The notes below the pieces were generated by a model. The model had not been told where the DNA came from and made no database searches. It saw only the letters and a list, made by a program, of their open reading frames with translations. Source: Coprobacillaceae bacterium (lineage in GTDB: Bacteria; Bacillota_I; Bacilli_A; Erysipelotrichales; Coprobacillaceae). From it: DNA of 32,000 nt. The stretch is from positions 1,410,001 through 1,442,000 of the forward strand of contig OY776328.1 of NCBI GenBank assembly GCA_963675515.1. Reading direction: 5' to 3'. Both the position numbers and the translations under genes were made by a program. The stretch's first letter is position 1. Each line of letters opens with the position of its first letter. Positions 1-32,000 of this stretch are shown here, piece by piece.

Positions 1-72
1 CAAAACCGTAATTATCGTGACAGTGCGGTATTCAAAAAGTCAATTCTAATCATGATAACCACAGCATTGGCA

Positions 73-96
73 GTGGCTCCTTGGGGCCACTTTTTT
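73..96 (+). terminator. Putative rho-independent terminator of a gene ending at or before the window start
   Basis: Imperfect hairpin gtggctcc/ggggccac (73-90) followed directly by T6 (91-96). Confidence 0.4.
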
Positions 97-551
97 CATT
101 CCAAAAAGTTATCAATCTGATTTGCGAAAAAGTGTGGATTAATACTTATTTGTTTGGAATACCTTAATTAATATCGGTGGGCTACGTATATCGACGATGT
201 AGTACTAAGTAAATATATGATGTGTTGTCTAGCAAAGCAAAATTTAATATTCTGGAGGTTTTCAATGCACATATCTATCGGGATTCCTTTCTTAAAATGA
301 CATGTTGGATCTTAAGAAATAATGGATAAGATAGATGAAGCAAGGATTTGCAAAACAAAATTTTGATTGTGTTTAAGTAAACATCCGCAATAAGCAAATG
401 GTAGCGGATATTTACTCTGAAATTGGAGGCGATACGAATCATTATGAGACAACCAAAATTGATCAGAACAACAAACAGAAAAATATACTAATGAAAATTA
501 ATAGTCATTTACAGCTTAAATACTAGGATATTATTTTTCATTAAGTAATAT

Positions 552-1918
552 GGTAGTGTCAATATTTTTGTGTAAATTTGTAAAATTAGTTCTTACTGAT
601 CATCTTGGTTATTCTTCTTCTAGCAGGAACCAACGTTCGTAAGATATTCCTTTGAATCCCTTATGGGTATGGTTCATGAATTTTTGGTTATATTGTTCAA
701 ATTGCGAAACGATGTATTTCTCCACAGCTTCCTCATTTGGGAATTGTTCTTTAGCCTTGATTTTCCGCTTGAGCTGTTTATTGAAACCTTCGATCAGGTT
801 TGTTGTATATATGCTCTTGCGTACCGATTCAGGGAACAAATAGAAAGTGAATAGATTTGAATTCTCTTCAAGTGATTTTGCCACTTTTGGGTATTTTTGC
901 CCCCATTTGGTGATGAACTCCTTAAGCTCTTCACTCGCCGCTTTTTCAGTTTCGCAATTGTAAACTCGCTTAAAATCCTGTGCAATCTCACTACGGTCTT
1001 TCACTCTTGCTTTGGCTGTAATGTTTCTTGAAACATGCACCAGGCAACGTTGGATTTTGGCCATCGGAAAAGTGTCTTCAATGGCGTTCTCAACACCGGT
1101 TAGCCCGTCAGTACAGAATAACGCAACCGCTTCCAAACCGCGTGTTTTGAACTCTTCAAACAGTTCCCGCCATGTTGTTGCGGATTCGGTTGGCGCAATT
1201 GAATATCCTAGTATTTCCTTTGTTCCCTCTAGAGTCACTCCTATAGCGATATGAACCGCCTCTTTAGACACGGTATCGCGCCGCAAAGGAATAACTGTAG
1301 CGTCGGTATAAACAACTGCGTATTGCTTGTTTAACGGGCGATTTTTAAAGGCTTCAACATGGGCAACTATTTCCTTAGTAATATTGGAAACTGTCTGTCT
1401 GGAGTATTTCTTGCCGTAGATTGATTCAACAGTTTTTACAATGTCGCTGTTGGTCATCCCTGAATTAAATAGATCGATGACAGTGTTGGTGGTAGCTAGA
1501 TCGTTTCGCTGATATTTAGGGACCAGCGGTGAATCAAAGTCCCCTTGACGGTCACGTGGTATGCGCAGGTTCAACACACCATATTTAGTGTTGTAATCGC
1601 GGTTGTAATAGCCATTTCTTGAATTCGAATTCTCAGATCGGTCATATTTCTCATAATCAAGAAAAACGGTAAGTTCGGACTTCAAAATATCGTTGATGGC
1701 ATTCTCCAATTCGCTCCGGAAAAGTTCTGAGACTACTTGCTCAAAAGCTGGCAGATTATTATCATTTGATATTAGACTTCTAAGTAAAGTTGTTGTAAAA
1801 TAGTTCATGGGTGTAATCCTCTCGTAAATTGTTTTCGTCGAACTAATTTTACAAGGGTTGCACCCTTTTTTCTACTTAAAAGTTGAAATCCTATTTACAC
1901 AAAATATTTTACACTATC
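552..1918 (-). mobile_element. IS256-family insertion sequence, complete
   Basis: Imperfect 26-bp terminal inverted repeats: 552-577 GGTAGTGTCAATATTTTTGTGTAAAT versus the reverse complement of 1893-1918 GATAGTGTAAAATATTTTGTGTAAAT, about 21/26 by eye. Perfect 8-bp direct repeat AGTAATAT on both flanks (544-551 and 1919-1926). Contains a single transposase ORF. Confidence 0.9.
609..1808 (-). CDS. IS256-family (MULE/mutator-type DDE) transposase
   Basis: 399-aa ORF with a typical IS256 transposase layout: RNGYYNRDYNTKYG...LRIPRDRQG near the N-terminus, then YTDATVIP, CTDGLTG and NLIEGFNKQLKR motifs. Length is typical for the family. Confidence 0.95.
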   Translation of the reverse strand: MNYFTTTLLRSLISNDNNLPAFEQVVSELFRSELENAINDILKSELTVFLDYEKYDRSENSNSRNGYYNRDYNTKYGVLNLRIPRDRQGDFDSPLVPKYQRNDLATTNTVIDLFNSGMTNSDIVKTVESIYGKKYSRQTVSNITKEIVAHVEAFKNRPLNKQYAVVYTDATVIPLRRDTVSKEAVHIAIGVTLEGTKEILGYSIAPTESATTWRELFEEFKTRGLEAVALFCTDGLTGVENAIEDTFPMAKIQRCLVHVSRNITAKARVKDRSEIAQDFKRVYNCETEKAASEELKEFITKWGQKYPKVAKSLEENSNLFTFYLFPESVRKSIYTTNLIEGFNKQLKRKIKAKEQFPNEEAVEKYIVSQFEQYNQKFMNHTHKGFKGISYERWFLLEEE

Positions 1919-1934
1919 AGTAATATTGTATCAT

Positions 1935-1963
1935 TTGACTTGTTTTTTTTAATCTTGTATTAT
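1935..1963 (+). promoter_or_regulatory. Candidate sigma-A promoter just outside the IS256 right end
   Basis: TTGACT (1935-1940), 17-bp spacer, TATTAT (1958-1963). It lies about 450 nt upstream of the first operon gene in very AT-rich DNA, so a chance match is possible. Confidence 0.25.
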
Positions 1964-2412
1964 TAAATATGTTAGAATATTACAACAGATGTAATAAAAG
2001 GTATAATAATTATTACTTTTGTTTAATATAATATCGTGTTATACCTAGCATTATTATAAAATACAAATCATTATTCTACAGCGGTATTTCACTGGCTGTA
2101 CAAAATGAATCTTATAATTGTTTATAAGGGGCTAATGGGGATGAAATTGGTACCATCGACAATCAAACGGAAGTAGGTTAATTATGATTTTTTCTGCTTG
2201 ATTCTTTTAACAACTCCCCACTAATTTTTGCGAATGTATTAAATACAATTAAAGGACAATGGTCTCAAAGGAATGTTCGGATGTATGGAAAGGAACAGAG
2301 CCTCCATGTTTATTTGCGTATATTGGTCTGTCAAAAGTGATTTGGCGCAAACACCTATTTGTAAACATTTGGAATCAGGGCTTGATTAGGGTTGCTCGAG
2401 GGGGATTTAACA

Positions 2413-3492
2413 ATGGGATACGTAAACTACTTTTTGGATGATGGGGATATCATCGACCAAAGAATAACACGTGATTTTGAGTATAATACAAGGAAAACTT
2501 TGCAAAAGAAAAAGTGCCCATATTGTAATGATGTTTTTGAAAATGCTTATGGGTTACACGAGCATATCAAAAACAAGCATAATGATGGCAAGCCGATTTT
2601 ATTCGTTAACGGAAAGATTCCGGATAAAAACGGCGATTATTACGTCGATAAGGTAGACCTGGTCGAGATATACTTCTATGGGTCGGTATGCGATGTTTGT
2701 ATCGAAGACATGTCTGTCACTAATGATGATAAAGATAGGCTGGATGTTACGAGCACCGTACATGATCTTATCGAACAGAATAATATATGCAGAATTTCGA
2801 TTGGAAATGAATATGTAGTGATTCGGAAGTTTTCTCTCGATGCAATTAATGACGATAAGGTAAACATGATTATCAGGGGTTGGGAGAAAAAAATAATTTC
2901 AGGAGGTCAAATTGACAGGAATTATTTGGTTGATCTCAACCCTGCCGAATTGAAGTATCTTGATGGTTTTTTCGATTATTTTACCGCATGTAATGCGAAC
3001 ATTTATGACAAGGGGAAAAGGTATTTGGATGCGTATACGATCCTTAGCAGCTTTAATCCCATAAATTCAATTGGATTGGTCGTATTAAAAACAATTGCGT
3101 TCAGACTGAATTGGGTAAGCAAACTGATGGATTTGTGTGAATACAATGATGATTTTATGTTGGCATGCAATTTTTATAACGGCAATCATTATGTTGAAAA
3201 TATTGTGGAATGTCGCAACGGGGAAGGCACAATCTATATCGAAGATGATATCCTTGATTGCCTTAATGCGGTTGTCAACTACGCCAAATATATGCCAGAC
3301 GAGGTTGATGGTTACATCGCTAACTGTGGCGATTATGATAGTATTGCCGATGTGAATTTGAAGGATCGCGTCTTGCTTTTGATGGCCAGGCGTTCGATTG
3401 ACAGAGATAACATGAAATTGGCGAAATACTATTATGAAGAAATAAAATGTGAATATTTTCAAAATGACATTGACAGATACATACGGAAATGA
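2413..3492 (+). CDS. Hypothetical protein with one classical C2H2 zinc finger (first gene of the Hsp70-like operon)
   Basis: The long ORF in the track starts at TTG 2392, but ATG 2413 follows a GAGGGGG Shine-Dalgarno at about 8 nt. The motif CPYC-NDV-F-ENAYG-L-HE-H-IKNK-H fits C-x2-C-x3-F-x5-L-x2-H-x4-H exactly. I did not recognise the rest of the protein. Confidence 0.7.
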   Translation: MGYVNYFLDDGDIIDQRITRDFEYNTRKTLQKKKCPYCNDVFENAYGLHEHIKNKHNDGKPILFVNGKIPDKNGDYYVDKVDLVEIYFYGSVCDVCIEDMSVTNDDKDRLDVTSTVHDLIEQNNICRISIGNEYVVIRKFSLDAINDDKVNMIIRGWEKKIISGGQIDRNYLVDLNPAELKYLDGFFDYFTACNANIYDKGKRYLDAYTILSSFNPINSIGLVVLKTIAFRLNWVSKLMDLCEYNDDFMLACNFYNGNHYVENIVECRNGEGTIYIEDDILDCLNAVVNYAKYMPDEVDGYIANCGDYDSIADVNLKDRVLLLMARRSIDRDNMKLAKYYYEEIKCEYFQNDIDRYIRK

Positions 3493-3507
3493 TGAAAGAG
3501 GTGTGAA

Positions 3508-4581
3508 ATGGAACAGGACAATATATTAATAAATAAGAATAACGATTTTGAAGAAACAAAAGAGGTTATTCTAAACTTTGATGATGACAGCCGATTGCTT
3601 TCAAATGTGGAAAAGACATATAAAACTTACATAAACAGCAATGAGATATCTTCGGCAAATCTCATCGAATTACTGGATGCTGTGAAAAACAGGCTGACTG
3701 ATATCAATTCATGGTCAATATTCATGTTAAAGGTCTACAACAATCTGCCAAGAAAAAACAAGACTCTTAACGTCACTTTGGACTATATCAACAACTGGTG
3801 CAGGGAATTTTACATCAAACTAGAATTAAATGAAAAGTCGTATCTTGGCGTAATTGAGAGTGTGCCAACCAGAAGCACAATACTTGAATTTTTGAAGAGT
3901 GTTGAATTCAAATTGGAAAACAATTCAGTGAAAAAACAGATTACGCTTCATACCGGTGCTATCGCCAACTATCTATGGATGGCTACCAGCAGGAAGTACT
4001 ATAAAGGCGGTGCGACAAGCCTGGATGCTTCAACTATTGAAAGAGCCTTTGTCGATTACTATGGAAAGTTGGAAAGAAACCAGGTCGCAAATCTGCAGTG
4101 TGTCAGCATCCCATTACTGTTGGAGAAGAAGAATTTTAGTGGTAAATTCAAAGATGTCCAATATTTGTACTATAAAATGGAAGATCGTTTATCGGCTCAA
4201 CTAGATCAAAATGCGTTGTTGAAAAAAAACAATGATAATCTAATGCAATACAAAAAGGAAAAAGATGAGCAAATAGAAGAACTGAATCAAGAAATCGAAC
4301 ATTTTCACAGTGAAATTGAGAACAAAGATGGCACCATAAGTGATTTGAAAAATGAACTTGATGAAGCTAAAAGCATGTTTCAATTTGAAACCAATAAATA
4401 TGTACAGCAATATGAAACACTTAAAAGCAGCCTGATGAGGGATTTGAAAAGGGAATTGAATTTCGAGTTTGAAGGAATTCAGGACATAATTGCATCGATT
4501 CCTGATGATAAAAAGTTAAAAATAGAACGACGTCTGAATAGGATTGAAGATTTGCTGGATAAAAAACTGGGAGGGGAATAA
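3508..4581 (+). CDS. Hypothetical protein with a C-terminal coiled-coil region
   Basis: 357-aa ORF starting 15 nt after the previous stop, with AAGAGGTG upstream. The last 130 aa or so are charged and heptad-like (NDNLMQYKKEKDEQIEELNQEIEHFHSEIENKDGTISDLKNELDEAK...). I did not recognise any enzymatic motif. Confidence 0.7.
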   Translation: MEQDNILINKNNDFEETKEVILNFDDDSRLLSNVEKTYKTYINSNEISSANLIELLDAVKNRLTDINSWSIFMLKVYNNLPRKNKTLNVTLDYINNWCREFYIKLELNEKSYLGVIESVPTRSTILEFLKSVEFKLENNSVKKQITLHTGAIANYLWMATSRKYYKGGATSLDASTIERAFVDYYGKLERNQVANLQCVSIPLLLEKKNFSGKFKDVQYLYYKMEDRLSAQLDQNALLKKNNDNLMQYKKEKDEQIEELNQEIEHFHSEIENKDGTISDLKNELDEAKSMFQFETNKYVQQYETLKSSLMRDLKRELNFEFEGIQDIIASIPDDKKLKIERRLNRIEDLLDKKLGGE

Positions 4582-4583
4582 CC

Positions 4584-6127
4584 ATGGCAAAGATAGGGAT
4601 TGATTTTGGGACAACAAATTCGCTAATTGTGGCATATGATAAAAACAAAAGCAAGTTTTCATACTTTAACTACGAAGGTGACATCCCGGTTCCGACGTCA
4701 TCAACTGTCTGGTACAACGATAACAAAGTAATAGTTGGGGACGAAGCCAGAAAAAAAATGTACAAACACGCCGATGATGAGGGACATCATTTTGAAAAAT
4801 CTGTCAAGCTGAAACTGGGCAGTGGACATAATTTGAATGTATTCGGCAAACCCGTTGAGCCCTATAAGGTTGCCGCCCGCATTCTTCGACATATAAAGAC
4901 GGATGCGCTGGAACGTTGGCAAGCTGACAAGGCTGGGGCCGATTTGAACAGTGCCGTATTTACTGTGCCGATAAATTACAACGGGAAACAAAGAAGAGAT
5001 CTGAGAAAAAGCGCCCACGAAGCGGGCATTGAGGTCACAACGTTCATTCATGAGCCATTTGCGGCAATTGTCGGATATTATTTTGCAAAAGAAGACATCT
5101 CGTACGAAAAGGTGATCAAGAATTTGAATATGCTGGATGGCCAGCATATATTGACGTTTGATTGGGGTGGCGGGACTCTCGATATAACCGTTGTTCAAAT
5201 AAATAAAGGCAAGATGTGCGAACTGGGAACGGCCGAACTGACTGACAAAGCCGGGGATAAATTTGATGAAGATATTGCGACATATGTTTGGAATCTGTTT
5301 CTTGACAAATATGGAAAAAATATCCTTATGACCAATTGGAAAATAAGCGTAAGGCAAAATGGGGCCGGATGCTTGCCATAGCGGAGAAGTGTAAAATTGA
5401 ATTGTCATCCCAAGATAAAACAGAATTCCTGTTGGAAAACATAACCGACACGGAAGATATCGATTATATTATTACCAGAAGAGATCTGGAACATTTGTTG
5501 GAGAATACTTTGGAAATCGCTTGTAATCGGGTTGATGAGGCTCTATTGGAAGCAGGCATCCAAGATATAGATATTTCTCATGTTCTATTGACGGGAGGTA
5601 CATGTTATATCCCGGCAATCCAGAATCGAATGATTGAAAAATTTGGGCACAGGGTTGAAAGTGTTAAAAACGCGGATTTGCTTATCGCTCAAGGTGCAGC
5701 GGTAATTTCCGAATTGGGATGGAGACCTTTTTTGACAAAGGATATTCAAATTCAATTGTCGGATGACTCATACTGGTCAATCTTTGAAAGGGACTTTCCC
5801 ATTGTGCCTCAAAAAGAAGTGATTAGGAAGGAAGAATTTATCTGCGTTGATCAGACTTCAAAGCAGGCAAAGGTTATAGTGTGTGAGGGAGTCGAACAGG
5901 AATCCGACCGGACGTTGGCAATACTGAATGTTCAGACGCTTGGAGACAAACGGTTTGGTGACGACATTCTTGTTGAAGCCAAAATTGATAAAGATATTGT
6001 ATTGACTGTCAGTGCGCATAGTAAAATGAGCATTGGTTATAAACAGCCCGAGGAGGAATACTCGACCAGAGTGACGCGGGAAATACATCAGGTGTGTTTT
6101 GGATTGGAATTTGGGGGATGGAAATGA
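4584..6127 (+). pseudogene. Hsp70/DnaK-superfamily ATPase, reading frame broken by a 1-nt deletion in an A-run
   Basis: Two track ORFs (4584-5381 and 5336-6127) together carry the Hsp70 motifs: IGIDFGTTNS (phosphate 1), DWGGGTLDITVV (phosphate 2), AEKCKIELSS, and LTGGTCYIPAIQ...AQGAAV (adenosine). A beta-rich C-terminal region follows. Adding one A to the A6 run at 5315-5320 gives a continuous ...DKYGKKYPYDQLENKRKAKWGRMLAIAEKCKIELS... Confidence 0.85.
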
Positions 6128-6345
6128 TGTCTAAACCCAAATCGAACATCAAACTTGTTTCAAATATCATGCTTAAATCAAAATACGAAAAGGACCGTAA
6201 GGGTCTGATCTATGTTCCATGGGAGCTATTATCCAAAAGCGATAGGGATTCGCGGAATATATTGCATTTATCACAGAGACAGATAGATCAATGCGAAAAG
6301 CACTTATTTTATGCCAAGCGAATTGTCGACATAGTAGACGAGTAG
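6124..6345 (+). CDS. Small basic hypothetical protein (73 aa), translationally coupled to the Hsp70-like gene
   Basis: ATG 6124 overlaps the upstream TGA (6125-6127) as ATGA, with a GGGGGA Shine-Dalgarno at 6112-6117. I saw no HPD J-domain motif. Confidence 0.55.
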   Translation: MMSKPKSNIKLVSNIMLKSKYEKDRKGLIYVPWELLSKSDRDSRNILHLSQRQIDQCEKHLFYAKRIVDIVDE

Positions 6346-6573
6346 GGAGCATGTTAATAAATTTGTGATTGTAATAATATTTTAGTAGTGTAAGGAACTA
6401 TTTCTTGTATCACTGCTACAATAAATATGTCCTTGCGCAATCACAATTCTGTGGTTTACCATTGTTTAAGAAGGTCTTATAGATGATGGAGCATTGGATC
6501 CTGGTGTTTCTTGATGTGGATGGGGGTTTCCGGCTTTTCCATCGTTGAATTAGTAGGTTCCAATGACTCTTTA

Positions 6574-6597
6574 CTGCTTCTTAGGGAGCAGTTTTTA
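6574..6597 (+). terminator. Rho-independent terminator
   Basis: Stem ctgcttc/ggagcag (one G-U pair) with loop ttag, followed by TTTTTAT. It lies about 230 nt after the stop of the 73-aa gene. Confidence 0.6.
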
Positions 6598-6953
6598 TAT
6601 TTGCTCAGACTCAAGGAAAAGTTGATATAAATTTCTATCCGCGCTTATGTAATTGGCTTGCCTGGGGGTGCTACAGTAGAGAGTTAATCTACAAATGGTT
6701 AGTAACATATTGAAATAAGATTGAATGAAATGTATAATGAAAATATATGAGTTGTTGTTTATCGATTTTCACATGATAATGAATGAGTCAATTTCCTTCA
6801 CCTATGTATAATATTATTCTGTGATTCTTGTCAGGATTTTCGAATAAGCTTCCACTAGGCTTGAACCTGATAGTAAATATCACAGTCTTTGTCATGACGG
6901 CATGTTTACCTTAACAGATGCCAATTTGGAGTAAAAGAAATGGGGTAATAATA

Positions 6954-7373
6954 ATGAGCTCGATGCATAATGAATTGAAAATTGAGATTTCCAATGGACA
7001 TGAGGTTGATAAAGCCGTGACTGTCAAACAGGTATACAGATTATTCAATAAGCTGGGTATCACCGATTCCAGGATCCTTTGGCTTCCAGACGGACTGGGC
7101 AACAAGATCAACTTCTACTTCAAGAGCAACGAGCGTGACAACAACTATGTCGATCTTGATGGGTATTATAGCAATGGCACCTACAATGTCGATATGTTGG
7201 CGGCTGACATAAACAAATTGCTCAATCACCATAAGGTCACAATATATTACAGTTGTGAGACCGCTGCAGGTGAAGATTCTTATTATACATATTTTGGTGA
7301 CATCGACAGCCAGGATGTCATCTGCACTTATTCCGATGATGATTATGTGTTAGAAGAGGACTACTCCAAGTAG
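6954..7373 (+). CDS. Hypothetical small acidic protein (about 139 aa)
   Basis: The ORF is open from 6918. ATG 6954 has a weak TGGGG Shine-Dalgarno about 8 nt upstream. The C-terminus is rich in D/E/Y. I recognised no family, so coding status rests on ORF length and codon look only. Confidence 0.45.
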   Translation: MSSMHNELKIEISNGHEVDKAVTVKQVYRLFNKLGITDSRILWLPDGLGNKINFYFKSNERDNNYVDLDGYYSNGTYNVDMLAADINKLLNHHKVTIYYSCETAAGEDSYYTYFGDIDSQDVICTYSDDDYVLEEDYSK

Positions 7374-7480
7374 AAGGGACATTAAGATAATCGTTTCCTT
7401 ATCCTAATCTGTTGAACATTCGATTCTCAGCACGTTTCTTTTTTGTTACCTAATGAATTTTTCGTTAATGAGATATGTTG

Positions 7481-7717
7481 GTAAAAACAAATACCCAAAC
7501 TCGCCAATTATGGCAGCTTGGGTATTTTAACGTTATTGAATTATCAGGATCAGGGGTTGATTGATTAGATTATGCTTTCACCCAAAATCATTATGAAATT
7601 GTTGAAGTTCAAACAACGGATCAGATCCTGCCGCAGTCTTTGATTGTTGACAATTTCGATGAAGTTGTATAAAGGTGCTCGATTTCCTGTTGATCACATT
7701 TTTATGTTTGCCAACAT
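7481..7717. repeat. Degenerate direct copy of the 3' end plus terminator of the PRD regulator (partner at 12391-12627)
   Basis: Aligned by eye, about 85-90 percent of roughly 237 positions are identical. The copy contains the hairpin acccaaact/agcttgggt (7493-7523). Confidence 0.85.
7565..7717 (-). pseudogene. C-terminal remnant of a PRD/EIIA-domain regulator (relic allele)
   Basis: The minus-strand translation parallels the last 45 aa or so of the 12476-14407 product (...VNNQRLRQDLIRCLNFNNFIMILGESII*). It has a 1-nt gap relative to the intact gene near 7668, and similarity ends at about 7717. Confidence 0.75.
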
Positions 7718-7766
7718 TCCAGGTAAGTGACATCATATTTGCGGTGTTTTGTTTTAAACAATTTTG

Positions 7767-7795
7767 TTGTCTGAACGTTAATTAAATGGTACAAT
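7767..7795 (+). promoter_or_regulatory. Candidate sigma-A promoter of the AAA/RloB-like pair
   Basis: TTGTCT (7767-7772), 17-bp spacer ending in TGG, TACAAT (7790-7795). It lies about 22 nt upstream of the start codon. Confidence 0.5.
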
Positions 7796-7817
7796 ATGTG
7801 CGAAGGGGTTGGTAAAT

Positions 7818-8939
7818 ATGAAACTTTTACGGATAAAGGCATACAATTACAGGAATTGTGCAGATGGTATATACCTTGATTTTGTTCCGGTTGCCAGAAA
7901 GACTGAAGAAGATAAGACCTATGAGTTCAATGAAGTGGGAGAATCATTGTATACATTCTCGACCACGGCAATCATCGGAAAAAATGCTTCAGGTAAGACA
8001 AGTGTTTTGAAGCTTATCGATAACGCTTATCGTATCCTAGGTTCTTTTCAATTGGAAGATGAATTGATATCAATCAGTGGTACCCGATTGGAGCTCACAT
8101 TTTTTCATGATGTAAAACTTTACCGCTACGAAGTTGAGCTGCAAAAGCAAGACAATCTGGGAAACAGTCTTTCGTTTGGAAATGAGAAGTTGTTCGTAAG
8201 CGACTATTTCAAGTCCAAAAGCAACAAACTGTTTGAACAGGATATTTACAAGGAAATGATAATTGATAAAGAGTTGCCTGACCATATCTCCAAATTATTC
8301 TATATTTTGAAAGAAAGAAAGAACTATTGTTACTACTATGATGATTTAAGCAGCAAGGATGATATCTATCGCTCAGTTTACCGGCTTTATGAAAACGGTC
8401 TGCTCAAGAAAAAATATTGGAAACATATATTGCATCTGTTTGACGACAACATTGTCAAATTGGAAGAAGTTAAGAACGACATCTTCAGGCTTGATTATTC
8501 GGGTAAATCGATGGAACTTAGTGCTAAGGAATTGTTCTACATTCTTTCGAGTGGAACTTCAAAGGGAATAGTGCTCTACACTAGGGCCATTCAGGCGCTT
8601 GTTGAGGGCAATACGTTTATCATCGATGAAATCGAAAATCACTTCCATAAGACTCTGGTTGAGAATCTTATCGTTCTTTTCAAGGACAAGGCTGTAAACA
8701 AAAAAGGAGCTAGCCTAATTTTTTCAACCCACTACTGTGAGTTGTTAGACATGTTCAATCGCAATGATAATATCTGGGTTGCCAAATCCATGGACAAGGT
8801 TTTCTTGACCAATATGTACCGGGATTATTCAATTCGAAATGATCTGTTGAAAAGCAAAAAATTCTATGAAGACAATTTCGGAACTGCGGTAAGTTACGAT
8901 TCGCTGATGAACCTGAAAAGAGAATTGATGGATGAATAA
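7818..8939 (+). CDS. AAA-type (ABC/AAA_21-like) ATPase, AbiLi/RloA/AriA-like
   Basis: ATG 7818 follows a GAAGGGG Shine-Dalgarno; the track ORF starts at TTG 7809. Walker A is GKNASGKTS, Walker B-like is FIIDEIENHFH, and STHY lies downstream. Confidence 0.75.
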   Translation: MKLLRIKAYNYRNCADGIYLDFVPVARKTEEDKTYEFNEVGESLYTFSTTAIIGKNASGKTSVLKLIDNAYRILGSFQLEDELISISGTRLELTFFHDVKLYRYEVELQKQDNLGNSLSFGNEKLFVSDYFKSKSNKLFEQDIYKEMIIDKELPDHISKLFYILKERKNYCYYYDDLSSKDDIYRSVYRLYENGLLKKKYWKHILHLFDDNIVKLEEVKNDIFRLDYSGKSMELSAKELFYILSSGTSKGIVLYTRAIQALVEGNTFIIDEIENHFHKTLVENLIVLFKDKAVNKKGASLIFSTHYCELLDMFNRNDNIWVAKSMDKVFLTNMYRDYSIRNDLLKSKKFYEDNFGTAVSYDSLMNLKRELMDE

Positions 8940-9465
8940 ACTGCTGATTCTTTGCGAGGGTTCAAATGAAAAGAAGATCATAGATTTGTTGTTGAGACAT
9001 GACAAACTGAAATTTACCACAAATGACCTTGTTGGCTTGGTTCCTTACCATGCCAGGCAGCTGAATTCCCCTGTTATCGTTACGGCACTAAATATGTATC
9101 AGGGAAATTTTGACATAATTCGAGTTGGTGACAAACAAAATGATCAATTGAAGCTACCACGCGACCTTAAACGAAGGATTGGAATAATACACAAATATTG
9201 TACTAAACCAGAGTTGGAAGTCTTATTGATCATTAATGAAGGTCTATACACGCAATTTTCCCGGTCCGGAAATAATAAGCCTAAGGAGTTTGCAAAAAAG
9301 CATATCGTGTACCAAAAGAGGCGATATGACAATTCAACCGAATTTTATGAATTGTACTACGGCAATCGAATCGATGACCTGGTTGACAATCTTAAAGAAT
9401 ATCGACGGTTGAAGAAGCATTCTTCTGATGAAATGTTTTTGGTAGACCTACTAAATAGCAGATGA
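8932..9465 (+). CDS. RloB/Toprim-like small protein (RloB, DUF4276 or DUF4435 type)
   Basis: 8-nt overlap with the upstream ATPase gene. The N-terminal LLILCEGSNEKK fits the CEGxxxE Toprim glutamate motif. IIRVGDKQND and KPELEVLLIINEG resemble the DxD and NPxFExWLLxH motifs of RloB-like proteins, from memory. Confidence 0.55.
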   Translation: MNKLLILCEGSNEKKIIDLLLRHDKLKFTTNDLVGLVPYHARQLNSPVIVTALNMYQGNFDIIRVGDKQNDQLKLPRDLKRRIGIIHKYCTKPELEVLLIINEGLYTQFSRSGNNKPKEFAKKHIVYQKRRYDNSTEFYELYYGNRIDDLVDNLKEYRRLKKHSSDEMFLVDLLNSR

Positions 9466-9657
9466 TTTTGGTTTATAATGTCGTTAACCATTGAAATTTT
9501 AATCTAACTATATTATTGAGTGACATTCACCTAATAGAAGGTCACTTGAATAAATTTCAATAATCGAAAGAGTGCCTTGTATTCATTTTCATCGTAAGCG
9601 TCAAATAGAGCGGTGGAAGAATATTCTGATGCAAGGAAAAAGGAATCCGCGGACAAT

Positions 9658-11463
9658 TTATTTCTGTCTTTGGATTCCTTTTTTAAGTTCTTTGATTTCT
9701 TTGGCCGTCAGTTGGCGCAAATATTTGGGCAGGTCCTTGTTGTATGGTAATAGCTTTCTGATTTCGACCTCATCACTTGGATCGATGCTTGGTAATCTTT
9801 CCAATACGTACTCCATGTACATGTATGCTGACAACCCATTCTCTTCGGCACTAAGTAGTAACGAGTAAATGATTGCCGCAGCTTGGGCTCCTTTGGGGCT
9901 GGTATAGAACTTGCAGCGATTTCTAGATACCACAAATGGTCTGATAACTCTCTCGGCGCTTGAATTGTCGAACGGAACTTTTGGATTATTGAATACTTCA
10001 CGGAATTCCTTCTCATGGTTCAATTCGTAATTAATTGCCTTGATCAACGTAGGTTTCATATTCACTTCAGGTAGCAAGATTATTTCTTTAAGGTACGCTA
10101 AAAAATTGTCATAAATAGGCTTTACGATATCATTTCGGCCCTTATGAACATACTCAAAATATTTAACTGGATTTTTGCCGTGTTTTGACTTAGCGGTCGT
10201 TTCAATCTTGTTTTTTGCTTCGAATATTTTCTGGTAATAACGATAGCACGTATATTCGTAACTTTTGCTTTTATCACTACCTTTTGGCAATACCTCAAGG
10301 GCTTTACGGAAATAACGGAAGGCGTGGACGTGGCAAAAACAGTTGGTGACATTATCAAGGGCCTCGTAGGCCCCATATGCATCGGTTACCAGGTAGTTCG
10401 AATAATCTCCGATGAAATCTTCGACAACACGTTTTGAGCGAGTGGGATCATAACGATATAAGATGATCGGCACATCATATTGGCAGGTTCTTACCACCCA
10501 CATGTAGGATTTACTTTGAGCCGTCTTGCCCTCTTCATTTAAAATTTGGGTCGTGGTTTCGTCGCAGTGTATCACATTCATGGCCAACAGATCCTTGCGC
10601 ATGCATTCGAACAGTAAACCCAGATGTACCGAGGCTTTAATCATCCAATTGGCCATATTTTGTCTAGGGATGACAACATCATTCTCCAGGAATCGTTTTT
10701 CCTGAGCGGCCAGGGGCAAACCCTTCAAATATTTCATATCCATTATATTCGCAATCAGCGAAGGTGAAGCAATGCTCCCCTTGATGACAGGTTGTCTGCC
10801 CGGAACTCTTTTATAAGATGACTTGCCGTCCAGGTTATGTTCCTGGCAAGCAACACATTCGTATACTGGAGTACGGTATATATTCATTTCCACTTTGGCT
10901 GGGGTATAGACGAGTTCCTTTCTTTCATCGTACTTTTTTATTTTCATGGTTGTACCACAAAGGTCGCAGACATCGAAATTTTCTGGTGTCGGCTCGTCAA
11001 TGATATTGGTTTTTAGGTGATCGTAGTTAATGTGCTTTTCTTTAGGGATTCTTACTTTTCTTTTGTACCCTTTGATTTCCTTGACTTCTATTTCTTCAGT
11101 CTCAGTTACCACACCAAAATCGATACCAATCAGACTGAAAAGGTCGGGACCTTGATTGTATTCTTTTATATTATTTCTCTGAGAGGAATATCTGGCGTTT
11201 TCTAATATCTTTATATATTCGTTTTTCTGTTGCAGTTCCAATTTGCGTTCGTTGATTTCACTAATCAGCTTCTTATTTTCGGCAATCAAAGTCTTTTCTT
11301 TAGCAGTGAATTTCTTTTCTTTGGCAGCCAACAGCTCATTTTCTTTGATAAGTTTAACTTTTGAAATACGGTCGGATTCGATTTTCTCACAAAGCTCTTT
11401 TTCTCTATTTTTGAAAGCAGCAATCAGCTCTTCTTTAGACATATTTTCCATCAGCTTTATCAT
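9658..11463 (-). CDS. tnpC: IS66-family transposase TnpC
   Basis: N-terminal coiled-coil/leucine-zipper region, a zinc-finger-like CDLCG...CVACQ, and a DDE-type core (HCDETT..., VTDAYGAY). The start is set at ATG 11463, after a GAGGTGG Shine-Dalgarno. Confidence 0.9.
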   Translation of the reverse strand: MIKLMENMSKEELIAAFKNREKELCEKIESDRISKVKLIKENELLAAKEKKFTAKEKTLIAENKKLISEINERKLELQQKNEYIKILENARYSSQRNNIKEYNQGPDLFSLIGIDFGVVTETEEIEVKEIKGYKRKVRIPKEKHINYDHLKTNIIDEPTPENFDVCDLCGTTMKIKKYDERKELVYTPAKVEMNIYRTPVYECVACQEHNLDGKSSYKRVPGRQPVIKGSIASPSLIANIMDMKYLKGLPLAAQEKRFLENDVVIPRQNMANWMIKASVHLGLLFECMRKDLLAMNVIHCDETTTQILNEEGKTAQSKSYMWVVRTCQYDVPIILYRYDPTRSKRVVEDFIGDYSNYLVTDAYGAYEALDNVTNCFCHVHAFRYFRKALEVLPKGSDKSKSYEYTCYRYYQKIFEAKNKIETTAKSKHGKNPVKYFEYVHKGRNDIVKPIYDNFLAYLKEIILLPEVNMKPTLIKAINYELNHEKEFREVFNNPKVPFDNSSAERVIRPFVVSRNRCKFYTSPKGAQAAAIIYSLLLSAEENGLSAYMYMEYVLERLPSIDPSDEVEIRKLLPYNKDLPKYLRQLTAKEIKELKKGIQRQK

Positions 11464-11608
11464 CGAAATCCACCTCGTTTCTCTTTGAGAGTATACCATA
11501 AAAATGGCTGTAAGTCTTGATTTTACGGCAATTTCTTAAAGATGTGAATAACTTAAAAAGATATAAAAGAAACCCACAAATTATTGTGAATTACTCCTAT
11601 ATCTTTCG

Positions 11609-11968
11609 CTAAATTATTACTGAAATATCCTTGAACGCCCGCTTTTGTTCAATCTCCAGACCATCAAGCAGCCAGTTTAGCTGCCGCAAGTCAACGGTCA
11701 TCGAGCTGATCTCATCTTGGGCCTTGGGCCAATAGAATCGATCAGTGTTCAACAGCTTCTTGGAGTGGATGACAAAACCGTTTTTATCAAACTCCAACAT
11801 CTTGATTGTCCGCTTGTTCCGGCTACAAAATATGTAGAGATTATTGGCGGTTGGATCCAGGTAAAGATTGTGGCTCACCATGGCGCTCAATCCCGCATAA
11901 CTTTTTCTTAAATCCGTTGCTCCGGGTACCAGATAGATATTGTCGAAGTCCTCAAATTTAATCTTCAT
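11609..11968 (-). CDS. tnpB: IS66 Orf2-like protein TnpB
   Basis: 119 aa. IYLVPGATDLRKSYAGLSAMV matches the conserved IS66 TnpB N-terminus. It overlaps tnpA by 11 nt. Confidence 0.9.
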   Translation of the reverse strand: MKIKFEDFDNIYLVPGATDLRKSYAGLSAMVSHNLYLDPTANNLYIFCSRNKRTIKMLEFDKNGFVIHSKKLLNTDRFYWPKAQDEISSMTVDLRQLNWLLDGLEIEQKRAFKDISVII

Positions 11969-12290
11969 CGAGCAACCTGATAAGCTTGGCCAAAGTCACC
12001 AAATCCGTTGAATCATCAACTTTGATGCAGGCTTTACCGATGACGATTTCAAAACCATCATTCCGGATAGTTGGAACGCAGTCGACTAAGCTAAGTTTTA
12101 CCAGCGGGCTGTTGACTTCGTTGGCACATTCGCTTACCCTGGATCTTTTCCGATACGGCTTCGAATATTTGTGGTAGCAAAAGGCATTAAAAGAAACGTC
12201 ATTGGCTAAGCACCATTTCTTGATTGGTAAATCACTATTGGCGGCATCTTCGAAAAACTGATGCCACTGGTCCTGAGAATATTGATTCAT
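11958..12290 (-). CDS. tnpA: IS66 Orf1-like protein TnpA
   Basis: Small ORF upstream of tnpB. The start is set at ATG 12290, after a GGAGGTG Shine-Dalgarno. Confidence 0.75.
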   Translation of the reverse strand: MNQYSQDQWHQFFEDAANSDLPIKKWCLANDVSFNAFCYHKYSKPYRKRSRVSECANEVNSPLVKLSLVDCVPTIRNDGFEIVIGKACIKVDDSTDLVTLAKLIRLLDED

Positions 12291-12393
12291 ATCACACCTC
12301 CAAGTTGATGTGATCATTGTATCAACAAAAAGAAAGGAATCCTACCACCGCTCTATTTGGCGCGTACTTTTCATCTAGTGTAATATGCCCAGT

Positions 12394-12433
12394 AAAAACA
12401 AGTACCCAAGCTCGCCAATTATGGCAGCTTGGG
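12394..12433 (-). terminator. Rho-independent terminator of the PRD regulator gene
   Basis: 9-bp perfect stem acccaagct/agcttgggt (12403-12411 and 12425-12433). On the minus strand it is followed by ACTTGTTTTT. Confidence 0.7.
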
Positions 12434-12475
12434 TATTTTAATGTTATTGAATTATCAGGATCAGGGGCTGATTGA

Positions 12476-14407
12476 TTAGATTATACTTTCATCCAGGATC
12501 CTGATGAAATCTTTGAAGTTCAAACAGCGAATCAGATCCTGCTGCAGTCTTTGGTTGTTGACAATCTCGATGAAGATGTCATAAAGGTGTTCGATATCCT
12601 GTTGATCACCTTTTTTAATTGCCAACAGGAAGACAATCTGGACCTTGTCGGTATCGTTCCATGGCAATGGTTCATCGAGTATGGCCACGGCCACCTTGGT
12701 TTTAAGGGCGATGACCTCCATCGGGTGGGGCAAGGCAAAGACATCATTCATATTGGTATTGGCTAGATGCTCACGCTTAATCACACATGCATAGAAATCA
12801 TCATCGACGCATCCGTTTTCCTTCAAATTTTCGCACATATCCTGCAATAGTTCTTCCTTGGAACTGTAGCTTGGAGTTCTGACAAACAGTTCCTTATCGA
12901 AAAAGCGCTGGGCTTTTTGCATCTTGTCATGTGAGAAAGATGCGATAAGTTTTGTAATTGCCTCGATGTCATTGTTCTTGAGGGCAAAGTCGACCGTTAT
13001 TGTGGGTATGATGTCGCTTTTCAAGGGAATGGTCGATATGATGAAATCGATGTTTTTGATTTCCCTTTTGGTGTAGGCCTGGAATTCATTGTATGATGCC
13101 TTGCGGCAGATAAAAATCTTGTCCTTGAAATAGACGTTGAGCCGGGCCTCGAGCATCCTGGTGGTTGCCTGTCCGGAACCGCAGACCAGGATGACGCTTT
13201 TTTTAGCGATTGACCCTGAAAAACACCGCTCTATTGCCGCTCCAATGTGCAAGGAAACATAGCCGACTTCATCTTCGTTCAGGATAAATGGTTCCTGCTT
13301 GAATACTTTGGCAGTTGCGGTAAGCGATATTTCAAAGGCGAGCGGAAAATTGCTCTTGATTGTGTTCAAAAGGGGATTGCGCCGGTCCAGGGAGTAGGCT
13401 TTTGTGGCGATTATCGATTGGAAATGAGTGAAAAGGTCGGTGTTAAGGATCTCATCATTGCGCAAGTCGAAATTATAATCCTTATGGATATGGTCGAGCA
13501 AATCAGTCACATAGCCTTTTATTTTGCCGTCTGTCACAGGGTTGTCGATGGAGCTGATATTGGCTACCATGTGGACATAGAGGTATTTCTTCTCCCAGTC
13601 GCTTATCTGGATCTGGTAATATTCATCCAGCTTGGCGCAGATTGAGTCGATATCCCCTTGAACATCGGCCGGTATATCAAGGGTACGGTCGGTAAGAATA
13701 AAGTTGTCATTGATGATTCGTGATATCATCAAGGCAAAATGGATGACCAGATTCTTCAAATTGTAGTCTGATATTTTTGCCATTCTTGATGAGAAGCTTT
13801 CTAGGACTGTTTCCCTTAGATAATCCAGATCGATTCCGGCAAACAGGGTGTATTCTTCTTTGGTGAACCCCATGACGTAGTTCTGGAAATCCTGGGAGAT
13901 CACGTTTTCTATCAGGCATTTGCGTTTGTTGCTTTCCAGGCCGATTATCTTGACTCCTTGTCCGCTCTTGGATATGTATTCCAGTTCATACTCATTCAAG
14001 ATTGATTTTATCGACCGCAAGTAGTTGTTCAGGGTGATCCGGCTGATGCATATCTGGTCTGCCAGATCATCTAGATCAAGATAGTCATTGCCATAAAGCA
14101 GCACACTCAACGTGTACTTTATCCTCTCCTGGGTCGAATCCAGTTCGATATGGCTTTCCTGCTGATCTTCGATCTGGTTCATGAACCGCTCGAAAACCGC
14201 CGTTTCACTGATTTCAAGATAGTAACCATGTTTGCGTCTGATCTTGATGCTTGCGCCGTGAACTTCAAGCACGTCGTTGATGTTCTGGATATCAGTGCGG
14301 ACTGTCCGTTCACTGATATTTAGGCTTTCTGCCAGTCGGGTACAGGTTATATAATCATTTTGGATAGTCAAACGCAACAGTTCGTTTAACCGGTTGTATT
14401 GGAACAT
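12476..14407 (-). CDS. PRD-domain transcriptional regulator (BglG/MtlR/LicR/ManR type) with EIIB-like and EIIA-like domains
   Basis: 643 aa. N-terminal HTH (CTRLAESLNISERTVRTDIQNI), central PRD-like repeats, an EIIB-like VILVCGSGQATTRMLEARL, and a C-terminal EIIA(Mtl/Fru)-like FALPHP. GGGAGG Shine-Dalgarno. Divergent from the PTS operon. Confidence 0.9.
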   Translation of the reverse strand: MFQYNRLNELLRLTIQNDYITCTRLAESLNISERTVRTDIQNINDVLEVHGASIKIRRKHGYYLEISETAVFERFMNQIEDQQESHIELDSTQERIKYTLSVLLYGNDYLDLDDLADQICISRITLNNYLRSIKSILNEYELEYISKSGQGVKIIGLESNKRKCLIENVISQDFQNYVMGFTKEEYTLFAGIDLDYLRETVLESFSSRMAKISDYNLKNLVIHFALMISRIINDNFILTDRTLDIPADVQGDIDSICAKLDEYYQIQISDWEKKYLYVHMVANISSIDNPVTDGKIKGYVTDLLDHIHKDYNFDLRNDEILNTDLFTHFQSIIATKAYSLDRRNPLLNTIKSNFPLAFEISLTATAKVFKQEPFILNEDEVGYVSLHIGAAIERCFSGSIAKKSVILVCGSGQATTRMLEARLNVYFKDKIFICRKASYNEFQAYTKREIKNIDFIISTIPLKSDIIPTITVDFALKNNDIEAITKLIASFSHDKMQKAQRFFDKELFVRTPSYSSKEELLQDMCENLKENGCVDDDFYACVIKREHLANTNMNDVFALPHPMEVIALKTKVAVAILDEPLPWNDTDKVQIVFLLAIKKGDQQDIEHLYDIFIEIVNNQRLQQDLIRCLNFKDFIRILDESII

Positions 14408-14484
14408 CTTCTAGCCTCCCTGTCGTTGCTTCAATTATATTCTAATGTTTCTCATGTGTAAAATCAAATTTCCCAAGATTTGTA

Positions 14485-14506
14485 TTTGCCATTTCCAAGT
14501 GGCAAA
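14485..14506. promoter_or_regulatory. Candidate operator: inverted repeat TTTGCCA-N8-TGGCAAA
   Basis: Perfect 7-bp arms sit in the divergent intergenic region. A related half-site, TTGCCATTT, recurs at 14528-14536. Confidence 0.35.
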
Positions 14507-14520
14507 TGATATCGCTTGCA
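14507..14520. promoter_or_regulatory. Candidate catabolite-responsive element (cre)
   Basis: TGATATCGCTTGCA versus the consensus TGWAANCGNTNWCA, with about 2 mismatches. It sits upstream of a sugar PTS operon. Confidence 0.3.
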
Positions 14521-14612
14521 ACCATCGTTGCCATTTATAACTGGAAATCGGCAGGATTGCAAGATCCGGCCAAATGGCCTAAACTGAAATTGTGACAAGG
14601 GGGTAGCGAAAG

Positions 14613-15062
14613 ATGTTACAGGAAAATTATATCGATCTTGATGTCGATAAGAAAAGTAAAGAAGACATCCTTGATTATATCAGCAACATAGCTCTGGAAA
14701 ATGCGGTTACCGATGACCAGAAGGCTTTGTATCAGGATTTCTTGGACCGGGAGAAGGAGTTTCCAACCGGGCTGCAGGATGGTTTTGCAATCCCTCATGC
14801 CAGGACGGACAATGTCAAAAAGGTTGCAATCATGTTCATCCGCAACAAGACTGGAATCGAGTGGGGGACTTTGGATGATCAGAAAGTGAATTACATGTTT
14901 GCCCTGCTGGTGCCTGAAAAGTACGAAGGTAACGTGCACCTGCAGATGATTTCCAAGTTAGCTACTTGTCTGTTGGAAGATGATTTTAAGGAAAAAATCA
15001 AATTGTCTTCGAACAAGACAGAGTTAAAAGAATATATTCTAACGAAAATGGAGGAGGAGTAG
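14613..15062 (+). CDS. PTS EIIA component, fructose/mannitol (EIIA-2) family
   Basis: 149 aa. The GFAIPHARTD motif holds the phosphorylatable His. AAGGGGG Shine-Dalgarno. Confidence 0.9.
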   Translation: MLQENYIDLDVDKKSKEDILDYISNIALENAVTDDQKALYQDFLDREKEFPTGLQDGFAIPHARTDNVKKVAIMFIRNKTGIEWGTLDDQKVNYMFALLVPEKYEGNVHLQMISKLATCLLEDDFKEKIKLSSNKTELKEYILTKMEEE

Positions 15063-15063
15063 C

Positions 15064-15381
15064 ATGAAAATAGTTGGAATTTCCGCATGTCCGGCTGGAC
15101 TGGCTCATACGCCAATGGCGGCCAAAGCTTTGGAAAAAGCCGGTGCCAAACTGGGTTATGATCTGAAAATGGAACAGCAAGGTAGCATGGGACAGGTCAA
15201 TGCCATCTCACTTGATGAAGCGCACGCCGCTGAGTTTGTGATTATCGCATCGGACCAGAAAATAGAAGGCATGGAACGCTTCAAAGGCAAACCGGTGTTG
15301 CGCGTTGATATCACTACTTGCATTAAGGCGCCCGAAGCAGTCATTCAAAAATGCGTCCAGGCAGTTTCTAAAGCAAAATAA
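15064..15381 (+). CDS. PTS EIIB component, fructose subfamily
   Basis: 105 aa. The N-terminal MKIVGISACPAGLAHTPMAAKALE contains the active-site Cys motif. Confidence 0.9.
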   Translation: MKIVGISACPAGLAHTPMAAKALEKAGAKLGYDLKMEQQGSMGQVNAISLDEAHAAEFVIIASDQKIEGMERFKGKPVLRVDITTCIKAPEAVIQKCVQAVSKAK

Positions 15382-15473
15382 AAGCAACTTGACTGTAGCG
15401 AGCCAAGTTGCCACAAACTGTAATGAGCCTGCACTCTCATTATAGCATGAAAAATCTAAAAGGAGAGACTAAA

Positions 15474-16574
15474 ATGAAGAAGTTTTTAAAAGAAGCAAAA
15501 GGTCATCTGATGACCGGTATCGGTTATATGCTCCCATTGATTATCGGGGCGTCACTGGTCGTGGCAATCCCTAAACTCATCGGGGTGGCCATGGGTATCA
15601 ACTCTTTGGATCCTTACAGCGATGCGACCGGAATGATGCATGTTTTGTACCAGTTGGAACAGGTTGGTTGGACCGGAATCGGTATGGTCAATACAGTATT
15701 GGCCGGGTTCATCGCCTATAGCATCGCAGACAAACCGGCAATCGGTGCCGGGTTGATCGGTGGGGCGCTGGCAAGCAACACCAAAGCCGGATTTTTAGGG
15801 GCGGTCATCGCCGCATTCATCGCCGGTTATTCGGTCAGATGGGCTAAAAAACACATCAAACTGCCTGAATCAATGGGTACAATGATGCCGTTGGTTGTTC
15901 TGCCGCTGATCGCTACCGGTCTGGTAGCCGTCATCATGGGTGTCATCCTGGCAACTCCGCTGGCAGCAATCAACAACGCTTTGGTTGAATGGTTGAGAGT
16001 AATGTGTCAGGGACAAACAAGCCAATTGGTGATGGCGCTTGTACTAGGGGCGATGATCGCTTCGGATATGGGTGGTCCGATCAACAAGTCAGCCTGGATG
16101 GCAGGAAATGTCTTACTGACTGAAGGAATCTATCAACCTAACGTCTATATCAACTGCGCAATCTGCATCCCGCCACTGGCATATGCGATTGCGACCGTGA
16201 TCAGAAAAAAACGTTTCTCAGCCAGCTTCCAGGAAGCAGGTAAAGGTAACTGGGTAATGGGATTTATCGGCATCACCGAAGGGGCTATTCCTTTTACCTT
16301 GGTTAAAGCAAGTAGATTGATTCCAGTCAACATGATCGGTGGGGCCTTGGGAGCGGCCACTTGCTACCTCTTGGGAGCGACTGCGACTATTCCTCCGGTT
16401 GGTGGAATGTATGGGTTCATCTCGATCACCAACGGTTGGGCTTATCTGGTCGGATTGCTGGTGGGGGCTCTGTTTATCGCCATCGTTTCGACAATCCTCG
16501 TAGATTTCACTGAAAACACTGAAGAATTAGGTGAAGATATCTCATTCGACGAGATTGAAATTTCAATAGAATAA
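15474..16574 (+). CDS. PTS EIIC component, fructose-like permease
   Basis: Polytopic hydrophobic protein. The start is set at ATG 15474, after an AAAGGAGAG Shine-Dalgarno; the track ORF starts earlier, at 15408. Confidence 0.85.
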   Translation: MKKFLKEAKGHLMTGIGYMLPLIIGASLVVAIPKLIGVAMGINSLDPYSDATGMMHVLYQLEQVGWTGIGMVNTVLAGFIAYSIADKPAIGAGLIGGALASNTKAGFLGAVIAAFIAGYSVRWAKKHIKLPESMGTMMPLVVLPLIATGLVAVIMGVILATPLAAINNALVEWLRVMCQGQTSQLVMALVLGAMIASDMGGPINKSAWMAGNVLLTEGIYQPNVYINCAICIPPLAYAIATVIRKKRFSASFQEAGKGNWVMGFIGITEGAIPFTLVKASRLIPVNMIGGALGAATCYLLGATATIPPVGGMYGFISITNGWAYLVGLLVGALFIAIVSTILVDFTENTEELGEDISFDEIEISIE

Positions 16575-16623
16575 TTAAACCAGGAAGATGAAAATCTTCC
16601 TGTATTTGTGAAAAGGAGCAGTT

Positions 16624-19341
16624 ATGAATAAGAAAATACATGTTATCCCGCATACCCATTGGGACCGCGAGTGGTATTTCACCACTTCCCGGTCGAAGGT
16701 TTACCTCATGGAGGATTTTGGCCGCGTCTTGGCGACATTGGAGAATGATCCGGATTATAAATACTACATGCTTGATGGCCAGGCATCATTGCTTGATGAT
16801 TACCTAGCCTGGATGCCCCAGGACTTTGAGCGCATCACAACCCTGGTCAAATCGGGAAGGCTGAAAGTCGGGCCATGGTACACCCAAAGCGACCAGCTGG
16901 TCATCTCGGGGGAAAGCATTGTCCGCAATCTCTATTACGGAATCGAAAGCTGCCAGGAATTTGGCGGATACATGAATGTCGGCTATGTTCCTGATTCATT
17001 CGGTCAGGCGGGCAACATGCCCCAGATCTACAGGGACTTTGGCATCGAGGATACGCTGTTCTGGCGCGGGGTATCCGACGACATGGTCAAGCACACCGAC
17101 TTCAACTGGAAAGGTGATGACGGTTCGACAGTCTTTGCGACCCAGATCCCCTTTGGCTATTATATCGGTGGCAATATCCCAGAGGGTGAAGGCATCGATG
17201 AATTCTGGCAAAAGGAATGCTTTGAGAAGGCGGGGAAAAGGAGCGCGACGAACAATATCTATTTTCCCAATGGCTTCGACCAGGCACCAATCAGGACCAA
17301 CCTGCCTGAGCTGTTAAAACAAAGGAACCAAGTGGATCAAGAAAACGAATATGTTATCAGCTGCATCGAGGACTACATCAAAGATGTCAAGGCCCAAAAT
17401 CCCGAGCTGGAAGAAGTGACAGGGGAACTGGTGATCGCCAAGCATATGCGCATCCACAAGTCGATCTTCTCTTCCCGTTCGGATCTCAAGGTGTTAAACA
17501 CGAAAGTCCAGAACTATGTGTCAAATGTGCTTGAGCCAATCCTTACCATGTCATACAGCCTGAAAAACCCATATCCCCATGGGGCGGTGAGCCAGATCTG
17601 GAAATTGTTGTTCGAGAATGCGGCCCATGACTCGATTGGTTCGTGCATTTCCGACCAGGCCAATGAGGATGTCTATCTGCGTTACAAGCAGGCGGGAGAT
17701 ATTGCGACCAACCTGGTTGAGCTTCATTCAAGGCTGATTGCGACCAAGATCAACAGCAATGAAGATCAGATGACCTTCACAATCATCAATCCCTTGCCTC
17801 AGTCAAGAAGCGAGATCGTCAAGGTCAAAGCCTATGTGCCCGGGGGCAAATTCGCAATCAAGGATGAACAAGGCAATCCGGTTGCTTATACAATCCTGGA
17901 AAGAAAGGATCTTACCGACTATGTCATGACCCAGACGATCAGACTCAATCCATCAAAGGAAATCTATCTGCCTGAAAGGGTTGATGAAGTGGTCCTGGCG
18001 TTTGAAACCAGAGATATCCCGGCAATGGGTTATGTCCAGTACAGCCTTGAGGTCGACCGGGATACAAGTCAGGAATTGAAAGAAACCGACAAGCTTGAAA
18101 ACGAGTATTACGAAATCACAGTGGAATCAGACGGCTCGCTGACAATCTATGACAAGATAGCTGGATACGAGTACAAGAACCAGGCGATTCTGGTGGAAAA
18201 CGGGGATGATGGCGACAGTTTCAACTATTCGCCACCTCGTCATGATCTCGAAGTCTATTCAACTGCTTCACCGTTTAGCTTTAAGATTGAAGGTTCGCCG
18301 ATTTTACAAGAAGCCAAAATAGACTTCGTGATGGATGTTCCGGCAGATCTGGAAGAGCGAGCAATGGGTAAAACCAGTGTCAAGTTGCCGGTAACGATGA
18401 CTGTCGGTCTTAAAAAAGGCAGCAAGGTGATCGATTTGAAGGTCAAAGTGGCCAATGCCGGATTGTCGCACCGCCTCTGTGTGATGTTTGACAGTCATCT
18501 GGCAACGAAATTCAACTATGCCGACCAGCAGTTCGGTTCAATCAAAAGACCAAACTACTATGAAAAGGAAATGGCTCTCTATTTCCAGGAGGAAAACAAG
18601 GAAGTCAAAGAAACAAAATCATTTGTCCAGCTGGCCAACTGGGCCAACGACCAGTCTTCATGGCAGGAACCACCGATATCAATCGAACCGACCCAGTCTT
18701 ATGTGGCCTTGACTGACCAAAGCCGCGGTATCGCCGTATTCCCACAAGGGGTCAGGGAATACGAGATTGTCAATGAACAGGGCAGCCAGATTCGTCTGAC
18801 ACTGTTCAGGACTTATGGCTACATGGGCAAGGAGAATCTGGTGTACCGGCCGGGCCGCGCTTCAGGTGAAAAGATCATCGCCACTCCCGATGCGCAGCTG
18901 CTAAAGGAAATGGAATTCGACTTCGGGTTCACGACCTTTGTGGGAACGCTCAACGATGCCAATATCGACACTATGGCCAAAAGCTACAACAGCGAGATGG
19001 AAGTTTATCCATACGCCGAGTTTCTCAATGGCCGCCTGATTTTCTCGCAGACAGAAATTGAAGGAAATGAACCAAACAGCTATTCTCTGATGAAAACCAA
19101 CGGCAACTTGGTTGTCAGCGCCATCAAGAAAGCGGAGAAGGAGCAAGGGTACCTTATCCGCCTCTATAATGGCAAGGACCATCAGGAATTGGATGATGTT
19201 ATCAGGTTCAATACTCCAATCACTCAGGCTTGGTATACCAACCTGAAGGAAGAAAAGGTTGAAGCCATCCCGGTGGAAAACAACGAAATAACAATCAGTA
19301 ATCTTGGACATTGCAAGTTTGTGACCATCTTGGTCAAATAA
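16624..19341 (+). CDS. Glycoside hydrolase family 38 alpha-mannosidase (MngB-like)
   Basis: 905 aa. The N-terminal HVIPHTHWDREWYF motif is characteristic of GH38. Pairing with a fructose-family PTS matches the mngA/mngB logic. Confidence 0.9.
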   Translation: MNKKIHVIPHTHWDREWYFTTSRSKVYLMEDFGRVLATLENDPDYKYYMLDGQASLLDDYLAWMPQDFERITTLVKSGRLKVGPWYTQSDQLVISGESIVRNLYYGIESCQEFGGYMNVGYVPDSFGQAGNMPQIYRDFGIEDTLFWRGVSDDMVKHTDFNWKGDDGSTVFATQIPFGYYIGGNIPEGEGIDEFWQKECFEKAGKRSATNNIYFPNGFDQAPIRTNLPELLKQRNQVDQENEYVISCIEDYIKDVKAQNPELEEVTGELVIAKHMRIHKSIFSSRSDLKVLNTKVQNYVSNVLEPILTMSYSLKNPYPHGAVSQIWKLLFENAAHDSIGSCISDQANEDVYLRYKQAGDIATNLVELHSRLIATKINSNEDQMTFTIINPLPQSRSEIVKVKAYVPGGKFAIKDEQGNPVAYTILERKDLTDYVMTQTIRLNPSKEIYLPERVDEVVLAFETRDIPAMGYVQYSLEVDRDTSQELKETDKLENEYYEITVESDGSLTIYDKIAGYEYKNQAILVENGDDGDSFNYSPPRHDLEVYSTASPFSFKIEGSPILQEAKIDFVMDVPADLEERAMGKTSVKLPVTMTVGLKKGSKVIDLKVKVANAGLSHRLCVMFDSHLATKFNYADQQFGSIKRPNYYEKEMALYFQEENKEVKETKSFVQLANWANDQSSWQEPPISIEPTQSYVALTDQSRGIAVFPQGVREYEIVNEQGSQIRLTLFRTYGYMGKENLVYRPGRASGEKIIATPDAQLLKEMEFDFGFTTFVGTLNDANIDTMAKSYNSEMEVYPYAEFLNGRLIFSQTEIEGNEPNSYSLMKTNGNLVVSAIKKAEKEQGYLIRLYNGKDHQELDDVIRFNTPITQAWYTNLKEEKVEAIPVENNEITISNLGHCKFVTILVK

Positions 19342-19357
19342 TTCCTAAACACTAGAG

Positions 19358-19388
19358 CACCTTTTATGAAAATAGAAGGTGTTTTTTG
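19358..19388 (+). terminator. Rho-independent terminator of the PTS/mannosidase operon
   Basis: Stem cacctt/aaggtg with a 12-nt loop, followed by TTTTTTG. Confidence 0.6.
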
Positions 19389-19549
19389 TATTATTTATTC
19401 AAATAGTTGCTCAAAATTTCATGTATGATATAAGTGAAATAATGATTGTTTTCCTTCATTATATTTATTATTAATGGTAAGATTACATTAGTAGTTACTT
19501 AATACACTTATGTTATATAAATAGCTGGTTTAGAGAGGCGGGGGCGATT

Positions 19550-21166
19550 ATGGCGTCGGTAAATTTATACAAAATTGAGAATGGCAATGAACCTGAAATA
19601 GATAATGTTTTAAGCGAGTTTGAACACATAGATTCAAAAAAAATAGTAAGTCAAGATAACTTAGTAGTTGAATTCGAACTTTATATTATCGATAATTACA
19701 ATAAGAAGGTGATAAATTGGAATTGGATAGTAAGAGAATTCATTGAGGATGACATATATATTGAACCGGGTCCGATCGGGATATTAAAAATCACCAAGGA
19801 TGAAAATCTCTATGTTGTAACATTTGGTCATGCGTTTTTCAAAGTTGACAAGTATTGTGACCATGAATTTGGATTTGAGATTGCCAAAAGATTGGACTAT
19901 TTAGAAATCAGGACAACTACATTGTCATCGCCACATTCCAAACGTAATAAATCAATTAGCACATACATAGATTATAATGAATTGGAATTTGATAGTGGAG
20001 AATCTTTTTCGAAAATAAAGGTAAAAGTAAAAACGCCGGATGATGATTTGTTTAAACCATCTGTTGAAATAGGCAGTTCAGTTAAATTTAACGTAACGAA
20101 TGGTAATCTGGAGACAATAGGTGAGTTGGTTTGTTATATTGAGAATATATTAGAACGGAAAGAAAAATATCAAATACCAATATTCACCAGAGTAAAAGAC
20201 CAAGAAACTATAAATCAACTCGAGTCAAGCCTAAAAGAAGCGACAATTGATGATATGTTCAAGATCAGTATTTCAGAGTTAGATATAATTGGAGCAAATG
20301 AGATATTTAATCATAATGATGACGAATATGAGATTCATTTCGGTCGGAAAAGCAAGAATGTAATTGGACTTACGATTGACGATGTTAAAGCTTTTTGCGA
20401 CGAATATGCGATAGATGTAGCAGAACACCTGTTTGATGTTAAAATTAAAATGTTTCAAGATGAACAGGTAATTGTCAATTCAAAAGTGCATGATTTGATT
20501 GATTTTACAAACGATGAGATGCGTTGTTTGTTATCAAAGGGACGGTGGTACAACTACAATGATGATTACATTAACTATCTTAACGATTCGATTTTAGAAA
20601 TAGGTTGTTTTTATGTACCTGAATACGATTTTTCGGAAGAAAAACATTTGGGATATTTAGAAGACAAATATATAGAATTGCAATTTACGTCTGATTACAA
20701 AGACTTGCCTAAAGAGAAGGCGATTTCTAAATTGAAGAAGAAATATTATGCAGAATATGTTTTTAATGAATTGATGGTAAAAGAGGGATATAAGAACTAT
20801 GATCGTGATTTGTCATCATTTCCGGGATCTGGTTCAAAAATTGAATTGATGGACCTTTATAAAGATAAAACGATGTTTGCTGTGAAGATGGGGAATTCGT
20901 CAGGAAAGTTGACGTATGTCTTTGAACAGTCGCTAATCTCACTTAAGAAATATAAACATAGTAAGAAATCTGATTTACCAAAAGTAGATTTCATAGCTGT
21001 ATGGCTGGTACTGGAAAGAAAGAATGTATTACCTAACACGGAAGATGGCCAGCCCGATTTAAGAGAGTTAGAAATGCTGATGTTAAAAAACAAAATGGAT
21101 AGTTGGAAAAAAGAAGTCAGATTATCAGGATATACCCCAATAATATATATAAACTATAAAAAATAG
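19550..21166 (+). CDS. Hypothetical 538-aa protein, possibly DUF6119/TIGR04141 (sporadically distributed) family
   Basis: GAGGCGGGGG Shine-Dalgarno. VVTFGHAFFKVDKYCDHEFGFEIAKRL and the C-terminal ELMDLYKDKTMFAVKMGNSSGKLTYVFEQSLISL resemble my memory of the family motifs TFGHG...DFGL and D-x(n)-VK...S..LSHLF.Q. The gene is visibly more AT-rich than its neighbours. Confidence 0.6.
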   Translation: MASVNLYKIENGNEPEIDNVLSEFEHIDSKKIVSQDNLVVEFELYIIDNYNKKVINWNWIVREFIEDDIYIEPGPIGILKITKDENLYVVTFGHAFFKVDKYCDHEFGFEIAKRLDYLEIRTTTLSSPHSKRNKSISTYIDYNELEFDSGESFSKIKVKVKTPDDDLFKPSVEIGSSVKFNVTNGNLETIGELVCYIENILERKEKYQIPIFTRVKDQETINQLESSLKEATIDDMFKISISELDIIGANEIFNHNDDEYEIHFGRKSKNVIGLTIDDVKAFCDEYAIDVAEHLFDVKIKMFQDEQVIVNSKVHDLIDFTNDEMRCLLSKGRWYNYNDDYINYLNDSILEIGCFYVPEYDFSEEKHLGYLEDKYIELQFTSDYKDLPKEKAISKLKKKYYAEYVFNELMVKEGYKNYDRDLSSFPGSGSKIELMDLYKDKTMFAVKMGNSSGKLTYVFEQSLISLKKYKHSKKSDLPKVDFIAVWLVLERKNVLPNTEDGQPDLRELEMLMLKNKMDSWKKEVRLSGYTPIIYINYKK

Positions 21167-21365
21167 TTAGGATGTGGCTCATTGTATTTTTGACCCATAC
21201 AATTTGATTAAGTGGCATGTGGCAAATATTGAAGAGAAACCATATAATAATTTTACTTGCTATTCTTGATTGTTTTCCATTCACCAAATTGCCGCGGCTT
21301 CATTGCTTTACAATCGATGCAAATGGGAATAAACTTAGAGTAGATGAATTCAGGAGGAAACGACA

Positions 21366-21632
21366 ATGAAGGTTACGGTATATGGAACTGATCTTTGCAG
21401 TGAGACAATGAAGGCTTTGGTTGAGTTGGAGGCGGCAAATGCCGACTTTGAATTCAAGAACTTCACCAAAGAATTAAGTGTCCTGAAGGAATTCCTGCAC
21501 GAGCGGGATTCCAATGAGATGTTCGATCAGGCCAAGAAGGAAATGCGGATCGGGATTCCTTTTTTCGTACTTGAAGACGGAAGCAAGACCCACTCGCTCA
21601 ACCAGGTCTTGAAGGCCATCGGTAAAAAGTAG
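21366..21632 (+). CDS. Glutaredoxin/NrdH-like thioredoxin-fold protein (single Cys in place of CxxC)
   Basis: 88 aa. KVTVYGTDLCSET plus GIPFFVLEDGS fit the small glutaredoxin-like layout. AGGAGG Shine-Dalgarno. Confidence 0.5.
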   Translation: MKVTVYGTDLCSETMKALVELEAANADFEFKNFTKELSVLKEFLHERDSNEMFDQAKKEMRIGIPFFVLEDGSKTHSLNQVLKAIGKK

Positions 21633-21776
21633 AGAGCAATCTTAAACCTACCCCGCCAATTGCCTTAAGGTAGCCATCAACCTTTGGTGTTTTCAGCAAT
21701 TGTTTCATGGTAGGGCGGTCTGAACTCTGATATCACGACACCTTCCCAGGGAACAGTTTTCCTGACCGGGACCATT

Positions 21777-21798
21777 GCTGCCAAAAGGCAGCGCTTTT
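21777..21798 (+). terminator. Terminator-like hairpin immediately upstream of the intron 5' end
   Basis: gctgcc-aaaa-ggcagc followed by GCTTTT. The T-tract is cut short by GTGCG at 21799. Confidence 0.5.
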
Positions 21799-22442
21799 GT
21801 GCGACAGGCAGTCGCTTAGATGTCATGTATGCAGGTATATGGCATTTTCCTTTTATAAATGAGTTCCTGTAATAGTTCGCTATCAATACAGTAAACATCA
21901 TGGAATTGGGAAACCCTGTAGGTGAAAATCCTATCCCGTGCGCACTGGTGCTATTCGGGAAATCTAGTCTAGGGCATAATCGTGAGGTTGTGTCTGAAGG
22001 AGACGCAGTAGTCGAGAGACCTGTAGATGAGTTGACAGGCCGAAACGAAAAGTGAATCACATGTTGCGGCAGTGGAGAATGTGACGACGTTGCGAAAAAT
22101 GCGGAAGTCTATTCACGACATATTCTAAGAACCAGTCGAATATGCCGGCACTCCATTGTGAAGGTGATTGGCATGTCAACAAGGGCGTAGTTGATGACCC
22201 TGTGAGACCTCTTCATCCACCGAAAGGATAGCCATCTATAAGAGTCATTCGAAGTGATGGTTATATGAAGAGGAGTCAGACAATCTCATAGTAGCGAAGT
22301 AGTCATGTGACCAAACGCATGATGAAGCGAAGGGGATTGACCTTTTACAATTCTTACTTTATTTAATCGTAATGGTAAGAATTACGGTACTTAGGTACAA
22401 ACGAATTCAAAGAACGATAAATAGAAAGAGAGGTTTGAAATT

Positions 22443-23867
22443 ATGAATGAACCGATGAGATTGAAGTGGCATTCACTGTACGGACAAATACTCCAGGACA
22501 GGAAAATACTAGAAGCATGGAAACAGGTTAAAGCTAATCATGGAAGTGGTGGAATTGATGGGATAACCATTGAGCGATTCATGCAACATGAACAAGACAA
22601 CCTGGACAAGCTGTTAGATGAACTGAAATTGAAGGGATATAGACCAACCCCTGTAAGGCGAGTATATATACCTAAGAAAAACGGAAAGAAAAGACCATTG
22701 GGAATACCAATAGTCAAGGATCGGATAGTTCAGCAGGTGTTGTACAATATTCTTTCCCCAAAATATGAGGATGGAATATTTCATCCTCGTTCAGTTGGGT
22801 ATCGGCCGAAACGTGGTGTCGATACTGCGATGCAAATTATCATCAAGAACGTAGAGGAAGGAAATAACTGGATATACGATTGTGATATCAAAGGATTCTT
22901 TGACAACATTCCCCACAAGAAGTTGATGAAGGTGTTGAACAAATGTATCGCCGACGGTACTGTTCTTGACTTGATTTGGTCATGGTTAAAAGCTGGTTAC
23001 ATGGAAGATGGAAAGCATATGCAAAGTAGAAGTGGAACCCCGCAGGGCGGGGTCATTTCACCACTACTGTCTAACATCTACCTAAATGAACTGGATTGGA
23101 AGCTCAGCGAATCTAACATTGAATTCGTGCGTTATGCCGATGATTTTCTCCTGTTTGCGAAAACAGAAGAAGAAATCGAAAGAGCTGGTAAAATCGCCAA
23201 AGAAGTACTACATTCGTTAGGACTTGAGATGGCTATGGATAAAACCAAAGTGGTGGACTTTAAAAATGATGATTTCACATTTCTTGGATTTGACTTCAAG
23301 CACTGGAGGAAAAACAAGAGGGGTAATGATTACTATTTCATAGTTCCCACAGACAAATCACTCAAAGATTTCAAAAAGAAAATCAAGGACAAGACGCAAA
23401 GAAAGTGGACTTTTTCCCAAGATAAATGGGTAGCCATGCTTAATCCGATTATAGTTGGTAAAGTAAATTACTATCTCAATGTCTATAAGGCGTTGACAAT
23501 ATTCAAAAAGCATAACATCAAAACCCATTGTAATATCAAAATAATGGGTGGGATGCTCAATAGAATCGATCAGTATATTCGCCAAAGATTGAGAATGTGC
23601 ATGTTGCATAAACATCCGACAATCAGGAAAGCGTTTGGAATGACGGTCAAATGGAATATTGCATTCTTTGCGATGATTGGCTTGAAGCCTGCAAACTGGC
23701 ATTATTTCAATACCATGTATGGATATCCCATTGAGCTGTATGTAAAAAGACAGCAATATGGCAACAAGATAGAACATGCGAAAAGGAAAGACCGTGATAG
23801 GAAAAACGGCATGAATAGGTACTCGAAAGAGAGAAATAAGAAAATAGCCTACTCGTTTAGCAAGTAG
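22443..23867 (+). CDS. Group II intron reverse transcriptase/maturase (no HNH endonuclease domain seen)
   Basis: 474 aa. RT motifs include RPTPVRRVYIPKKNGKKRPLGIPIVKDRIVQQ, GTPQGGVISPLLSNIYL and YADDFLLF. A maturase X-like region follows, then a basic tail without Cys/His HNH motifs. Confidence 0.95.
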   Translation: MNEPMRLKWHSLYGQILQDRKILEAWKQVKANHGSGGIDGITIERFMQHEQDNLDKLLDELKLKGYRPTPVRRVYIPKKNGKKRPLGIPIVKDRIVQQVLYNILSPKYEDGIFHPRSVGYRPKRGVDTAMQIIIKNVEEGNNWIYDCDIKGFFDNIPHKKLMKVLNKCIADGTVLDLIWSWLKAGYMEDGKHMQSRSGTPQGGVISPLLSNIYLNELDWKLSESNIEFVRYADDFLLFAKTEEEIERAGKIAKEVLHSLGLEMAMDKTKVVDFKNDDFTFLGFDFKHWRKNKRGNDYYFIVPTDKSLKDFKKKIKDKTQRKWTFSQDKWVAMLNPIIVGKVNYYLNVYKALTIFKKHNIKTHCNIKIMGGMLNRIDQYIRQRLRMCMLHKHPTIRKAFGMTVKWNIAFFAMIGLKPANWHYFNTMYGYPIELYVKRQQYGNKIEHAKRKDRDRKNGMNRYSKERNKKIAYSFSK

Positions 23868-23905
23868 ACTACAATCATTCGTAAAATCAAATTCAGTAAA
23901 TTGGT

Positions 23906-23936
23906 AAGCTGTATGCGTTAATAATGCATGTGCAGT
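23906..23936 (+). ncRNA. Group II intron domain V-like hairpin
   Basis: AAGCUGUAU-GCGUU-AAU-AAUGC-AU-GUGCAGU shows the AGC triad, a two-nt bulge and G-U pairs in the canonical positions. The last two basal pairs are missing unless 29069-29070 (UU) is joined. Confidence 0.55.
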
Positions 23937-23966
23937 GGTGTTATCCCGATATCGGGATAACACCAC
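23935..23966. repeat. Perfect 32-bp palindrome GTGGTGTTATCCCGATATCGGGATAACACCAC
   Basis: Read directly from the sequence. It can be read as 11-bp arms, a 6-bp spacer (GATATC) and 11-bp arms, which is the layout of a tyrosine-recombinase core site. It shares the TTATCCCGA half-site with the RIT inverted repeats. Confidence 0.9.
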
Positions 23967-24047
23967 TTATACCGACTTTTGGATTATCCCGACAAATATG
24001 TATTTTTGAGGGATAGTCCTTTTTTGTATTATTAAAAGTCGGGATAA
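23965..24047. repeat. RIT terminal inverted repeat (left)
   Basis: ACTTATACCGACTTTTGGATTATCCCGACAAATATG...AAAAGTCGGGATAA is identical, by eye, to the reverse complement of 28986-29068. Confidence 0.9.
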
Positions 24048-24048
24048 C

Positions 24049-25098
24049 TCATATCAATCCATAGAGCCTTTTAATCAGTTCTTCATCATTTTCAAAATCC
24101 AGATTGTATTTATTAGAAATATTTATTAAGGGGCTAATTGCTTCTGTAGCCTGCTCAATTGCCTGTTTTTTCATTTCTAATGTTGCCTGCGCATAAAATT
24201 CCATTGTTGTAGAAACTTGCGCATGTCCAAGCCATTCGGAAATAAGTGGTAGCGGCATTCCACCATGATATAAATGCATGGCTCTAGAATGGCGGAACAT
24301 ATGCGGATAAATATGAATAGGTACTTCTTCATCTACATCATGAGCGGATGCACAATATTTATCAATAAATTTTTGAACAGCATCTGGCGACAGTTGACTG
24401 ATGATTTCCTTTCGTTTTGAACAAAAAACGAAGCTATCGTCTTTTGATTTTAAGTGAAATATCGATAGATAATTTTTCAAGTGGTTTATCGTTTTTTCCA
24501 TAATTGGGACTAATCTTACTTTACTGCCCTTTCCTGTTAGTTTCACGTACGGGACTTCACTAAATAGGAACAGGTCTCCAATTTTGAGATCCAAAATTTC
24601 CTGAATTCTAGCTCCAGTGTCATACATTAGTATCATGAAAACCAAATCCCGTATTCCTTTTTTTGTTTTTGTGTTTGGCTGCCTAAGTAATGTTTCTAAA
24701 ACATTTTCGGAGAAGTATTCAATCTGATTATTTTTGGACATCTTTTTCATAGGGACCGCAAGTAGTTCTTGGTAATATGCCATTAAAGAAATATTGCGAG
24801 ATGCAACATATTTGTAAAACGAACGAATTGCTGCCAGTTTCTGATTTCTAGTACTGCAAGACCACCCGGAATATTGCTCACCGTCATTCAAAAAATTATC
24901 AAGTAGCTTAACCGAGGTTATCTCGAAGCAAAAGTCAGATAGTTTGATTTTATTGGCGTTACATGCATATTTTAGAAATTGATTCATAGTGATTTTATAG
25001 GATTTGATTGTGTTGAAGCTGTTTCCTTTTTGTTTTGGTAAGAAAGACTCAAAATAATCTCTAATCATTTTGAAGAAACATAATGAATTTTCAGTCAT
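24049..25098 (-). CDS. ritC: Tyrosine recombinase, third gene of the trio
   Basis: R (TGARIQE), K (GKGSK), HxxR (HMFRHS), H (LGHAQ) and Y (EFYAQAT) are all present. The start is set at ATG 25098, overlapping the ritB stop as ATGACTGA. The stop abuts the left inverted repeat. Confidence 0.85.
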   Translation of the reverse strand: MTENSLCFFKMIRDYFESFLPKQKGNSFNTIKSYKITMNQFLKYACNANKIKLSDFCFEITSVKLLDNFLNDGEQYSGWSCSTRNQKLAAIRSFYKYVASRNISLMAYYQELLAVPMKKMSKNNQIEYFSENVLETLLRQPNTKTKKGIRDLVFMILMYDTGARIQEILDLKIGDLFLFSEVPYVKLTGKGSKVRLVPIMEKTINHLKNYLSIFHLKSKDDSFVFCSKRKEIISQLSPDAVQKFIDKYCASAHDVDEEVPIHIYPHMFRHSRAMHLYHGGMPLPLISEWLGHAQVSTTMEFYAQATLEMKKQAIEQATEAISPLINISNKYNLDFENDEELIKRLYGLI

Positions 25099-25474
25099 AC
25101 TTAGACACCTCAGGAATGATTGAGGAAAACCTTTCCCAATCAACTTCAGATGATTTAATTAATTCCTCTGGAAGTAAGTGAATATAATAAGCCGTGTCTT
25201 CGAAATTGGAATGACCCATATAGGCACTCATGTAGGGAAGCAATGAATATAAATCTTCACCTTCGTTTAAGAGTTTCATCATGACAGTTGTCGCCCAGCG
25301 ATGACGTAAATCGTATACTCTTACACGAGCTCTACCACCCTCGGGCTTTATCTCATCCCAAATCTTCAAGAATTCCGTCCTTAACCATTTTGAATGATAT
25401 GGAAGCCCGGTTGGAGATGGAAAAACATAATCAGTATTTGGAAATATTAACTTCATTTCATCGATATACTCGCG
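25091..25474 (-). pseudogene. ritB: Tyrosine recombinase, middle gene of the trio, C-terminal fragment (split by IS3)
   Basis: Encodes ...YIDEMKLIFPNTDYVFPS...YDLRHRWAT...MGHSNFEDTAYYIHLL, which carries the HxxR, H and Y catalytic residues. Confidence 0.85.
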
Positions 25475-25539
25475 GTATTTGTCAATATAGTTGACGCATT
25501 TTTTTGATTTTAATTATGCAGATTATTGAGTGTTTCATG

Positions 25540-26616
25540 TTAAACTTCGTTGATCAATAATTCGCTTTCTTTTGTCGGATTCAAGGCAACAGCTTCAATC
25601 CAAGCCCAATCTCTGGTTGATCCACTCCATCTTTCCGGGCTCCTCATTTTCGCTTCCGCATACACTTCTTTCCTTTTTTGCAGTATCGCAGCATCTTCGC
25701 CTCGATGACGACTGGCTGGTGTCACATATTTGATTCCGCTGTGTAAGTGAATTTCGTTGTACCAATGGACAAATTCATTGACCCAGCTTCTCGCGTGTGT
25801 GATCGATTCAAAACCGCTTGTAGGATACTTTGGCATATATTTTAATGTCTTGAACAACGATTCAGAATAAGGATTATCGTTGCTTACCCTTGGCCTAGAA
25901 AATGAGCTTTGCACACCAAGATTCTCGAGCATCCCCAGAAATGTAGCTGCCTTCATCGGGCCACCGTTATCGGAATGCAAGACCAGCGGCTCGCCATTGA
26001 TTCGTTCGCTTAAAAGTGCGCGTTGCATCAGTGTCGCGGAATATTCAGCATTTTCCGTCTCCCATACTTCGTATCCGACAATTTTGCGGCTGAAGATGTC
26101 CATTATCATGTATAGCTTGTAATAGATTCCTCGGATATCCTTGCGGTGCAACCAAGTGATGTCCCAACTCCAAACTTGGTTCGGTTTGATTGCAACATGG
26201 GTGGTGGCTTGTCTGTGGTGCTTCGGAGCTGTACGGCCGCGATGTTTCAATTGTTTTAATTCTCTTAATAGACGGTAGATGGTTGATTCTGAAGCAATAT
26301 AGATACCTTTGTCAGCCAGTAAAGGAACAATCTCAGCTGGCGTCAATTGCCTATAATCAGGACTGTTAACTATTTTCATGATAGCCTCGCGTTCTTCATT
26401 GCTGAGCTTATTCTTTGGAGGATTTAGCCGTGGTTCTTTACGCCTATCAGTGGAAATATTGTCTTCTTGAGTCCATCTTTCATACGTCCGTTTCGAAATC
26501 CCTGCCACCTTGCATGCCGGGATCAGGCGGGCACCATTGGCGTTCGCTTCTTTGATTAACGTAACGATTTCTTTGCGCAATTTGAGAGTCGTTAATCTTC
26601 CTCGTTGTCGTCCCAA
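25540..26616 (-). CDS. IS3-family transposase OrfB (DDE integrase core), expressed as an OrfAB fusion by -1 frameshifting
   Basis: DDE/rve motifs (WSWDITW, LHSDNGGPMKA, YNEIHLHSGIKYVTP). The frame is -1 relative to orfA and stays open back to the slippery site. Confidence 0.9.
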   Translation of the reverse strand: MGRQRGRLTTLKLRKEIVTLIKEANANGARLIPACKVAGISKRTYERWTQEDNISTDRRKEPRLNPPKNKLSNEEREAIMKIVNSPDYRQLTPAEIVPLLADKGIYIASESTIYRLLRELKQLKHRGRTAPKHHRQATTHVAIKPNQVWSWDITWLHRKDIRGIYYKLYMIMDIFSRKIVGYEVWETENAEYSATLMQRALLSERINGEPLVLHSDNGGPMKAATFLGMLENLGVQSSFSRPRVSNDNPYSESLFKTLKYMPKYPTSGFESITHARSWVNEFVHWYNEIHLHSGIKYVTPASRHRGEDAAILQKRKEVYAEAKMRSPERWSGSTRDWAWIEAVALNPTKESELLINEV

Positions 26617-27068
26617 ATTGCCTGGAGCTTTTTTTCAAGCACCAGTAATGCAGCTGCCTCGGCTAATGCCTTTTCCTTGCGGCGCAGTTGTTTTTCCAGC
26701 TCCTTGCGTTTTTGCCGTTCAGCTTGCAAGTCATCTTTTAGAGAATCGGACTTGGTTTCAGGGCTTAGGAATTCCTTCTTCCACTTAACCAACTCATCAG
26801 GATGAATCCCTTTTTTGCGGCAATATTCACCGAGCTCATGTTCATTGAGGGGAGCGGATTCGACGATGAAATGGAAACGTTGTTCCTTGTTGTAGCGTTC
26901 TTTGATTTTAGAAACTGAATGATTTTTGAGGTATCTTCTTTTCCAAGAATATAGTGTAGTCGTCTTGATGCCGGTTTCTTCAGCAATCTGGACAACGGTC
27001 TTGTTAAGCGGTGGTTCAACCTCACTGATGATCTTGATTTTTTCTTCTGTCGTATATGTTTTGGTCAT
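26592..27068 (-). CDS. IS3-family transposase OrfA (HTH plus leucine zipper)
   Basis: 158 aa with an AAGGAG Shine-Dalgarno. HTH-like VVQIAEETGIKTTTLYSWKRRY, and a coiled-coil C-terminus. Confidence 0.9.
   Translation of the reverse strand: MTKTYTTEEKIKIISEVEPPLNKTVVQIAEETGIKTTTLYSWKRRYLKNHSVSKIKERYNKEQRFHFIVESAPLNEHELGEYCRKKGIHPDELVKWKKEFLSPETKSDSLKDDLQAERQKRKELEKQLRRKEKALAEAAALLVLEKKLQAIWDDNEED
26628..26635 (-). promoter_or_regulatory. Programmed -1 ribosomal frameshift site A AAA AAG of the IS3 element
   Basis: The minus strand reads GAA AAA AAG in the orfA frame (LEKKLQ). orfB lies in the -1 frame. Confidence 0.8.
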
Positions 27069-27145
27069 GGCTAGGTCTCCTTGGTATACTTTTTACTAAG
27101 TATAATCTAAAACGTTCTATACGACAACTATCCTAACACAGGGGG

Positions 27146-27718
27146 CTCGCGCATCATATCTGTTACATCAACGGCCATTGGAATTAAACGTTCCTTATGA
27201 TTTTTGTTTTTTCTAATAAGTATAGTTCCATTATCCAAGTCCAAATCTTTTTTCATTATTTCACGACCTTCGTTTGGCCGAAGACCACAAAAGTATATCA
27301 ATCGATAGATTACAGATATGATTCTATTTTTAGCCGTCATAGGTTTGATATATTTTTTACTATCAGCCATTTCAAAAATGGTTTTAAGCTCCATGTTTGT
27401 GAATATATAAGGTACATATCTTGTGATTTTAGGTAAGAAATTCAAATCAAGTACAAAGTTGGAAGCTCCGTTCGCAAAAAGGTAAAGTGTAAATTGTCTT
27501 ATTGATGACATTCTAGATCGAAAACTGCACGCCTGCTCAGTTTTCCTTTGCACACACCAAGGCATGATCATTTCTTGAGTAAGCATTGTTTCACTGGGAA
27601 AATTATTCGTCAAGTATTTGGAAAAATCGTTAAGATACCAAGAAGTTGGTTGCAACGAATACCCTAAATCAATTCGATATTTAATCATGTCTGCGATATA
27701 ATCATATATGAATTTCAT
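27146..27718 (-). pseudogene. ritB: Tyrosine recombinase, middle gene of the trio, N-terminal fragment
   Basis: Starts with an ATGA overlap on the ritA stop (27715-27718). It contains the SAM-like N-domain and the first catalytic Arg (GLRPNEGRE). The native sequence ends at ...DMMRE, and the track ORF then reads a few IS-derived codons. Confidence 0.85.
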
Positions 27719-28944
27719 ATTCTACCACCAAGTGTTTCCATAGATAACGCACACTTTCTCAAACCCTCAACATCAAGTGAAATATATTGCTTAGTAGGTA
27801 TGACCGAATGGTGACCCAAGAGCTGTGCAATCATTGTAACCGGAACGCCGTTGATAATAAGTTGAGTCCCTAACATCCGCCTAATAGAGTGGAAAGTGTT
27901 CCCGGTTTTAAGGGAGGGTTCAATTCCAGCCTTCAGTAGATACCTTCTAAAAAAAGAAGCGATAGAACAGCCGTCTTTAAGCCCCGTAAAAGGAGCTAAT
28001 GATCTTATGAAAACACTATTATCATCAGTTTTGGGTCTTCCATTTAGAATGTAGTCCGCAATTGCATTACAGACACTCTCAGTTAATGGCACTGTTAGGG
28101 GACTATTTGTTTTCCCTTGAACTATATTTAATTTGCGTTTTTTCCAATCAATATCTTCAAGCTGAATCCGTACTATATCTCCAGCTCTTAGCCCTGTCAT
28201 TGCTCCCAATATTATAATCGCATAATTTCTTTTTCCGGTAGGTGTCTCCCTATCAATTGAATTTAAAATTCCTACAAGATCAATAATATCTATTGGCGGA
28301 TATAATGCCCTGTCTCGTATTTTACCGAAGGAAACGATGGAGCTTATATCAAAATCAATCTTATTATTTCTATACAAATTAACTAAATATTTTTTCAGAC
28401 AAGTGAGTATCTTCTCCATGGATTTTGGGTTATCCTTAGAGATGATCTTAATAAATTCCACTATATCGCTAGTACTTATTAATTTCGGTTGCAAAATATC
28501 ATGATTGTTTAGAAAATTTGAAAATAAATATAGGATTCGCTCTTCAAATTGAAGGGTCCTAATAGATACTTCTCTATTTTTCAAATATTCTTTTATTGTG
28601 ATTTGGAACTCTGATGATATGGGGATTTCATTCTTAAATGTGAAAACTTTCCACTTGAAGGAACCGAAATCATTAAGTTCGGTAATCATTAAGACGCCAC
28701 GCACTCTTTTATTATAGGTGGTCCTACTAATAATTTTGTTTTGAAGTTGCGAAAGATAGAACTTTAGCAGTGAATCCATAATTTCCCGACTATAGTTTAT
28801 TTGATTTAAGTCAGAATATCTTTTCAAAATGGGGTTAAAGTAGCTGGATTCGTAGGCCTGAATGGTAAGTTCATTATAGCCTTGAGACTTCAGGTTATTT
28901 AAAGCAAGCTGAACTAATTCGTCGATACTATTCAAATTTTTCAT
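27715..28944 (-). CDS. ritA: Tyrosine recombinase, first gene of the trio
   Basis: 409 aa with an AGGAGG Shine-Dalgarno. Catalytic residues are R (GLRAGD), K (GKTN), HxxR (HSIRRM), H (LGHHS) and Y (KQYISLD). Confidence 0.9.
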   Translation of the reverse strand: MKNLNSIDELVQLALNNLKSQGYNELTIQAYESSYFNPILKRYSDLNQINYSREIMDSLLKFYLSQLQNKIISRTTYNKRVRGVLMITELNDFGSFKWKVFTFKNEIPISSEFQITIKEYLKNREVSIRTLQFEERILYLFSNFLNNHDILQPKLISTSDIVEFIKIISKDNPKSMEKILTCLKKYLVNLYRNNKIDFDISSIVSFGKIRDRALYPPIDIIDLVGILNSIDRETPTGKRNYAIIILGAMTGLRAGDIVRIQLEDIDWKKRKLNIVQGKTNSPLTVPLTESVCNAIADYILNGRPKTDDNSVFIRSLAPFTGLKDGCSIASFFRRYLLKAGIEPSLKTGNTFHSIRRMLGTQLIINGVPVTMIAQLLGHHSVIPTKQYISLDVEGLRKCALSMETLGGRI

Positions 28945-28985
28945 TTCAAACTACCTCCTAGCTACATTATAGACTGAAAATAAAA

Positions 28986-29068
28986 TTATCCCGACTTTTA
29001 ATAATACAAAAAAGGACTATCCCTCAAAAATACATATTTGTCGGGATAATCCAAAAGTCGGTATAAGT
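28986..29068. repeat. RIT terminal inverted repeat (right)
   Basis: Perfect reverse complement of 23965-24047. Confidence 0.9.
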
Positions 29069-29104
29069 TTGATAAGGGGCTAGCTTGGAAACAAGTTAGC
29101 CTAC
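29069..29104 (+). other. Possible displaced 3' end of the group II intron (last 2 nt of domain V, linker, domain VI-like hairpin ending CUAC)
   Basis: UU at 29069-29070 would complete the basal pairs of domain V. The hairpin ggctagctt-ggaaac-aagttagcc (29078-29101) is followed by UAC. The downstream TTTCTTGTTT would complete the T-tract of the hairpin at 21777-21798. Confidence 0.35.
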
Positions 29105-29253
29105 TTTCTTGTTTACCTGATCAATATATCTGGCCGGGATGATATTATCGCAATGATTTCACCGAATTATTTAACGGATGGAACACAAAATCCAATCAAG
29201 AACACATATGGGGATTAATAAACCTTTAAAATTGTAAGCGTTTACCGATTTTG

Positions 29254-29282
29254 TTGACACATAGCCGTTTCTCTAGTATGAT
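29254..29282 (+). promoter_or_regulatory. Near-consensus sigma-A promoter
   Basis: TTGACA (29254-29259), exactly 17 bp of spacer, TATGAT (29277-29282). Confidence 0.55.
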
Positions 29283-29475
29283 TAAGTTAGTTAGAACATC
29301 AATGACGACTCCGAATCAGCTACTTCCTTTTCTATCATAGCTTCGATGTCCTCTTCAAACTGGCATTCAGACGCCGCTATAATTCTTATTTGCGGAATCG
29401 CCGGCTGGCTGCCCTACATACATCATTCATTCGATTCGCAACCGAAATATGGGGTGTCACATGTTCATAACCTAA

Positions 29476-29524
29476 AATCAAGCAGGGGTAATTCGGTTCA
29501 TAATTACTTGGGCTTGATTTTTTT
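29476..29524 (+). terminator. Strong rho-independent terminator about 200 nt downstream of the 29254 promoter
   Basis: Outer 8-bp stem aatcaagc/gcttgatt and inner 6-bp stem gtaatt/aattac, followed by a T-run continuing to 29524. Confidence 0.6.
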
Positions 29525-29774
29525 GGAAATTCCTGATGTTTTTGCCCTAGCAAGCTATGGGATTTGTCATTGGTGGAAAAGCGCAGTTATTAAGGCGTGG
29601 CAAGTAACGACTTGAATCCATGGCCATGGATTTAGTCCATCGGGATATGAAATATCGGTTTCACCGATTCGAACTGGCTGCAATATCTTTGTCTTGCAGT
29701 CTTGCCAGTTGTGACATCTATATGCGACAACTGTTTAAAAGTTGATAATATCATATAAAACGAGGTGAATCTAA

Positions 29775-30308
29775 ATGAAAAACAACACAAAGGCATACGA
29801 GATGTTTAATGAATGTACCCCGGTGTTGCAGGAGAAACTGACCTTGGCCAAGTCGCGACTCGAGCAGGCCAATAAAGATATGACTGCAGCACTTTCAAAC
29901 CAACGGCTGGAACAGCTAAGCGACACCCAGCTGCGTTATGCACTTTCAAACCAACGGCTGGAACAGCTAAGCGACACCCAGCTGCGTTATTTCATTTCGC
30001 TGCTCGAATACCTGGCCGCTATCCAGACCGGTTTGCATGAGGCTTTTTTGAAGCCTTACGGGGATCCGGCCCATCATATGGCCGAGGTGCTAAGAAACCA
30101 GGATACCGAAATCATCTATGTCAATGAAGTGGAGAACATGACCGCGGCCCTTCTGGAATTGGCCAAGCGGATACCCCCAAGCCTGGTAAAAGGGACCAAA
30201 GCCCTCAAACATATGGAGGTTGCCCTGTACAATCTGGACGAAGCATTGGAGTGTCTTATCGACAAGACCGAAGAAGAACAGGAAGAAGTGGCGCACCAGG
30301 TAGCATAG
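29775..30308 (+). CDS. Hypothetical helical protein carrying an in-frame 17-aa tandem duplication
   Basis: 177 aa with a GAGGTG Shine-Dalgarno. I recognised no family. Confidence 0.6.
   Translation: MKNNTKAYEMFNECTPVLQEKLTLAKSRLEQANKDMTAALSNQRLEQLSDTQLRYALSNQRLEQLSDTQLRYFISLLEYLAAIQTGLHEAFLKPYGDPAHHMAEVLRNQDTEIIYVNEVENMTAALLELAKRIPPSLVKGTKALKHMEVALYNLDEALECLIDKTEEEQEEVAHQVA
29889..29990 (+). repeat. Perfect 51-bp tandem duplication (2 copies) inside the CDS
   Basis: GCACTTTCAAACCAACGGCTGGAACAGCTAAGCGACACCCAGCTGCGTTAT occurs at 29889-29939 and again at 29940-29990. It encodes ALSNQRLEQLSDTQLRY twice. Confidence 0.95.
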
Positions 30309-30454
30309 AGCATCATTGGCTTGATGTTCGACTTTTAAAATGGTACTGGAAAATGGATGATAAAACCTTGCCTCAGTGATTCGGGAAGTCAAGAGTGGTA
30401 ACGACTAATAATTCATGATACGGCAAAAACGACAGGCCGTATCATCATTCCATG

Positions 30455-30480
30455 AAAGCTGTCTGACCGGCAGCTTTTTT
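30455..30480 (+). terminator. Rho-independent terminator of the 29775 gene
   Basis: Stem aaagctgtc/ggcagcttt with loop tgacc and a T6 run. It is preceded by a separate perfect 10-bp hairpin, atgatacggc/gccgtatcat (30415-30445). Confidence 0.6.
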
Positions 30481-30683
30481 CACCGCTATGGAGTGAGACA
30501 TGACAGGTTATCACTAAGTCGTATTGAGCTCTTTCAATGATTTTGATCCGCTGAGGGTGGACAATAATCCATATCGGATTTTTCAAGGACGGATTGCGCA
30601 ATTTTGATGTCTTAATCGATTCACGGGACGTTTGGAGGGATTTGGAATGTTCATCCGGAGCTGAATCAAAAATTTTAAAATAA

Positions 30684-30698
30684 TGAAATAATATTTCA
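30684..30698. promoter_or_regulatory. Candidate operator palindrome TGAAATA-A-TATTTCA upstream of the RpiR-family gene
   Basis: Perfect 7-bp arms. The same palindrome recurs upstream of murQ, and both copies are preceded by AAATTTTAAAATA. Confidence 0.45.
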
Positions 30699-30704
30699 GT
30701 GATG

Positions 30705-30733
30705 TTGCTATTATCTGGCGGGTGGGGTAGAAT
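30705..30733 (+). promoter_or_regulatory. Candidate sigma-A promoter of the RpiR-family gene
   Basis: TTGCTA (30705-30710), 17-bp spacer, TAGAAT (30728-30733). Confidence 0.45.
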
Positions 30734-30818
30734 GAAAGTAAGAATATTACGAAGGAGCAGGGGCTTGAATTTTTTGTTTCATAGTTTTGATGAAATATCG
30801 CCAAGCCTGGATGGGTAG

Positions 30819-31658
30819 ATGAGCTGCATACTAAGGATAAATGAAAATCGCAATGCCTTGACCAATACGGAAGTGCTGTTGGCCGACTATATAATTGCCA
30901 ATAAGGACAAGATAGTGGAGTATTCCTCGCAAAAACTGGCCAGCCTGACAAAGACGTCGCCGGCGTCGGTGGTCCGTTTCGCCAAGAAAATCGGTTATGA
31001 GGGCTTTACGGAACTGAAGCTGGATCTTGTCCTGGACATTAAAAGTGATGTCCGGCAGTACAACAATATCCTCGATGTCAACGATGATATCAAGACCCTG
31101 ATTTCAAAAACCAAACAAAGCGACATGAGGACAATTGATGCGACCTACGACCTGTTAGATGACCACTTGATAGCGGCAGTAATAGATGAAATCGTCAAAG
31201 CGCGCAAGGTCTATCTCTTTGGAATCGGCGGTTCCGGGCTGGTATGTCAGGATTTCCAATACAAGCTGCTGCGCATCGGCAAGGATGTTTATTATTATCT
31301 CGACACCCACTTGCAACTGACGGCAGTGCCAAATATCCAGAGTGACGACTTGGCTTTTTTTGTCAGCTACAGCGGGAGCACCAAGGAACTTTTGATTGGC
31401 GCGAAATGGCTCAATGAACAAGGCGTCAAGGTGGTCTCGATCACCAACTCTAAATACAACGAACTGGCCAAGCTCAGCGATTATGTCATCACAATCCCTT
31501 CAGAGGAGCAGGCGCTGCGGATCGGAGCGATGTCTTCAAGGCTGTCATCCCTGATAGTCATCGATATCCTCTACTACGGGTTGGCCAAGAACGACATCGA
31601 AAATACGAACAACAAAATCATCGCAACCAGAAAGATTATTGACGAAATAGAAAAGTAG
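30819..31658 (+). CDS. MurR/RpiR-family transcriptional regulator (HTH_6 plus SIS domain)
   Basis: 279 aa. N-terminal LTNTEVLLADYIIANKDKIVEYSSQKLASLTKTSPASVVRFAKKIGYEGFTELK, followed by a SIS-like VYLFGIGGSGLV...FFVSYSGSTKE. Confidence 0.9.
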   Translation: MSCILRINENRNALTNTEVLLADYIIANKDKIVEYSSQKLASLTKTSPASVVRFAKKIGYEGFTELKLDLVLDIKSDVRQYNNILDVNDDIKTLISKTKQSDMRTIDATYDLLDDHLIAAVIDEIVKARKVYLFGIGGSGLVCQDFQYKLLRIGKDVYYYLDTHLQLTAVPNIQSDDLAFFVSYSGSTKELLIGAKWLNEQGVKVVSITNSKYNELAKLSDYVITIPSEEQALRIGAMSSRLSSLIVIDILYYGLAKNDIENTNNKIIATRKIIDEIEK

Positions 31659-31713
31659 TCAATAATTTTTTTATGTTCTATGAAACAAAATTTTAAAATA
31701 TTTATTTTTATAT

Positions 31714-31728
31714 TGAAATATTATTTCA
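31714..31728. promoter_or_regulatory. Candidate operator palindrome TGAAATA-T-TATTTCA upstream of murQ
   Basis: Same 7-bp arms as 30684-30698. It lies 36 nt upstream of the murQ start. Confidence 0.45.
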
Positions 31729-31763
31729 AATAGTTTATTATAATATCGAAGGGAGGGAACTAA

Positions 31764-32000
31764 ATGCCAAGTGAATTAAATTCGTTGCTGACCGAACAAA
31801 AGAATCCTGACACGACTCATATCGATGAGATGGATACTGGGGCGATTTTGAAGGCAATCAACAATGAAGACAAGAAAGTGGCTCTGGCAGTGGAAAAAGC
31901 ATTGCCATGGATTGAAAAGGCGGTGGAAGCCGTCTATCAGGCCCTAAAAAGCGGAGGGCGACTTATCTACCTGGGGGCTGGCACTTCGGGTCGGCTCGGG
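31764..32000 (+). CDS. murQ: N-acetylmuramic acid 6-phosphate etherase, 5' partial (runs off the window)
   Basis: Not in the ORF track because it has no stop in the window. GGGAGGGA Shine-Dalgarno, then ATG 31764. The translation [79 protein letters not shown] matches the conserved MurQ N-terminus. Confidence 0.85.

Follow-up and report, generated by a model that had tools for sequence, protein, structure and literature searches.

To our knowledge, no defence system that has been validated by experiment has an Hsp70 at its core. In toxin-antitoxin-chaperone (TAC) systems, a SecB-like chaperone accompanies a recognisable toxin and antitoxin, and bNACHT25 relies on the host's own DnaJ; neither encodes an Hsp70 of its own. 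TAC systems and the DnaJ-dependent sensing of bNACHT25 are precedents for chaperone-client binding as a sensor of infection (PMC12169576). In the literature that we searched, Hsp70-containing conflict systems occur only as computational predictions, and their core is a different one, i.e., GTPases or McrBC. CoCoNuTs (Bell et al., eLife 2024, PMC11090510) are defined by a McrB-type NxD GTPase and a McrC/DUF2357 partner, usually accompanied by HEPN or other nucleases, and Type III carries the Hsp70-like NBD/SBD proteins CnuD/CnuCD. The GTPase-centric conflict systems (Kaur, Burroughs, Iyer, Aravind, eLife 2020, PMC7159879) also place Hsp70 outside proteostasis, in a predicted, regulated, NTP-dependent conflict role. 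Each of these GTPase-tubulin-HSP70 systems has one or two TRAFAC GTPases at its core, frequently accompanied by a tubulin homologue, GrpE, or DnaJ fusions; most are found in multicellular actinobacteria and cyanobacteria, and multimeric assembly has been proposed as their mode of action (PMC7159879).

We analysed a cassette of four co-directional genes, g1-g2-g3-g4, that fills positions 2413-6345 (~3.9 kb, ~1,300 codons) of the window, i.e., the whole 32,000-nt stretch of Coprobacillaceae DNA under study. Judging from its genomic context, it is probably a previously undescribed, four-component defence-island system of gut and rumen Bacillota, centred on a specialised Hsp70. Most of the genomes examined carry it beside known anti-phage genes, and no described system matches it; the cassette is therefore a strong candidate for a new type of bacterial immunity. 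The features of the locus are as follows:

551..1919, minus strand: IS256-family insertion sequence bounding the island upstream (27-nt terminal inverted repeats; Transposase_mut, E 2e-115)
1935..2007, plus strand: two sigma-70-like promoter matches, putative operon promoter (10/12 matches each; consensus matches only)
2413..3492, plus strand: g1, 359-aa acidic protein with a putative C2H2 finger (ORF; conserved Cys/His; Pfam; AlphaFold2 model)
3508..4581, plus strand: g2, 357-aa all-helical protein (ORF; alignment; AlphaFold2 model)
4584..6127, plus strand: g3, Hsp70-family ATPase with NBD and beta-sandwich SBD, frame-interrupted (Pfam HSP70)
5315..5320, plus strand: frameshift site, A6 homopolymer one A short of the intact frame (ORF overlap; homologue alignment)
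6124..6345, plus strand: g4, 73-aa basic protein, pI 9.5 (ORF; homologue alignment)
6573..6600, plus strand: terminator-like hairpin followed by a T-run, ~230 nt past g4 (pattern match only)
7809..9465, plus strand: AbiL-like two-gene cassette, AbiLi/AAA_21 ABC ATPase and 177-aa partner (PADLOC)

The genes are separated by 15 nt (g1/g2) and 2 nt (g2/g3), and g3 and g4 share an ATGA overlap at 6124-6127. Both promoter matches lie upstream of g1, just beyond the right end of the IS256 element, which is itself context and outside the four-gene system. Also context only is the AbiL-like cassette, a neighbouring known defence system whose ABC ATPase (7809-8939) was recognised by PADLOC (E 1.3e-39). 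An IS66 transposase (9658-11499) is located on the far side of the island. GC content of the four-gene module was 0.35-0.41, compared to 0.43-0.51 in the PTS/mannosidase operon. The original prediction, made from the window's sequence, had noted the tight packing, the position between the IS256 element and the AbiL-like cassette, and a module more AT-rich than the sugar operon, and each of these was reproduced in our analysis.

The central protein, g3, had been read as an Hsp70/actin-fold ATPase with nucleotide-binding motifs and a beta-rich C-terminal region. It matched Pfam HSP70 (PF00012) over residues 4-483 with an E of 1.4e-55 and 189 bits (cut-off 20.6), the match ending at profile position 488 of 599, and the profile alignment spans DnaK residues 5 to ~481-515, including the beta-sandwich SBD. 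Both features by which the Hsp70 superfamily is recognised were found, namely an actin-fold NBD with phosphate-1, phosphate-2, and adenosine motifs, and a beta-sandwich domain following it. Equivalents of the DnaK catalytic residues D7, K75, E157, D193, T198, and D200 were invariant across 22 sequences of g3 homologues. Thus far, g3 resembles DnaK, HscA, and HscC (best PDB match DnaK, E 1e-52), and the NCBIfam DnaK/HscA models matched it at E 1e-49 to 1e-42. However, its scores were far under every equivalog cut-off (168 bits vs 648 for DnaK; 143 vs 708 for HscA), and it reads T and H at the positions of R167 and N170, the residues by which DnaK contacts the J-domain. Unlike the housekeeping DnaK-DnaJ-GrpE system and the specialised Hsp70s HscA and HscC, g3 has neither a helical lid nor a C-terminal tail, ending at the SBD-beta, and the operon lacks a J-protein and GrpE. 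As anticipated in the original prediction, g1, g2, g3, and g4 showed neither an HPD motif nor a Pfam match to DnaJ or GrpE. A canonical DnaK, HscA, or HscC was therefore rejected as the identity of g3 on the low equivalog scores, the missing lid, and an operon without J-protein or GrpE. As a natural "minimal" Hsp70 that lacks a lid, J-protein, and GrpE, g3 and its own partners may reveal new control of the Hsp70 cycle.

In the window, g3 is split into two ORFs (4584-5381 and 5336-6127) that overlap around the A6 run. Insertion of one A, the nucleotide missing from the predicted A-tract frameshift, yielded a 514-aa protein that could be aligned with homologues over its full length, with identities reaching 63%, and the restored stretch "KYGKKYPYDQLE" fits the homologue pattern "K/YG.KY..(E/A)(Y/F)LE". 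With its ATPase gene out of frame from an A-run onwards, the window copy is either decaying or mis-assembled, and unless an assembly error explains the frameshift, it is probably not active. One metagenomic homologue of g3 is frameshifted too, and both cases could be assembly errors or genuine loss. It is nearly an even question whether the window locus is a dead remnant, i.e., a pseudogenised cassette between two insertion sequences that is functionless whatever the family does. Consistent with this, the split falls in the ATPase gene itself, IS256 and IS66 flank the island, and the source assembly annotates a 265-aa N-terminal g3 fragment as a separate protein. However, comparison to homologues shows g1, g2, and g4 to be complete and undisrupted, and a lone 1-nt homopolymer indel, in a 2.88-Mb single-contig assembly where several IS256 transposases are also called as fragments, is what long-read homopolymer error typically produces. 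Moreover, decay would concern the state of the window copy and not the nature of the system, and intact homologues (e.g., L082, L103, L107, and L110) make the idea of a four-gene defence system directly testable.

From its N-terminus, g1 consists of a helix, a single putative C2H2 zinc finger (residues 33-56) of the kind that had been predicted, a small beta domain at 62-139, and, at 147-357, an all-alpha repeat domain. Within the finger, C35-x2-C38-x3-F-x5-L-x2-H51-x4-H56, residues C35, C38, and H51 are the same in all of 12 homologues, and H56 in nearly all. Pfam zf-C2H2 models matched 11 of 12 family members, every match falling below the gathering score (best E 1.6e-5), and a PDB profile search returned CTCF and other fingers (E 5e-8). 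The AlphaFold2 model (pLDDT 91.9, pTM 0.80) has a beta-beta-alpha arrangement at residues 33-55. No match at E<0.1 was obtained for this model among PDB and BFVD folds, and Foldseek matches with E>0.1 weakly suggest that the modelled C-terminal domain may be TPR/ARM-like. The family forms about 100 clusters at 50% identity among 1.84 billion proteins, all 344-395 aa in length. In g2, a variable N-terminal helical domain (14-185) precedes a very long helix (210-328) and a conserved C-terminal segment (about 290-355); the helix, presumed to form the long C-terminal coiled coil noted earlier, is present in an AlphaFold2 model of pLDDT 77.6 (>90 over residues 230-300). Matches to g2 in Pfam, PADLOC, and PDB were generic coiled coils only, that in PADLOC being the LmuB coiled-coil stretch (E 1.5e-5), and PHROG gave only a marginal coiled-coil match (E 0.008). 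In the small, basic g4, the segment "KSxxKLxSN(I/V)(M/V)LKS" near the N-terminus is conserved, and the C-terminus is acidic. Since its homologues occur in two forms (~70 aa and ~91 aa), the 73-aa protein is a natural short form rather than a truncation.

Searches of Pfam, PADLOC, PHROG, and PDB with g1, g2, and g4 found no relatives beyond the zinc finger and generic coiled coils. PADLOC-DB 2.0.0 profiles gave no match to g1, g3, or g4 at E<=0.1, and no description of the four-gene combination was found in full-text literature searches, in agreement with the earlier view that it corresponds to no named defence system. Effector domains, whether of nuclease, NADase, pore-forming, or other type, were not detectable in g1-g4. 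Although CoCoNuT Type III is likewise a predicted defence-island system, the cassette, in 13 contexts, lacks by Pfam and PADLOC its McrB-like NxD GTPase and McrC/DUF2357, and a HEPN or other nuclease effector is absent from g1-g4. The Walker A-like motif of CnuD has been described as degenerate, with poor predicted hydrolysis (PMC11090510), whereas the catalytic residues of g3 are all invariant; g3 is set apart from CnuD by the latter's published description rather than by sequence. Neither a C2H2 finger protein nor a g4-like small protein is described for CoCoNuTs (PMC11090510). Identity with CoCoNuT Type III was thus rejected on the missing GTPase, McrC/DUF2357, and nuclease. The cassette also differs from the GTPase-tubulin-HSP70 systems in having no GTPase, tubulin, GrpE, or J-domain, in its gut Bacillota hosts, and in its varying neighbours, and the lack of GTPase and tubulin domains ruled against a Kaur et al. 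(2020) system. No homology of g1-g4 to the parts of TAC systems or bNACHT25 was found.

Co-occurrence of the four genes elsewhere had been proposed as a check on the original prediction. The g1-g2-g3-g4 order and strand were kept in every related locus with enough flank to judge, amounting to 13 distinct contexts, and the order held too in a distant clade of the zinc-finger protein. The cassette is found in gut and rumen Bacillota, and its Hsp70 gene is accessory, island-borne, and patchily distributed. Mean pairwise identity was highest for g3 (57%), followed by g4 (41%), g1 (35%), and g2 (28%); a conserved g3 with divergent partners is what one would expect if a conserved engine were combined with specificity parts that diversify. 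Homologues of g1 were absent from 50,697 phage and 72,556 plasmid records, no cassette homologues were found in IMG/VR, and PHROG profiles matched none of g1, g2, and g4 at E<0.001. Only at L081 does the cassette lie beside hrcA-grpE-dnaK, and there it is on the opposite strand, as a separate unit. By these results, together with the lack of J-domain and GrpE, the cassette does not map to a known prophage, conjugative, or chaperone function, an outcome that would have refuted the original prediction.

Proximity to defence genes had been proposed as a further check, and known defence genes lay within 10 kb of the cassette in 10 or more of the 13 distinct contexts (plain count). These neighbours include BREX, Type I/IIG R-M, GmrSD, AbiL, Dcm/Vsr/HNH, Schlafen-like, and DUF4238 genes, distributed as follows:

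Window: AbiLi
L082: HipA_C, Vsr, Dcm, HATPase
L084: SNIPE/T5orf172
L086: KAP NTPase, Schlafen-type helicase
L091: Type IIG R-M
L093: PglZ and BrxL
L102: HsdM/S/R
L103: RE_AlwI, GmrSD, D12 MTase, AAA_15/21, SLFN_AlbA_2
L104-106: BrxC/PglY, PAPS reductase
L110: Type I R-M, GmrSD, Fic, two DUF4238 genes

No defence neighbours were recognisable in contexts L081 and L100. In several loci, an Xre-type HTH gene is immediately upstream of the cassette. Guilt by association can mislead, and the defence reading calls for corresponding caution.

The same neighbourhoods bear on a second explanation, an addiction module resembling toxin-antitoxin-chaperone systems, in which g1, g2, or g4 would be toxic and the Hsp70 would restrain the toxin or antidote, making the cassette a selfish stabiliser of the island, with or without an anti-phage role. 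The Xre HTH regulators, the TA-like genes HipA_C and Fic among the neighbours, the tight translational coupling of g1-g4, and a small, basic g4 with a possible chaperone-binding segment are consistent with such a module, and broken ATPase genes at two loci would be tolerable if the toxin were lost or weak. Nevertheless, we consider it unlikely, as no toxin fold is recognisable in g1-g4, four genes and ~1,300 codons are large for a TA module, and TAC systems do not use Hsp70 as their chaperone; it also overlaps with the defence reading, TA/TAC modules often being defence systems. Equally improbable is a dedicated chaperone or assembly machine for non-defence island cargo, an accessory or regulatory module serving neighbouring R-M/BREX, or an actin-/Hsp70-like cytoskeletal or partition device, none being autonomous immunity: although Hsp70s are normally chaperones, the actin-fold NBD has a weak PHROG "partition protein" match (E 1e-5), and many different large defence systems adjoin the cassette, its neighbours change between loci and therefore no constant client is encoded nearby, it is absent from the plasmid/phage records, although a partition device should occur there, a ParM- or MreB-type filament protein does not fit well with the clear SBD-beta, and fast partner evolution is unusual for housekeeping co-chaperones.

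For the favoured four-component defence system, a tentative mechanism can be proposed, in which g3 would be no housekeeping foldase but a sensor or switch powered by ATP. Conservation patterns suggest that g2 may be a dimeric coiled-coil scaffold whose conserved C-terminal helices dock on the Hsp70, and that the N-terminal segment of g4, with its hydrophobic core and flanking lysines, may occupy the substrate cleft as a pseudo-substrate, keeping the system off. Recognition of invader nucleic acid or protein would fall to g1, through its zinc finger, beta domain, and alpha-repeat domain. During infection, a phage product would displace or titrate the Hsp70-bound partner, a step that would resemble control of sigma-32 or Hsf1 by chaperone titration, as well as toxin-antitoxin-chaperone defence, and ATP hydrolysis would then power the formation of an assembly by which phage development is blocked or the cell is arrested. 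The proposal borrows the chaperone-client sensing logic of TAC and bNACHT25. It is conceivable, if somewhat doubtful, that the cassette is an immune system with a dedicated lidless, co-chaperone-independent Hsp70 as its engine, which uses ATP to bind and release clients and in this way detects phage proteins or nucleic acids, with a zinc-finger/alpha-repeat adaptor and a coiled-coil scaffold as intermediaries, and which halts infection without a classical nuclease, NADase, or pore effector. If true, this would be the first system in which a chaperone is both immune receptor and effector, and a prokaryotic parallel to the roles of Hsp70/Hsp90 in eukaryotic NLR immunity. Since the four proteins have no recognisable effector domain, the mechanism would lie outside the current catalogue if the cassette protects cells; candidates include chaperone titration, a phage factor being sequestered or forcibly unfolded, and an enzymatic fold not seen before.

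In another small operon, which also includes HTH and SLOG genes, the N-terminal module of g1 is joined to a metallo-beta-lactamase/RMMBL hydrolase, and this recurrence suggests that it is a portable recognition module.

The original prediction placed a four-gene operon built around an Hsp70-like ATPase at 2413-6345 and proposed it as an undescribed conflict or defence system. Four co-directional ORFs were indeed present there, and the spacing read from the sequence agreed with that claimed, i.e., gaps of 15 nt and 2 nt followed by an ATGA overlap. The predicted position between an IS256 element and an AbiL-like cassette was also borne out:

Cassette and flanking features in the window (genes g1-g4 from ORF calling)
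551-1919, complete IS256 element with 27-nt inverted repeats, bounding the cassette upstream
1935-2007, promoter-like hexamers (pattern match only)
2413-3492, g1, C2H2-finger protein, 359 aa
3508-4581, g2, coiled-coil protein, 357 aa
4584-6127, g3, Hsp70, read as two overlapping ORFs
6124-6345, g4, small basic protein, 73 aa
6573-6600, terminator-like hairpin (pattern match only)
6918-7373 (+), 151-aa ORF between the cassette and the AbiL-like ATPase
7809-9465, AbiLi-like ABC ATPase pair downstream of the cassette (PADLOC AbiLi, E = 1.3e-39)
8932-9465 (+), 177-aa ORF overlapping the AbiL-like ATPase stop
9658-11499, IS66-family transposase downstream of the AbiL pair

The cassette is more AT-rich than the adjoining PTS/mannosidase operon, as had been noted (GC 35-41% versus 43-51%), and together with the AbiL pair it forms a ~7.7-kb low-GC island bracketed by IS256 and the IS66-family transposase. 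The 177-aa ORF presumably encodes the AbiLii-like partner; neither it nor the 151-aa ORF had a match in Pfam, PADLOC, NCBIfam or PHROGs. The source assembly is a single contig of 2.88 Mb (NCBI/ENA), the genome contains several intact and fragmentary IS256 copies, and the IS256 transposase of the window is at least 90% identical to transposases from Erysipelotrichaceae MAGs.

To collect related loci, we used contigs encoding Hsp70 homologues and a scan of metagenome contigs with family-specific patterns of the Hsp70 substrate-binding domain (SBD; n = 32). Homologues of g1-g4 occurred in the same order and on the same strand at every locus with enough flanking sequence, so the co-occurrence on which the prediction depended was found. 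Even in a divergent g1 clade (represented by the homologue P0196), a g2-like gene (HMM E = 8e-18) and then an Hsp70 come after g1. Mean pairwise identity across nine complete cassettes was 57% for the Hsp70, 35% for g1, 28% for g2, and 41% for g4. A word-indexed protein search returned two proteins with g1 alone and four with a 12-sequence g1 profile, and an exhaustive HMMER search with g1 of 1.84 billion representatives returned 113 proteins at E < 1e-10, uniformly 344-395 aa long barring some eukaryotic multi-finger proteins. The g1 family is thus uncommon yet genuine, and its architecture is fixed.

The genes flanking the cassette vary between loci, yet they are dominated by defence genes:

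Neighbours of the cassette or its homologues, by locus
L093, BREX PglZ and BrxL
L104-106, BrxC/PglY with PAPS reductase
L102 and L110, Type I R-M
L091, Type IIG R-M with SNF2 helicase
L103, RE_AlwI, MTase, GmrSD, AAA_15/21, SLFN_AlbA_2
L082, Vsr, Dcm, HATPase, HipA_C
L086, KAP NTPase, Schlafen-type helicase
L110, also Fic, two DUF4238 genes, EC042_2821, GmrSD
L084, SNIPE/T5orf172
window, AbiL

No recognisable defence genes were found among the neighbours at L081 and L100. A small Xre-type HTH gene lies immediately 5' of g1 at several loci (L082:6648-6842, L103:6498-6836, and equivalents in L104/L105). In the window, where the IS256 element ends ~490 bp upstream of g1, this gene is missing, and a search for an Xre HTH remnant upstream of g1 found none.

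With respect to mobile replicons, a DNA search with window positions 1900-6900 gave no match to plasmids or phages, and the cassette was found neither among IMG/VR viral contigs nor in 50,697 phage genomes; g1, g2, and g4 had no meaningful PHROG relatives. Among 72,556 plasmids the cassette was likewise not found, barring one relic SBD fragment. This match (L116, Calothrix sp. NIES-4105 plasmid AP018291.1, 365957-366529) is a 190-aa gene annotated as "TPR repeat-containing protein" that adjoins a transposase; its SBD-like stretch is 27% identical to the C-terminal domain of g3, and we rejected it as a cassette since it is apparently a relic. Membership in an hrcA-grpE-dnaK operon was also rejected, as that operon adjoins the cassette in L081 only, on the opposite strand.

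By sequence, g3 is unmistakably an Hsp70. It matches Pfam PF00012 (E = 1.4e-55), its closest solved structures in a PDB profile search are DnaK proteins (E = 1e-52), and the residues corresponding to the catalytic ones of DnaK (D7, K75, E157, D193, T198, and D200) are invariant in a 22-sequence alignment. It nevertheless scores far under the NCBIfam cut-offs for DnaK, HscA, and HscC, and in a scan of genome contigs with a generic Hsp70 N-terminal motif the top match was only 34% identical to it. Homology spans the beta-sandwich SBD, and the protein ends at the start of the DnaK helical lid. DnaK R167 and N170 are J-domain contact residues known from DnaK genetics; g3 aligns T and H at these positions. 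The HPD motif and matches to DnaJ and GrpE were absent from all four proteins, in agreement with the predicted lack of such partners.

The two g3 ORFs (4584-5381 and 5336-6127) overlap, with the frame shift falling in an A6 run at 5315-5320. Adding one A to this run yields a 514-aa protein; its alignments with more than 100 homologues cover 99-100% of its length at 50-63% identity, and the repaired local sequence matches homologues there. This 1-nt homopolymer indel is the sole lesion in the cassette, g1, g2, and g4 being intact. A metagenomic Hsp70 homologue (L100:7872-9411) is similarly interrupted, again by a 1-nt indel within a run of A (8184-8189); slippage or inactivation may have recurred in the two genes, or the same kind of sequencing error may have. 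Considering the analogous L100 indel and the fragmentary IS256 transposase calls in the assembly, a homopolymer sequencing error in the window is as plausible as true inactivation.

The pattern of a single C2H2 finger noted in g1 is conserved: C35, C38, and H51 are invariant among homologues and H56 nearly so. Pfam zf-C2H2 models matched 11 of 12 g1 homologues, every match falling under the gathering score, and the g1 profile matched CTCF-type fingers (~E = 5e-8, PDB profile search). AlphaFold2, run with a 93-sequence alignment, gave a model of high confidence (pLDDT 91.9, pTM 0.80). In it an N-terminal helix and a beta-beta-alpha finger precede a small beta domain at residues 62-139, and residues 147-357 form an all-alpha repeat domain. 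Foldseek of the model against PDB and BFVD gave no match with E < 0.1, the weak top matches being TPR, ARM, Rap or PlcR-like solenoids. The beta domain was rejected as a PD-(D/E)xK nuclease because no acidic/lysine triad is conserved. In the homologue P0225 (899 aa; L114:2823-5522, L115:258-2957), the N-terminal 150 residues of g1, comprising helix, C2H2 finger, and beta domain, are fused to a metallo-beta-lactamase/RMMBL (beta-CASP-like) hydrolase, which supports a portable recognition role for the g1 N-module. P0225 is preceded by two Xre HTH genes, a YpsA/SLOG gene, and a resolvase, and followed by a helical and coiled-coil ORF cut by the contig end; this operon could represent a sister system in which a nuclease effector has been fused on.

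The long coiled coil claimed for g2 presumably corresponds to a 119-residue helix (210-328) in an all-helical AF2 model (pLDDT 77.6), between a variable helical N-domain and a conserved C-terminal segment. Searches of Pfam, PADLOC, NCBIfam, and PDB returned only generic coiled-coil matches, and Foldseek of the model against PDB gave no match with E < 0.1. A relationship to SMC/LmuB was rejected, the match being confined to the coiled-coil stretch. As predicted, g4 is basic (pI 9.5); its conserved N-terminal segment reads KSxxKLxSN(I/V)(M/V)LKS. Homologues fall into a ~70-aa form, including that of the window, with acidic residues at the C-terminal end and without any of the four Cys of the longer proteins, and a ~91-aa form (e.g., L082:10539-10814, L103:10533-10808, L110:10596-10868), whose C-terminal C-x2-C-x5-C varies together with a single N-terminal Cys. 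This Cys arrangement is that of the Cas4/AddB iron-sulfur "staple"; the long form matches Cas_Cas4/PDDEXK_1 Pfam models weakly (best E = 0.008). Since short forms are common, the window g4 was rejected as a truncated gene, and lacking an HPD motif it was rejected as a J-domain.

No effector domain was detectable in g1-g4. The cassette might be activated when a partner bound to the chaperone is titrated away or displaced, for which TAC (toxin-antitoxin-chaperone) systems and the DnaJ-dependent bNACHT25 are precedents. A conserved ATP-driven engine, g3, with rapidly diversifying partners fits the data, and we propose that g3 acts as a switch or sensor. The dimeric coiled coil of g2 could provide a scaffold for g3, contacting it through its C-terminal ~70 residues, the most conserved part of g2. 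The g4 N-terminal segment has a hydrophobic core with flanking lysines, as do DnaK-binding motifs, and could fill the g3 SBD as a pseudo-substrate, while g1 would recognise nucleic acid or protein via its finger, beta domain, and alpha-repeat domain.

No PADLOC-DB 2.0 model matched g1, g3 or g4, and a full-text literature search turned up no account of these genes in combination. In the literature searched, predicted conflict systems that contain an Hsp70 fell into two classes. CoCoNuT Type III combines CnuD Hsp70-like proteins, HEAT repeats, coiled coils, McrB GTPase, McrC/DUF2357, and HEPN (PMC11090510), and GTPase-centric systems carry tubulin and HSP70 (PMC7159879). The cassette shares with them the general theme of an Hsp70 unit that has helical repeats and coiled coils but lacks the usual co-chaperones. 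However, their defining parts (GTPase, McrC, nuclease, tubulin) are absent from the cassette, and the g3 ATPase site is canonical whereas CnuD is described as degenerate; the cassette therefore falls outside both classes. The defence hypothesis came through its computational refutation tests, and this conserved, island-borne, undescribed Hsp70-centred cassette is most likely a new type of defence system, a reading we hold with moderate confidence.

Two further genes were observed elsewhere in the window:

19550-21166 (+), DUF6119 protein, 538 aa (Pfam E = 2.4e-29), directly after the mannosidase gene
22443-23867 (+), reverse transcriptase, 474 aa (PADLOC generic RT model, E = 4e-88)

The DUF6119 gene falls within a patch of sharply raised AT content (about 19000-21500, 32% GC) and is probably a separate horizontal acquisition; its product had no match in PADLOC or PHROG. 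Since a second copy of the reverse transcriptase, with at least 90% identity, is present in the source genome, the most likely identity of this protein is a group II intron maturase, ahead of a defence RT.

What the first reader, a model, noticed from the sequence alone, without database searches (positions are those of the whole stretch)
21799..29104. Three-deep nesting of selfish elements: IS3 inside a RIT element inside a group II intron
1. The IS3 element (25475-27145) splits the middle recombinase gene. Removing it and one copy of CTCGCG restores an intact reading frame.
2. The domain V-like hairpin ends at 23936 with its two basal pairs unpaired. The two nucleotides right after the right RIT repeat (UU, 29069-29070) would complete them.
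3. A domain VI-like hairpin ending in CUAC follows at 29078-29104.
4. Joining 21798 to 29105 rebuilds a hairpin followed by GCTTTTTTTCTTGTTT, a proper intrinsic terminator downstream of the glutaredoxin-like gene.
Together these suggest the RIT element (about 3.46 kb without the IS) landed between domains V and VI of the intron, probably killing splicing. The alternative is that the intron ends within 23937-23975 and the RIT element is merely adjacent.
Basis: partly seen in the sequence, partly recalled or inferred. Interest (0 to 1): 0.7.

Follow-up and report, generated by a model that had tools for sequence, protein, structure and literature searches.

The report
Recombinase-trio transposon that targets group II introns
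The three-level nest is real (an insertion sequence inside a three-recombinase "RIT" transposon inside a group II intron), and the middle layer is not there by accident: relatives of this RIT element sit at exactly the same spot, between intron domains V and VI, in many unrelated bacteria, which gives a first sequence-level picture of how these little-understood elements choose their targets and integrate.

Summary
All four observations hold. Ten intact copies of the same intron in a Coprobacillaceae genome read straight across the predicted joint. Deleting window 23937-29068 gives a 2174-nt intron, the same length as the intact copy and 88.5% identical. The alternative reading, that the intron ends before the RIT element, is refuted. 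Removing 1677 nt (the IS plus one CTCGCG) restores a 316-aa RitB that aligns without gaps to homologues.

The larger result is that the RIT position is systematic. Six of six RitA homologues (37-44% identity to the window's RitA) that I looked up without reference to introns lie beside a group II reverse transcriptase. These include isolate genomes of Anaerobacillus and Succinivibrio. Every junction I read has one architecture: domain V 3' strand, a 6-bp overlap, a 20-nt palindrome, a 6-bp overlap, then the inverted repeat and ritABC, the second inverted repeat, a 6-bp overlap, and J5/6 plus domain VI. The overlap always starts 4 nt before the end of domain V. One and the same RitA protein occurs in different introns and in both orientations. 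Other subclades sit in IS66, IS3 and IS110 transposase genes.

I infer site-specific integration of a circular form through two mirror-image core sites. The papers I could search list RIT target specificity and movement as untested.

The parts
21366..21632 (+).
   Evidence: ORF listed. No Pfam family found, so its function is unverified.
21776..21798 (+). Intrinsic-terminator hairpin (21776-21793) plus the first part of the T-tract (CTTTT). This is the 5' exon end and the intron homing site.
   Evidence: Terminator-like site. Nine of ten homologous introns follow a hairpin plus T-run.
21799..23936 (+). Group II intron, 5' portion: GTGCGAC 5' end, domains I-IV, and domain V lacking its last 2 nt
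   Evidence: The 5' end is identical to L001-L010. Weak D1D4-4 match at 29 bits, 21916-22050. 88.5% identity to the intact L002 intron.
22443..23867 (+). Intron-encoded protein, 474 aa: reverse transcriptase plus maturase, with no endonuclease domain detected
   Evidence: Pfam RVT_1 5e-42 and GIIM 2e-10. Full-length 85-88% identity to ten copies in OY780959.1.
23904..23936 (+). Domain V, truncated. Its two basal pairs need U29069 and U29070.
   Evidence: Alignment to intact homologues and fold of the joined sequence. A C-G to U-A compensatory change relative to L002 is visible.
23935..23940 (.). Left overlap (O) GTGGTG at the attL-type junction. Only its first two bases (GT) match the intron.
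   Evidence: Junction table. The intact intron has GTTTGA here.
23941..23960 (.). 20-nt palindrome XX' (TTATCCCGAT|ATCGGGATAA): two back-to-back recombinase-arm motifs that are part of the RIT element
   Evidence: Six copies of TTATCCCGA in the window against 0.2 expected. The exact 20-mer occurs in at least 120 metagenome contigs, nearly always beside RIT repeats.
23961..23966 (.). Internal overlap O' CACCAC (reverse complement of GTGGTG). With X' and the first repeat motif it forms an intact inverted core site.
23965..24047 (.). RIT inverted repeat on the RitC side (83 nt), carrying the motifs TTATACCGAC, ATTATCCCGAC and GTCGGGATAA
   Evidence: the repeat finder pair I1, 100% complementary. 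Motif hits.
24049..25098 (-). ritC tyrosine recombinase. About 349 aa from the ATG at 25098; the listed ORF extends to a TTG at 25143. It overlaps ritB by 8 nt.
   Evidence: Pfam Phage_integrase 5e-31 plus SAM-like N-terminal domains. 46-52% identity to RitC of intron-nested elements.
25091..25474 (-). ritB, C-terminal part (carries the HxxR, H and Y catalytic residues)
25475..27145 (-). IS3-family insertion sequence (1671 nt): orfA 26592-27068 and orfB 25540-26616, flanked by CTCGCG at 25469-25474 and 27146-27151
   Evidence: Pfam HTH_Tnp_1, rve, rve_3 and HTH_32. Direct repeat and imperfect terminal inverted repeats.
27152..27718 (-). ritB, N-terminal part. It overlaps ritA by 4 nt.
27715..28944 (-). 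ritA tyrosine recombinase, 409 aa
   Evidence: Pfam Phage_integrase 3e-27. 244 homologues at E<=1e-20, many on contigs of about 3.3-3.5 kb.
28986..29068 (.). RIT inverted repeat on the RitA side (83 nt)
29067..29072 (.). Right overlap GTTTGA at the attR-type junction: the intron's own sequence, i.e. the last 4 nt of domain V plus 2 nt of J5/6
29069..29104 (+). Group II intron, 3' portion: last 2 nt of domain V, J5/6, and the domain VI hairpin ending in CUAC
   Evidence: Colinear with intact homologues. The equivalent stretch of L002 is covered by RF00029.
29105..29120 (+). 3' exon: the rest of the terminator T-tract (TTTCTTGTTT...)
   Evidence: Homologous copies have TTTATT... at this position.

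Best explanation
Shown: the region is a four-layer stack.
- A group II intron without an endonuclease domain has homed just after the terminator hairpin of a small gene, which is the behaviour of bacterial class C introns.
- A 3455-bp RIT element (ritA-ritB-ritC with 83-bp perfect inverted repeats) has integrated 2 nt inside the 3' end of intron domain V.
- An IS3-family element has then split ritB.

Shown by comparison: the RIT position is the regular target of this RIT lineage. In every related copy I examined the order is: domain V 3' strand, 6-bp overlap O, the palindrome X|X', O', inverted repeat, ritABC, inverted repeat, O, then J5/6 and domain VI. O always begins 4 nt before the end of domain V.

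Inferred mechanism:
- The element excises as a circle. In the circle, inverted repeat - O - XX' - O' - inverted repeat forms one long palindrome that contains two mirror-image core sites. Each core site is a repeat-end arm, a 6-bp overlap, and an X arm.
- The Rit tyrosine recombinases recombine either core with the intron DNA site (consensus about CCGYAnGYMCG | GTKSTG | TGAGRGG).
- Using either core explains why the genes occur in both orientations while the palindrome always stays on the domain V side.
- Heterology in O is tolerated and is resolved by replication, as with Tn916 or Tn554 coupling sequences. In the window, attL therefore carries the element's GTGGTG and attR carries the intron's GTTTGA.
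- The window's overlap GTGGTG is the perfect match for the commonest host introns (domain V ending ...CGGUGGU). This intron (...GCAGUUU) was therefore probably a secondary target.

Inferred consequences: the insertion falls between the G.U and A-U pairs of the catalytic-triad stem, so the intron is probably splicing-dead. The RIT element is itself disabled by the IS in ritB.
For: Nesting:
- Ten intact intron homologues read across the joint.
- The excised intron is 2174 nt, the same as L002, at 88.5% identity.
- RF00029 is found in intact L002 but not in the window.
- RitB is restored and aligns without gaps.

RIT identity:
- Three same-strand Phage_integrase ORFs of 409, 316 and about 349 aa with 4-nt and 8-nt overlaps.
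- 83-nt perfect inverted repeats.

Systematic targeting:
- The 20-nt palindrome occurs in at least 120 contigs, mostly flanked on one side by RIT repeats. At least 17 of them abut a domain V hairpin.
- A group II RT lies upstream of the palindrome in L054, L058, L059, L083, L089, L105 and L128.
- RitA homologues chosen without regard to the palindrome (P0013, P0076, P0009, P0007, P0070, P0091) are all next to RVT_1+GIIM genes.
- Base-level junctions are identical in register in the window, L058, L089, L118, L132, L142, L152, L153 and L155.
- Rfam D1-D4 matches at gathering score lie upstream (D1D4-3 in eight loci, D1D4-5 in L054, D1D4-4 in L071/L130), and none of these split introns matches RF00029.

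Independent mobility:
- The identical RitA protein (P0076) sits in two introns whose RTs are 40% identical, in opposite orientations (L141, L142).
- Their imperfect XX' flips together with the element.

Circle:
- L135 closes on itself (30-nt terminal overlap, 3454-nt unit) across repeat - GTGGTG - XX' - CAGAAC - repeat.
- L113 shows the same junction as a palindrome with arms of at least 42 nt.

Overlap behaviour:
- O is identical on both sides in L058, L089, L152, L153, L155, L025, L034 and L042.
- O is of the element type at attL in the window and L142, and at attR in L118, L119 and L050.
Against: - No experiment supports any step; every mechanistic step is inferred from junction sequences.
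- The target arms (domain V 3' strand; J5/6 plus domain VI) do not resemble the element arms X and Y. How the target is recognised is therefore open.
- The circular-closing contig could also arise from head-to-head rearranged copies such as L147.
- Mobilome sequencing in Sphingobium failed to find circular RIT junctions (PMC5737581).
- The window's overlap shares only 2 of 6 bases with its target, which most tyrosine recombinases would not tolerate.
- I could not read Ricker et al. 2013, which may already describe parts of this.
Confidence: 0.75

Rival explanations
1. Chance nesting. The RIT element inserts more or less at random, or merely prefers mobile-DNA-rich regions, and it happened to land near the 3' end of this intron.
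For: Nested mobile elements are common. The window also holds IS256-like and IS66 transposases. The window's overlap matches the target at only 2 of 6 positions.
Against: The same register (overlap starting 4 nt before the domain V 3' end) is seen in nine complete and more than ten partial copies, in introns with 34-62% RT identity and three Rfam D1-D4 types, including two isolate genomes of different phyla. Six of six independent RitA look-ups are intron-nested.
Confidence: 0.03
2. Old cargo rather than a hunter. A RIT element entered an ancestral intron once. The composite has since diverged and spread by intron retrohoming, with the long inverted repeats pairing in the RNA so that domains V and VI still come together.
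For: The position is conserved. In cognate insertions domain V stays intact because O is duplicated (L058, L152, L153). The 83-nt repeats would close the insert as a stem in RNA (inference).
Against: An identical RitA protein occurs in two different introns and in both orientations. Ten close homologues of the window intron lack any RIT. Repeats at 100% identity and an intact IEP point to a recent event. Element-only contigs of about 3.4 kb are numerous. Other subclades with the same palindrome sit in IS66, IS3 and IS110 transposase genes.
Confidence: 0.07
3. Single-strand hairpin mechanism. The long terminal palindrome folds in single-stranded DNA into a hairpin that reconstitutes one core site (as with integron attC or CTX phage attP). 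It recombines with the domain V DNA hairpin by exchange of one strand pair, and replication resolves the product. No double-stranded circle is needed.
For: The repeat-O-XX'-O'-repeat arrangement is a perfect palindrome of up to about 194 nt. The target abuts a very stable conserved hairpin. Sphingobium RIT DNA resisted exonuclease but gave no circular junction reads, and its authors proposed hairpin intermediates (PMC5737581). The different O at attL and attR fits replication-resolved exchange.
Against: Duplication of a 6-bp overlap on both sides (L058, L152, L153 and others) is the classical signature of double-stranded exchange with staggered cuts. A circular-closing contig exists. Non-intron targets in transposase coding sequence show no obvious hairpin.
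Confidence: 0.15

Closest known systems
RIT (recombinase in trio) elements: Van Houdt et al. 2009/2012 (PMC3414803); Ricker et al. 2013
   Same: Three adjacent same-strand tyrosine recombinase genes of about 410, 315 and 350 aa with 4-8 bp overlaps. Total length about 3.5 kb. Terminal inverted repeats with an overlapping palindrome. Occasional location inside a transposase gene (all stated in PMC3414803; met in the window).
   Different: The papers I could search list target specificity and movement as untested (PMC10214605 Table 1), and the repeat search of 2012 gave 'no convincing result'. Here the ends resolve into repeat arm, 6-bp overlap and X arm, the target is a defined register at domain V / J5/6 of group II introns, and the host is a low-GC Bacillota-like genome.
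Tn554, SE elements and GInts (multi-recombinase tyrosine transposons); Tn916 coupling sequences
   Same: Several tyrosine recombinases act together, there are no classical transposon target duplications, and a 6-bp flank or overlap sequence is carried between sites (PMC10214605). The unequal O at attL and attR in the window, L142, L118 and L119 behaves the same way.
   Different: No TnpC, Srap or Tfp-like fourth gene. Long perfect inverted repeats and a central palindrome giving two mirror-image cores. The target is another mobile element rather than att554 or a chromosomal gene end.
Bacterial class C (IIC) group II introns
   Same: Insertion directly after an intrinsic terminator hairpin within the T-tract, and an IEP without an endonuclease domain.
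   Different: Class assignment was not tested phylogenetically or structurally. The Rfam D1D4-4 match is below threshold at 29 bits against 49. The predicted domain VI hairpin shows no bulged branch-point A.
Mobile elements specialised on other mobile elements (twintrons; attC-targeting IIC introns; IS1111-attC; IS elements targeting REP sequences)
   Same: These use a conserved sequence or structure of one selfish element as a safe landing site for another (my own background knowledge).
   Different: In the searchable literature I found no tyrosine-recombinase transposon described with a group II intron ribozyme domain as its att site.
IS3-family insertion sequences
   Same: orfA (HTH_Tnp_1) and an overlapping orfB (rve) on one strand, about 1.67 kb, with imperfect terminal inverted repeats.
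   Different: The 6-bp direct repeat is longer than the 3-5 bp usual for the family (my recollection), and the outermost 5-7 nt of the two ends do not pair.

Membership tests
RIT element | Three adjacent, unidirectional tyrosine recombinase genes (RitA about 410 aa, RitB about 315 aa, RitC about 350 aa) with short overlaps of 4-8 bp | tested here: met
   ORFs of 409 aa, 316 aa (after IS removal) and about 349 aa, all on the minus strand, all matching Phage_integrase. Overlaps are 4 nt (27715-27718) and 8 nt (25091-25098).
RIT element | Catalytic R...HxxR...H/W...Y residues present in all three proteins | tested here: met
   Read directly from the translations. RitA: TGLRAGD, FHSIRR, LGHHS...QYIS. 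RitB: CGLRPNEGRE, LRHRWA, MGHSN...YYIH. RitC: TGARIQE, FRHSRA, LGHAQ...EFYA. The Pfam catalytic domain is covered in each.
RIT element | About 3.5 kb unit bounded by terminal inverted repeats with an adjoining palindrome | tested here: met
   3455 bp without the IS. 83-nt inverted repeats at 100%. 34-nt perfect palindrome at 23934-23967 (pair I7).
RIT element | Homology to the RitA, RitB and RitC subfamilies specifically (Famint1/5/2; Smyshlyaev subgroups) | not tested
   Only Pfam Phage_integrase and reciprocal similarity to other trios were used. No comparison was made with the Cupriavidus archetype.
Group II intron | 5' GUGYG and 3' AY ends | tested here: met
   GTGCG at 21799 and ...CUAC at 29104, both identical in ten homologues.
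Group II intron | Domain V (about 34 nt, AGC triad, 2-nt bulge) followed by domain VI | tested here: met
   Met only after in-silico excision. The joined sequence folds as domain V plus domain VI. The homologous stretch of L002 reaches RF00029 at 42 bits against 40. The native window has no RF00029 match.
Group II intron | Domains I-IV ribozyme core | tested here: inconclusive
   RF02003 D1D4-4 scores 29.1 bits (gathering 49) at 21916-22050 and RF01998 scores 22.8 bits.
Group II intron | Intron-encoded RT with maturase (X) domain in domain IV | tested here: met
   RVT_1 5e-42 and GIIM 2e-10.
Group II intron | Bulged branch-point adenosine in domain VI | tested here: not met
   The minimum-free-energy fold of domain VI is a continuous 11-bp helix with no bulge. 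The homologues have the same sequence pattern. This may mean hydrolytic splicing or an alternative pairing.
Bacterial class C (IIC) intron | Homing site immediately downstream of an intrinsic terminator stem-loop | tested here: met
   Window hairpin 21776-21793 plus CTTTT. Nine of ten homologous copies follow a hairpin plus T-run.
Bacterial class C (IIC) intron | IEP phylogeny and RNA structure of class C | not tested
   No reference class C sequences were compared.
IS3 family | orfA (HTH) and orfB (DDE rve), overlapping, joined by frameshift | tested here: met
   HTH_Tnp_1 in 26592-27068. rve and rve_3 in 25540-26616. The ORFs overlap by 25 nt. The slippery site was not examined.
IS3 family | Terminal inverted repeats ending TG...CA and a 3-5 bp target duplication | tested here: inconclusive
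   The inverted repeats align from TGT... inward, but 5-7 outer nt are unpaired, and the duplication is 6 bp. No other copy was found in plasmids to fix the ends.

The most novel reading that the evidence does not exclude
RIT elements of this clade are obligate hyperparasites of group II introns. Their att site is the DNA encoding the most conserved part of the ribozyme, and the 6-bp overlap is tuned to the host intron's domain V end. Cognate insertions leave domain V intact, and the long inverted repeats close the insert as an RNA stem. The intron could therefore still splice and retrohome, carrying the RIT element to new terminator sites and new hosts. The 26-nt solo palindromes seen in some introns (L057, L066, L071/L130) would be excision scars that act as landing pads. 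More broadly, RIT subclades would each specialise on a conserved motif of another mobile element, such as the IS66 'DNN' codons, IS3 or IS110.
Probability: 0.15. Interest if true: 0.85.

Novelty: new variant of a known kind. Interest (0 to 1): 0.62.

Why it matters
RIT elements have been catalogued since 2009, yet their att sites, target choice and mode of movement are still listed as untested (PMC10214605, 2023).

- These junctions supply a concrete and falsifiable model: arm motifs, a 6-bp overlap, a palindromic circle junction with two symmetric cores, and a target of about 25 bp. The model can be tested with simple PCR and plasmid-integration assays.
- The data show a tyrosine-recombinase transposon using the DNA of a ribozyme's catalytic domain as its landing site, so one selfish element systematically disables or rides on another.
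- This bears on why many bacterial group II introns are found broken. It also affects intron annotation, because domain V-VI covariance models fail on these copies.
- A recombinase system whose specificity seems partly set by a 6-bp overlap could be of interest for retargeting.

Tried and rejected
- Rfam at gathering threshold over the whole window gave nothing. This is explained by the split of domains V and VI and a divergent domain I.
- Megablast of the intron against plasmids matched only a 50-nt conserved RT stretch in Bacillus plasmids. Megablast of the IS against plasmids gave no match, so the IS ends could not be fixed by comparison.
- A scan of viral contigs for the RIT end found nothing.
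- Exact-protein look-ups for the window's RitA and its 95%-identical relative P0001 were not on record. I therefore could not examine the same element in a sister genome.
- My first in-silico RitB join removed 1676 nt instead of 1677 and gave a frameshift. This was corrected.
- A crude hairpin rule for recognising domain V gave false positives in GC-rich contigs at score 11. I counted only scores of 12 or more, or loci with RT or Rfam support.
- I considered that the 28-nt palindrome is intron sequence, or an independent small element that the RIT then targeted. I rejected this because intact introns lack it, it is joined to both repeats in L135 and L113, and an imperfect version flips together with the element.
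- I considered similarity between the element arms and the target arms as the basis of recognition and found none.
I substituted the intact homologue L002.
- Ricker et al. 2013 could not be opened.

Full report
**1. What is in the window**

On the plus strand an 88-aa ORF (21366-21632) has no Pfam match. It is followed by a terminator-like hairpin at 21776-21793 and CTTTT. At 21799 the sequence GTGCGACAGGCAG begins. A 474-aa ORF (22443-23867) carries RVT_1 (5e-42) and the group II maturase domain GIIM (2e-10) and has no endonuclease domain.

Downstream, on the minus strand, lie three Phage_integrase ORFs:
- 27715-28944 (409 aa).
- A middle gene in two pieces, 27128-27718 and 25091-25456.
- 24049-25143.

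Between the two pieces of the middle gene are an HTH_Tnp_1 ORF and an rve/rve_3 ORF, which is IS3-family content. An 83-nt perfect inverted repeat (23965-24047 and 28986-29068) brackets the recombinase block. A 34-nt perfect palindrome sits at 23934-23967.

**2. Test of the nesting model**

The intron-encoded protein found ten loci in one Coprobacillaceae genome (OY780959.1; L001-L010) at 85-88% identity over all 474 residues. All ten have the same 5' end (hairpin, (C)TTTT | GTGCGACAGGCAG; nine of ten). All ten have an uninterrupted 3' end...GGTAAGCCGTATGCGTTAATAGCGCATGTGCGGT TTGATAAGGGGCTAGCTTAGAAATAAGTTAGCCTAC | TTTATT.

The window reads ...GCATGTGCAGT (23936), then 5132 nt of foreign DNA, then TTGATAAGGGGCTAGCTTGGAAACAAGTTAGCCTAC (29069-29104) | TTTCTTG. 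Removing 23937-29068 gives an intron of 2174 nt. This is exactly the length of the L002 copy, at 88.5% identity, and includes a compensatory C-G to U-A change in domain V.

In L002 this stretch reaches Rfam RF00029 (domains V-VI) at 42 bits against a gathering score of 40. The native window has no RF00029 match even at E<=10.

The ligated exons restore the T-tract only. The hairpin itself was never interrupted.

**3. The IS layer**

CTCGCG flanks the IS at 25469-25474 and 27146-27151. Deleting 25475-27151 (1677 nt) gives a 316-aa RitB. It aligns without a single gap to RitB of four other elements at 43-46% identity, straight across the joint.

With that repair the trio is 409, 316 and about 349 aa, with 4-nt and 8-nt gene overlaps. 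These are the figures given for RIT elements in PMC3414803. The IS terminal repeats pair only from a few bases inside the ends, and the 6-bp duplication is unusually long. No second copy was found to settle the ends.

**4. The extra palindrome led somewhere**

The motif TTATCCCGA occurs six times in the window, all in the RIT ends, against 0.2 expected by chance. Two copies form the 20-nt palindrome TTATCCCGAT|ATCGGGATAA at 23941-23960. This lies outside the 83-nt repeats and on one side only.

In nearly all of them the layout is:
flank - S6 - X|X' - S6' - repeat (TTATnCCGA N8 TTATnCCGA ...) ... ritABC ... repeat' - S6'' - flank.
- S6' is the reverse complement of S6 or of S6''.
- S6 often equals S6''.
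- The unit is about 3.36-3.47 kb.

I read S6 as the overlap (O) of a tyrosine-recombinase core site whose arms are the repeat end (Y') and X.

**5. The flank is repeatedly a group II intron domain V**

In at least 17 of the palindrome loci the non-RIT flank is a domain V hairpin ending at the overlap. Seven of these have a group II RT upstream by tblastn.

To avoid circularity I then looked up RitA homologues without using the palindrome. All six sit next to an RVT_1+GIIM gene:

| RitA homologue | Source |
|---|---|
| P0013 | metagenome contigs |
| P0076 | metagenome contigs |
| P0009 | metagenome contigs |
| P0007 | metagenome contigs |
| P0070 | Anaerobacillus alkalilacustris isolate genome |
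| P0091 | Succinivibrio dextrinosolvens isolate genome |

Base-level junctions are the same in the window, L058, L089, L118, L132, L142, L152, L153 and L155:
- The domain V 3' strand comes up to ...CG.
- The 6-bp overlap follows (GTGGTG, GTTCTG, GTGCTG, GATCTG and others). Its first four bases are the last four of domain V.
- Then come XX', O' and the repeat.
- At the far end the order is repeat', O, then (T/G/C)GAG(A/G)GG..., which is J5/6 and domain VI ending CUAC.
- The palindrome is on the domain V side in nine of nine complete copies.
- The genes point either way.

Rfam confirms bona fide introns upstream:
- D1D4-3 at 55-158 bits in eight loci.
- D1D4-5 in L054.
- D1D4-4 in L071 and L130.

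None of these split introns gives RF00029.

The host RTs are only 34-62% identical to one another and to the window's.

**6. The RIT element moves on its own**

- One RitA protein sequence (P0076) occurs in L141 and L142. Their introns differ (RTs 40% identical) and the element lies in opposite orientations.
- In this element XX' is imperfect (TTATTTCGAC|TTCGTAATAA), and it is inverted in L141 relative to L142. This is exactly what is expected if both insertions derive from one circle cut at either of two mirror-image cores.
- L135 is a Logan contig that closes on itself (30-nt terminal overlap, 3454-nt unit) through repeat' - GTGGTG - XX' - CAGAAC - repeat.
- L113 shows the same junction as a palindrome with arms of at least 42 nt.
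- Some copies are flanked by two domain V sides with a palindrome at both ends (L147, L053, L068). Another is flanked by two domain VI sides with no palindrome (L143). These look like reciprocal inversion products between copies.
- Some introns carry only O-XX'-O, a 26-nt insert (L057, L066, L071/L130). These are possible excision scars.

**7. Mechanism proposed**

Steps marked as inferred are not shown by any experiment.

- Excision to a circle is inferred; L135 and L113 support it.
- Recombination occurs between a core (Y'-O-X) and the intron site B-O-B'. This is inferred from the duplicated overlap.
- The polarity of O fixes the palindrome next to B, which is domain V. The choice of core fixes gene orientation. 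This is consistent with nine of nine copies and with the L141/L142 pair.
- Where O differs between element and target, the two junctions carry different overlaps. The window and L142 have the element's O at attL. L118, L119 and L050 have it at attR. This is what replication of a heteroduplex overlap would give, as for Tn916 and Tn554 coupling sequences. The parallel rests on my background knowledge and on PMC10214605.
- The window's element carries GTGGTG, a perfect match to the commonest host introns (...CGGUGGU G). The window intron offers GTTTGA, so this looks like a secondary-site event.
- Because the element's overlap replaced the intron's at attL, domain V lost its two basal pairs. The break lies inside the catalytic-triad stem. 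Loss of splicing is likely but untested.
- Perfect repeats, an intact IEP and an exact IS duplication all suggest recent events.

**8. Beyond introns**

Other subclades with the same palindrome interrupt other transposase genes. The reconstructed targets are:
- IS66-family transposases, often at the conserved ...PF(D/T)NN... codons (L034, L042, L119, L120).
- An IS3-family gene (L090).
- An IS110-family gene (L077).

PMC3414803 had already noted a RIT element inside a Tn6049 transposase gene.

**9. Comparison with the literature**

The papers I could search describe RIT elements as:
- Elements with mobilome coverage but no circular junction reads (PMC5737581).
- Elements whose target specificity and movement are 'NT', not tested (PMC10214605).

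Searches combining RIT or tyrosine-recombinase terms with group II introns returned nothing relevant.

**10. Verdict**

As a single nest it would be a curiosity. Its value is that it exposes a conserved, site-specific relationship between a RIT lineage and group II introns, together with a testable att-site model. I rate it as a new variant of a known kind of element, with interest about 0.6.

Noticed in passing
L071 1540-4100 (the same element in L130, reverse strand): A group II intron (Rfam D1D4-4 at 89 bits, 1612-1754; domain V at about 4010-4045) lies just after an RNase J-like gene. The roughly 2.3 kb between domains I-III and domain V hold four ORFs (175, 185, 104 and 162 aa) instead of a reverse transcriptase. 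The window's RT found no tblastn match there. It also carries a solo 26-nt RIT palindrome between domains V and VI.
   Followed up: partly
L057, L066, L022/L130/L071, L122, L054: These introns carry only O-XX'-O (a 26-nt insert) between domains V and VI, with no RIT element. They may be excision scars or landing pads. Among the 124 palindromes classified (123 in the metagenome contigs plus the window's own), about 32 are 'solo'.
   Followed up: partly
L147, L053, L068 (palindrome at both ends, flanks inverted); L143 (domain VI sides at both ends, no palindrome): These look like reciprocal products of inversion between two RIT copies in oppositely oriented targets. RIT elements may therefore drive rearrangements between their host elements.
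   Followed up: partly
L135 (3484 nt; 12 similar places not shown): This element-only contig has a 30-nt direct terminal overlap (k-1 for a k=31 assembly), so it closes into a 3454-nt circle through the predicted junction. Many RitA homologues sit on contigs of about 3.2-3.5 kb.
   Followed up: partly
L002 2540-4341: A second, different group II intron (D1D4-3 at 131 bits, D1D4-1, and RF00029 at 45.7 bits) lies about 1 kb upstream of the homologue of the window intron. The Coprobacillaceae genome holds at least ten copies of the latter.
   Followed up: no
L008 5300-5400: One of the ten homologous intron copies does not show the hairpin/TTTT|GTGCGAC junction at the expected offset. Its 5' end may be truncated or displaced.
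   Followed up: no
window 609-1808 (-), 9658-11499 (-), 7809-8939 (+), 19550-21166 (+): Further mobile or defence-like genes lie in the window: an IS256-type Mutator-family transposase, an IS66-family transposase, an AAA_21 (AbiEii-like) ATPase and a DUF6119 protein. They sit among sugar-utilisation genes (GH38 mannosidase, PRD/PTS regulator, RpiR).
   Followed up: partly
window 25469-25480 and 27138-27151: The IS3-family element has a 6-bp direct repeat (CTCGCG). The 5-7 outermost bases at its two ends do not pair with each other. Both features are unusual for the family, and the exact IS ends remain uncertain.
   Followed up: partly
window 29078-29104 and homologues: The predicted domain VI is a continuous 11-bp helix with a GAAA loop and no bulged adenosine. 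This intron family may splice by hydrolysis rather than branching.
   Followed up: no
L039, L048, L074, L082, L086 (GC-rich contigs): Here the palindrome and O' are followed by rve-type transposase coding sequence (...DNADNGSAF...) instead of a RIT repeat. This suggests recombination between the element's internal core and a pseudo-site in an IS gene.
   Followed up: no
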